This document shows, piece after piece, positions 1-64,000 of a stretch of 64,000 bases of DNA. Each line of letters begins with the position of its first letter. Positions within the stretch are counted from its first letter, which is position 1. Location: positions 16,926,001-16,990,000 of the forward strand of contig CM120645.1 in assembly GCA_051362555.1 (NCBI GenBank), in the 5' to 3' direction. The notes under the pieces were generated by a model that worked only from the letters and a program-made list of their open reading frames with translations, was not told the origin of the DNA and did not search any database. Source of the stretch: Lingula anatina (lineage: Eukaryota; Animalia; Brachiopoda). Made by a program: the position numbers and the translations under genes.

Positions 1-3000
1 CTGGGACATCCCAGGCTTGGAACAACTCTTGTTCATACTAAGACTCTTTTTCTGGATCTCTCCAGGTTTTAATAGGGCCAACTTGGTCTTGATGGTTGGA
101 GCTTTCAGGCCAGAGCGTTGGGATGAGTTGGAACAGTTGGAAATGTTGGAGCAAACGCTGGAGGCAGAGGAATCGCTGTCATGTCTCTCACGCTGGGAGT
201 ACGTTGGGGTAGGTTTTTGTAATTTGGACTGAAAATATAACAACCTAATAAGTAATATACTGAACAAGGCAGCAAAGCTGTCAAATGTACAGACAAAAAA
301 ACAGAAAATAAAGATGCAAAAAAAGGTCATTTTGTCAATTTTGATGCAATAATAAATAATGCTTATAATAGCACTGTCAGTCAACACTGAATTTTAATCA
401 TGCACAACAGGTAACATGGTCAATAACAGGAGTGGACCCGGAGATATTTTCTGACAGTATTCCAAAGTATCTATGTTGATCCATCCTCCATTTTGATGGT
501 CTTCCAACAGAAAAAAATAGATACCAGTCAATATAAACTTAATAACCTGTCTTCAAGAAGACCCAGAAGATGGTCTCAATCCACCCCTTCAATAAGATTA
601 CAGTTTCAGGACCATGAGAGACTATAGTCACATGATGAAAGTCTCAATATTTGAAAAATGATGACAGTGCATAAAATAATTTTATATAATGTTTAAAGAC
701 ATAAAAAACAATACAATTGCTTATGTGGAAATACAGAAAATGTGCAGAGCCTCGAACGGATGAGAGTTAAAAGTCACAAATGCATGTGTTTGAGAAAAGA
801 TTGTAAAGGAAAACATAACAAAACGAGAAAACCACCGAGTGTGCAGACCTCTGCCAAGGCAGCAATTGTTGATTATTGTTGATTATTGATTGATTATTGA
901 GCCAGACCACCACTAAAAACTAATCATTGTCCTCTTTGGCCCAATTCTGACAGTTCCTGAAAATTTCAGCAAAATCGGTCCATAACTTTTTGAGTTATGT
1001 TGATGACAGACAAACAAGGGTGAAAATATAACCTCCTAGGCAGAGCCTGAGGTAAATATAATTTCAATAAAGCTGCTATTCAAACTTTTAATCTTTGATT
1101 ATATATATATATAATAACCTGCATAATTATCACTGCTTCCTTATTATTAATCTAGCAGAGAGCTTAACTTTTGGGAGTTTACAAGGAAATATCAACAAGT
1201 GTGCTTTATGTAATCTTCAATGGCCTATCAATTAGGCAAATGACTTTATAACTCAGAAATTAGCTAAGTGATACCCAAGGGATATTAACAGACTGACCCT
1301 CTCAAAGGTCTTTCAGGCCCATAAGTCACATCTTCAGAAAAGCACAAAACAATAATGCACAAAATAGGAGACTACCAATTCTGATGCAATAATACATTAT
1401 GTTTTACTGCACAGTCAACATCAAATTTTAATTATGCACAACAGGTAACAACGACGAAAGTAAAATCATAAGGCTTCAGGCCCATCAGAGTTCAAGTTTA
1501 TACTTAGAAAGTGCCAGAATGAGAAAAATGAAAATTTCACACAAAATTGCATAAATTCAATAATAAATGATAACCCAATTGACCTGGCTTTCTAATTTGA
1601 ACTGCATGCCAATCCTAAAAATCATACTTGTAAGTTAAAAATAATAATAAGTAACACAGTTTTCTTTTCATAATGTTTGCAGTAGCAATGCAAAAATATT
1701 GTTGTCAATTTTGATGTAACATTACATAATAAATTATAGAATAATTATCACCAATCTTTGATTATTGACAATAAATAGCATGGACATGTAGAAAACTTGA
1801 TTACCATTCGGCTTCATGTCCATGGGAGCTCTGAGTCCCACAATGAATATGCCAAAAAGATAATGAATATTTCACTCAAATGTATAACTTCCAGAAAAAG
1901 AAGCCAATTAGACTGCTTTTCCAACTCATTCTGTGTTTCTTTTTTAAAGGTTTGACAGTCATAACACTGTTTTCCCATAATGCTCATCATAGCAGCAGCA
2001 CCAAAAATTGTTTTCTTCTATTTTGATGCAATATTACATAATGCTTAACAGCATAATGACCATCAATTTTTAATAATAGAATATTAGTAACATGGACATT
2101 CAGAAAACGTGACAAGCAAAGGTCTTCAGGATCATGGAACTTCAAAGTCACACCTTGAAAATGCCAATAAGTGAAAAATTAAATTTTCACAAAAAACTGT
2201 TTAACTGCCAGAAAAAATTACCAAACAAACTGCATTGCCAACTGAAGCTGTATTTTAGACACGTTTCTTTCCTGTAAGTTTGAGAACAGTAAGTGACATG
2301 GTTTTTCTTAAATGGTCATCATGGGAGCAGTGCCCAAAATAGGGGTTTCTTCAAATTTTGATGCAATATTACATAATGTTTAACAGCATAATGACCATCA
2401 ATTTTTAATAATGGAATATTAGTCACATGAACATTCAGAAAACGTGACTAGCAAAGGTCTGCAGGCTCATGGAACTTCAAAGTCACACCTTGAAAATGCC
2501 AATATGTGAAAAATTAAATTTTCACAAAAAACTGTTTAACTGCCAGAAAAAATTACCAAACAGACTGCATTGCCTACTGAAGCTGTATTTTAGCCCCATG
2601 TTTCTTTCCTGTAAGTTTGAAAACAGTAAGTGACATGGTTTTTCTTAAATGGTCATCATGGGAGCAGTGCCCAAAATAGGGGTTTCTTCAAATTTTGATG
2701 CAATATTACATAATGTTTAACAGCATAATGACCATCAAATTTTAATAATAGAATATTAGTAACATGAACATTCAGAAAACGTGACTAGCAAAGGTCTGCA
2801 GGCTCATGGAATTTCAAAGTCACACCTTGAAAATGCCAATATGTGAAAAATTAAATTTTCACAAAAAACTGTTTAACTGCCAGAAAAAATTACCAAACAG
2901 ACTGCATTGCCTACTGAAGCTGTATTTTAGCCCTATGTTTCTTTCCTGTAAGTTTGAAAACAGTAAGTGACATGGTTTTTCTTAAATGGTCATCATGGGA

Positions 3001-6000
3001 GCAGTGCCCAAAATAGGGGTTTCGTCAAATTTTGATGCAATATTACATAATGTTTAACAGCATAATGACCATCAATTTTTAATCATAAAATATTAGTATC
3101 ATGGATATTCAGAAAATGTGATTAGCAAAGGTCTGCAGGCTCATGAAACTTCAAAGTCACATCTTAAAAATGCCAAAATGTAAACAAGACAGCACTGTTC
3201 TGAAATGGGTTTATTTCCATTTTTAACATTTTTTTAACATAAAACAAAATAAACAGTTTGTTGCCATTTTTATATGACCAACTAAGAAAATTGATGAGAT
3301 GGGAAAAATATCAATAGAACAGTGTTTAATGTCCAATTTCCTCCATTCTGAGATTCTGAACATGGATGATTGAATCGGACAAACTGCAATGATGCGTTTA
3401 TTACCATTTTTGACACTTTATTACACAATACACGATAACAAGTTTACCACCATTTTTACACAATCAATTAACAATATTGTAAAGATGCAGGAAATATCAA
3501 ACAAACACTTTTACGTACCTTATTAGTTAAATAATGAGACTGTTAACATGCCTAAGAATTGAATCTGAGGAAATGTGAAAAAACAGCATAACTTCTAAAA
3601 TAAAGGCCCGATCATGCTGATTTTCGAACTTGACCTGCGTATTATGAATATCCATCAGTTCTGTTAGTTTCAAGCCAAAAGGTAAAATGTTATTTCACTT
3701 ATCGTGTTATCGGGGTTGCATATATGCTGAGAAAAGTGAAAAAACAGCGTAACTTCCCTAAAAATGACCCGATCATGCTGATTTTCGAACTTGACCTGCG
3801 GATTATGAATATTCATCAGTTTTGTAAGTTTCAAGCTAAAAAGTAAAATGGTTTTCCACTTATCGTGTTATCGGTGCTGCATATATGCTGAAAAAAGTGA
3901 AAAAACAGCTTAACTTCCCTAAAAATGGCCCGATCATGCTGATTTTCGAACTTGACCTGCGTATTAGGAATATTCACCAGTTCTGTAAGTTTCAAGCCAT
4001 AAGCAAAAACGGTGTTCCACTTATCGTGTTATCGGTAAAAGTGCACGACGGCGACGACGGCGCCGACGGCGACGACAGACGCAGATGATGGCTATATGTA
4101 CAGACACATCTGTGTCTGTACATAACAAAAAATCATGATGTGCATTTCTAAATATTATAAAGCTTATAAACGTTAAATAGGATTTTTTTGAAAGAGCAGT
4201 TATGTATGCTACAGCATGTACATTATGCAAGACTGTAATCTCTAACCCTAAACATCAAGAATCAACACTGATGATATATGTTCAAATGAATTTGAGAAAA
4301 TTTATCTAATTTTCTTTGTTCAGTGTGCATTAAAGAGATGACAAACATTCTAATTGCAAACACAATTTCAAATTGGACTCCCATGTTCAACAATCAATAC
4401 AAATAGACCTGAACATTATTCATATTACAACAAACAGAACATCAACATCCACAATTATATGGCTAAAAATGGTTAAGCTGTTCTGACATTTAGAAATATC
4501 ACTTAAAACATGTTCCAATTTAAATTACCTTCATCTGTGGTAATTTTCTCTTTGTCAGCCTGCTACCTATTACACTATCAGAACACTCTGTTGCTGCACC
4601 ATTTGATGTGGCTGCTATGCCATCTCCATTTACTGCTGTAGTCTCTCTTGTTGTCAGACTCTGCAGGAACAAAATATCATATATATGGGGTATTAGTTGT
4701 TGACAAATCAGACATTATAAGGAAATCAAACAGAATCAATTGATATTTTAATCCAAGTGTAAATCTGTCATTAATGAAAAATGCTTATTTGCAAGGGCTT
4801 TGTTCATGCTTTTTAAAGTATTGGAAAAGCAGTTTTTTTTTTTTGAGGTTTTAAAAATTAAACAGGTTTATGTCAAAATGTTTGTTTTTAAGCCACAAGA
4901 TAGTTATCCAGCCATAGGTTGCACATTTCACTTTTATTTTCAACTCTTTCAAACTGCATGCAAACTCAGGATTAGAGAAAAGATTGTGGAGATTTCATAT
5001 ACCTGGTTCAATTTTTCCCTAGCTCTGAGAGCTCTGGCTGCAACTCCATCCTGTATCTGTGTAGTGCCCCCTGTCGCTTCTTTTATCTCAACACCATTCT
5101 TGTCTATCACAGGCAAATTTTCCCTTTTGCTCTGGGGCAGCATATGCAAAGGGCTGCTGTTGACAGTGAATGTCCCCTGCCTCCGAAGAGGACTGCCCGG
5201 GCTTTTCACTGCCTCACTTTGTCTAACTTTCAATACTGAGTCTAACTGATCTATTAGGGACGGTGTCTTTGTTGCAGCTGGTGAGGCTTTGTTTCCAGCT
5301 ATTTTCTGTTCCTTCTTGCTGTGCATATCGATGGCACAGGCCACCGTGTTTGCCTCTTTGAACAGTGCCACCATTTGGTCTGGGCGTAGAGGGCTGAGAG
5401 GTTTGATGGCTGCACTTTCAGAGCTAGTCACCGTGACAGATGCTATGGTCTCCTTGAAGCCAACAGGACCAAAGAAAACTTCATCTTCATCATCCAGTTC
5501 CTCAACCTGCTCTTTCTCAGGACTGCAAATTCAAGTTAACAATCATAAAGGGTCGTGTCAAATAAAGATTTAAGGAAAACTGAGAGAAAAGAGAGAGATT
5601 ATTACATTGTGAGTAAATTCAAATGCCAATCCATCTAAAATATATTCATTATACATCTAAAAGACAAATCAACATGAAACTATGATTTTAATACTAGTAA
5701 ATTACTTTTTAGTTTTAATCATGGACAAAAAATGGTCATTTCTTGATAATGTGCTGTAGGTAAGACATGAGCTATTCATATACCTGGTAGAAGGAGACAC
5801 TGGCAGGTCAAAATCAAATTCTTCATGGTCAAGGAGCTTAATGTCTGTAAATACAACCTTTACTGTAAACCAAAGCCAGGCTTATTTTTGTATCATAATT
5901 TATAATCTTTGTTATGCTAAAAGTATGTAAATTGCACAGAGTGATAAAAAATAAATAAAACTGAAGATCAATCATGGTGACTTACTATGATGTCCCTTTA

Positions 6001-7041
6001 AAAATCTTATTAGAATGGAATGGAATGGAGGTAAGTGGTTCCCTGGCTATTCAGAGCCATTGTACAGGGATCAAAAACTTACCCTCTTTCAACAGATCTT
6101 CCATCTGCATCTTTTGTGGGCCTTCTTTTTCACTGCTCCGACTTGACTCAATGTTTTCACAATTTTCTATATTCATCAGTTGTAAAGCTAAAGGTAACAG
6201 TGAGAAGTGATAATCTGGACAGCAATCAGAGTATCTTCATCATTTCATCATTTCTTTTTTTTACTATCCTCTCCAAAATACTTCACATTCAGGTGGTGCA
6301 TTTGACTTGGACAAAAACCACTGCTTAATTGTTGATTAAGAACTTAATTATTCTTCCAAGATTGTTACAGAGTTAAGTGCAGTAAGTTTCAGGAATAGAG
6401 GATCAAAAGTTGGTTAGATGCAGAAAATGTTAACCCCTGGAAAATGTCTTTTTTTTCTGTAAAGTGTTAAAAGATATTTTCTATCTTGAATATTGATACT
6501 TACCTTCTGCTTGTGTATTTTTCTGACTTTCCGATTGAAAACTGTTTTCACTTTCTGTTGTACTGGCCTTCTTTCCTTCTGTTTTTTCTGGGCTTTCTGG
6601 GCTTTCGGTTGCAGATGAGAGGTCAACTAGCAATGCCACTGGGCAATTACTGGAACCTATAACAAAACAACAGCTTAGGATTTCTCAGCTTTACTTTCAA
6701 GTCTCATTTTTAAATCAAAAATTCTAATGGTCTCTTGTAATGATTCTTTTGTAAGGAATAAAATCATTGTAAAATGTCTTGCACAGCATCTCAGCAAAAA
6801 ATGTCACATGATCCTGGACTAATTTTGAAAAATATATTAAATTAAGAACTAGAGTATAAGAGAGGTTGTAATATCTACTAGGCTTGTACAACCAGCTGGG
6901 TGAACCACATTAAAAGGGTAACAACACACAGAAAACATAGCTACAGAGATACTGAAAGTGAACAATGCCAAGTTTTAATAAATAACCACACACACACACA
7001 CACACATACAAACCTTCCTGTAAGTTTGTAGTAGTGTCCAT
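1..7041 (-). CDS. GTSE1: GTSE1/PSRC1(DDA3)-family microtubule-associated protein, 3'-partial. Coding exons 7041-7014, 6656-6504, 6187-6083, 5844-5784, 5522-5003, 4660-4529, 228-<1; probable 5'UTR exon ending at 8046
   Basis: GT-AG exons join in consistent phase and give DIKLLDHEEFDFDLPVSPSTSPEKEQVEELDDEDEVFFGPVGFKETIA...LSPLRPDQMVALFKEANTVA. This matches the GTSE1 N-terminal motif (DEKFDFDLSLS..EDDEVFFGPFGHKE..SPL..KEAH). The downstream part is Ser/Pro/Lys-rich. The start ATG at 7041 is inferred from phase. Confidence 0.75.
330..3180. repeat. ~337-bp tandem repeat (satellite-like) in a GTSE1 intron; about 3.5 near-identical units at ~2000-3180 with degenerate units further left
   Basis: The anchor ttttgatgcaatattacataatg recurs at 2021, 2356, 2693 and 3030 (spacing 335-337). 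Diverged versions occur at ~339, ~1379 and ~1709. Confidence 0.9.
820..1055 (+). mobile_element. Non-autonomous Helentron/HINE (Pearl-like) element
   Basis: Subterminal motif acctctgccaagg (~847), core gaaaatttcagcaaaatcggtccataactttttgagttat, short acagacaaac tract, and 3' aaaatataacctcctaggcagag. A related degenerate copy lies in reverse orientation at ~25110-25503. Confidence 0.55.
3183..4128 (+). mobile_element. Helentron/HINE-like element with an internal 161-bp tandem array, a GACG/GGC microsatellite and a terminal hairpin
   Basis: gatcatgctgattttcgaacttgacctgcg at 3610, 3771 and 3932 (period 161). gacggcgac tract at ~4045-4083. Perfect 14-bp stem tatgtacagacaca-tc-tgtgtctgtacata at 4095-4124. 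The left boundary (aacaag at 3183) is tentative. Confidence 0.65.
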
Positions 7042-8045
7042 GATTGTTTGAACTTTGGCTCAAGGTAAGACACATCAAAGTGAGTTGTTGTTAAGCAAGA
7101 CACAGGTGCAACATCAATCTCAGGCCAGTGCTTGGAGTCATGAAAGCCTTGAAAACAATTTGGTTCTGTTATAAATATAAACACCAAATAAATGTGCTAA
7201 TGCATTATTTTTTGTGTAATATTTAGGGCCCTACTCTGAAACTTACTGTGGGCACATCAAAGAGTTAATCCTTCCTGACCAGTGACCACTGTGGCATCTC
7301 ATTTAAAAACCTGTGCAAACATCTCTCTTTGCCTAATTTTTTACTTTGTGAAAGCATAGAACATTTGTGATCTTATGAAAAAAACATGAAAATTTATCAA
7401 GGTGAAGTATGTCTTTAAGGTGGCACAAAAGCGCTCAGTGGTCACAGCTTTCTGGCTAAAACGGGAGGACACATTTGCTCTAATATCGCTATTTAAAAAA
7501 CAGTGATATTTCCTTTAATTTTAGAGATATTTAATATTATATCAAAATTCCAAAAGTATAAGATTATGGATAAAAAGACCTTTCAGAAGATATAACTTGT
7601 GTTTATATCTGGCACACTGAATTTTTTTTCGGATATACCTGACTAAAAGTCGGAATAAAAAAAATAATAAATAAATAATAACTTAAGACTCCCCTCTTGT
7701 GTCTCGTACTAGTACATAAGAAATGGCAAGATTTCACTAAGGTAAGACTCAAGCGATTTCCTACATATATGTTTGATATGAGGTTTTGTTGGCTTTTGGG
7801 AGCAAAGTAGGACCTTTAGCTGAGGAACGGCTTTAATCGATGATAATGAATAAAAACTGTAGACCTCTGTGGAAAAAATAATTTAGTTGCCAAAATTGTC
7901 CACCTTGCGTTAGTCTAAAATAAAACGTATTTGCACTTCAAAGAGGTAAGACAAAACAGAAAATAAACCTTATGGAACAAAATTAAGTTTTATTTTAAAT
8001 ATTTTTTATGACATACAGTTGTCGATCACAAAAATTATTTCCTAC

Positions 8046-8325
8046 CTGAAGTTATTCCACATTTGTTTTCACCTCCTTGAGATTTAAAATACCACGTGAC
8101 TAAAATCTCTTCTGTGATTGGTAAATAGCGCAACACTGTTAGGTACTTCAAATTTTACGACACGTATTTGTAAATATAGAATCTAAATTTGGTTTAATTG
8201 TAAGTTTTAGCAAAAATTGTCTTCCTGTCAGTTTTCTTTTTAAATTTAATTTATCAAAATTTTTGAAATCAAAGGGAAATGTCCTCTTTTTCAATCATTA
8301 CAGCTATCGCAAATAAGCACTGAAC
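8046..8325. promoter_or_regulatory. Bidirectional promoter between the GTSE1-like gene (-) and MANBAL (+)
   Basis: Divergent gene starts about 280 bp apart. CCAAT box (attgg 8117-8121), CACGTG 8093-8098 and CHR-like TTTAAA 8083-8088. Confidence 0.55.
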
Positions 8326-9493
8326 ATGGAGGACTCTAGTGGCAGTGGTGTCTTGGACTCGTTTATTCACTTCGCTCTACTTGCGGGTGCCGTTTTTCAG
8401 TTGGCTTGCATATTTGCGGTTGTGATATTCCCAAAGAGAAAAGATGAAATGGTAATTGTTGTATTTAACATAGGTGTAGGTAACGATAAGTCGATATCAA
8501 TTTCATGATATTCACTTAGTACTTACTGGTAGTCTAGCTACTGCCTAGCTTCTTCAAGTTCTTGTTATTTATAATTTGCCACTATTGCTCCAAGATTTTT
8601 ACTCAAACCCAGATTCTATTGATAATACATTCTTCGGTACCATGCCCACAGAAATTTGGATCGATCTACTAGTATCTCCCTGGGGAGTCTTACTAAATTG
8701 CTATCAACTTAACCAGCTTAAATGTTTGTCACGCCTAGTAAAGCTGTTAGGCGGTAATTATCTTTACCCCCTAGCTGATTCGGTAGGCTTGACAGACATT
8801 TAAGCTGGTAAGTTGATAGCAATTTAGTGTGACTCCCCAGGGAGTTATACCCATGACCCGTGCCTTCATGTAAAATATACAGCTGACCCGTGCAGTCTGC
8901 TATATATTATGCTCTGGTCCTTCGCTCTAGGCCAGTGGCATTAAAATTTTGTTTGTACCAGTAGATATTTCAGAACATGTGAATTTAGTGATCTGGACTG
9001 GCCATTATGCCAACTGGCACTAGATTTTTTTCTATACTTTAATAAGTTTACAAGAGAGCTTTTGATTTGATTTAATTTATTTCTGGAATGAAGCTGTTAT
9101 ATCATAATTTTAAAAACCTGCAAATCTTGTTATTACTAGTAGTAACTAATAGGGGTAATTGTCCAGTCTTATTGACAATTTAAGTGAACTAGTGAATCCT
9201 GATTTATACCTATAGATTTTTGAAAAGTGGTGGTCCAAATGCCAGTAAGCTGAAATGTTTATGGCAAAGACTGACCATGTCTGTGATTTCTGTGAATTAC
9301 CATAGGATTTGGCAGAAATTTACATACAAGTAAAAGATTGCATCAAATTTCAGTGAAATTATTTTAGAACTTCATATTTCAGGAAGAGATAGAAGAAGAT
9401 AGTGCCCTTGATGCAAATGAACCACTGAGACAAGAAACAAGTAATTCAGGAACTAAAAAATTGAAGGCAGACACAAAAAAGAAAAAAAGATGA
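8326..9493 (+). CDS. MANBAL: MANBAL / UPF0239 small single-pass membrane protein, 78 aa; exons 8326-8451 and 9383-9493
   Basis: MEDSSGSGVLDSFIHFALLAGAVFQLACIFAVVIFPKRKDEM|EEIEED...KKLKADTKKKKR*. This matches the MANBAL pattern (YGLFLGAIFQLICVLAII ... KKETKKKR). Phase-0 GT-AG intron. Confidence 0.9.
8636..8858. mobile_element. Foldback MITE related to the copies at 17069 and 28767
   Basis: Long internal inverted repeat: cctggggagtc..actaaattgctatcaactta..ccagcttaaatgt versus acatttaagctggtaagttgatagcaatttagt..gactccccagg. Shares gatcgatct and aattgc motifs with the other two copies. Confidence 0.65.
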
Positions 9494-11533
9494 TATCTTC
9501 AAACACAGTTATAGGAATGTATGTACCAGTTATTTACTAGTTATTGTTTTACAGCACTACAAAACCACCAGGGGGTAATTGCTTTCCCCCTCCCCCAGCA
9601 CACACAAAACCACCCCACCACTGTGTAACATCTTTTCCACCTGTAAAATATTTTCCCTACATTTAATCCGACCAACATTTTTTTCCCCATTTAACTTTTT
9701 ACTATCTCCTTAAAGATCATTATTACTTTATGTTTGGGCCACATGGTACTCTCCCAAAACAAGAATGAACTTACCCCCAAAAAATTGTGAAATTTTTCAT
9801 GTGTAAATGCACACACATAACATTTAAATGTAATAAATGAAGTATCTTTACATATTGTATGAAACATTTCCAAAATTGAATTTAAATATCAATTTTATTT
9901 ATTTTTTCCTACTTATAATTTTAATTATCTTAAAAGATTTGTGGTAATTTTACTGAAATATATTCTTGTCAGAATCATCTTAAATTATCTTGTTTTCCAC
10001 CAAAGTAGCATGAAAAGAGTTTGCTTTAGCACAGGCACATTAAGTAGCAAGTATATGAGCATCACTAGTCTCATTGTGGACTGTGGATTTTGCTTTGTAA
10101 TCTGTAAATCCTTCCATAGATATATATCTGACAAATTAACTTTGAAAGTTGAGCAAAAGTCTGTTGAAAACTTCAAATTGACACACGTATTGGGAGGAAT
10201 AAACTATTTATCTATGTACAGTAAAATGATGTATTCTTTAAAGTAACATTTTCCATACAAAAAAGGAATTTGGGATAAGGGAGAGTGGATTACATGAAGT
10301 ACTTAACTGATTGCATCAATATTGACATTGCTGCTATGTCCGTTCATTTGACACTTTTGCTGCCTTGTTTGTTATTTATTTTTATTTGGACAACCATCTA
10401 CAGCACACAATCTGATCAACAACAGAAAGGTTAATTTTTTAACACAAGACAGTAACACAGCATTGACAAATAGAAGGAGGAGACTAGCAAGGTTTTTCTT
10501 TCCACAGTGTTATTCTCAATAAGCCCCTTACCAATTTCTAGTGTAGGGGAGTGAGTACCTTAATAGCTCTCAGAAATCTGCATCACTAGCAAGATTTTGA
10601 GAAACTGTTTTACAGAAATCCTCACACTACTGGACTGCTTTGAATCGTGGCTCAGTTTGGTATCTATCCAGATTAATGGCTGAAGTGTGAACATTAAGTA
10701 GGAATCAGGGTGTTTTTTAAAGAAATTGATATTTTTGAAAAGATTATTTTCAGATGAATATCAAGTAAAATGTATTGTACAGCATATCTACATGTATATT
10801 GTATTGCTTCCCTAAGATAGAGTGGAGCTTTAAATTCCTGTTTTTTTGTCTTTTACAGAAAAAGTTTGTATGTGTGTATGGCAATATGGACCAGCAGTTA
10901 ACCACTGAAACGAACAAAAAGCCGGTGTCCTGTGAATAGAGCATCATCTATGGGAACATTTCTGTGGAGAGGCAATACATTTTATACCACCTGCTGTCTT
11001 TCTTGCTTCCATGCCCAAACTTGTTGGGTCTTATTATTATATTATAGAGAATCTAAACTTTATAAAGACAATAGAGAGAGAGAGAAAGAAAGAGGACAAA
11101 GGGCAGAGCCAGAGCTTATTGTACCTGTGCAGCTTTAGAAAAATGAGGTCGAGAGAAATTCTTCAACTGAAGTGCATACATTCAACTTCAACTGACTTGT
11201 TTCTTCAAATTTATCTTTTCAAACTCTTTTATGAATTTTAACATGTTTAAAAATTCCTTTTTCTGCTTTTATAATTAATAATTTTATAGCCATTAAAAAA
11301 ACATAAGTCATATTATGTATATATTTATTAATAAAGCTGTTTACATAGTACAAAAATGTTTTATTAATATGTTTGCATGATTTTTAGTGGCAAATGTATC
11401 TTGTAAGAATGCCGAAAAGGCAATCTGCAAAAATAGGAAAAAAAAATAACTGGGTCTTGTTTTCATGGGTTGTGATTTCAACGTCAGTTTTGTTTTATTA
11501 TTTGCAATATTTTTGTGAGGTTTCTGTTATTCA

Positions 11534-14500
11534 TCAACTGATAGTTATTGAATCTGCACTGCAAGTCTTTGAATCTGAATTGTCAATGTCTTTGCTGTCA
11601 CCATCTGTCCTCTTTGCTAAGACGTTTGACATGTCTTCCTCTGGTTTGTCACTGCTGCTGTCATCTTCACCTGATGAGTCGTCCTGCTGGGACTGAATTT
11701 TCTGAAAAGTAAATGAAACTTATCAAAGCGCAGTGCATTTTTTGTTGCCATTCTGAAGAGCTTACTTGATGCTCTTTTGTTCTGCAAAGCTGCATCAAGT
11801 TGTAACCGTGTAATCGTCACAACTAACTGTACTCTGACACGCTTTCCCTGGTCGTATTTGCGGCTATTCCGGTGCATCTTTCTCAATACACCATTTTTAT
11901 TTCCCATAAGACTTTTTGGTTACCCCAGTCCTTAACAAATAACATCATTCTAATATTCCTACACTTTTTCATGGAGTGTGAAAATATTTGAAGTTTTATT
12001 GGAGAGGAAAATTAATGTGAATGGCGCCTTCCTAGCAGTTTACTAAAAGGCGCACGCACAAAGACGTATATTCAATCAATCGTCCGCATTGCCATTGGGC
12101 AATAGTCTATAACATCACCCCCACGGCTACAGACGCCGATCATCACATTACTGCTTCTCTTCTAGTGCAATCTCTACAACCCCAGGAAAGAGAGAAGTGG
12201 ATGATCTCTTCACTCACCATTTGTAAAAAATCTATGAGTTTGTGTGGGTCTGTTCCCGCGGCCAGGTCGACCATGTCTACGGGCATACCGTGCTGCTGGT
12301 ATGGGCTCGGTTTCACACCCATCTCTGTTTCGATGAAGCGAAAAACCGGCTCTGGGACCTGGGGAATACATAAAACCTAAATTAAAAATTGATGTGAAAA
12401 TAAAATATAGTAATTTAAGTGTCTTTTTGAATTCGGTAGAAGTAATAACCCACGTGATGTTCTCTACATGCTCATTTCCGTCCCTGTACAAGGGCGACAG
12501 ATTGATTTTTCACAAGATATTCACAGATATGTCTCTAGATAAATAGACAGTCATTTGGCTTTCTGTCATTTCCAAGATTTCCCTATAATATCTGCCACCC
12601 TGGTAGAGGGTACTCATTTCCACTTAGTACATTTTTTTCGCACAATAAGTAGATCGTTTTACACTCTAAATTGCCTCACAATTATCTATTTCAGTTTGGT
12701 TTGTTGTCTCAGTTCGCCCATTTAAAATTTGGCTCTTCCTCACGTCATTCAAAACGGACTGTCATATTTTGAGTGGGAAATCACCAAAAACGTTCATACT
12801 AATATTAGAAATACTGCACCAAAAGCGGTAGCTATCACTGTCGGCGCTGATCACCGGCACTCCGAACCCGCCATTCCCTTCCCCGAGACGAGGGCGGGTT
12901 ATAGTCAAAATAACAGCGCGCCACGGTTACCTCTTCGCTTGCAGAGTCGCCATCAGGCCAGCTGTCCAGCTCCTCCCATTCAAACAACAGTCCATCTGTT
13001 ACTGGACCAAAAGGGTTAAAATCCAACAACAAAATGTTATGCTCAGACTTCCTGTATACGTCAAACACATCTGAAATGATATGACATTGAAAATAAAAAC
13101 TTTTCAGAAAATTGTCTGTGCTTTTTTCTAACAAGGCAGAAACGTCTCACAAATAAAAATTTGAAAAGCTAACTAAATGCTTCCCATAGATAATTCATTC
13201 ACTAATCAAAGGTTAATTTTTCGAAAATTTGAACAAACATGCTTGTAAAATTTCCTTTCACTCTCGCGCGATTTATCGAATTCAAATGGTGAATGACTTA
13301 AAAATGCAAATAAAAGACCAAGTAAAATATGTAGGATAAAGATGGGCTGGTTGTAAAAATCGTGTTCAGCAGGTAAACGAAACACCTAAAAGATATACTG
13401 GCATGCGGTTGAAAAATTTTATTTTTATTTTATGTCTACATCGCCTGTAAAATTAGTTTTATTTTCCATTTCAGACCTTAAAAAATAACAAATCTCTCAA
13501 ACAGAAGTCCTTATGTTAATGCTAATGCAGAGACTGGTTGAGCAATGGTTCATAAATAGCAGAATACGTTATGGCACAGAAATCCTGGACAGCATAATAT
13601 TTTTGTACGTTTATTGCCGTTTTCTTCTGCCCTTTCTGTCTACTTAAAGGGATGGCAACCCTTCATTTTGGCGGAAAAGTGTCGGATTTTCCTCTGGTCA
13701 TAAACGACAATTTTCCCATGCTTTCCAATGGTTAATGAATCCGTTCTGATACTCAAAGTTATTACATTTTTTAAGTGTTTTTTTTTTAATAATCTCTCAG
13801 GAGATTATTAGGCTACTGAGGGTAACCACCTATGAAGCTCCCCGTGGTCCGTTAACGGCCGTTTTTTTGGTAAAACGGAATTTATTATATTTATATGTGT
13901 TGTTTACAATGTAATGTATTGTGGAATTTTGAATCTCATATCAAGACTTGTTGTCCCTGAAGTGTACGTTTTTAAGTCTGTCTATGCGATCAATTACCAC
14001 TGCGATGTCCCCACATGACTCATAATGCTTCTTTCAAAAAACTATGTACAGGCTTTACATCCTTGTGTTACTTATGTACAAACACAACCCTTTATGCAGT
14101 TAATTTTTCAACAAAATATATTGCTCGGTCAGTCGAATACCAAAATAAGGGTCGGTCAGACGACCCGAAAAACAAAAATTCCCATAGGGCTTTACTACCG
14201 CAGCGGTATTTTAGTCTCCATCACACCTACTCAAAGTCTCGTAGACGTGCTTCAATCTGATTTATTAAGAAATCATTATGTGGGGCTCTATTTAAACAAA
14301 GTAAATGGTTTTCAAAATTACACTACTGCCACTGTGCCACTCGATATTTACATGTCGACTGTATTTGATATAACATTACTTGAAAGCGGAATGAACATTA
14401 CTTGAAAACGGAACATTAATAACATTGAGCATATTCTAGCATCATTTCTGAGTGCCCGAATGCAAAGTGACGGGACCAGTTTTAGGTTTGTGAGGTTCGG

Positions 14501-17421
14501 ACTAAGCCGAAGTGTCACAGTCTGCTAGAATATTTGTTCATGCTAGAATATTTGTGAAGTCATATTCTGCTAGAATATTTTCTCCATTACGGGACTATCC
14601 TTTGATTTATCTCGCCACCGCATTTTATATACATAATTATTTAATTGAGGACATAAATCTTATCCAGATACTTTGTATATCTGTAAAGGCTAAATGGGAT
14701 GCCAGTGGTATAAGAATCCATGTATATATATATTCAGAAGAGCGACCAAGTAATTACAGGACTCTGTAGTTTTGGATGGCGCCCATCCGTTCACCAAAGA
14801 AGCATAAAACAAAGATATATATCCTCGCCATTTCCAAGACGATATTTGGAAGGATTGTACCTTTTTTTTATAAATGTAAGGTAGGTAAAAAGACAGAATG
14901 GCTTATACCTGAACACCATGACGTAAACTTCCCGCTTCACACACAAAGGCGAAAATTTAAGTCTTAACTGCCTTATAAACGAAATAGCCGTTCGTGATCT
15001 CGAACCTCGGGTTTGTTATAGCGAACCCCAATTTTACGACTCGAACCACGATTGCACCATGGAATCGCCGTTTGAGTCGTGAATTTGTCGTTCTCGATCA
15101 CAGGTTCGTGGCTCGAGATCACAAACGGCAATTGTTGTTTATGAGGCCTGAATTTTGTCTAAATAGAATAAATTTACTTTGACCCAAAATAAATAAGAAC
15201 AAGTCAAGTTGAGCGTAAAGTTGGCCTGTCTCGTGAAAAGTAAGAAATGGCTTGTTTAAGGCGGCCAGGTTGTGTGCTACTGTTGGGGTTTTATGAAAAA
15301 ATGTCAGGAAAAATAACTATTTAATGTTTCAGCCAACTAAAAACAACTTACAATTTTCGTCCGGAAACTGTTTATAAATCTTATTGTAAAAGAAAAGTTT
15401 GATGTCCTCCAAAATGGCTCCGTTGTCCTTTCCAAGAAATGGAAAGAAATCACAGGGGTGCCTCTGAGAAATACCTGAAATTGAAAGGTTTTATATCAAT
15501 ATCATTCAACTTATTTATTAATGCATTTATCAACACAGCAGAATTTATTTTCATAAAAAGCAATTTTATGGGCACTTAAAAAAAGAACAAAAATAAGGCT
15601 GAACGCGGTTAACGATTAAGAACGAGTCGTCTATGAATGCAATCTTTCTTGCCTCATCAACAAACAGCTGTCAAATATCTTCATTCAACGGCAGCGAATT
15701 AATGACAGAAATCATGGATATTTTAAAAGAATGGTTTATTTAGCAAAATCTTCAGTTTTTTATTAGGCAGTTAAAAGCGCTGAACTTATCAGTTTGACAT
15801 TTTATGATGGTTTTAGCCTACACCTTCTCAAAATTACACAACAACACCAACTGCCATCTTTGTGTATGAACTCTGACCGAAGAAGGTAGGCAAACTTGAT
15901 GCCCTTGGTACGCTTGAATAAAGAGGTAAATAGGACACCTTGAATGCTTGATTCCCTGTACTCTAGCGACGCGACCATGCAGAATGAAAATTCGTCTCAT
16001 TTAACGCTCACTTACGGTTCTCAATTTGTCCTAGAACAAATTGTTTTTCTCTTTTAATGAAAATGCTCGTAATCTGAAGGACCTCCCCAAAACAGTTCTC
16101 GAACTGTTACATTCATTACAGAACAACATTACAGCTGTAAAAAAAATACACCAAATGTTCTAGAATAGATAACCGTAAGTGAACGTTACATCAAACAAAT
16201 TGTTACGTTGCTGTTAAACTGAAAAATACGAAGCACTCAGGTTAAGTGAAAACTTAATCTTAAATTCTTAAAAAATGAGGGTTTTAGACACAAAAATTAT
16301 TATATTTGTTTTTTAATCATCAGTATTAAGTTATTGCCGATTATATTCGCAGACAAGGTTTAAAGTAGGGGCCTGTTGATAGTTTTGAATAACAGCGAGT
16401 CAACTGCATTGCTGCGCGCGCAACTCATGTAAAGTAAATGGATAGAATATACTTTGCAATGAAGATTTAAGTCTCACCACCATGTGACAAAATCTTCATT
16501 AACATCTGCTAAGCCCACGATGAAACATAATTACAATAATGAGAGAGAGGACTCGCACCAAGCCCGCAAAAATGCCACATCATATCTACATGTATATTCG
16601 CAACCATCGCCATACCTATCAATTTATTCTTCTTGATGAAACATCGGAATTCCAGGCCTGGTTTCAGGTCCAACCATTTCCGAAGAACCATTTCGTATTG
16701 GACTTTCGCCTCGTGATCTGGGTCGGAATCGTCACATCTTACGAATCTGTTGGATGAAAAGTGAGCAATTAGTTAAAAATGCTCAGGCGTAATGTGTAGC
16801 TACTGAAAAGAGCTTCAAAGTGGGCATAAATTGTGGAATATCTGTGTTAAGGTGTCTTCAAGGTTTTATCAGCTAAAGTGTCAAATTAGTCCTTTTTTCA
16901 TTGGTTTTCCAGGCATAGACAAACCCATTTCAGTAGCTACTAGCCAACATTGCTAAAAAGACTGGGTTGATAGCTGCACTGGAGACCGAAATGTCCCTGA
17001 AAACGGAAATGATATAATTTAGCAATAAATCGCATCCATTACGTTATCCTAGATATTTCTATGACTAAGACCGCATTCCCATCGGTCTACGATCGATCTT
17101 ACTCTTCGGGGACTCTTGCTGAGTGCAATTAGCTTAACTGAATGATACACCTCTTGTTTCCAATTTCCAACGTGCTCATATAATTACTGGTCAGCTTTTC
17201 TGTATTCTATTCAACGTTAATTGCATTCAGCAAGAGTCCCGCAGAGTTGGGCCGATATACTTGGACCGATGGTGTCTATGGGAATGGGGCCTAAACTATT
17301 GTAAGTTCAACGCACAGAAGTAGATAAGGGGGGGGGGGGGGGGGTGGGCAAGGGGAATCCTCTCCAGTCTCCAACATTATAACCATTTATTTATTTATTT
17401 ATTGTAAATGATTACCCCCCA

Positions 17422-17498
<77 letters not shown>

Positions 17499-20400
17499 AG
17501 GGAGAAATTATAAACAAATAAATAAGATTTAACAAACACGTATGGATGCAGTCTTGAGTGAAAGAGTAAGGTGAGATAATGAAAGACAAAGAGCAACCAA
17601 GGGCCGATAAGAGAGAGAGAGAGAAAGGAGAGGTGAGGAGAGGAGAAGAGAATAGAAAGAGAAGAGACTTACGGTTCATTCAAGTCATGCATAACGAACT
17701 CGGAGCTCTTCAGTAGGAGGTAGATATCGCTGGGATTTGTGCACTTTAAAGTGTGATCAAACGCTATCCATGTCGCGTCCTGTAATGATTAAGTAAATAA
17801 ATAAAATAAGAAATGTGAGAAGAAAAATACACTAATTTTTTGTTACATTTCCACTTTTTTAAATTCAAAACAAGTTCAAAATATCAGCAGAAAGAAAGGT
17901 AACATTTTTAAAAATAATAAATCATTGGCGTGTAAAGGGATAATTCTGCATTTGGTAGGCACCATAGCAAATTGAATCAACTAACAAATAAAAAGAAATA
18001 GGCCAGGTTCATCAAGTTCGTTCTCTTTTTTCTCACGTCTTCCTTTTAAACCTTTAACCTTTAACATTCACCACCAATCCGAGATAATTATGTAGCGAAA
18101 TATATTCAATTTACAATAAAACTGTTCATAAAAATCTTAATCATTAGATATGATGCTTTGTAAAATAGTTTTCATCAAACCATGCGTACTGTCTATGCAG
18201 CGCACCAAATAACTGTCACGCTCTGTAGAAATCCCAGTGTTTGTACAACTGTATGTTGCATTCAGATTCCTTTTTATACGAATAATCAGAGATATAAACC
18301 GAATGATAGATAGAGGCGTGGGATTGAGTGCGCGCTCTCGACTCAAAGGATGAATTAATTTTTCACTCCAAAGGTTATCTATCCAACGGTGGCAATTATT
18401 CAAGATTCTTGTCGAATTTCAAAGTGTTCCGATTGACCTGAGAGATGATACTGGGGAGCCATCAGTAGGGTCCATGACGTAAGTGAATTGAGCAGAAAAT
18501 ATCGTGAATAGAATGACTAGCTTTTCACCTGAAGATTGTATCCACATCAGTTTGAAATTAGATCTTTAAAAATTTCAAAATTGATCAACAGGCATTACTA
18601 ACCAGCATTCGTTCTTTCTCATTCTCACAGATCTCTGTTGTTTTGTTTATAAGGCAGCATTAGACAAAATTTCTGTGTTTGCTTAGCAGTCCAATATACA
18701 ATTATGTACAGCTGAGTTTTTGCGTATTCTTTCATTTTGTTCTCAACGCAAGTCTGTATTCTGTTTTCCCCCATTTTGTTTGCTCAGTGCGTTGAATACT
18801 GAAACTTAAATCTACCTGCCTGACACGTGGTCCACACGTATGACTTGTCTGTAAGTTTCCACGTTTCAAGTTTTTATGCATGTATCTACCAATGTTACAC
18901 ACTTGATTTCAATGTTTTATCTCTTCATAATGCAAATTTCTAAAATGAGAAACATTAGTCTGCTATTTAGCGTTCTTCCTTAGCCGCAATACAGAATGCA
19001 AATATTTTTTTTTTCTTTTTCCTTTAGCCTTTCCTTGTGCATTTTTAATTTTTTTTTTTTTTTTTTTTTTTTGAAAATATAATTATATAATTTTTTAGTT
19101 AGGTAGATAAGCATTCATTCCCCATTTTAGTTGCAAAAATGCTTGACAAAGAAAATTTTCTTACCAAAAGTAAATTCCATAATTTCTAATTCAGCACAGT
19201 AAATCTCCCACTTCAATTCACTTATGGCAATTTCGTTTTAGGGCTAAAATCCAACATATCCGCCAATAAACAGGGTATCATGTTAAAATAAGCAGAACAG
19301 GACAATTGGCCTCTCCCTGGCTGTTTAAGTCAACCAGCTCACGTGCTTGATGTCCTGATAGAGCAGCATTTCGTGAAAACAAGAAATAAGGATTTCCACG
19401 AAAAATGATATAAAGTGTCTATAATTTCTTTTAGCTCCTCTTATTTCTTACTCCCGAATGACGGTTGTCTTTGTTATTCATATATAGAATATATATAGAA
19501 GAAAAACAGTCGTTATACTATCGGGTACGCTTTCAAACTGTTCCTAAAACTTTACACAATTTTGAAGAAAACTATGCCTCACAACGACTGGGCGCATTTT
19601 TATACATGTACCAGAGAAACACGAGAGACTGGTCACGATGCCCAGTTAACAAGTCTATTTCTAACTGATATGGCAATAGAAAACATATATTTCATAAATA
19701 TAAACTCGACACACATATAGGGCCTATAAATCTTTTGATATTATGTGAATTTCTGATTGGCATCCGCTGGCACCACAACAATGTGACGCACTTGTTTTAA
19801 TTGTATACTTTCTGTACCTGTTAGATCAATTTTCCCCGCGACAGCTCGAGTTAACCAAGCTGCGATCACATTACACCCAGAACACTGTCAGATATTTTTT
19901 TTATGTAATGACGATGGATAAATTGCCCCACCAAACTCATGAGAAAAACAATGTAACACTGCGCGATCCGCCATGTTTTTATTTTGCTAAGATGGGCGGA
20001 GTCTGCCGATTGGTCAATTTGTCCTCATTTCGAAACAACAAATCACAGGACAATGGCACCGCTGACACAGTATGGACAAACTGGGGACTCGTCGACCCAG
20101 GGTTTGTTAAACAAAGCGATAGAAGTCGTAAATATATCACAGTCAATGCTGTTTAGTATTTTGGTCGCCTTACTTGCGTTTCACGATGCAACAGAAAGGT
20201 TGTTAATATCGTTTTCTCGGTTTTGAAACTGTGCTTCAAGAGCACATCGTAATTGCTTTGACACTTATTTACTCTGAGGGTCGGCAATAGCCTATTTAGG
20301 TTTATTGGCTTCATTTATTGTAGAATACCGGCCAGTAAAACATTAGTCTGGTGTAGTAAATAGCCGATTTCAGGAAGTACGATGTACATATTTTGCGGTC

Positions 20401-20951
20401 TATAATGAGCCAAAAACTTAGTTAACCCTTTTTGTGAACTTGCATGGTCTCTGCTTTCTAGGTGGCCACCAACAAAAGCATTAGATATGGTACAATTGTT
20501 CGTTTCGGCAACGAGCACCTGATGAGTTTAAACACATGCACAAGGTATGCCAAAGGATAAGTGAGAAAATGAAGCTCCTCCTTGAGAACATAACAAAGAC
20601 ATTTTCACGCACGAACAAATGATGCTATGGATACCTTATAAGCATATTAATGCCCGTCCTGTCAAAAAGCACTGTCGGTGTTTACGAAACACGAATAGTC
20701 TATATATTTGTCATTTAGTTGATGAAACTTGAGTGAAGAGAACATCCAAGAGGACTAAACCATGAAGAAACTGGCGCTGAGGAACTACACGAACGGGACC
20801 GTCATGACGGACACGCTTCACAAAGAATCTAAACAGGTAAACCACAAAGCCATACTTCACTTGTCATTAGTACAAAATGGTAAAGGTATGTTGATAAAAA
20901 AGTTTCGAAAATCTACAACATAAACGCTAGATGAATATTTGATTCACACGC

Positions 20952-21009
<58 letters not shown>

Positions 21010-21520
21010 GCACACCAACATACACAGACCCGGTTGCTGCAGTACATCGCAACAAGTAAGTTACCTGATATTGCTTTAATTAAAAAAAATAATAATAAAA
21101 CTTGATTTAAAAGTCAATATATTTTTGACTTTAAAAACCGATGCATTTCACGGGTCTGTTTATGGTGTAATGAATAAGCGAAATAAGTACATATATAATG
21201 AAAAAGAAATAAATCATGAATATTACAATAAATGTATATTTTTCTGATAACTGAAAAATTTTATTCGTAACACCAAATATTATCAATTTCTGTATTTAAA
21301 TGTTGATTGCGTTTTTTTTTTAATGATATAATAAAATTGTATTTTCTTAAACAGATAACGACTCTTCATATGACATTTGAAATTCCAAAATAAATACATT
21401 GTAAACAACACAAAGAAATATAATAAATTCCATTTCACCACTAAAACGGCGGTATTCGCAATTATTATGAAATCCTTGCTTGCCATCGGACCACGTGAAC
21501 CTTGCAGGGCTTCCATCTTA

Positions 21521-21562
<42 letters not shown>

Positions 21563-24500
21563 GACCATCTTCGAATGTCGGAGCGAATTCATTAACTATT
21601 GGTAAATATGGGTACATCGTCGCTTCCCCCCACAAAACGATTAATGAGTTAATGAGTTGTAAGCCGATTACGTGTGCGGTGATAGGTCATAAGTCTTACA
21701 TCAGCTAAGCAGTGAAGAAGTCGAGTACGCTATGGGGAAGAGAAAAGTTCGCGTTAAAAGTCCATTTCCAGAGGAAAGAAAGAAAATTTTTAGAGTATGT
21801 GGGCGGTTGGAGGAAAATCGGTATTTGTTCAGTCGGATGACGAGGGAGAGAATCTACCTGGAGTGAGGGCTCGTAAGATTTTGAAGGACTTTGAACAGCC
21901 CTCGGAGTCTTCTGACAGTGATCGTGAGGAAGAAACAGTAGCTACTGGGTACAGGCTTTGGCACAGTGGACAGTTGTTAGAAAGTGCCTACAAGTCGTGT
22001 GTTTGTCGTGTATGGCGGCGACGTTGTGTTGGTCGAAAGACAGCTACAGCCATTGGCGCATGTACAGCTCAAATAAAAGCATCATGAAATGTTTAATATT
22101 ATTCGTCTTTCTTTTTTCTTTATGTATACCTGATAAATGGGTGAAAGAGTAAATCGAATCGTCTAAATTAATTGAGAAATGTATTTGTACGAAAAATTTA
22201 TTACTTAAAGAAAAAAAGCTAAAATCGATACTTTTAGCCTAGCTCTTAATCTTGGCGATATATATCGGCGAGCGTATCTGAGACACGTTACGAACCTGGA
22301 AATGATTGTTGGACGCCTTTTGTAGAAGGTAAAAACTAATGTTGACATAATATAATTTTATTCTCCAATAAATGAAATCAAGGAGCTTTAGAGACACGCA
22401 AAATATTGATGTGAATGGCCAAACGAGAGAAATCCAAGCAAGGGTTGACAGCATGATTAAAAAAAATAACAATGAAAATAAAAACGCATGTTAACTTGCA
22501 TTTTGCGATGTTTGGAGAAATCACAGATCAAGCGGGAAGAAAGAGTTCAAAATGTACCCAAAATAAAAATCACAAAAAGACTTCTTGAAAAAATTAATAC
22601 CCCCCCCCCCCCCCCACCCCCGAGTTCACAATTACCAGGATAATCAGTTAAGAACTACTACTGTCACCCAGTTTTATCTGATCACTTTGCCGATAACAGA
22701 AAAGGAATCTCTCAGGTAAAATTACTCGATTGCCGAGGGAGACCCATTGAAACGTTCAAATGCAACTTCACACCTCTTAATTGTGGTTAAACGTAATCGC
22801 CTTTGTTAGCGCTTCCTTCTACATATCCTTGACACCCTACTGGACATCACTAGGCTAGGGCCCTCTCCAGAGCTGTCAATCAAAATGGCGGCACGCTTAT
22901 AAGCCTAACGAGTGGTCGGAAAATGTAACAAAAGCACGATTTTCTGCCCTTTCAAAGCACCCAAACAAAATATTTTTAGATGACAATGAGCAATGGTTCC
23001 ATCTGATTGTATAACCGATAACAGGTAAATTTGCCAGCTAAGCATTTGACTAATAAGCTCTGTTAACCAACCTGTGAACGTTTTTGGCTGTTTTAACAGC
23101 TTTCTATATTAGCGAGATAAGTGAATCGCTGCCAGGTATATCTCACTATCTGAGCAACCGATCGTTACGAAAGTTGCACCTATTGTTGTTGGGAATGTGG
23201 ACTACAGCACGATGTCAGGGGTTAAAGAAGAAATTGTTTTATTGAAAGTTATCGTCTTTTGAAGTGAATAACCCATTGAAATATGGGGTAATTTAACGTA
23301 AAAGATGATAAAATCAAAAGTAAATAGTTTAAGACAATTCCCTGGTACCGCACTGAAGTGTTTTCACCCAGCTTTATGAGGCCTTTTGAATCACTTGAAT
23401 AGCTGTCTTGGTTATAGAGAAAATCCCAATTCCGAAAACGGCATTTTTCCCCTAAAATTGGCGCTATAGCGTCATCCGTTGGACACTGTACTTAATCTCC
23501 GTCTTTAATTGGCCTTTGGGAAGTTTGTTTTAATTTTTTATAAAAACTTATAAGCCCAGGGCTTTGTTTCTATGCTTTTGGTCCTTTTACTATTAGCCAC
23601 CTTAAGCCAATGACACTTTTGACTCCCAAGAAGTCGGAAATCCGCCGATAATCGGGAAAATCTCATCCCTGTTTAATAGCCTGGGTATGACGTAGGAGTC
23701 ATCCAAACGGAGTCTCCGTGCTCGACACGGCCAGTTAAAGATACCTTAACCGGGACATTCGCAGTCTCATCTTTCCTCGAAAATTTCAATTTCCTCCCAG
23801 CACTTGAATGAAATTATTTTCCGGGATATGCACAATCTCATCTTTCCTCGAAAAATATCAATTTCTTCCCAGCACTTAAAATGAAATCATTTTCTAATTA
23901 AATAATTAGATCTAAATTGCTGTCCTGTCTCTTAAAACACCATGTCTTCCTGTGCATTTTAGTGCATTTATGCTTTTATTTTAGGGTTTTTTTATCGTAT
24001 TTTAGATTTGAATTTGAAAGATAACTCTATTTCTTTTGTATTATTATTTTTTTTTATAATATAATTGGAAAAATATAAATCGTTGGAATTCAAAAAACGT
24101 TGTTGTCTTTTGAAATAGGCCTATGTTCAATAAATAAACACACAATCAAAATTGTACACACACGTGCAGTGCAAGAAAGTAGCGTAGCACAAGTTGTTAC
24201 TTCACTCAAGGACAGAAAGGGAAATTCTTTTCCAAAAACCGATGTGGGGGAGTCGCGCTTCAAGGCGATGCGAGTTACATTATATGTCATAATTTTGCTA
24301 GCCTTATTGGAGAGACGGTGCGGGGACATAAAGAGATGACCCGAACCTAGACCTCATGATTTCAGGCTCTGCTTGCAGTCTAATTTGTGTTAACTTCTTA
24401 AAATCCAGGCTAAATTCCACAGAAGTATTGACTGAGCATATGCTGTTTTCGAAACCGACAACCGAAAGCATCAATAGACACACCGAGCAAAATTAAAATT

Positions 24501-27500
24501 ATTTATTATCCCACAAATATAACTGAACCTTAGGACGGAATGTTGTCTCATCATTATAAGATCTCGCTGAACAGTCTGCTTATATCAAGCCGTATCTGCT
24601 TTTGGTATTGTCATCCAGTGTTGCATAACAGGCTAATTCAGTAAATAAATCAATCAAGTTTCTTCTCTTTAACTGATTACAGGGAAAATGTAGCATAACC
24701 TGATAATACTAATAACAAAAACAATAATAACCGTAATGATTTTATAATAATTAAATTCTGACGGTGTGAATACGCGTCGATGCCGCCCCGGCCCGATGAA
24801 TTTTGATTGGCTCTAACAGTTGGAAGGGAAATCTAGTTGTGAAAGCAAGTAGGTATGTCCAGAGGAGTACACCTTGGTGAGAGTGAGCAAAAACCCCATA
24901 GCGTAAACGTTGCGAGTCAGATTAGTATACCACTCGATGTGAAAAGTTCCAAGGCCTGTCTAGGTAGTAATAAACTCACTGAAGGACTCGCAATGAAAAA
25001 GCTGGTGTTGAAGAATTATTCGCATGGCACAGCCACTAGGGACTCTCTTCATCAAGACGCTAAACAGGTAGCTATATGAATTACGTACATCAGAACGACA
25101 ATATTCAGATATTATGTTTTTGTTTCTGTTTGTCTGTTAGCTAAATTATGGGAAAAGGGGGAGGGCGGAATTTGATGCAATTTTTCGAAGCTCTCGGGAG
25201 GGGACAAAGTAAGAAAATATTACATCTAGGATCAAACATTATTTTGGTCCAAGAATTGATGTTGGTGGTGTTCCATTAATTAATAAAAAAAACATAATAT
25301 TTTCACTCTTATTTTTTAGCCTTTGCATCCTGATTAAAATTAATCATTGAAGTCTGTTTGTTTGTTAGCAAACAGTTGGAGAGGAATTTAGATGAAATTT
25401 TCAGGTTAGGTAAAAAATGGACTCGATTTTGGTTTAGTCAGAAAATAAATAATGTGAATTAAGTTGTCTTGGCACAGGTTAGCACTCTCTGAGTGATTTT
25501 CTAGATTTTGTGATAATAACTTCTTATCACAATGACCTCATCAGGGTGAATGCCTGCAGGTTGCTATTAACTTGAACTAAACATGAAGATGGCCAATATA
25601 TAAACATTAAACAAAGACATTCAAAGAAACAGAAAAGGTTGTGATAAGTTTGATGGTGACAGAAGTACATTTGAAAGAATTAATCTCATCAGCATTATGT
25701 GATATTTAAGAAAAATTGACAAAAGCATTTTTTGCACTACCATCACAAAAATGGTTGTTCATTATTCTAAAACTGTTTCAATGTCATTGCTATCATTTCT
25801 GTCATTAATATGTCTGTCCATTTGACATTTTTTCTGTCCTTTTTTAATATTGCTATATTGGTGATGTACAACTGGAATATAAGTCTGATTTTTAGCTCCC
25901 CCTCAAATGTTGCACCTTGTGATATGCCCATTGATTTCTGATTAAGGATAACATAATGATCATGATAAAATTTAACTGATTAAAAGATGAATGCACCAAA
26001 ATCTAATTACCTTGAACTTACCATGACACAAATGAAATACACTGTAATCTCGCATGAATATGGGACCATTCAGATTGAGAAGAGCCGAGTGCTAGTAAGA
26101 CCGCAACCGAAATATTGCAGACCTACATGAAAGGAAGACCTCTAATCCTGTAATGGTCTCTCCGCCTCTCACTCGCCTCCCCACGCATTGTGTATATCAT
26201 CCATTACATTCAAATCAGTCACAACACTCCCTCTATCTGATAACCAGACAGAAATAATTTTGCCTCTTTTAGTTTGATTTTTTAGCCCCTTATAGTATTT
26301 TTTGTTAGGTTTTTGCACTTTTGACATTTTGAACTACATAAACATCATGACAAAGGGAAAGAAGCTGTAATTGATATAACCAATGAAAAAAATTAATTGG
26401 CTGTTCTTTATCAACTGATTTCAAACTTAAAACACCAAAGAACTCAATGAAAAAGTACTACAGCCACTTCTACCACAGGTAATAATTACTGTATGATAAT
26501 AAAGAAATGATACTGTTACTTATAATAATATCAGATTATAATAATCATGAAAGTAACAATACTACTAATAATGATAATTTGATACTTTCAGTCCATTTGC
26601 CCACTGGCATCCATTTGCACAGGTGCCTTTGTCATCAAACCGTCAACTGTACCACCACAAGAAGCAACAGATCGCAATAACGACCAAATCCAGGTCGAGG
26701 CTCTCGACTTCATTGATCAGTATTATTGCCATCTTAACCGGTATGGAGATGTTTATAATAATTAATCATATATGAACATTGACTAATTTCAAAATAGATG
26801 TATTTAAAAGGAAGTATTAAAAATAACTATATAAATACAGAATCCAATGATTAATTTACACTTTATCTTAATTTTCATTATTTTAATTTTTGTTAATAAT
26901 ACTTTTAAAAAATTATGTTGAACTTGTTAATGCTAAATCATCTTCCCTGAACTCTTTGCAATTTCACCCTTTTTATTTCTGATTTGTGTGATTAGTGTTG
27001 TACTGGTAACATGCTTATATTTTTATATCTTATTTTGCTTTCCCGATTGTTCATCTCAAATAATCACACATAAGAAAGACATAAAAGAACACCATTCCAT
27101 CCTCTGTTTCTATTTTGAAGAAAGGACAGTGAAGAACATCTGCAGCGGAAAGTAGTTGTGGCTCAAGCTATCCAAGACACAGGGACGTACCACATAGAGT
27201 ATGATGAACTTGTCTTTGGTGCCAAAACTGCCTGGCGAAATGCCTCACGTTGCTCTGGGAGAATTCAATGGAAAAACCTTCAGGTATGAGCTATTATCAA
27301 AGACCAGTGAACAGTATAAAGAAGGTTGGTCTTTTAAGATATTAAAATAGAGTTTATATTTTTCCTGTCTTATCATTTTAATTGTTCATTAGTACTGGAG
27401 TATATTTCTCACTTGATCTGTCTTAAAATCAAGCTCTCTCGATCTTCATAATTATATTGATTACCAGGTATTTGATGCACGTGAGATACAGACAGCTGAG

Positions 27501-30500
27501 GAAATGTTCAGAGCGATTTGCCATCACCTCACCTGGGCAACAAACGGAGGAAATATCAGGTAGGTTTATTGAGTTGCTACTTATGACTTGATTAATTACT
27601 TCACCAATTAACAAACCATTTTACTGCTTTAGAATTTGCTCTAGTTTTGTGCGCCCTTAAATGCTCTTTGTAATCATTGTCTGATTCATAAAGCCATGTC
27701 TTTAATTAATCATTTCAAACCATAATTATTTAGCCTAAATATGTCTGAAGTGATGATGACCAAACCACTGCTGAGCATTGCTCTTTTTGCTATAACTAAA
27801 TAGATCCACGCTAGAGAGGCAATCAAATTTGATAGCTAACTGCATAACTAATCAGAAGTTTCTTCATATTTATATAACAGGTCTGCCATGACGGTGTTTC
27901 CAGCACGCACAAACAAGAAGAAAGACTTTAGAATTTGGAACTCTCAGTTTATCCGTTATGCTGGATACAGGATGCCAGGAGGACATATTATTGGGGATCC
28001 ATCCAATTTATCATTTACTCAAGTAAGGATCATTTTCTCCTTTTGTATTCCCTTTGCAAAATTCTTTTTCTATCATTGAAAATCTTTCAGGCATTCAAGC
28101 ACTACTCATTATTTTGCACTAGGTAGTTATCAAAACTGTAGACCAAACTGTATTCCAAGTATATGTGTCTTCTTGTTGAATCTACTTTATTTATTTATTT
28201 ATCTATTTATTTATTTATTTTGTCCCTTTTTTCAAATTGATTTTGCTACCAGTCTTATTAAGATTTTTCTCATATCAAAATCCATCACATACTTCTAATT
28301 AACATGTTTATTCATCTCGATAGACATTTGAGTTTTACTCATGACCCAGTCCAAACTTAGGCCGGTATCACACCCCCAGCTGCAGTATACTTATGTGGAC
28401 ACTACTCTACCCAACACTTCTTGTCTCTGTTTCAGAAAAAATTGGAAATGTCATATAACCACTGTTTGTGATTTCCAAATAACTGTGCACCTTGGGGTGA
28501 GAAGAGAGCAATTAATTTAATTTCACATGTTTTCATAATATCTTTCTGTTTGTAGATTTGTGAAAGGTTGGGTTGGAAGGGGAAAGGTGGCCATTTTGAC
28601 GTCCTTCCTTTGGTACTCTCTGCAAATGGGGAACCGCCTGAACTGTTTGAGATTCCCAAAGAAATAATATTGGAGGTGGAACTGACACATCCTAGGTAAG
28701 CAATGGCATCTCATACTACTTTTAACAAAAACGTTGTCAAATACCTGATATTCATCCAAAGTCTCAGATGCCGTTCTTATACCTAGATCGATCTAGTGGG
28801 ATCGGTCCATCTATGAGGGGATTCTCACTAAATTGCACTCACTTAGATGGCACACCTACTGAAACTGTTAGGGGGTAATAAAGTATTCTTTAGCAGTTTC
28901 AGTAGGTGTGCCAGACATCTAAGCCACTGAAGCAGAGTGCAATTTAGCAAGAATCCCCTCAGGGACCGATCTCACAAGATCGATTTAGGTATGGGAATGG
29001 GGTCTCAGAGATAACTGGTAATTCACCTCTTCTATCAGAACACCACTCTGCCACTTCCAGTGAACAGCAGGAGTATGGTGATAACAGAGGTGGGTTTCCA
29101 GAACCTCTGAACTAAAGAGTGTGATATACCATACACTTATATACCGTAAATCCTAATTTGAATTTGTCATTCATAAAAATTTGGTTTGACAAATAAAATT
29201 ATGTTTGGTGCATTTTTTCCATATGTCTGACATTCTAAACCAAACGGAGGCTTAAGTTTGTGGTGTTTGTTGAATGTTTTAGATTTGACTGGTTCAAAGA
29301 GTTGGGACTGAAGTGGTATGCAGTACCTGTTGTTTCAAACATGCTATTTGACTGTGGAGGGTTGGAGTTTCCTGCTGCACCATTCAATGGCTGGTACATG
29401 GGCACAGAAATAGGGGCAAGAAACCTATGTGATGTACAGAGATACAACATTCTGGAGGTATGTAGATTTTATCTGGCATGGGCTGTGGTGTCTTTTATGA
29501 TTCACACTGACCTGACTAAGAAATTCTATTGCAGACACATACTTTTAATTTGAAAACTTTTATAGTTGTCATATAATATTTTTATCTCATCATGTTGTAC
29601 ACTAAATAAGACTGTGTTTTTACGTATAAAGATTGATATGCCAATGATATCAAATATTTTTATCTTAAGTAAAATATACTATCCTGAGCACCAGGTCATA
29701 TGTTTGCCAGCTCTTTATTAGCAATCCTCCATATGTGAATGCTTGTTGAACTCTGACATTTAGCAGAAAATTTGTTTGACATTTACTGCATTAGTCATAA
29801 ATATGCATCCAGTAGCTGCATGTCATGGCTCTGTATAAGGACATGTGACATTGTTAATAGTCCTGTCTGACATCTGTGATTTGCACAACTAACTGGAATT
29901 ACTGTAAATGCCTCTTAAGTTCTGACAGACACAAATGTAAGGAAATTTGAAAATGAAGAAGCTGGGCTACATTGGCTTTAATTTGAAACTGGCTAAACAT
30001 CCCTGTGTGTTGTGCAATGTTTCAGATAGTGGGTCAGCGTATGGGGCTGGACTGCAGGTCCTCTGTGAACCTGTGGAAAGACCTGGCACTGGTGGAGGTG
30101 AATATTGCAGTACTGCACAGTTACCAGGCAAGTCATTCAAAATATTCTACCTCTATGCATTGCATTTCATTTTAGACTGCTCAAAAAATCATTTCTTGTC
30201 AGAATTAAGACAAGAAAAATAAAACACTTTTGTATATTTATATTTTTTTCTTCATTAAAAAAATTCCCAATGACCATTTTGTTCACAGAAAGCCGGGGTG
30301 TCCATAGTAGACCACCACACTGTGGCTGAAAGTTTTGTGCAATTCATGCTTCAAGAGGCCAAGACCCGTGGTGGCTGTCCTGCTGACTGGGTGTGGATTG
30401 TGCCCCCCATCAGTGGGAGCATTACGCCAGTTTTTCATCAAGAAATGGTCAACTATACCATCAAACCTTCATTTGATTATCAGGTAACCAACAGTGTTCT

Positions 30501-33500
30501 TTATTTCTAAATCTGAGAATTGATATATAATAAGACAGTTTTAAGCAATTTCATTTTTTTCTTTTTTATTAAAAGAATTTTAAGTGTGAAATATGACATT
30601 GTGTAACAAGAAACTGAAGCAATTGGACTTAATGGCAGGGTTTGTTATGGTCATTACTATAACTAATATGAATTCATAAATTAGCAGAGCAATGATAGTT
30701 AAAATGCTAAATCCTACATATAATCCAAATGATAATTTATAATGAGCTAAAGCAAGTTTCAGAAGAAAGTTATACATAAAAATGACCTTACTTTGCAGGA
30801 GGATCCACCATTACTGCTACTGAATCAGTTAGACAAAGAGAAAAATATGAAGAACTTGGTGTTTGGAATTTTCAGGTACAAATCTGTGAGAAAGTACATC
30901 AAAATGTTTGAATGACAAATTTTTAATTAATTTTTTGAATGAATAGAAAATATTTTTATTTTATGGTTTCTGATAATAAGCCAAGAGTGAATTGGTTACT
31001 CATTTCACAAAATCAGTTTTGAATTAGTTTTGTAGGAAATATAATCCTAAACGATGCTTTCTTTGTTATGTTTTTTATCTCTCTCTATCTCTGATATCAA
31101 ACCATTTTATTTCTAGGGCTGTTCTCTTGGCTACAAAGCTAAAAATGAAAATTCGGAAGTGCAGGCCTAGATGCCTCATTCTGTTTGCTTCAGAGACTGG
31201 AAAATCTGAACAATTTGCAAGAAGATTGGAAGCAACAATGGGAAGAGCCTTCAATGCGAGGGTGAGTGTACGCTATCTTTTAAATCACAAATAGCTGAAA
31301 ATGCTGTGACCAAATTAAGCAGCAGAGCCAAATCAACAAATTGATGAAGATTTTTTTTTTTTTTTGTTTTCAAAAAAATAACTTAATTACAATAAATTAT
31401 TCAAGGAAATTATATAAATATATCTGTGTGAACCCAGGGGCTAATCAGAAATCTTTTATGTCATTAAAATGATAAAGTCTTTTTATTTGTAACAATGGTA
31501 ATGGTAACACCAGTATTCTCAAATGAATTTCCAACATCTTTTGTTTTCTCACCATTTCCAAACAATTTAATACCTCACAGAAATTAACAATTTTATACCT
31601 CCCTGTAACAAATACTTTTATGCCTCACTGAGACAAAGAGCCTAAAGATTTTGGACTACAATTCAGTGGGGGAATTCAGTTTGTAATAAAATGTCAAAAA
31701 CCACACCTTTTAAGTCTTAAAAGACCTTTTTCAGATCAGAAAATATTATGGAGTGATAATACTTGCACAGTGATTCACAATGACACAAATATTGACGATG
31801 ATTAACCATCATGACACTTTCAGAATAATCTAAATGTTTGACTTCAATATACTAGTATAAGTACATTTGACATGCACAACTAATAATAAGCAGAACATTC
31901 CCCTTCCTACTACAGACAGTGTGTATGGAAGACTACCCTGTCTACAACTTCCTTCAAGAACAGCTAGTTCTAGTGGTGACCAGTACATTTGGACTGGGCA
32001 GTCCTCCACTAAATGGAGAGGTGAATGAGCATTTCAGTTTAAAAAAACAATGTCGTCATTGTAATTTATATGGTGAAGTTTAACAGTGTGTGTGCATCAG
32101 ATAGAAATAGAAAGAGGGGATAGAGAATGAACATTGCAATGTAAAAGAATGTCTTCATTGTAACAAATTGGCTAATATAGAATGTGTACGTTGTATGTGT
32201 ACGTGTAATCAAGCACGTACTCTGTATATGTGGTCTAAGATGAAGTGAGAGAACTTAACAGATCATGTCTTATTTCTGTTACAGACATTCTTCAGAGCTC
32301 TAGAATCCTTTGAAAAGAATCTTTCCAATATAAGGTACTATAATCATTTCACTTTAATTGGTGTCCATCTATTTCCCTTCATGACATAATTTGAGCCCAA
32401 AACTATAAATTCTGCCTTGCTTCCCTTGGTAAATATAAAACAACAGAAAAGGGCAATTTTACTTATAATATGTAGGGTACAGAGATAGAAAAAAATCACG
32501 TAGGTTTCTCATTTTGCTTGAATACCAGGTTTGCAGTGTTTGGCCTGGGCTCCAAAGCCTACCCTCGATTCTGTGCATTTGCTGTGCACATTGATAACCT
32601 TCTGAGGAACCTTGGCGGTCAGCGCATGACCTCACTAGTGAAAGCGGACAGTCTGAGTGGACAAGAAAAACCCTTCGTTAAGTGGTCCAGGCAGGTTTAC
32701 AATGTAAGTTTGTCAAATGCATAAATTGCACATTAAGATCTTTATACACTACTAAATTAATTTTCTCAGAAATTTAAACAAATTTTTCTTTATCATCCTA
32801 TCTCGAATCACCAAGAAAGTATCATCCAACAAACTTTTTAGAACTTTTAATTTAAGTTTTAAGCTTTTGATTTAAGTTCTCTGTGCAGGTCATAGGACTG
32901 CTCTGCTGGGATACACTGTAGAAGCCCACAAATTCAACTTAATGACATTCTGTGAAGTTTTCTAATACTATTAGAACTCGATAAATGCAGTCATCTAATG
33001 ATCGTCCACTGAGATAAATAAATTGTCAATCAAAACTTTTAGTTATATCTTATTGTTTGTAAATCATATTTTAATAAATGGCTACATATTTTTAAAATAC
33101 TAGGCACACTACAAAATTACTCTTAAATTTAGGGCAAAATTTCAGTTTGCATGCTTTTGTAATAAAGGGGACATTGTTTATTAGAAATGAGACAATATAT
33201 GTTTGTTACCTGTATAAATGGTGTTATCAAAATAATACCATCAAATAAGATATCAATTATTTCATGACAGGAAGCTTGTGCTTTGTATGGGTTGTTGACT
33301 TTCAAACACGCTGATGACATCGAAGTGACCACTGAATGGCATGAAGAGAGATTTCGTTACACAGTGGTCGGCAAAGAGGAGGACATTATCAAGGGTAACA
33401 ACAGTCCAATGAAAAGAACAGTCATCCATTCCCTCTATTAAAATACCTGTTTTGATTTTAAAATGATGCAAAAGTTACCAATTATTAAAATTGGTTAAAA

Positions 33501-36500
33501 TGCAGTATATTTTGTAAATGTGTCATCTCTTCAGGCAATACTTATTCCTTTTTCCCTTTTCCATCATACACCATAAATTTTATGCAATAAAGTTTGACAA
33601 AAAGCATTTCTCTTTATATCTTTATATCTACAAATCACATTTCTATTGTGCCAGGTCTCTCTGAAATACATGGGTACCAGATGCAGTCCTTCAACATAAT
33701 AAGTTCTACAAATCTGCAGGCAAAAAGTTCTGGGTAAATAATTTCTTATCATCAATCATTTCATGTTGAGTAATTTTAAAACCCATGGATATGTATTACA
33801 TGTAGCTGGTATTCATTCTCAGTTTCTTCAGAAGAATAACCACTATTTGGTAATGAGCTACAAAACTAGAGCAATGACTCAATCTTTTTAAGTGGGAAAA
33901 ATTATTAATTATTCAGACACATCGTTTTGTGTCTACATTTCAAATTTAAATGGGAATATTCTAATTTTAGGAATCTATGACCTAGAAATACATTATCTGT
34001 AAATGCAGTACAATTTTATCCATTGAAAAGATTGAGTCATTACCATGTAACTGTAAGGCTATGAGTATATTCGGTATTAACAGAAAACAAGCTGTCATTG
34101 TCTAAGATAAAATAATTTCTTGTTCTTTTAGACTGAGAACACTGTCAGTTAAACTGCAGAGCACCACCAACAAAGACAAGCTGGTTTACCAACATGGAGA
34201 CCACTTGTTAATCTTCCCTACCAACAACATTGCCATGGTGACAGCTATCATTCAACGAATCAAAGACCTACCTCTATGTGGCGCAGCTGTCCAACTAGAG
34301 ACCTTCTCAGTGAAACATAATGGTACTAGACATAGACATACTTCATTCTTAACTGATTGCCTAAGCCACTAAGTACCTGTGTATAAATCTTTAAATATGT
34401 CATATCATAACATCTGATGTATGTACCCTGAAGGTTTACGGGGCCTTATGATTTCAAGCAATAGATATGTGAACCATAAATTCCCTGTGGATAAATGCAT
34501 TTTCCTCAATATTCCAACAATTCTTTTCATCAAGCTATGAAACTGGCAGAGATAAGAAAATAATATTATCTGCATATCCACTTTTATAAAACTTAAATCA
34601 GTAAAAGATGTAAAATATTTCAATTTATTTACATCAAGTACAATGGTTAACATAAAAATTATGATTTATGAAAATAGGTTATGGTGATTTAATATGAAAC
34701 TGTACACATACAATATTCGCTAGATCCTGGCAAAAGCACTTCAGTTTAAGCCCAGTCTGTATTTCTCAGCACTTGTGCTGAAGTAGAAATATGATAATGA
34801 CATTTCTATTTTCTAATCATGTTTATCAGATCAATAAAACTCAAAGCACTTTGGTCATTATATTTGATAAAATATGATATTCCATGTTATGATTCCTTTC
34901 AGCATGGGGTTCACACCCTCGCCTTCCCCCATGTACCATCCAGATGGCGCTGCTGCACTACCTGGATATCACGAAACCCCCAACACAAGACATGCTTAAA
35001 GGTTTGGCACAACTGGCAACAAACAACAAGGAACACAACAGACTCATAACACTGGCAAAGGTGAAAACAATAAATATGTTGTAATACAGATATTGCTTTG
35101 TTTAAATAAGCAAGTTATATCAATATTGATATGGTATCAAATTTCTTTCTCAGATCACAGTGAAAGTTTATTGATATATAAGTACTTGTTAGAATTTATT
35201 CATTTATTTTGAGCATCGTAAGAAAATTGTGCAGGCCTCTAAGAGCCTTGGTGCTTTGCATTCCAGAACGAAGAAGCATATCTACAGTGGAGGGACTACA
35301 AGATGCCAAGCATTGTAGATGTCCTGAGTGAGTTTCAGTCCATACAATTGCCTGTGGCATTTTTGTTGAGTCAGCTGCCTATTTTGGAACCTCGCTGTTT
35401 CAGTGTCAGTTCCTCCCCTGATGTGCACCCAAACGAAATCCATTTGACAGTTGGGGTCCTGCAGTACAGGACAAATGGTAACTATGGCAACTGCACTTAA
35501 GATTAGCACTCTCTCTGGTAACTGATAAATTGTATTCTAGCAAATGCAATTTTGGTGAAAAATATAATTATAGACTTCACTACAATAGGGAACACAGAAT
35601 AAAGAGATTTGTATTGTAAAGTATTTGCTGGCTAATCAGATGTTAAAACATACACAGAGGCTCTTAAAGGTCAAATTGGGGAGTTATTTCCCTCTGAATT
35701 TGCCTTCAGAGTCGTTTTTTTTTTTTTTTTTTTTAATTGAAATGGTTCACGTCCTGCTAAATGCACTTCTCTGACAATATAACTTTTCACTTAAAACAAC
35801 AGCTGTAATTGTGAAAAGAAAATTTCATCTCATCATACTAGTGTTTACAGAATAAGTTACTTTTCAGATGGCAGGCTCCATGATGGGTTGTGTACAACTT
35901 GGTTGGAAAATCTCGGACAAAATAACAACACAACAACCATTCCCTGTGCAATTAAATTGTGAGTTCACAAAAGTCTTTTTTCCCAAGTATCAAATAATTT
36001 AAGAGACAGGGGAGAAGTGTTTTTGAAACTATAAATTTCTTGCAATTAAATTACAGACTGTATTTTTTTAAATTAAATAATAACTAAAATTATTCAAAAA
36101 TAAGATTGGCAGAGAATTTTTGAAGACAGTCGAAAACATAATATGCTGTCATTAAAAATTGGTTGTCTCAAATGTTACTGAGGGACAAATTTTAATTTTA
36201 AAAGGTACAATTACTAATTGCAGTGACCAAAATACAGGACTGCATGCCCTTAGTAAAACAAGACACCAATCATTTAAAAAGTCAGTGTTTTGATATATGT
36301 GAGATATTTTACAATAAATTTGTTTACCCAAGCTTATAAAAAAACATTTTTAGTTTTGACAAGGGAAATTCCTCTGTGCATTTCTCTTCATGTACCTGAA
36401 TTTCTGAGAAACTGCTGCTAATTTCAGACACAAGACGTTCCAGCTTCCCCATAATGCAGGTGTTCCTGTTCTAATGCTTGGCATAGGTACTGGCATAGCT

Positions 36501-39500
36501 CCTTTCAGAGGGTTCTGGCAGCACAGATACTACCAAATGATCCACCCAATGCCTGGTAAGGAAACTATGCACCTCATACACCAGGCCACAAAACACATTT
36601 TACAAGTCTTCAGTCAAAAATTGGTTTTAGCGAAGGCTGCTAGCCAACCAAGCTAGGTTTCACAAAGGAAATTAGCAGTTTTAATAGCTTAAAAGCCCCA
36701 AAAGTAAGTCTTATTATAAATCAGAAGACAGGAATGTAGACCAAAAATACATCTGTACGAATGTCTTTCCAGGTATCAAATTCGGACCAATGACTCTGTT
36801 CCATGGCTGCAGACAGAAAGGTGTGGATGATCTCTACAGCCAAGAAATCTCCCTGATGCAGGAAAGCAAAGTCTTGACCAGTGTCCACTATGCATACTCT
36901 AGAATGCCTGGACAACCACGGGTGAGGTCAAACTGGCCCTCTGAGCTCATCAATCATTAAAAACTCTCCCACCACTTCACTATATGCAGTTGTGTTAAAA
37001 CTTTGAGGCTTTTAATTCTTAGTTCTTACAAAAAAGCTGTAGAAATACCAGTCATTGTAAAGATGCCATATCAAAAACTGCCTCTTTCAAAAACCTTTTT
37101 CAAAAAATTCCATTGTGACTTCATAGTTTGTCAACACCATGCTGCCGACAGGATCAAAAAAAGCAATATGGAAGTGACATGTGGTGCAGAAAAACAAGAG
37201 CACTCATTAAGCTTCAATCTTAAACTACATTTCACGTTACACTAGCTTCATAAAATGCTAAATTTTATATTTGTCATTATGATTCTATTTTTTTTCCTAA
37301 AGATTTACATTCAACACCTCCTCTGTGAGCAAGCTCAAACAACCTATGAACAGCTGGTAGTTCAAGAAGGCCATATCTACATCTGTGGAAGTATAACTAT
37401 GGCTATGGATGTCAGAAAGGCATTACTGAATATTCTGTGTGAAGAGGGCAACATGACAACTGACAAGGCTCAGAATTACATGGAACTTCTTAGAGTATGT
37501 ATAAATGCAATCTGAAGTTACTACATACCTGAAACTGCTATTAATATAGACCAAAAGCTACTTTTTTCACCCAATTAATCACTACACAGCAGCATGACTG
37601 AAAAACATAGCCTTTTTACAAACTTTGCATCTGTTTTTAATTTGTTTCTTTGCAAACTTTGCATGAGTCTCAGAATATTTATTTTGTTTACTTAAAATAT
37701 AATGCCAAAACAAAAGTCCTTTAAATTCAAGCAGTTCCTGTCTGGCTGGGTGTCTGGCTGTATTTTTCTGAACTGTAAATGAATTATGAAGGGGATTTAC
37801 ATACTCTATATACCATTACTAATAAGTTTATATATAACCAATACATAATTGATAATTTTTACAGATATTTTCAAATCCTTTTTTTTTTTCAGAAATCTGG
37901 TCGGTATCATGAAGAGCTGTTTGGGTTGGGTTATCCACACCACAGACTGAATCACATCAAATAGGTCAAGTTTCCTCAAAGAACTCAAGGGCAGCTGTAG
38001 TAGGGGTCTGGTTTGGCAGGGGAAAGACTTTAAGTTTTAACTCCCCAGCCCCTCCCACCTATAGCCGGTTTTTAAATATTTCAGCATGCAGAGGAAAAGA
38101 AAGTATTTTTTGCCATTCCACCCCACCCCCTTCAGTAAAATCTTGCACTGATAGTGGGGATAAATGATCATATGTAACAAGAACTTGCCTTTATTAATAA
38201 TTCAAACTTTTACATGTTTTTCAAAAACAATGCACATACATATTAAATGCATTTCATTTTTTATTACAACTTTGTGTGATAGCAAGAATACAGGATTACA
38301 GTTTCACTTTGATTGTATTTATTTATTTATATGTTTACGTTTCTACTGTATTTGTTTTGGAATTATATATTTTTTCATTTATCAATATTGTTTACTCAAG
38401 TAATTCATCTTCAGTGCCCATGACAAAAGTACATGTCAGCAATGTAAATGTATCATTTCTGCTCTAAAGACATCTTTTAAATTTAAAACAACTACTAACT
38501 ATCTTGCACATATATAGTTCTAACAGTTACCCATGAAGAGTATTTTATCTTATATGATGTCACCAAAGGATGTATTTTTTAGGTATATTTATTCTTGATA
38601 CTATATATATAAATAATAACCTAGACAGTCCACCTATCCAGGAAATTCTTATATATCATTTAATATTTATGTAAAACAAAGTTTGTATATTGGAGCAGCA
38701 TTTTATCTATAAAATTTATTTACATGATTTGTTTCTTGAACTGTAATAATACATCATTATTATTGTACCCACAACTTCAGACCCAATGAAAGCCAGGTTC
38801 TTCTATACAAATCTCCATTTCTGCTCAACTCATCATAGGGCATATGTGGAAAGTTTAATATAAAGAACCTGGTCTTTATCAAGTCTGAAATTTGGGTTAT
38901 ATTATTGTAGAATATATTTATTATTTAACTGACTGTATAAAAAGGACAAGACTTATTTAAATATTTTTAAAGATTTTTAAATCCTTGTATTATGATAACT
39001 TTTACCACCAAATGTTACAGATATAGTCTATATGTTTACCTGGTATCAGAAATTTGTAAAATAAATATTTTAAAATTACAACTACTAATTACAATTACTA
39101 ATATTCTGCTGGATAATGCCTTTTGACATATAAAATGGCATGTCAAATGTCCATGATGTTAACACTGTTCAACTTCCATGACAAATGACAGTAAAATTGA
39201 AACTGGACCAGAAAATTTGGTAAATTTGTCTAGCTACATGTAACAGACACTTTTTCTGCATAAAACCATTACTATCTAAGATTAATCATATGTGAAGGTT
39301 TTTTATAAATAAATTTACATATTTAATACATTTTTATCTATTTAACTTAATTATTATGTTTTTTTTTCAAGTTTAATATGCAATAATGCAGGAAAACATT
39401 CTTTATATTGTATACCGGGGCCTTTATCCTAAATTGTTGGTATCAATATCAGAAAATAAAAGTTTTATCAAGTTTTATATATTTCATTTAATCATTGCCA

Positions 39501-42500
39501 TATGTACCCTCAGTCCTCAAGTACATGTAACATTTTTCATAACAGAAGATAATATTAAATAGTGACTGAAATAACATGTACATAAAGCCCTATATTAATA
39601 TTATCATGTATCTTTAGCAAGTGAGTTGGATTTTAGATCCTAGACTATCTGTTCTAAGCTCTACTGTTGGTCTACTCACTCTTGGGGCACTCCAGTTCAG
39701 TTTGGGAAACACTTTTCCACCTAAAGTTGCAATACTCTTCTTGATTTGAGCTTCAAACTGAGGAAAACTTGGAGGCTGAAAATAGGAACAAAGCTGCAAA
39801 ATTATAAAATGTACAGACTGATATCAGTAACAGAACTGTTTACATATCAGAAGCATCTGGTGAAATATTGACAAGTATCCTATGAATTTAAAGAAATTGT
39901 AGGCAGTATAAACAAATACAAAAGAAGAATGTTTCAACTTCAATGCTTTATATCATTTCAATATGCATGAGGAAAATAATTAACTTGAGAAGGATTTAAA
40001 GCTGAAAAAAGAGCAAAACCAAATACATGTACTTGCAAATTTAAAAAAAAAAAGGTCATACAAGCAGTTATTTGAAATTGACCTGTATTTTAGCAATATA
40101 AATTGGTACAGTAAGTTTGAAGGGGTTGGAAATGTTATGCAATCACCTCTGTCACTTCCTTTTATTTTCAGTTTTTATCAGCCATGAGCTTTTTCTGCGG
40201 AAAAGTGGAATTCTGCGTTTTTTAATTCAATTCAGATGTTCCTGATATTCGTCAAGGTTATTGGTGTTGGGTCCCATGATAAATGTTCAGAGGGTTTTTT
40301 GTTTTAAACCTAGGTTCATGTTTGTATTATTTTGTAGCCTGAAATGTGTATATTTCACTGGTGGAGACAGGAAATTGAGAATGGAGGGGCAATTTTTCCA
40401 CCCCGTATAGTATCCCCGATGTTGCCTATAAATTCACGGAAAAAAATTGATGCAAGTTAGGGCAATTTGAAAAACTTCAGCAGGCCAGACAGAAAAATTT
40501 CCTCCTTTTGATAAGTGACAGGGCTTTTTTTTGTGTGTTAGGCCTACACTCCCCAATACCCACAACTGATAGTACATGATTAATTATCTGTAACTTCCCT
40601 TCACCAACCTTTGCATGTGGTGTATCCATATCCCATTCTTCCTGAAAAAAAATAACAAGAAGAATCATACTATTGCTGAATGATATACAGCCATGTCTAC
40701 CAGTGGGATGAGAGAAAATGAGATTTAATTAATTTTTAATGTTTTTGTTGCAGGAGATATATCCAAAAATAAAAATTATCTTTCTTTTTATTTGCACCTG
40801 AATCACGGTAAACTTTTTAATTTCTATTTGCAATTTTATTTAAATTATTCTACTAAAAACATTTTATTTCTGTTATTTATTTTTGTATTTTTATATACAG
40901 ACCTCCTCTTCTTGGCTCTGGCCTTGACCTTGAATAGACCTAAAAATAACAGTAGTAGCATGAACATTTCAAACACCCCACCAATTCCAAACTTTTATTT
41001 CTGTCAAGATTCAAATATATGACCATTAAAACTTTTTAATACATACCATTCTCATCATCATTTTTTGTTACCTACCTGAGTAGTGAGTTTTATCAAATGC
41101 TTTGTTATACAATCCTTCTCTCCTATTATATAAAGATTAAATCAGATTAAATCAAGAATAAGTATATAGCAATCAAAATTTTAGCTCACATGCTCTTTGC
41201 TGTTTCTTATTTCTCTTTCTTTACTATAAATGGTTGTACTGCACTAACAAAAACAAAAACTGTCACTTAAACCATTACATTAACAAAGATTAGACAGCAG
41301 AATGCCAGAATAGGAGGTGCCAATGCCCCCCCCTCCTTTTCCCCCTGACTCCCTTTGTTACCATTTTGTCTTAACCCCAGTAACCTTCCAAACTTTCCCA
41401 TCCCTGTACATTTTGCCAAACAGCTCATATAATGTGACATGTTGTGCAGTACCAGGATCAGGTTGTTCCACTACAGGCATCAACAAAGCAAACCACATGG
41501 ACCAGTTAAAGAGAGGACCATGATCATATTATATTAAGGGGGCTCTCCACACATTTGAAAATCCCCCCTACTCACATCTATGTCTTGTAAAGCTCCTTAG
41601 AGTTTTCAATTCAGACCTTAAATATGATAAAACCCTTAAGATAAATTTTATTTGAAGCTCTCTGAGTGTTGTTATTGTCTTCTTAGCCTTCCCTGGTGGC
41701 CACTGACAGCTCACAATGTCTGTATGGCCACATTCAGAACAGAGGACTAACTAGTCCACAGATCAAATATGGCTACCCACTTAAAAGCTTGCCATCTTAT
41801 CCCCTAATAGACACTGAATAGATTCCCCACAGAGATTAGGCAACAAGCATTCAAGTGGGTGGGCCATACTTGAACCGCGGAGTATAGTTAGTCTGCTGTT
41901 GTGAATGCGACCTATGATACACAGCACAGGGCTGCGATACAAAACACCAGGCCATTTTTTGTGTGATAATGAAGCAATGCACATGTAGGCAGATGTTTTC
42001 CTTTATGACTGGTCAATCATTTAGAATTAATCATAAATTAAAAGTGGGATAAGACATCAAATGCAAGTGAATGAATGGGTTGAGCAATGATTCATGAGTA
42101 GGAGAAAATTGCCCTCTTCCCAGGAAAATTTATTTTGGGCGGCTAAATCCTCTGGAGAGGACCTTTACAGAAACACTCTTGTCAGTATCTAATATCCACA
42201 GTCCCGTGATTGGTTGTTTGTGGTAGAGTTGGGTGAAGAATGACACTCTCATGCCACTGGTGAGTGTCTGGTCAGTGTTTAATACATGAAGGTTAGACTC
42301 TACTTACTCCTTGGGTAGAACTACACCATCAGAATTAAGGTAGTCAATGAACTCCACTGGAAGAGGGATGATGTGGCTGAAAGTAAATTTTGCCAATTAT
42401 AGATTTTAACCTTTCAATTAAAATATTATCAACGTTTTATGTTAATACTAAATCTGTGTTCTCTTCAGTAAGAAAAAAATATTTATTCATGTTTAATGGC

Positions 42501-42744
42501 TGTCTAGTTTGTTATTACGTTAAATGTCATTTTCTCAACCCAACCAATGTTACGTCCCCAGCGCAGTGACAGTGCCTCTCTACGTTTTCTAGCTTTTGTT
42601 GACATTGGAAACACATTAAGTGAACCGAATGGTGATGATCAAATTCATTTATCAAATTCCCAGGACGTACCTTTTTATGCTTAAATGTTTAAACTTAGGA
42701 TACCACCTGGAGAACATGCAGTTTATGACTTGCTCCCGTTTCAT
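11534..42744 (-). CDS. CDC123: Cell division cycle protein 123 (eIF2 assembly factor, ATP-grasp). Exons 42744-42671, 42376-42308, [unresolved small exon(s)], 41071-41047?, 40928-40903, 40641-40609, 39775-39680, 17779-17673, 16746-16616, 15474-15352, 13070-12931, 12358-12218, 11701-11534
   Basis: [18 protein letters not shown]..., [15 protein letters not shown]|[80 protein letters not shown] and [15 protein letters not shown] are all D123-family motifs. Phases are consistent across the 21.9-kb intron. Confidence 0.95.
14963..15150. mobile_element. Palindromic MITE-like element
   Basis: gccttataaac..aatagccgttcgtgatctcgaacc versus ggttcg..ctcgagatcacaaacggcaattgttgtttatgaggc form inverted arms. 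Confidence 0.55.
16001..16188. mobile_element. MITE-like element with terminal inverted repeats
   Basis: taacgctcacttacggtt..tcctagaaca at the left versus tgttctagaat..aaccgtaagtgaacgtta at the right. Confidence 0.55.
17069..17291. mobile_element. PIF/Harbinger-like foldback MITE with TAA target-site duplication
   Basis: TIRs gaccgcattcccat / atgggaatggggcc flanked by taa on both sides. Internal inverted repeat gggactcttgctgagtgcaatt / aattgcattcagcaagagtccc. Confidence 0.7.
17422..17493. repeat. Compound (CA)n(CT)n microsatellite
   Basis: Directly visible. A similar (CT)n(CA)n tract lies at ~20955-21010. Confidence 0.95.
20762..20836 (+). CDS. NOS: Alternative first coding exon A of NOS ([25 protein letters not shown])
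   Basis: 75 nt, ACCATG context, in-frame TAA just upstream, phase-0 donor CAG|gtaaac. Homologous to the NOS N-terminal hook (nNOS LKVKNWETDVVLTDTLHLKS) and to the segment at 24993-25067. Acceptor at 20718 and a candidate UTR exon at 20462-20544. Confidence 0.75.
24855..37964 (+). CDS. NOS: Nitric oxide synthase, PDZ-less and lacking the autoinhibitory loop; ~1059 aa from ATG 24993 or 20762, ~1105 aa from ATG 24855. Exons 24855/24993-25067, 26592-26740, 27121-27283, 27468-27559, 27881-28022, 28556-28695, 29283-29457, 30026-30127, 30289-30483, 30799-30875, 31117-31261, 31916-32020, 32285-32334, 32529-32703, 33271-33394, 33655-33733, 34132-34322, 34903-35060, 35267-35477, 35868-35958, 36428-36555, 36773-36921, 37303-37494, 37893-37964
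   Basis: Heme motif [14 protein letters not shown], substrate motif [17 protein letters not shown], pterin motif [24 protein letters not shown] motifs ASETGKS / STFG / [21 protein letters not shown] motif [14 protein letters not shown] motif [16 protein letters not shown] and RYHEELFG. The exons sum to 3180 nt with no stops seen. Confidence 0.96.
28767..29004. mobile_element. PIF/Harbinger-like foldback MITE in a NOS intron, TCA target-site duplication
   Basis: Inverted arms atacctagatcgatct..gaggggattct..actaaattgcactc / gagtgcaatttagcaagaatcccctc..agatcgatttaggtat. The right end atgggaatggggtc matches the 17069 element. Flanked by tca on both sides. Confidence 0.7.
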
Positions 42745-42987
42745 CTTGTTCCAGTTAAAGTTCTCTGCATCTGCGCTTCTTGGAGTCGTTCAAAATTAAG
42801 TACCCAAATACGTCTTTTGCATGAAATGACAGAATGCTCCTTAATTTCGAAGCTTTAAGACTTTAAAACTTATATTCAGTTTTAAAATATTACTGAAAAT
42901 ATATAATAACCATAACAATTGATGTTTAGCGTAAACTTGAACAGATATTTACTATAATTGTTTGACGTAAATGGGTACTTTGTAAAC
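42745..42987. promoter_or_regulatory. Bidirectional promoter between CDC123 (-) and vezatin (+)
   Basis: Only 243 bp separate the two divergent start codons. CpGs reappear locally at ~42500-43400 against a CpG-poor background. Confidence 0.7.
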
Positions 42988-44834
42988 ATGGAGGTAGACG
43001 AAGACGACGAAGTCATATTTGAGGTTAGTAATTGAAATGTCGATGCTTTACTGAAATAAGTATGGGAATTGCGTGTTTCCTTGAAAACAGAAGCTCCAAT
43101 AGGACTCACTTACACAATTAGTGCAAAACTTTACCCCCTGTAGCAGTCTTTGTCGATCCTGTTAAAGCCCCATTAGAACATCGGTGATAACATAAACTGT
43201 TCACTGGAAATTAGCTCATCTGTTAACATATCACAATAAAGAAAGTTTTATTCATATATAATTGCGAGTCAAAAATACTGAAAAATGCAAATAACAGATA
43301 TAATGACTTTGTTTCGTGGAGGGCGAAGAATGAATTCGAAAGCCGTATTCACATGTCATGCGAATGGGGTGCTTCACAGATCACACCAAATAAAATGAAT
43401 GTTTTACCCATCTTGTGAAATATAAAGTGGCTTTCATGGATAAGGAAAATATCCAATGGGACTCTCTTAAGTGTATATGTTCATAGTGTACATCTTTTAG
43501 TACAAATTGCACATGCATTGTATGAATGATGAATCTGTGCCCTTCTACATAAATGAACTGGTTTCTCTTTATGTATCTATCTAAAAGAATTGAACAAGTT
43601 GGTCTGCTTTAATGATTAAAGGTGATTGTGACATATGTCATGCACCTTAGTCCCATCCCATCTGATACTATATAAACCCTAAAAATAACTATGTGCATAA
43701 AATATTCCAGAACTCTGCCTTGCATCACCACCTCCAAGATGTTGGCTGGGTTGACATGGACATATCTGTGGTAGCATCAAAGAAATCTTCTATGTTGATG
43801 GACCACAGAAATGAAGAAGATTCTCAGTCTCAGAAGAATGAGGTCCAAGGAAAATCTGTCATTAAACCAATACTGGTATCAGTCTTGTTTGTTTTTCAGC
43901 ACATGTGATAGGCAAAAAAGTTTATAAAAATAGATTTGTTTTGATGAAATGTTTTTTTTTTTTGATGGTTTGTTGCTATTTTTGTTATTGACAGCTAGTA
44001 GTAAATTAACTATCCAATGATTTAATTTATTAATTTAATATTGTTGAAAATGAAATTAATTTTTATTATAAAATCATTCAATATTATTGATTTCCTCTTT
44101 TCACCTGAAATGAGTTCTCTTAAGAATCTTTTACAAACAAGTGAACTTTCCTTTTTCACTAAAATCTAAAGTCAATAAAGCAGACAAACAAAAAATGTTT
44201 CTGCAGAGATGTTACTATTTTTATTCACACAGGTGTCTCTTTGGATGTGTCTAGAGAAGCTGTTTGCCATGCCACATTTTGTGTCAAAGGTAGAGCATAT
44301 TAACTAGTATATTGAATGATAAAATATTAACAGATTTATGAAATAAGTCAAAAGAGTAAGAACAAAGAATAACACACAAACAAAACAAAATGTCCAAGCA
44401 GCAACTCTTTATCAAGTTATAATCACTACTCATAAATGCGCTCAAGCAGAGAGAGGTCTCTTTTATGACATGCTTCCTTTTCCCACCCAGTATCACAGTC
44501 TGGCTGTAATAAGAAGCATTTTGAAGTCTGAAGCATTGGAGGAGGAAGATGCTGCCTTCTTGGAAAATCTTGTAAAAGAATCAAACAGCCTTACAATAGT
44601 TGAAAAACCAAGGATACCAGTGAGCACGCTGCGGTAAATTCTCCTCTATAACCATAACCTGCCATTGTATAACACCATGCAATATACAGATATATGCTTT
44701 GTTTCAAATATCAGTTCACATTAAATAAGTTGAAATTCCGCTATCAACAATTCTAGGTAAACTAATGAGCTTGACCTCCTTCCTTAAAAAAAGAGCAAAC
44801 CCAAGAGAAATTTCTATAAGTTTTATTGGCAACC

Positions 44835-44911
<77 letters not shown>

Positions 44912-45789
44912 TTGTCCAGAGACTTCCTTGTGTCACTGATTTGTTTGGAGAGTTTCTCACACAGTGATTCATTAGCCAAATGAAATATGAAATCAAGCAG
45001 GAGGTGAAAGAGGATATTAAACAAGAAATGCAGCAATACTTGACGGATAGACTCAGCCTCCTGAACGAGAAAATAGATGCCCTATAGCCCTATATCTGGA
45101 AAACGAATCCCTGTGTGAGAAACTCTCCAAACAAATCAGTGACACAAGGAAGTCTCTGGACAACTTATATATATAAAGTATAAAATATATATAAGTTGTT
45201 TCATTTGGCTAATGATTTCCTTTACGTCAGATTTTCTTATCATTTCACTTTTAATCTCTGCTAGAGTAGCTTTGATGGATCGTAGTTCTTCTACCGTAAT
45301 GTTTTCTGTTAAGTCCATGCTGTTTGATCTTGTTTTTTTCTTCTTTTGTGGTCTTTTTCCACTGGCATTGCTGTGCCGTATATATGCAGGAGTCAAGTTG
45401 ATCTGTAGTTGCAGCATTTTCTTCGGCACTTTGTCTGAAGTCCTTTGTCTGCTTTGTTTGTTTTCACTGGGGTTATTAGATGCCATTGTGTCTATTGTTT
45501 GGGTAACAAAGGTACTATAGCTTTCGATTGCGTAATATTGAGCACTTCTCAAATTTGACGGTTTCTTTCTGTACGTATAAATATATAGTTCAAATGAACT
45601 ATTATAATGAGTGTATTTTCTATAATGAAGTGCGTTACCTGATACAGTGTACCTTTATAGTCCACCTGTAACTTTGTTATTTCGATCAGTGTCCAAGGAG
45701 AGATTTTATCAACAAAAAACAGCAGAGTGTTTACACTAGTGTCTATAGCGTACACATGTCATGTGACGGTTACATCAAAAAAGTAAAAA

Positions 45790-45883
<94 letters not shown>

Positions 45884-48800
45884 TTTTTTTTGGCAATATT
45901 ATTCAGCTGAAAGGAAAAAGGAAAGAAAAAAGTACAAAAAAAAGAGAGTAGAACAACTTTTTTTTGCAAATTTTAATTAGGTTGCCACTCTCTTTCTGCA
46001 GGTTGTCCTCTATTTTTGCTGCTGGGCTTGCTTATGGTTACAGCCATTTTACACGTGGTTTCATCCTGAATATTCCACTTATGACACTGGTTCCACTTGG
46101 TGCTGTGGGTATACTAGCCCTGTTGCTGGAACTTTGGAACCTTCTGCAGTATTACAAATGGAGCAGAGACTGGAGGCAGTTAGAAGATATAATTAAAGAC
46201 TTAATGGTGAAAACTAAAGTCTTTGGAACTCTCTCAAGGAAAGGGATTCGACTCATACAGGAGGTAGAACTGATATCACGCGGGTTCACCATGTGAGTAA
46301 ATGTATTTTGCCTACAGAACTAGTGATTAAAAAAGAATGAAAAAGAATAGGTTATGTTTAATTACGTTTGATGATCAGTGGTGGGCATTCAGAAAATTTT
46401 GACAGATGATTGAAAGATAATTTACTGGTCATACTAATCATAACAAGAAAATAAAAAAAATACAAAAGTAATTTTTAAGAAAAATTTTATGATGTTTGGT
46501 TTTACTTCCATTCAAAGCAATTTTCAAAAATCAAAGGTAAAATGGCATTGCTCCCAAGATTTTATTGACAAAATTAAAGGGATTTCAAATATGGTTACAA
46601 GCTAAGATATGATGATTTGACTTTCAGAGCTACTCCCCTGTCCCCAGCAGGTAGGCTAGAGTTGACCAGTGGTGACCAGTCCAACAGACAATGCCCACAG
46701 CTGAGAAGTTGTCTCTTCCATGTGGTTAGAAAGACCATTATGAATCTTAGGGAAGCCACTGGCAAGCTCATTGAAAAATATCCTTTATTTATCAGGATGC
46801 CTCATGAGCCATATTTGATACTGTTGGCTGGAAGATTTTGAGTATCTGAAGGTTATCACATCAAGTAGTATACTTTATCACTTTGGGAGATTCACTTCTA
46901 TGTAAGAGAGTTGCTTTACTGGAACCCCAGTCTCGGCATGAGCAGTTGATTAATTTTACTGAATAGCAGGAAGGGAACTTGTGGAGAACTTGTTCAGAAG
47001 TAACTTGTGAAAGGGAGTAAATTACTTGAGTGGTAACGTTCAATACTTTAAAAGTACAGTATTGAATAAATGATGATAATTTTCATGTTTGTAAATATGT
47101 TTCCTTAATATCATCAAATCTCCAGTGGATGAAGATTTAGACAGTATATCTAACTATGTGGCCTTCATCCCACTAGAGCAATATGGTCCATGTCTAAGTC
47201 TTCCAACCACTGATCAGAATGGTGAACAGTTACTGCAGCAAGTGACCGATGGCTACTCCATTTCTGCTTTAAAGGTAGGAAGAAACTTGCCCAGTGATGA
47301 TAGTCAGCACAAACTGGGACATTTGGGGAGATATGTTTTAAAAAATCATGTTTATGTTGCTTCTTCTGAATATGCTTCCCTTGTTTGGCTTCCAATCAAG
47401 CAGGAGTAAAATGGATTTTCCCCTTTTAAAATGTTTTCATCTGTTATTTTCTATTATTGATTGATTGGCTGGTTGATTGAATGTTCTGTCTCAAATTTAT
47501 GTCATAACACATAAGAGCATTTGTATTATGATTGAACTGACTGTGCAATTGGTATTTATTCCAGGCCCTGTGTCATGTGTGTAACATACACATCTCAGAA
47601 TACCTAAGAAGAATTGCCCTCTGTTTTCTGCCACAGTTTGAAGGAAAGGAAATAGGTATACATGGAATTTTTACCAGTAGGTCAAATTTACAAAAAGAAT
47701 TTTAAAGGTATTTTTGCCTGATTGAGGGATTAATTTGGTTTATCCCGTGGTTATTTTGAGGTAGTTTCTTAAATGACATTAAGTCATTTAAGAAACTAAA
47801 TCGATTTTTATGTGTCATAAGGAATCTACTCTTGATTCACATGTAACTTTAAAAGCTTTATTGACTTGAACTGTTGTCAATTTATTCATAATCAACATTC
47901 ATTCTAATTTCAGGACCTCAAAGTTTTGAGAATGTACTCAGTTGTATACAACCAGTAGCTGCCACACTTGATAACCATACACATGTGTTTAAAAGAAGCT
48001 ATGACATACACAAATGTTCATGGAAGGCGAGATTTGAAGACACAAAGCCAAGACATAAAGAACAGGATGGAGGAGTGGGAAAAGACATTTATACAGCAGT
48101 TCATAGTCTGCAACTTCACCTTCAGGCTGCCATGAAAAGGTAATTAAAAAAATGTCATGTGTATTGATGGGATGAATGTTGCTGGTATTGGTTCATAGTA
48201 CTGTAGAATCTGTATTATAGATGGAACTAGTGTCTGCCACCAACCAGAGGTGAACCTTCCTTATTCTGTCATGCACAGTTTTTGACAGCTTGAGTTTTGC
48301 TGTCGTCCTTGTAGTGGTTCTCCTTTGAAGGTCCATGTCTCGCATATTATCACCTGTAACAGAATAACTGAAGCAGAAAAAAGTTTGATATTATTCAGAG
48401 TAACACATAGTGCCTTCTGATATACTTACTGCTGAATTATAAGTCTCCTGCTTGCAAAGTAAAATTAAGACTCTGTACATGCACACATAATTCTACCATC
48501 ACTTAAAATGTTGGACTTGAATTGGCAATATTGAAAGTAGATTTCTCCAATGATGTCCAACTTTTTGGTGTATTTGGCTTAGTAGTTCTCACCATCCAGG
48601 ACATTTGGCCTTTTTTTAAGTCTGATAGGGCACTACATTTATCATGCTAAAGGCTGATAGCTAAAGGGGTACATTATTTAAGCAGACATCTTCAGATTTA
48701 TTCTGGTCAAAAAATTGTCAGTCTCAACTTACGCTTATTTTTTTAAACAGGGCCCAGCTATCAATGATATGACTATTTTCAGATTAGAAGCAATAGAAAA

Positions 48801-51167
48801 TGAACTGGAAGAGGATGACTGTGCAGTCAAGACAGATATCAGACTGTACCATCAGAAGCTGGTAGAAGAGATGCTGTGTGTACAGAGAGAGCTGACGGCT
48901 TGTTCTGGGTGCTGGGAAGAGAGCATGAATCGGATAGACATGATGCTGCCCAGGACAGAAGACAAAGGTATTGATATAGAAGTATAGAATTGAGAGATGA
49001 GATTTGAATGTAATCTATGGTCAACGTGTGATGTCTTTTTTGTATCCAATCCTGATGTGGACAGATGTGTAGTGTCTTCTCCATGTTTAAACCAAAGACA
49101 AAAAAGTTTAATGACAAAATCAGGTAGTATAGTTTTTGTACAACAGAATGGGTACCTTATGAGACTAGAGTTCTTTCTTTTTGGTATATTTATTGTTGCT
49201 GCAGGTGTCAGAACTTAGTAGACGTAAAGTTTCTGTCAATCTCTTTTACCTTGAATATTTAATATGAAAATTTTCTACGTTTGGAGATCTGCCGTTTTTC
49301 TTTTTCATCAGTACTTGCTGTGCATAATTACAAATTTGAGCATAGTATATTAATTTATTGCATCAGAATTGACAGAATCCTATTTTGTGCATTATTATTT
49401 TCTGCTTTTTGTCTGTACATTTGACAGCTTTGCTGCCTTTTTTTTTTTTTTTTGTTAGCAGCATGTTAATCTGTCATCAGTAACATTCATCATTACTAGA
49501 CACACTTCTTTCAGTGCCATTATCAAAGGAACCTTCAAAAGAACAACCAGTTAGTCCTAATGTTCCAATAGAGCCTTTGCTGGATATGGACAGCATTATC
49601 ATTGAAGACCAGGTTGGTAATATCATGTTTGTCCCAGATCAGTGGCCCTGTAAAACACTTTACTAAGCTTGGGGGGTTGGGTAGTGAGATACTCGTTGCT
49701 TGGGTGAGGATTGGTGGTAAAAAATAGTCATATTTTAATGAATATTTTAGTTCTTGATTATTTTAGGTATGTCCTTAGTTCTTTAGCGACCTTTATTCTG
49801 TTCCTTAGCAAACTGAAAAGTTTGCCGCAACCAGTTTGCAGGAGTTTGCGAGAAAATTTTTATTGCTGCTAATTTGCAAGGAGTTGCATTTTGCAACAAA
49901 TTTGCAACAGGCCTGATATTTTGCTAAGGGGTCTTATAAATATCAGATATAATATATATTTAAGAATTTTTCAATTATTTTATAAATTTGACACTCATGT
50001 GTGTGTTTCTTTCCTCGTTTTAATATTTTGGTTATAGTTTAAAAAAATTTATCTCATTAAGACACAGAAGGAATGGCTTTTATCCTAGTTACTCTGGTTT
50101 CATGAAGTGCTCTTTGTCTTGCAGGTGTTTGAAGCATACACTGACCCAAGTGAGGTAGAAGATGGTGATTTTGAATTGTTGTTGTCTGCAGAAGAAAAGG
50201 TAAACAGGAGACATAAGTTTATCAAAAGTGTATATTTTGATCCATCCATCAAATGAAGATGAATATTAAATCTCATACTGGACAAATGTACAAGTTCTAT
50301 CATTTTGTGCATATCCATAGAACTTATTGTCACTCTTGCCTGTGTTTACGTCAGAATCAGACAACCATTCCTCAGTAATTCTTGGTGTAGCCCTTCTCTT
50401 CTGGCTGTCTGGTTATAGATCCTACTAAAACTGGGAATTAATAAAGGCCATCAGCTTATACCCTTCATTGCAGCTAGTGTACATAAGTGGTGCACTATTA
50501 CAGTGCATTGTTTTTTATTGGTTTTTGACGTCTTTGTTTTTTACTGTAGGCAAAAAGGAAGCGCGAGAAACAAGAAGCTGTGCGTCTGCTGAATGAGCTG
50601 AAATCTGTCATCGGAATCCGTGCCAAAAAGTGGGAAGAAAGAGAAAGAAAACTTATGAAAAAGAACCATGCAGACAAAGTTCCAAACAAAGAGGAGGATG
50701 AATCTGAGGAAACCAAATCTGAAGTTGCAGTATGTGCAGGGAGTGAAAATGATCTTTCTGGATCAGAAAAATCTGCTGCAATTAAGTCTGATGAATTAGA
50801 GAATGGTCTGTCATGTGACATTGTTAAAAAAAATTATGCTTCAGATACTAAGCAAACTCATGCAGAAACAGACATCAGTTTGGAGGTAGAATCAGAGACT
50901 GAACAAGAAAAAGGAGAAAATAATAAAATAAATAATTTGTGCCAAAGGGTATACAGGCCTGATAGTACCAGAAATAATTCAGATTTAAGTACAGGTTCTG
51001 CTGCTAGAAGAAACCCTCAAGACAGGCTGGACTCAGGTTCATTTAGCTTTGCTGCCAATATTGCCGCCATGGCTGCAGCCAGGTCAAGACAGCAGGTACA
51101 ACTAAGTGTGCAGACCTACCAAGACAGTGATGATTCTGATGATGGAGATTGTATCGTGGACGACTGA
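42988..51167 (+). CDS. VEZT: Vezatin (adherens-junction transmembrane protein), ~763 aa. Exons 42988-43023, 43711-43875, 44233-44289, 44491-44633, 46002-46292, 46628-46777, 47118-47274, 47565-47655, 47914-48139, 48783-48967, 49515-49612, 50125-50199, 50550-51167
   Basis: MEVDEDDEVIFE|NSALHHHLQDVG (cf. vertebrate DEEVVFENSPLYQYLQDLG), RKGIRLIQEVELISRGFT, SEYLRRIAL, AVHSLQLHLQA, EDQVFEAY, RLLNELKSVIGIRAKKWEERE and FAANIAAMAAARS. All exon phases are consistent. Confidence 0.9.
44838..45882 (-). mobile_element. 5' fragment of a non-LTR retrotransposon (L1/Tx1-like ORF1) with an internal inversion-duplication, bounded by (TA)n tracts
   Basis: The minus-strand ORF from ATG 45486 (basic N-terminus then coiled coil ..KEIISQMK) continues on the plus strand from 44971 (ISQMKYEIKQEVKEDIKQEM..LNEKIDAL..ENESLCEKL). 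Inverted repeat of ~65 bp at 44900-44964 / 45111-45175. (TA)n at ~44838-44908 and 45791-45882. Confidence 0.6.
46778..47117 (+). other. VEZT: U12-type (minor spliceosome) intron in vezatin with apparent AT-AA termini
   Basis: 5' site ATATCCTTT at 46778, branch site TTCCTTAAT at 47101-47109, and in-frame exon restart at 47118 after ..atcAA. Confidence 0.8.
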
Positions 51168-53489
51168 TACTCAAATAGTATAGACAATAAAAAGATAATA
51201 GTGAACACAAAATCATGATTCGCTGCTTCTTGATATCGATAAATTATTTTAAGGAATGTCTCATTTTAATATTTCCAATAACAAAAAGAGGAGATAGCCA
51301 ACTTTATCCAAGAAAAAAACCAAAAGCAGTCTGGCAGAAATGTCAAAAAATAAACTAGTAATAATAAAGACCGTGTTTTATTACAAAATACCTCAAACTT
51401 CTTATACTATTCACAAAGTTCACAGTCCATTCAAAATTCTTCTTGGTCGTCTCACTTTGATCACATGAGGGTATAGGGTGTTCAATTCTTTTATGATAAT
51501 ATCTTTGGTACTGTTTCTCATTTGCCTCAGCGGAACTTCTTTTGCTGCCGTTTTTTAAACTTAGCGATTCAACATTATGCGTACTTTGTAAGTATTCTTT
51601 CTTCTATAAACATTTTAATATATATCCATCTTTTACACATGAAAAACCTTGTGCAACATTTGAATAAAGTTTTGTCTTTTTTTATATATTTTATGTTTTT
51701 ATATCAATCTCTGCGATAAAATAGTGCCACTTAAATCCACAGTATATAGAGATCAAAGAGTATCATTCTGTTACTAAAAGCGGTTCCTAATTCTTAGAAA
51801 TTACTGGGATGACTCAAAAATGATTCTAAGAGACTAAAAGCGATGTATGATAAGATGAAGACAGTCCGGATAGGCGCAGATAGGAGCAGTGGCAAGGCAG
51901 TGAAAACACAACGACATTTCACGGAGAACTTTCGTAATTTTTTTTTTTACGCTCATTGAAATTAATACGGACTCCAAACATTTACAAAGGTAAAATAATG
52001 CTGGTTAATGGGGAAGAGTCCACCACATGATTACCTTTGAGAGCTCTTCAGAGTAAAATGTTTGTTTTCGTCACATTCAAACCATCAAAAAACCTAAAAG
52101 AACTTCTATTTTCAACTGCAAATGAAATGCCTGCTTTAATGAAAATAAATGAGTAATTATAATTAATGAGCCTTGAAAAATAAGTTGATCCTGACAGCAA
52201 ATGAAAGTGTTTATATTTGTAATTCCACAACTAATGCAGAAAAGTTATTCATATTCCACTAAATGTATTTGTGCTGGTAATACTGGAGATAACGCGCTCT
52301 CATTCAGCATCATTAGCAGTAACTGTCTGATAATTGGCATTTATTCATATAACTGCCAATCAGCCTGTCTGCACTTGACAGCCCTCATAAAAACCGAATG
52401 AATTGAACTGACACCTGTCAATCAGAGGATGTGAAAGATGGGAGTTTTACATGCCCGGCCATTATAATCATCAACTGTGTAATAATTATGATTGACGTTT
52501 GTTTACATAACTGGCAATCAAAGTTGTGTGCGCTTGACAGCCGCCGTCAAAGTTGAATTAAACTGTATAAATTTAATTGACACCTGTCCATTACAAGACG
52601 TTCTGTAACACTGGGGAGGGGGGGGGGGATAGAAATTTTAACAACTTCAGTCTATAGAAGAACGTTTTGAAAGATAAATGCCCCGATGATAAATTGCTCA
52701 GAGAATGTAAAGGAGTTTAAAAGGAACACGTAAAGGTGTAAATGCTTGGGTGTCTACCTCTTTCTTGGCTCATAGTCCCACAACTTCAGAAATTTATGAC
52801 TATCTAGTACATGTAGTTGTGTGTTCAGTGTTTTTAAACACTATTGTAAGAATATCTATAATAGATTAATTAAGTAGATAATAAGCCAGTGTTGGTTAAC
52901 CAATAATAAATGTAGGAAATAATTTATGCGAATGCCAGTAATTTAGAGACACGGATCATTTGAAATTACAAACCTTACAATTTCAAATAACTTCCAGTAT
53001 CTTCTGCACAAATTCATATTTAAGGAAAACTAAAAATAGCGTCCATGAGTACACGTGCCGTGGCATCAATGTGTAGAAATACGTAGGCAACTTTGATTTA
53101 TCTGTGGCGTTTTTGCCAGCATTATTTTTTACCCAGAAATGTATTTCTTTTCCCAAATCCAATGGTAGGCTTGATAGAGAGTGGAAGCAGTGTAACTGTA
53201 TATAGAAAATTTTCAATACACACCACAAATTACTTTTCGAGCCTCAGTTGACTGGACATAACAAAGATGTTGAGACAGTTAGTACAGTCAGGCTATACAA
53301 GTGTAAAAATTGAACGCATATGAATATCAGGGCACCGCTTTGATAAAAAAAACTGTACATTACGTTTCCGCGCCGATCCGTCCCCGCATCGTAGCTCCCC
53401 CGCACCTTTACTCCCCGGCACTATAACTCCCTCGCATGGTTATTACCTCGCAGAATAGATTCCCTTTGGTTAAATGTAAGATTGAAAAA

Positions 53490-53520
<31 letters not shown>

Positions 53521-53879
53521 ATACATGTGGTCGAGTTTTATTCAATAGCAAAGCGTTATATCTATTACTGACATGATTTTAAAGGAAAACGAAATATATA
53601 CAGTGTATTTAATAAGTGAGCTGTTTATTTACTTGAACAAATTTTCTTTGAAAATAAATGGAAAAAAGAATACAGAAAAATGCTAACTAGTTGGGAAAAC
53701 GTCGCCAACACGTAAGAGCACTGGCAGGAGTGCTCTTTCGAGAAATCGGCGCAATAGATTTTTTTGTTGTTGTTTATTTTTTTGGCTTGAGGTCTTTGAA
53801 ACCAATTGCAACTAGACTAATATTTATTAATGTTGCAAATTCACGTTCTCCTGAGTAATCCATTGTCACCGATGTTCTC

Positions 53880-55413
53880 CTATTCATCTTGTCGCACTTG
53901 TGGGTGTACTCTATTGCTTCTGCGTCCACCAAAACAAGATGAAGATCTAACAGCATTCAAAAAACCATTCCACCATCTTCTCAGTCTAGAAGGGACTTTG
54001 GTCTCTTCAAATACGTCCCGTTTAATGGGGAATTTCTGAAAGAAACCACAGAAGACGAGCATTGACTATTCTATTATTAGATAAGTGTCAAAATAGAGGG
54101 CTAATGTTCCCCATGTTAAATTTGTTACACGTTCTAAAGAAACATTCAGTTTAGCCAACACCCTCTTACGTTTTGTTTCTACAAAATATAATAATAGTAT
54201 TGCAAACCTTTTGGTTTTCCTCACATTCCTTTTCGCACTTTTGTTCAAACAGAATTCTCTCTTTAGCAGAAGCGTCATCTTCAGCTCTAATTTTGGGGCT
54301 CTTCAAATTTTCCTAAACACAAAATGTTTTTCAAATAGAACTTGCTTGTAAAGGCAATTGAGATATGTTGCTACGAGTGCTCCATTTTAAACGGAATGAG
54401 CCTTTTTACAACTGTTTCGTGATATTTGGAAAATGCAGCTCTTTCCTCCATAACATTAATTCGATATGCTAAAACATCGATTAGCTGCTCTACAAAAACC
54501 GCTAAAGGGTACTCGCAAATACCAGTGTACCCTCTCCTGCACCCCCAAAAATAAATATAAAATAAATAATTAAAATAAAACGAAAAAGATTAAGTATACA
54601 TATAGCGGAACATGTCTATATCTTACTTGAATGATCTTTTCCTTGCGTTCTCTAGCCTTCTTTTTCTCTAATTCCATCTGTTCTTTCTTGCATTTTATTT
54701 CTTCTAAGCGCTTTGCAATTCTCTTCCGTTTTTCTTCGCCTTTCCTTTCTTTCCTTTCCTGTTCTGTTATTTCCAACTCGAGTTTAGCTTGGTATGCCTG
54801 TAAAAGTTACACAAAAAGAATGATGATAAACTAACAAGTATTCGTTTAATTCTCATATATTTCATTTCACCATTTTTTCTTTTAATTTTCATGTATTTGA
54901 TTATCTATATTTTCTGTTTTTCTTAATCCTGGATCAGTCAGACAACCGCTACTTAATAATTATTAACAGAGGTGGTGAACCAGACAAACTTAGATTAATG
55001 TGTTTTTGACGGTTAGAAAATAGCAGTGAAAAGAAGAACGAATGCCAGATTTCTAATGAATAACTTACTTTTTCTAACCTAGCGCCCGTGGAGGGGGTTC
55101 TGCCTCTGAGCTGTTCATTTCTCAGATTTTTCGCTGCTGTTTGTCTTATGTCCAGTTCAATGGCCAACTCTTCAGGGTCTCTTTGTCTGGTTTGTGAAAC
55201 CAGTCTACGGGACAAGCGCCTAGGAACTGTCGCTGAATCCAGCGCAGAGGGGCCGAATGGCGTTATTGGTCTAGAGGTCTGCTGCGACGAAGCTTCGGAT
55301 TCGGATTCTGCATCTATCCATAAAGCCAGTTGATGTGGTCTAGGGTCCACATCTTCATCTTCGGTTTGTAATCTTGAGGTAGGGTTCTCAATGGTTTTAG
55401 CTTTACCAGCCAT
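53880..55413 (-). CDS. Uncharacterised ~223-aa charged coiled-coil protein, possibly stathmin-domain-like; exons 55413-55069, 54797-54627, 54035-53880
   Basis: Three phase-0 GT-AG joined exons. VPRRLSRRL..DPEELAIELDIRQTAAKNLRNEQL loosely resembles stathmin-family repeats. E/K/R-rich helix in exon 2; ends RSNRVHPQVRQDE*. Confidence 0.65.
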
Positions 55414-56070
55414 TTTAGGGAGAATTTTAACTCCGGTCAAACTGACGTGCTGTTCTAAAAGAACTGTTGCCAAGTCTTAATTTTGCCACGGACGTTTACG
55501 TCACTTTGCTTGTGACGTTTGTTTTTACGTCGCACGTCAGTTTGTTGACCAAAGCATTACGTCCAGTGAGGTATGACTTAAAAGCTACGTGATCAGTAAT
55601 TAAATAAAAAAAAGTTGTAAGATCATCAAATTAAACATTTTCAAAATGTCCATTCTTACAAGTCCACTAATAGTTCCTATTCGCTCTTTAAAATCTTCCA
55701 ATATGCTTAGGTCTGATTTCATTCCCATTGAAAAATTTGTTTGCAATGTCATTGAAGTCTCGGGTCCCTATTTGATCTCTGTGACAGTAAAAGCATAGTT
55801 AAACAACTGAGACATCGTCTACTCGCTACCTAACATACTAGTGTTTTTACTTGTATCATATAATAACATTACGTAGCACTTAATAACCTTCCACTCACGC
55901 TATTTGTTGTAGGCATAATTAGTGCAGTGGAGAATTCAGGGTTTTACTGAGGTAGGGGTGGGTGAGGCCAAAGATTAAATTTTTATCTCGCTTCACTCGG
56001 CAAATATTATACAGTAGACTGGGAAATTCATCAATAAAATTCGTTCGCTCTGTATCGTTTTGCTCGTGAC

Positions 56071-56101
<31 letters not shown>

Positions 56102-56369
56102 CTGTGTGCTCGTGCCAAGTTTGTTACCTGTAACTGCCGTGACCTATGCAAACAAGAAATCTCCATTTTTGGAAATAAGCACGTTGGTTATAAAGACACA
56201 TTGGTTTGAATAAATGGAGTAGCACGATGTTCCCCTGCAGTCGAATTCATTCTCATGATGTTTAGTTGTAATTCTAGACCTGCAATAAAATTGTATGAGA
56301 AACAGTTGACAATCTTTTTTTCTTGATAAAAACCGTGTGATAGAGGTATGAACTTTACTATTTCCCATC

Positions 56370-56698
56370 ATTATACCCGCACTTTTGGGACAAAAGTTGG
56401 GGATCACGTTATCCCGCCAGTCCGTGCGTCCGTGCGACCGTGAGTCCGTGGGTCCATGAGTCCGTGCGTCTCTGTGTTAGTAATTCCACTTTCTCCTGTC
56501 ATGAATAATTTCATACTGTTATTGAAGATTATATTTTCATATTGGACTCAGGGATTGCGATATAAATATCAAGAGAATGGGGTCCCTGAGGGTGAGCTAC
56601 TCTTTACAATGTGGGAGAAGTGCGGGGATGTGCGATGGCTAACCATCGACAACACATGGTTTTTAATGTATCGCCACGAAAAATCATTTGACTCAAAT

Positions 56699-56700
<2 letters not shown>
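56370..56700. mobile_element. Helentron/HINE-like fragment
   Basis: ttatacccgcacttttgggacaaaagttgggg hairpin followed by an imperfect gtccgtgc microsatellite. A (TA)n tract follows at 56701-56746. Confidence 0.5.
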
Positions 56701-56748
<48 letters not shown>

Positions 56749-58457
56749 ACTATAACTAATTGTCTAAAATTTGGTGTTTTTAACCGAAAAAAGGTCAGAC
56801 TCCTGAACAGTACCACAAATGGAAATCATGGGGTGAAAGTTTGAGAAAAATACCCTTTACCCCAGGAAACCTAATAAAATATTGAATTTATTCAAGTCAA
56901 CGTTATTTTAAATTTAAAGATCATTTTTAAATTAAATAGTGTCTAAAGTTACAACATAATATACGTATTTCCTTTTTGCAATTCACAGACTACCCCGAGT
57001 ACCGGTGTTAGTAAGATACAGAACACAGTATTGTTTTATATTTAAATTATTGAGTTGCCACTCTACACATATCTAAAAAACGACATCTATTTGTATTTCA
57101 GAGCGTCCAATATTTTCTACTCAAAAACCCACTCTTCTTTATAAATTCAATTAATATCAATGCCATCTTTGAACATTGTTTGTTACAAAATTTTCATTAT
57201 ATATCTCATTATTGTGTAAATAAACCATTTAATTTGTTGTTATTTTATCACTGTTTTAATGTCACTGCTTCTAGCAATTTTGGTATTTTTATATCTGTCC
57301 ATTTGACAGCTTTGCTACCTTTTTTTTCCGAACAATTGCCTCATTCATTGATTCCAGTTCGATAATCAAATTTATCTAGCTAAACAGTTGACATTGAGTA
57401 TCTTTAACTCGTGCTGTATAGCATTAAACCAACATAGACCCCACGTTAGATATCAAAATTATCTGCCTGCGAAAACAGATGATTGCCCACGGGGGCTAGA
57501 ACGCCAAACAGGTGTCCGTTTCAGAATAGCGTCACTGGTAGGGCCTATCAGATACCAGGTACTTGAGATGGTAGGTCAAGAAGAAAACTAAGTACTAAAG
57601 GTAAAAACGTATCAAAGACACTCCTCTTGTGCAGAAAGAACGTTTCTGATTTGGCTGGTCGGAACTCGGTTGTTTTTTTATTGTCGCTACAGTAATAGGT
57701 GGATTTGGATATTGCGGTTTTTGAGAAGATCATATAATCATGCCAGGCTTCATAAACGAAACGCTCGCAAACGACAACTCGACCACTCCGATGTTCATGG
57801 GACAGCAATATCCTGGCGTATACAACACAGTGTACTGGGGAGGTGAGATACCGTGACCATAGTATCGGGTGACAAATACACACCCCTAAATCCAAATGCC
57901 AACTTCTAGCATCTATTTATCAAATAACCTCACAGAAAGTAGTTTAGAAACCATCCAGGCTATATTTCCTCTGGCTGGTAAACGTTTGATGACTATTTCA
58001 TTGGCGTCAATGAAATACTGTACATAGCGAAATATGCTAGCCCAGAATTAAAGTTGGAGGTTCATCTGAAGGCTATTTGAAAAAGCGACCATTCCGGTTC
58101 GACGAACACATTTATGGCGCGGTCGATAGGCGTGTTGTAATCTAGTCTACGACACTTTAAAAGTTATCCTGTATTACTGAAGACGAAAAAGTAGCCATCC
58201 ATAACTTAAATCGTGGATCAGTATTTCCAAAGTTACTTTCATGCACATTTGTGAACAATGACGTGTATCAGTACATGTAATTCTAACATGTTGGGGACAG
58301 TGACTTTAAAGGTCCAAGTGCTTAATGGCACGAAATTCATGCGCTGGCATTCCTATTGGCGATTCTGATAAAACTGGCTGTGCTAGTGTATATAGGAATC
58401 GTCAATAGGAGTTCGTGTTAAGTACATATTAGTATTCTTCCGATGTGATTCCTACCA

Positions 58458-60196
58458 ATGTTTTTGTTTACTTGTTTTACAGCCTCTGCGTCTTCTCTTC
58501 TTCTCCTTCTTGCGGTTTGTATATTGCTGCAGATCGTTTTCCACAGAAAGAACAGAAGGTAAAAAAATGCCTGGTTCACAGCTTTTCAATGAAAAATTTA
58601 CTTTATAAAAATCACAAAAGGAGGCATCGATTCTGTCATTTCTAGATATGTCATTGAGACGTGGAAAAGTACATTCAAAATACTTCAAAAATGTATAAAC
58701 TGAGTGCTACGTGTGTATTTCGTTATCAAATTAAACGGAGAAGATTAATGTTTTAACATATGAATAATGTAATATGTACTTTTATGCCCGTTTAAAAATC
58801 ATAATATCTGTCTTTTTTTAACATTTAGTAAAAACATATTATCTGTCTTTTTGAACATTTAGTTCCAAAGTTTCGCCCGTCACAATTTTACAAGTAAAAT
58901 CTGCATGCCAGGACGACGAAAATACAGTGGATACCAAAATGGATGAAGACACTTGCCATTGGGTCACTCGCATCTTCGTAGACATAGAGCGACCAATACT
59001 GATGGACATAATCAAATGGGTTGGTATTGGAATGTTCACTGCTGGACTTTTGTTATCCTCTCCCACAAGATATGCTTTGATCCCACTTATCCTGCATGAC
59101 GTGGCACAAGTCATCCACACGCACAGACTGTATAATAATGAATTTGTGACCCAAGATATCAAACGTGTACACTTCACGCATGCCTTTCTTGGCGGATTCC
59201 CCACTGGAACCACAGCCAAGGTCGTCGGGATTTTCTGGTTGGACGGATTATGGGACAATGGAGATGCCGGTTATGTTATTGCACTTGCACCCCATTCAAT
59301 CCTTGTCCTTGCGTGTTTCCCGATCATGATTTCTGCTTTCATTTTCATGTGCTGCAAGTGCCGTAAATGTAAACTTTGTGGTGATAGAGGGTTCGTGGTT
59401 GTTTGCTGTGTATTTTACGTTGTCTCCAGTATTCTTTGGCTGTTGGGTACATTTCTCTTCATCGCCAGGTCACCGTACGACATGTTTGGCATCACGAAGG
59501 CATGTGCTGCCATCTATCCGATCATCAGACAGGGTTTTGATATGGAACCACCTTTTGCACTTGGCTTTGCATTTGTTTTCCTTGTCGTCCTTATATACAT
59601 TGCCGTCACATACGTGTGCGTTGGCAAAAATGGTATGTCATCAACGAACCTTAAGTTTGTTATGTTTATGAAAACCTTGTGTTTTGCTTATTTTTACCGG
59701 TAATATAGAATCTACATTGGAAGTTCCGCACCAGAAATGAAATTATTTCCACCAAATTTTGAGACATTTGTGCTTTCTATTAAATTTTCTTACCAGGATT
59801 TGAAACTTAAATTTCACGTGATATATCAATTGTCAAATTAAGTGTGGATTTAGTTCATGTTAATTGCATTTAAGCACCATTGTAGAACTCATAACGTTTA
59901 TTATTTTTATTTCAGGAAGATTGTTGAAAGTGTTTCCAGAATTCATAGACGCATGGAGTTTTGCTTGGTCGGCTGTCACGCTGGTCTATTTCATGGACAA
60001 CCCAGGAGCCGCCAGCGCAACCCATATGAAGCTGTACGTGGCGTTGCCATTGCTGATGTCTTGTGTAGTTGGCATTTTCGTTGATGTATTCCGAATTGCA
60101 CATTTTGCCAAAGAGAGGAGAAAATTACATGCAGAATTCGAAGTTACAGTGCAGCAACTGGGGGAAGCTAGCAAGGTACAGTTGTATCAAGAATAA
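58458..60196 (+). CDS. Uncharacterised multi-pass membrane protein, ~380 aa; exons 58458-58558, 58863-59632, 59916-60196
   Basis: Phase-consistent GT-AG joins (AG|T, G|GA). Hydrophobic N-terminus (SLLLLLAVCILLQIVF), about 7-8 further hydrophobic segments, and a juxtamembrane CCKCRKCKLC cluster. The first exon may be internal because there is an acceptor-like tttacag at ~58482. Confidence 0.7.
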
Positions 60197-61241
60197 TATT
60201 CATCGTTGACGTTTTGTGTAATACGTTTTAATGTCGTGTTAATTTTACAAACAAGAAAGTTTTTAATCGCCTATTGACAAAAATGTTTTCAATAATTTAT
60301 TTGAATATTAACCGATGAAATTCATCCTGGACTTTTATATATTTTGACAATTACGCACAATTTTTATACTTCACTATAATTTTTATAATTCAAACTGCAA
60401 ACAATATTTTCAGAAAACGGTTTTAGAGAAAGAAGAAGATTCTGGAATCGAGTCAGCTCCAGTGCCCGTATGTGGAACGTGAACGTCAACGTGCTAAATA
60501 TACTGAGACATTCTTTACAATATAAACCTTTGGTTACTTTATGTAATACTACCACTGACGTGTTTCATCACGCCATTATATCTCTATTACCCCAGCATCA
60601 TGCCCCTGTACAGTTTATCTCCGTTTATTATCGAAAGACCACATGCAAAAATACTGAGAGTTCTTCAAATTCATTGCTAAGAAGAGATACCGCAGGCCAT
60701 TGTTACGCTGACTCGCAGGTAGATGCACTGGGTGTGAAAATGATTTTCTGCCTAAAGTGTACATCTTGCCTACTGCTGCTTTTACTATATTTCACAGGAA
60801 ATTTGTTGTTTATGGAAATAATAGCTGTGGGCTACCAGGAACAGCTGTTCCAAATATAACAGGACGACATGTTTATATACATGTACTAAGCGTCACCACA
60901 GACCAAATGTAGTTACAGTATACAGTGTGTCATGTATATATATTTTGCTATATTAAAAACGCTCTACTATGCTCGATGTCCCAGTCGAATAATAAAAGAG
61001 CGAGTCTTACATGGTGTTACATTATTATGAGGCTGTTTCGCAAAAAATGATCATCAGAGGTATACACTGTAAATGATCCAGCTTGGTGAGGAAATGAAAA
61101 TTGTCAATATTTTTCTAACTTCCAATTGTAATTGGCAATTGTTGACTTGATGACCAAAAACGGATAATATACTCTGAAAAATATGTTGCATATTGTGTTG
61201 GTTAAATGGTAGTATATTGTGTTTCGTGTACCGGCCATAAA

Positions 61242-61475
61242 GAGCGCATTCAGAACATATGATCCGCGGACTAACTGATGGTCTTCTCGCCTCCCCACGC
61301 GCCGTCGCTGCCGGTGCCTAGCAATTAAATCTCGGAGCCTTGATTTTATCCGTTTAATGGCGCGTGTGGAGGCGGGGAGACCATCAGAAAATTAGCGGCA
61401 TCGCTTTTTATGTAGGATCGGCCATATTTAGTCGGCGAATCAGATAGTCCGCGGATAATCTGTTCTGAATGCGCT
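61242..61475. mobile_element. MITE with terminal inverted repeats
   Basis: agcgcattcagaaca..atccgcggacta.ctgat versus atcagatagtccgcggat..tgttctgaatgcgct. Internal inverted repeat ctgatggtct.. / ..agaccatcag. Confidence 0.7.
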
Positions 61476-63640
61476 TAAAAATTCCTACTTGACCCCAGAT
61501 AGACAAATCCGGTCAGACTGAACGCTTTCTAGGTTGGCCACAATTTGTGTTAATTAGCTGTATATTTGTATCTGTCAATACATATAGTTACTACTGTCAA
61601 AGTTTCGGTGTTACATAGAAACGGATCCCATTGCTACAGATGAAAAAAGTAATGGATTTAAACGTCAACATTGGTGAACACAGTACTCAAACACACCTGA
61701 AGCAATATATACTGCCCTACCAAAAAGGTGTCACCTTTATCGCAATGTGTAAAATGATACAGAAAAACAAGTCATGAACCAATGCTTTTTTATTTAATAT
61801 CTAGGATTTTTTCACAAATCTTTACTTATTGTACAACCAGTGAATTAACGAACCATAGTAAAAAAGCGAAGTCACATCTTAGTGTTTTGTGCAGTTTTTG
61901 TGGATTGAAGAAAGCAGCTGACACGTCTGAAATTTCTTGAAATTTTTTCATGGCTTCTGTTCTGAATGCTTTCTTTCTGTACAACGCATTTTCTTGTCGA
62001 GCAAACATAGTTTGACTCACTAAGGTAATTAGGAAGAAAGTAGTCAAAATTTGATCTAGAGTAATATACAGTAATAATCTTGATAACCACGTTCAAAACT
62101 CCTTGTATTGTCAAAAGACACAAAACAAGAAGAGCTCCATTTTACTTAGGGAGCAAAAATGCATCAAACGCTAAAAATCCCCAAGGAAAAAAATATTCAA
62201 TCTTTTTCATTACCTATGTCGATTTATCAAGAACGATGAGGTTTATGACATTTGTCTGCAACTAGAAAACGACGGATACTCAGCACGGAGAGTAAACTGA
62301 AGAGAGATTAATTCTCACATATCAGTTGGCTTAAATTGTTTAGTTTGACTCCTTTGATCGTTTAAGTACGTATTTAAACCAAGATAACAATAACGCATTG
62401 ACACTGATGCAACTCATTAAGCATGCTATTATTCACAAAAATGTTTTAATACCAAGATATTGGCACTCCTGACACTGTCAGGAAAACGCAATCGTCACTG
62501 TGGAAAATGATAAATTTGTTAACATAACATTATCAGGTTAATAACCTCGCTGTAACAGCCCAGGGACGTTCATAGTGGCAGTTCAGAATTTTTGAAATAT
62601 CAGACAACCCAATTTATTTCATGTGTTCTTATATTCCAGATATTTATAGAAACAGTACAATTACTATTTCATATGTGTTTTCTAGATGTGTTATGTGAAA
62701 TTATGCAGCAATGCATGGAGGGCTTTCCCCTTATTCAGCTTGATACAAAACTTAACGTATCGTTTTAAATATACGTTTGTTCATTTATTTATTTATTTAT
62801 TTATGCTTTAAAATAAATAAACCATTTTTTGTTATAAATACTTTTTGCTAATGTTAACACATAAACGTCATGAATTAACGCCGTAAAACTTATCTAATTT
62901 GTCACCTGCTGCCGAACCATGTCACCTGCCAAACATCTTGACACAGTTTTGAATCGTGCGCAACCTGAAAGTAGGCTATCGATAGTGCTCGAAGTGATGG
63001 CGGACGCTAAGGTTAAGGTCTTTTTAATTTCCCCAGATTGTGTCGGGGAAGAAGAATCAAAGATTGTTTAGCCAGAGAAAAGAGTCTCAGGTATGCGCGG
63101 AGAAATTTTTCGCTAGGCATCTTTTAGAGAATTTTACAAAATATGGTCTTAAGTAACGCGAGACTCCCTACCAGTATATGCACAATATTCTAGGCTTATA
63201 TACCAACTGGCTGATGAGTGGTTAGTAATGGAAATTGCTGAAGACCTCAAGAAATATAATTGACTGATTAGCCATCTCCAAGACCCTAATTCTTTCGCCG
63301 CACACATGGCATAGTGCCGATAAGCTTTAAGAAACAGTCATTGCTGCTCGGTTCTCAGGCTGATAGTTGCTACCCAGATAACATAAATTGAAGTGACCAA
63401 TGTTATTGTTAGTCAGGTTCTTCAAGGGCTCGATTGAGAAGTTATTGAATGTACTGCATGTTTAAAAGGGAGTATTCATGCTAACACAAAGGGTTAGAAA
63501 ATTATGATCTTGCTGTCCTAGCTACCGGCATTACCAATCCATAAACTGTCTACACAAAGATTACTACTTACGTATATGTATATCAGTTGCTATATTGACT
63601 AATCTACATATAAAGTTACTTAATAATATTAATAAAATAA

Positions 63641-63641
<1 letters not shown>

Positions 63642-63696
<55 letters not shown>
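63642..63696. repeat. (ATT)n microsatellite
   Basis: Directly visible. Confidence 0.95.
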
Positions 63697-63697
<1 letters not shown>

Positions 63698-64000
63698 CAC
63701 TAAGCTAAAATGGCACATATAATTATGTTGTAGGCTCCTTATACTGCAACCGATATAAATACAAATAAAAAAGTCAATGCATCCCATTGCAGGTACACCA
63801 ACAATGTTAAAGTAATTCAAGCCAGGAATCTGAAAGCATTCAAAGAGCATTAATAGCTTCTTGTTGAACTTACCGGGGGACAATTAAAACTTTTAAAACA
63901 AATTTACTGATAAATAGCCTATATAAAAATCATTATATTCACCGTCCTCTATTGAAACTCGTTAGACAGCCATCTTGACGAACTTGTGCTTTAGCTCGGG

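What the first reader, a model, noticed from the sequence alone, without database searches (positions are those of the whole stretch)
20762..25067. NOS has two duplicated, apparently alternative first coding exons encoding different N-terminal hooks
Seen: 20762-20836 ([25 protein letters not shown]) and 24993-25067 ([25 protein letters not shown]) are both exactly 75 nt, gap-free homologues. Both end AAACAG|GTA in phase 0, both are preceded by aggact, and either splices in frame to 26592. They are well diverged in DNA yet neither has a stop or indel. Joining A to B through the nearby AGs (24963, 24967, 24984) hits stop codons, which argues against tandem inclusion. Known: this segment is the beta-hairpin N-terminal hook just before the Zn-binding cysteines, involved in oxygenase dimer assembly and stability. 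Inference: two promoters swap the hook on one catalytic body, with copy B optionally adding 46 aa from ATG 24855. Vertebrate NOS1 alternative first exons are mostly non-coding, and I do not know a described case of a duplicated hook exon. Copy A is too short for the ORF track.
Basis: partly seen in the sequence, partly recalled or inferred. Interest (0 to 1): 0.85.

Follow-up and report, generated by a model that had tools for sequence, protein, structure and literature searches.

The report
Brachiopod NOS with two swappable hooks
A nitric oxide synthase gene of the brachiopod Lingula carries two old duplicate copies of the short exon that encodes the enzyme's dimer-forming hook; one copy is spliced in RNA, and the other is intact and likely used rarely or in other tissues from its own promoter.

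Summary
[quoted passage not shown] RefSeq already models both, as isoforms X1 (A) and X2 (B), but no paper found describes them. A splices to 26592 in 32 reads from 3 of 6 RNA runs laid. No B junction reached the listing threshold; B shows only trace sense coverage. B has still been under selection: dN/dS about 0.17, hook core residues kept, upstream DNA unalignable, and a relic-from-birth model about 100-200 times less likely. Recent decay is not excluded. Best reading: a duplicated promoter plus first exon, where each copy must keep a working hook because this protein starts at the hook. The 46-aa extension of B is unsupported. The arrangement is a known kind (homologous N-terminal substitution), but I found no described case for NOS. 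A brittle-star NOS annotation shows a parallel hook swap (1 of 20 other clusters checked).

The parts
20762..20836 (+). Hook exon A, coding part (ATG to donor); N-terminus of RefSeq isoform X1 (XP_013413681.1)
   Evidence: Sequence; joint to 26592 in 4+7+21 reads; identical to the N-terminus of P0122
20430..20761 (+). Likely 5' untranslated part of exon A; start not mapped; holds 11 upstream ATGs
   Evidence: Sense coverage in bins 20441-20922 of X2 and X3 with no upstream joint listed; ATG list
24993..25067 (+). Hook exon B, coding part; N-terminus of RefSeq isoform X2 (XP_013413682.1)
   Evidence: Sequence; identical to the N-terminus of P0003; trace sense coverage and no joint listed
24770..24992 (+). 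Candidate promoter and 5' UTR of B (GC-box-like and CCAAT-like words at about 24780-24810, read by eye); includes the open frame from ATG 24855
   Evidence: Sequence; sense coverage in X1 and X3; CpG depletion starts just after B. Promoter function is inferred
26592..26740 (+). First shared exon: zinc-site cysteines with unusual C-x5-C spacing, and start of the oxygenase domain
   Evidence: RNA joints
26592..37961 (+). Shared NOS body, 23 exons, 1034 codons: oxygenase, FMN, FAD and NADPH domains; no PDZ, no autoinhibitory insert

Best explanation
An old tandem duplication, likely of the promoter and first exon, gave this iNOS-like gene two hook-encoding 5' exons: A is spliced to the shared body in RNA, and B is intact and likely a minor or tissue-restricted alternative. 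Because this protein begins at the hook, each first exon must carry a start codon and a working hook, which explains the selection on both. The main gain is likely regulatory (two promoters for one enzyme). The 11 amino-acid differences spare the conserved core and would at most fine-tune dimer assembly. Shown: duplication, hook homology, A splicing, constraint on both copies. Inferred: the B promoter, B splicing, and any division of labour.
For: A-to-26592 GT..AG joint on the sense strand in X1 (4), X2 (7) and X3 (21 reads). RefSeq X1 and X2 differ only in these 25 residues. Synonymous sites differ at 10.5/16.5 and non-synonymous at 11.5/55.5: dN/dS 0.17, Fisher p 0.004. The four columns conserved at 92-97% in 72 other NOS sequences (N8, D17, L19, H20) are kept in both copies. 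Upstream DNA is unalignable while the exon is gap-free. Simulation gives approximate likelihood 0.37-0.39 for both constrained against 0.002-0.004 for B a relic from birth. Both hooks are modelled as a beta-hairpin plus short helix. Intronic CpG depletion starts about 130 nt after B's donor: o/e 1.1-1.3 in the non-repeat A-to-B interval, 0.05 at 25201-26050 and 0.2 over 22 later introns, as expected if B marks a promoter edge.
Against: No B joint listed in any of 6 runs laid, against 32 for A. Allowing up to 2 unlisted reads in each of the three expressing runs, B's share is at most about 29% (95% bound). Decay during the last 10% of B's history is only about 2-fold less likely. Differences fall at less conserved columns only marginally (p 0.06). 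The CpG argument is weakened by a control: the neighbouring CDC123-like gene body is not CpG-depleted either. Hook pLDDT is only 51-68. No orthologue outside Lingula was found to test conservation. No NF-kB-like word lies near either copy.
Confidence: 0.6

Rival explanations
1. B worked for most of its history but is now a nearly silent, recently retired promoter-exon, and the RefSeq X2 model rests on stray reads.
For: No B joint listed in 6 runs and only 89-217 bases of sense coverage per bin. Late decay fits nearly as well. Repeat-derived DNA fills much of the A-to-B interval.
Against: B is intact with an identical protein in two assemblies (this window and RefSeq), though their bodies differ at only 11 of 1034 residues, so this is weak. 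The RNA sample is shallow and all signal comes from one study. X3's coverage (89+89 bases) fits two reads ending at B's donor (arithmetic only).
Confidence: 0.2
2. The two hooks were kept because they give biochemically different enzymes (dimer stability, pterin dependence, or A/B heterodimers), not merely two promoters.
For: 11 of 25 residues differ, including Thr/Ser at the position matching nNOS residue 315 (its importance is recalled, not read). The shared zinc site is atypical (C-x5-C against x4 in 43 of 46 others), which may put more load on the hook. Amphiura X1 and X2 swap hooks at the same place, also ahead of an odd cysteine spacing.
Against: dN/dS is far below 1 and most changes are conservative. 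Ser at that column occurs in 10% of other NOS sequences. The two models are alike.
Confidence: 0.12
3. A and B are internal mutually exclusive exons fed by a shared non-coding 5' exon, so there is one promoter.
For: Acceptor-like AGs lie upstream of A (20718) and B (24819). RefSeq also has a hookless X3 model, which implies some further 5' structure.
Against: No joint into A from upstream was listed in 20200-27400, where no joints were hidden. Coverage tapers upstream of A across 20718.
Confidence: 0.06
4. The pair is an assembly artefact, or both exons are included in tandem.
For: In-frame AGs exist in the region upstream of B.
Against: The copies are 29% diverged and both occur in a second assembly's gene models. 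Reads from A skip B directly.
Confidence: 0.02

Closest known systems
Tandem exon duplication-derived N-terminal substitutions (PMC8373072; passages read: 39 N-terminal cases in human, made by alternative promoters)
   Same: Duplicated 5' coding exons give homologous, interchangeable N-termini on one body, under purifying selection.
   Different: The term NOS1 does not occur in that paper's main text (its supplements were not checked). Here the organism is a brachiopod, use of the second exon is not shown, and cross-species conservation could not be tested.
Variable-first-exon clusters: UGT1, GCNT2, clustered Pcdh (PMC1885805, abstract) and chelicerate sDscam (PMC4835542, abstract)
   Same: Tandem homologous first exons spliced to constant exons.
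   Different: Only two exons of 25 codons; they encode a structural hook, not a large recognition or substrate-binding domain.
Human NOS2-1 and NOS2-2 (PMC8991583; abstract and section 18 read)
   Same: An iNOS with an alternative first exon that changes the N-terminus, with context-specific use.
   Different: That exon replaces the DINNN-bearing leader and is not described as a duplicate. From recall, the hook lies downstream and is unchanged. nNOS beta/gamma forms (recalled) truncate rather than swap.
Amphiura filiformis NOS RefSeq isoforms X1/X2 (XP_072024834.1, XP_072024835.1)
   Same: Two different hook-bearing N-termini joined to one shared body (1083 aa) just before the zinc cysteines.
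   Different: Annotation only, not checked against DNA or reads. The leaders are longer (74 and 79 aa). X1's leader resembles that of a paralogue (P0183), so it may be a partial gene duplicate or a fused model.

Membership tests
Animal nitric oxide synthase | Oxygenase, flavodoxin, FAD and NAD(P)-binding domains in one chain | tested here: met
   PF02898, PF00258, PF00667 and PF00175 above cut-off
Animal nitric oxide synthase | Heme Cys, substrate Glu and pterin-stacking Trp/Phe motifs | tested here: met
   Motifs (recalled patterns) found at 113, 291, 379 and 392; aligned to nNOS
Animal nitric oxide synthase | N-terminal beta-hairpin hook | tested here: met
   Residues 4-25 align to nNOS 301-322; hairpin in both models at pLDDT 51-68
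Animal nitric oxide synthase | Cys-X4-Cys zinc site (as defined in PMC9500659, passages) | tested here: not met
   C28-x5-C34; 43 of 46 others are x4; region pLDDT under 50. Zinc binding itself is untested
Animal nitric oxide synthase | NO synthesis as a dimer | not testable with these tools
   Needs recombinant enzyme
iNOS-like architecture | No PDZ domain and no autoinhibitory insert in the FMN domain | tested here: met
   No PDZ; FMN motif span 39 aa against 77 aa in Owenia NOS. Orthology to vertebrate NOS2 is not implied; tree position unresolved
Tandem-duplicated N-terminal substitution | Two homologous 5' coding exons in tandem | tested here: met
Tandem-duplicated N-terminal substitution | Each exon spliced to the same downstream exon | tested here: inconclusive
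   A shown by 32 reads; B only by RefSeq model X2 and trace coverage
Tandem-duplicated N-terminal substitution | Each exon has its own promoter | not testable with these tools
   Indirect only: coverage taper at A and CpG boundary at B with a contrary control
Tandem-duplicated N-terminal substitution | Both exons conserved across species | tested here: inconclusive
   No orthologue outside Lingula retrieved; within-pair dN/dS 0.17
Variable-first-exon cluster (UGT1/Pcdh type) | Array of many variable exons, each encoding a specificity domain | tested here: not met
   Two 25-codon exons only; no third copy

The most novel reading that the evidence does not exclude
Invertebrate iNOS-like enzymes have repeatedly evolved interchangeable dimerization hooks, in a brachiopod and independently in a brittle star, both alongside a non-canonical zinc site. 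Promoter choice would then set dimer stability and NO output, and A/B heterodimers would add a third enzyme form.
Probability: 0.12. Interest if true: 0.72.

Novelty: new member of a known kind. Interest (0 to 1): 0.42.

Why it matters
NOS works only as a dimer, and the hook with the zinc site stabilizes that dimer (PMC9500659, passages). Two natural hooks on one body are a ready-made controlled experiment on which hook residues matter, especially next to an atypical zinc motif. If B is confirmed, NOS joins the genes that diversify their N-terminus by duplicated first exons, with a possible parallel in echinoderms. If the hooks prove equivalent, it is an ordinary duplicated promoter whose coding part is carried along, and of modest interest.

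Tried and rejected
No whole genome is held for this window, so other Lingula NOS paralogues and flanking scaffolds were not examined. No indexed RNA holder was listed. Searches for orthologues or transcript fragments outside Lingula found none: near lengths, 77 hits, best non-Lingula 38-53% identity; shorter proteins, 0 of 8 candidates; 50% representatives, 3 weak hits, two of them repeat-rich proteins. The tree is the quick version only (careful search unfinished); the Lingula gene sits on a long branch (0.98) with unresolved placement. Foldseek confirmed the reductase fold but said nothing about the hook. NF-kB-like words: 5 in the window against 4.2 expected, none near A or B. No long inverted repeat pairing the A and B regions was seen among the 25 longest of 47 pairs. 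'aggact' as a conserved element was rejected. The 46-aa extension is not supported; its CLGS-like word is treated as chance and was not tested. Xenia X1/X2 differ across a near-identical duplicated 5' half (464-471 aa), a different and possibly artefactual case. No complex prediction was run, since an A/B dimer would pass by likeness to solved NOS dimers. The iNOS hook mutagenesis paper (Ghosh 1999) is not held; only its title was seen. Ten paper searches (listings only, except for the papers cited as read) found no description of a duplicated NOS hook exon; subscription journals and supplements are not covered. Three look-ups of earlier findings were empty.
Full report
Observation. The two segments are as described: 75 nt each, ATG first, no stop or gap, 53/75 nt and 14/25 aa identical, each ending in a GT donor in phase 0 that fits the acceptor before 26592. 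The match is far above chance: the next best is 37/75, and the local score of 40 exceeds a shuffle maximum of 20. No third copy lies in the window. The upstream 60 and 300 nt do not align better than shuffles. The downstream 300 nt gave p 0.02, which I attribute to simple sequence without having tested it.

The gene. One shared exon is 100% identical to a Lingula anatina protein named 'nitric oxide synthase, inducible isoform X2'. Its cluster holds X1, X2, X3 and a partial copy. X1 begins with A, X2 with B, and they are otherwise identical; X3 has no hook. So an automatic annotation already models both exons; I could not see its evidence. The window's 23 shared exons give 1034 codons with no stop and differ from RefSeq at 11 residues, so the window is another haplotype or a very close relative. 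The protein has all four NOS domains, no PDZ and no autoinhibitory insert, is about 41-48% identical to 52 other animal NOS sequences, and sits on a long, unplaced branch in a quick tree.

What the exon encodes. Residues 4-25 align to nNOS 301-322, the stretch just before the zinc cysteines. AlphaFold models both copies as a beta-hairpin (about 4-8 and 13-17) plus a short helix (19-22), at modest confidence of 51-68. [quoted passage not shown] In 72 non-redundant other NOS sequences, N8, D17, L19 and H20 are 92-97% conserved, and both copies keep them. A hook profile built from the others scores A 27.7 and B 24.2 bits, below the 10th percentile (28.9) of the training sequences themselves. A and B are closer to each other (14/25) than to any other hook (best 12 and 13), which thinly favours duplication within the lineage. 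The shared zinc motif is C-x5-C, against x4 in 43 of 46 others.

Expression. Six of nine offered RNA runs were laid, about 6% of each large run and 25% of X7. The A joint appears on the sense strand in X1, X2 and X3 (4, 7 and 21 reads; one study). X4, X5 and X7 show no NOS joints. No B joint was listed, where no joints were hidden; the threshold is 3 reads from 2 starts. B has sense-only coverage of 89-217 bases per bin in those three runs. X3's pattern fits two reads ending at B's donor, but this is arithmetic, not an observed joint. B is therefore a minor form in these samples, at most about 29% at the 95% bound if 6 reads went unlisted. Coverage tapers upstream of A with no upstream joint, which fits a first exon.

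Selection. Between A and B, 10.5 of 16.5 synonymous and 11.5 of 55.5 non-synonymous sites differ (dN/dS 0.17, p 0.004). In rough simulations that used A or B as the ancestor, the observed state had approximate likelihood 0.37-0.39 with both copies constrained, 0.16-0.20 if B was free for the last 10% of its history, about 0.05 for 25%, and 0.002-0.004 from birth. B has thus been functional for most of its existence; present function is likely but not proven. Differences fall at less conserved columns only marginally (0.36 against 0.56, p 0.06). CpG depletion typical of methylated invertebrate gene bodies (established knowledge) begins about 130 nt after B and not after A, which suits a promoter at B. 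The adjacent CDC123-like gene body is also undepleted, so this is weak support.

Mechanism. Since this protein starts at the hook, its first coding exon carries the start codon and the hook together. Duplicating promoter plus first exon gives two entries to one body, and each must keep a working hook (0.6). Rivals are a recently retired B (0.2), hooks kept for different biochemistry (0.12), internal mutually exclusive exons (0.06) and artefact or tandem inclusion (0.02). The 46-aa extension of B is possible but unsupported, as RefSeq X2 starts at 24993.

Other species. No orthologue outside Lingula was retrieved. Among 20 hand-picked multi-member NOS clusters from other invertebrates, one shows two diverged hooks on one body: Amphiura filiformis X1 and X2, joined to a shared 1083-aa body just before the cysteines, which are spaced x8. 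Xenia shows a near-identical duplicated 5' half instead. The other 18 show one hook per species. The Amphiura case is annotation only, and 90% clustering hides more divergent isoforms.

Comparison and verdict. Homologous N-termini from duplicated 5' exons and alternative promoters are a known class, with 39 human cases (PMC8373072, passages). Larger arrays exist in UGT1, Pcdh and sDscam (abstracts), and human NOS2 has an alternative coding first exon (PMC8991583). Ten searches of the open literature found no duplicated NOS hook exon; subscription papers and supplements were not covered. Verdict: real, a new member of a known kind, already in automatic annotation, with B's use still to be shown. 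Interest 0.42.

Noticed in passing
window 26598-26618: The shared zinc motif is C-x5-C, and the Ser two residues after the second Cys (93% conserved elsewhere) is Ala; zinc and pterin binding may be altered.
   Followed up: partly
window 26604-26606: The Met that starts RefSeq's hookless isoform X3 is a Leu codon in this window's allele, so X3 would not start there in this haplotype.
   Followed up: partly
P0130 and P0196 (Amphiura filiformis): Two RefSeq isoforms with different hook-bearing N-termini on one body, with C-x8-C spacing; paralogue P0183 lacks the first Cys.
   Followed up: partly
P0265, P0187, P0266 (Xenia sp.): Isoforms differ across a near-identical duplicated 5' half of 464-471 aa: a partial tandem duplicate or an uncollapsed haplotype.
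   Followed up: partly
window 12000-25200: A 13-kb CpG-undepleted domain spans a CDC123-like gene and the NOS 5' region and ends sharply just after exon B.
   Followed up: partly
window 12146-17788 (minus), possibly to about 19975: CDC123-like (D123) gene head-to-head with NOS. Its 5' exons were not located; a candidate ATG near 19975 follows GC-box-like and CCAAT-like words but had no Pfam match.
   Followed up: partly
window 21640-24000 and 26060-26190: Repeat-derived segments between and after the two exons draw many divergent reads on both strands; element type not determined.
   Followed up: no
window 20444-20722: Eleven upstream ATGs precede exon A's start codon, including a 4-codon frame at 20722; they could damp translation of longer A leaders.
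   Followed up: no
window 45952-46293 and 8317-8505: Exons matching Vezatin (PF12632) and UPF0239 (PF06783).
   Followed up: no
P0121: A partial RefSeq NOS on a 43.7-kb contig shares several alleles with this window and is likely a haplotig of the same gene.
   Followed up: no
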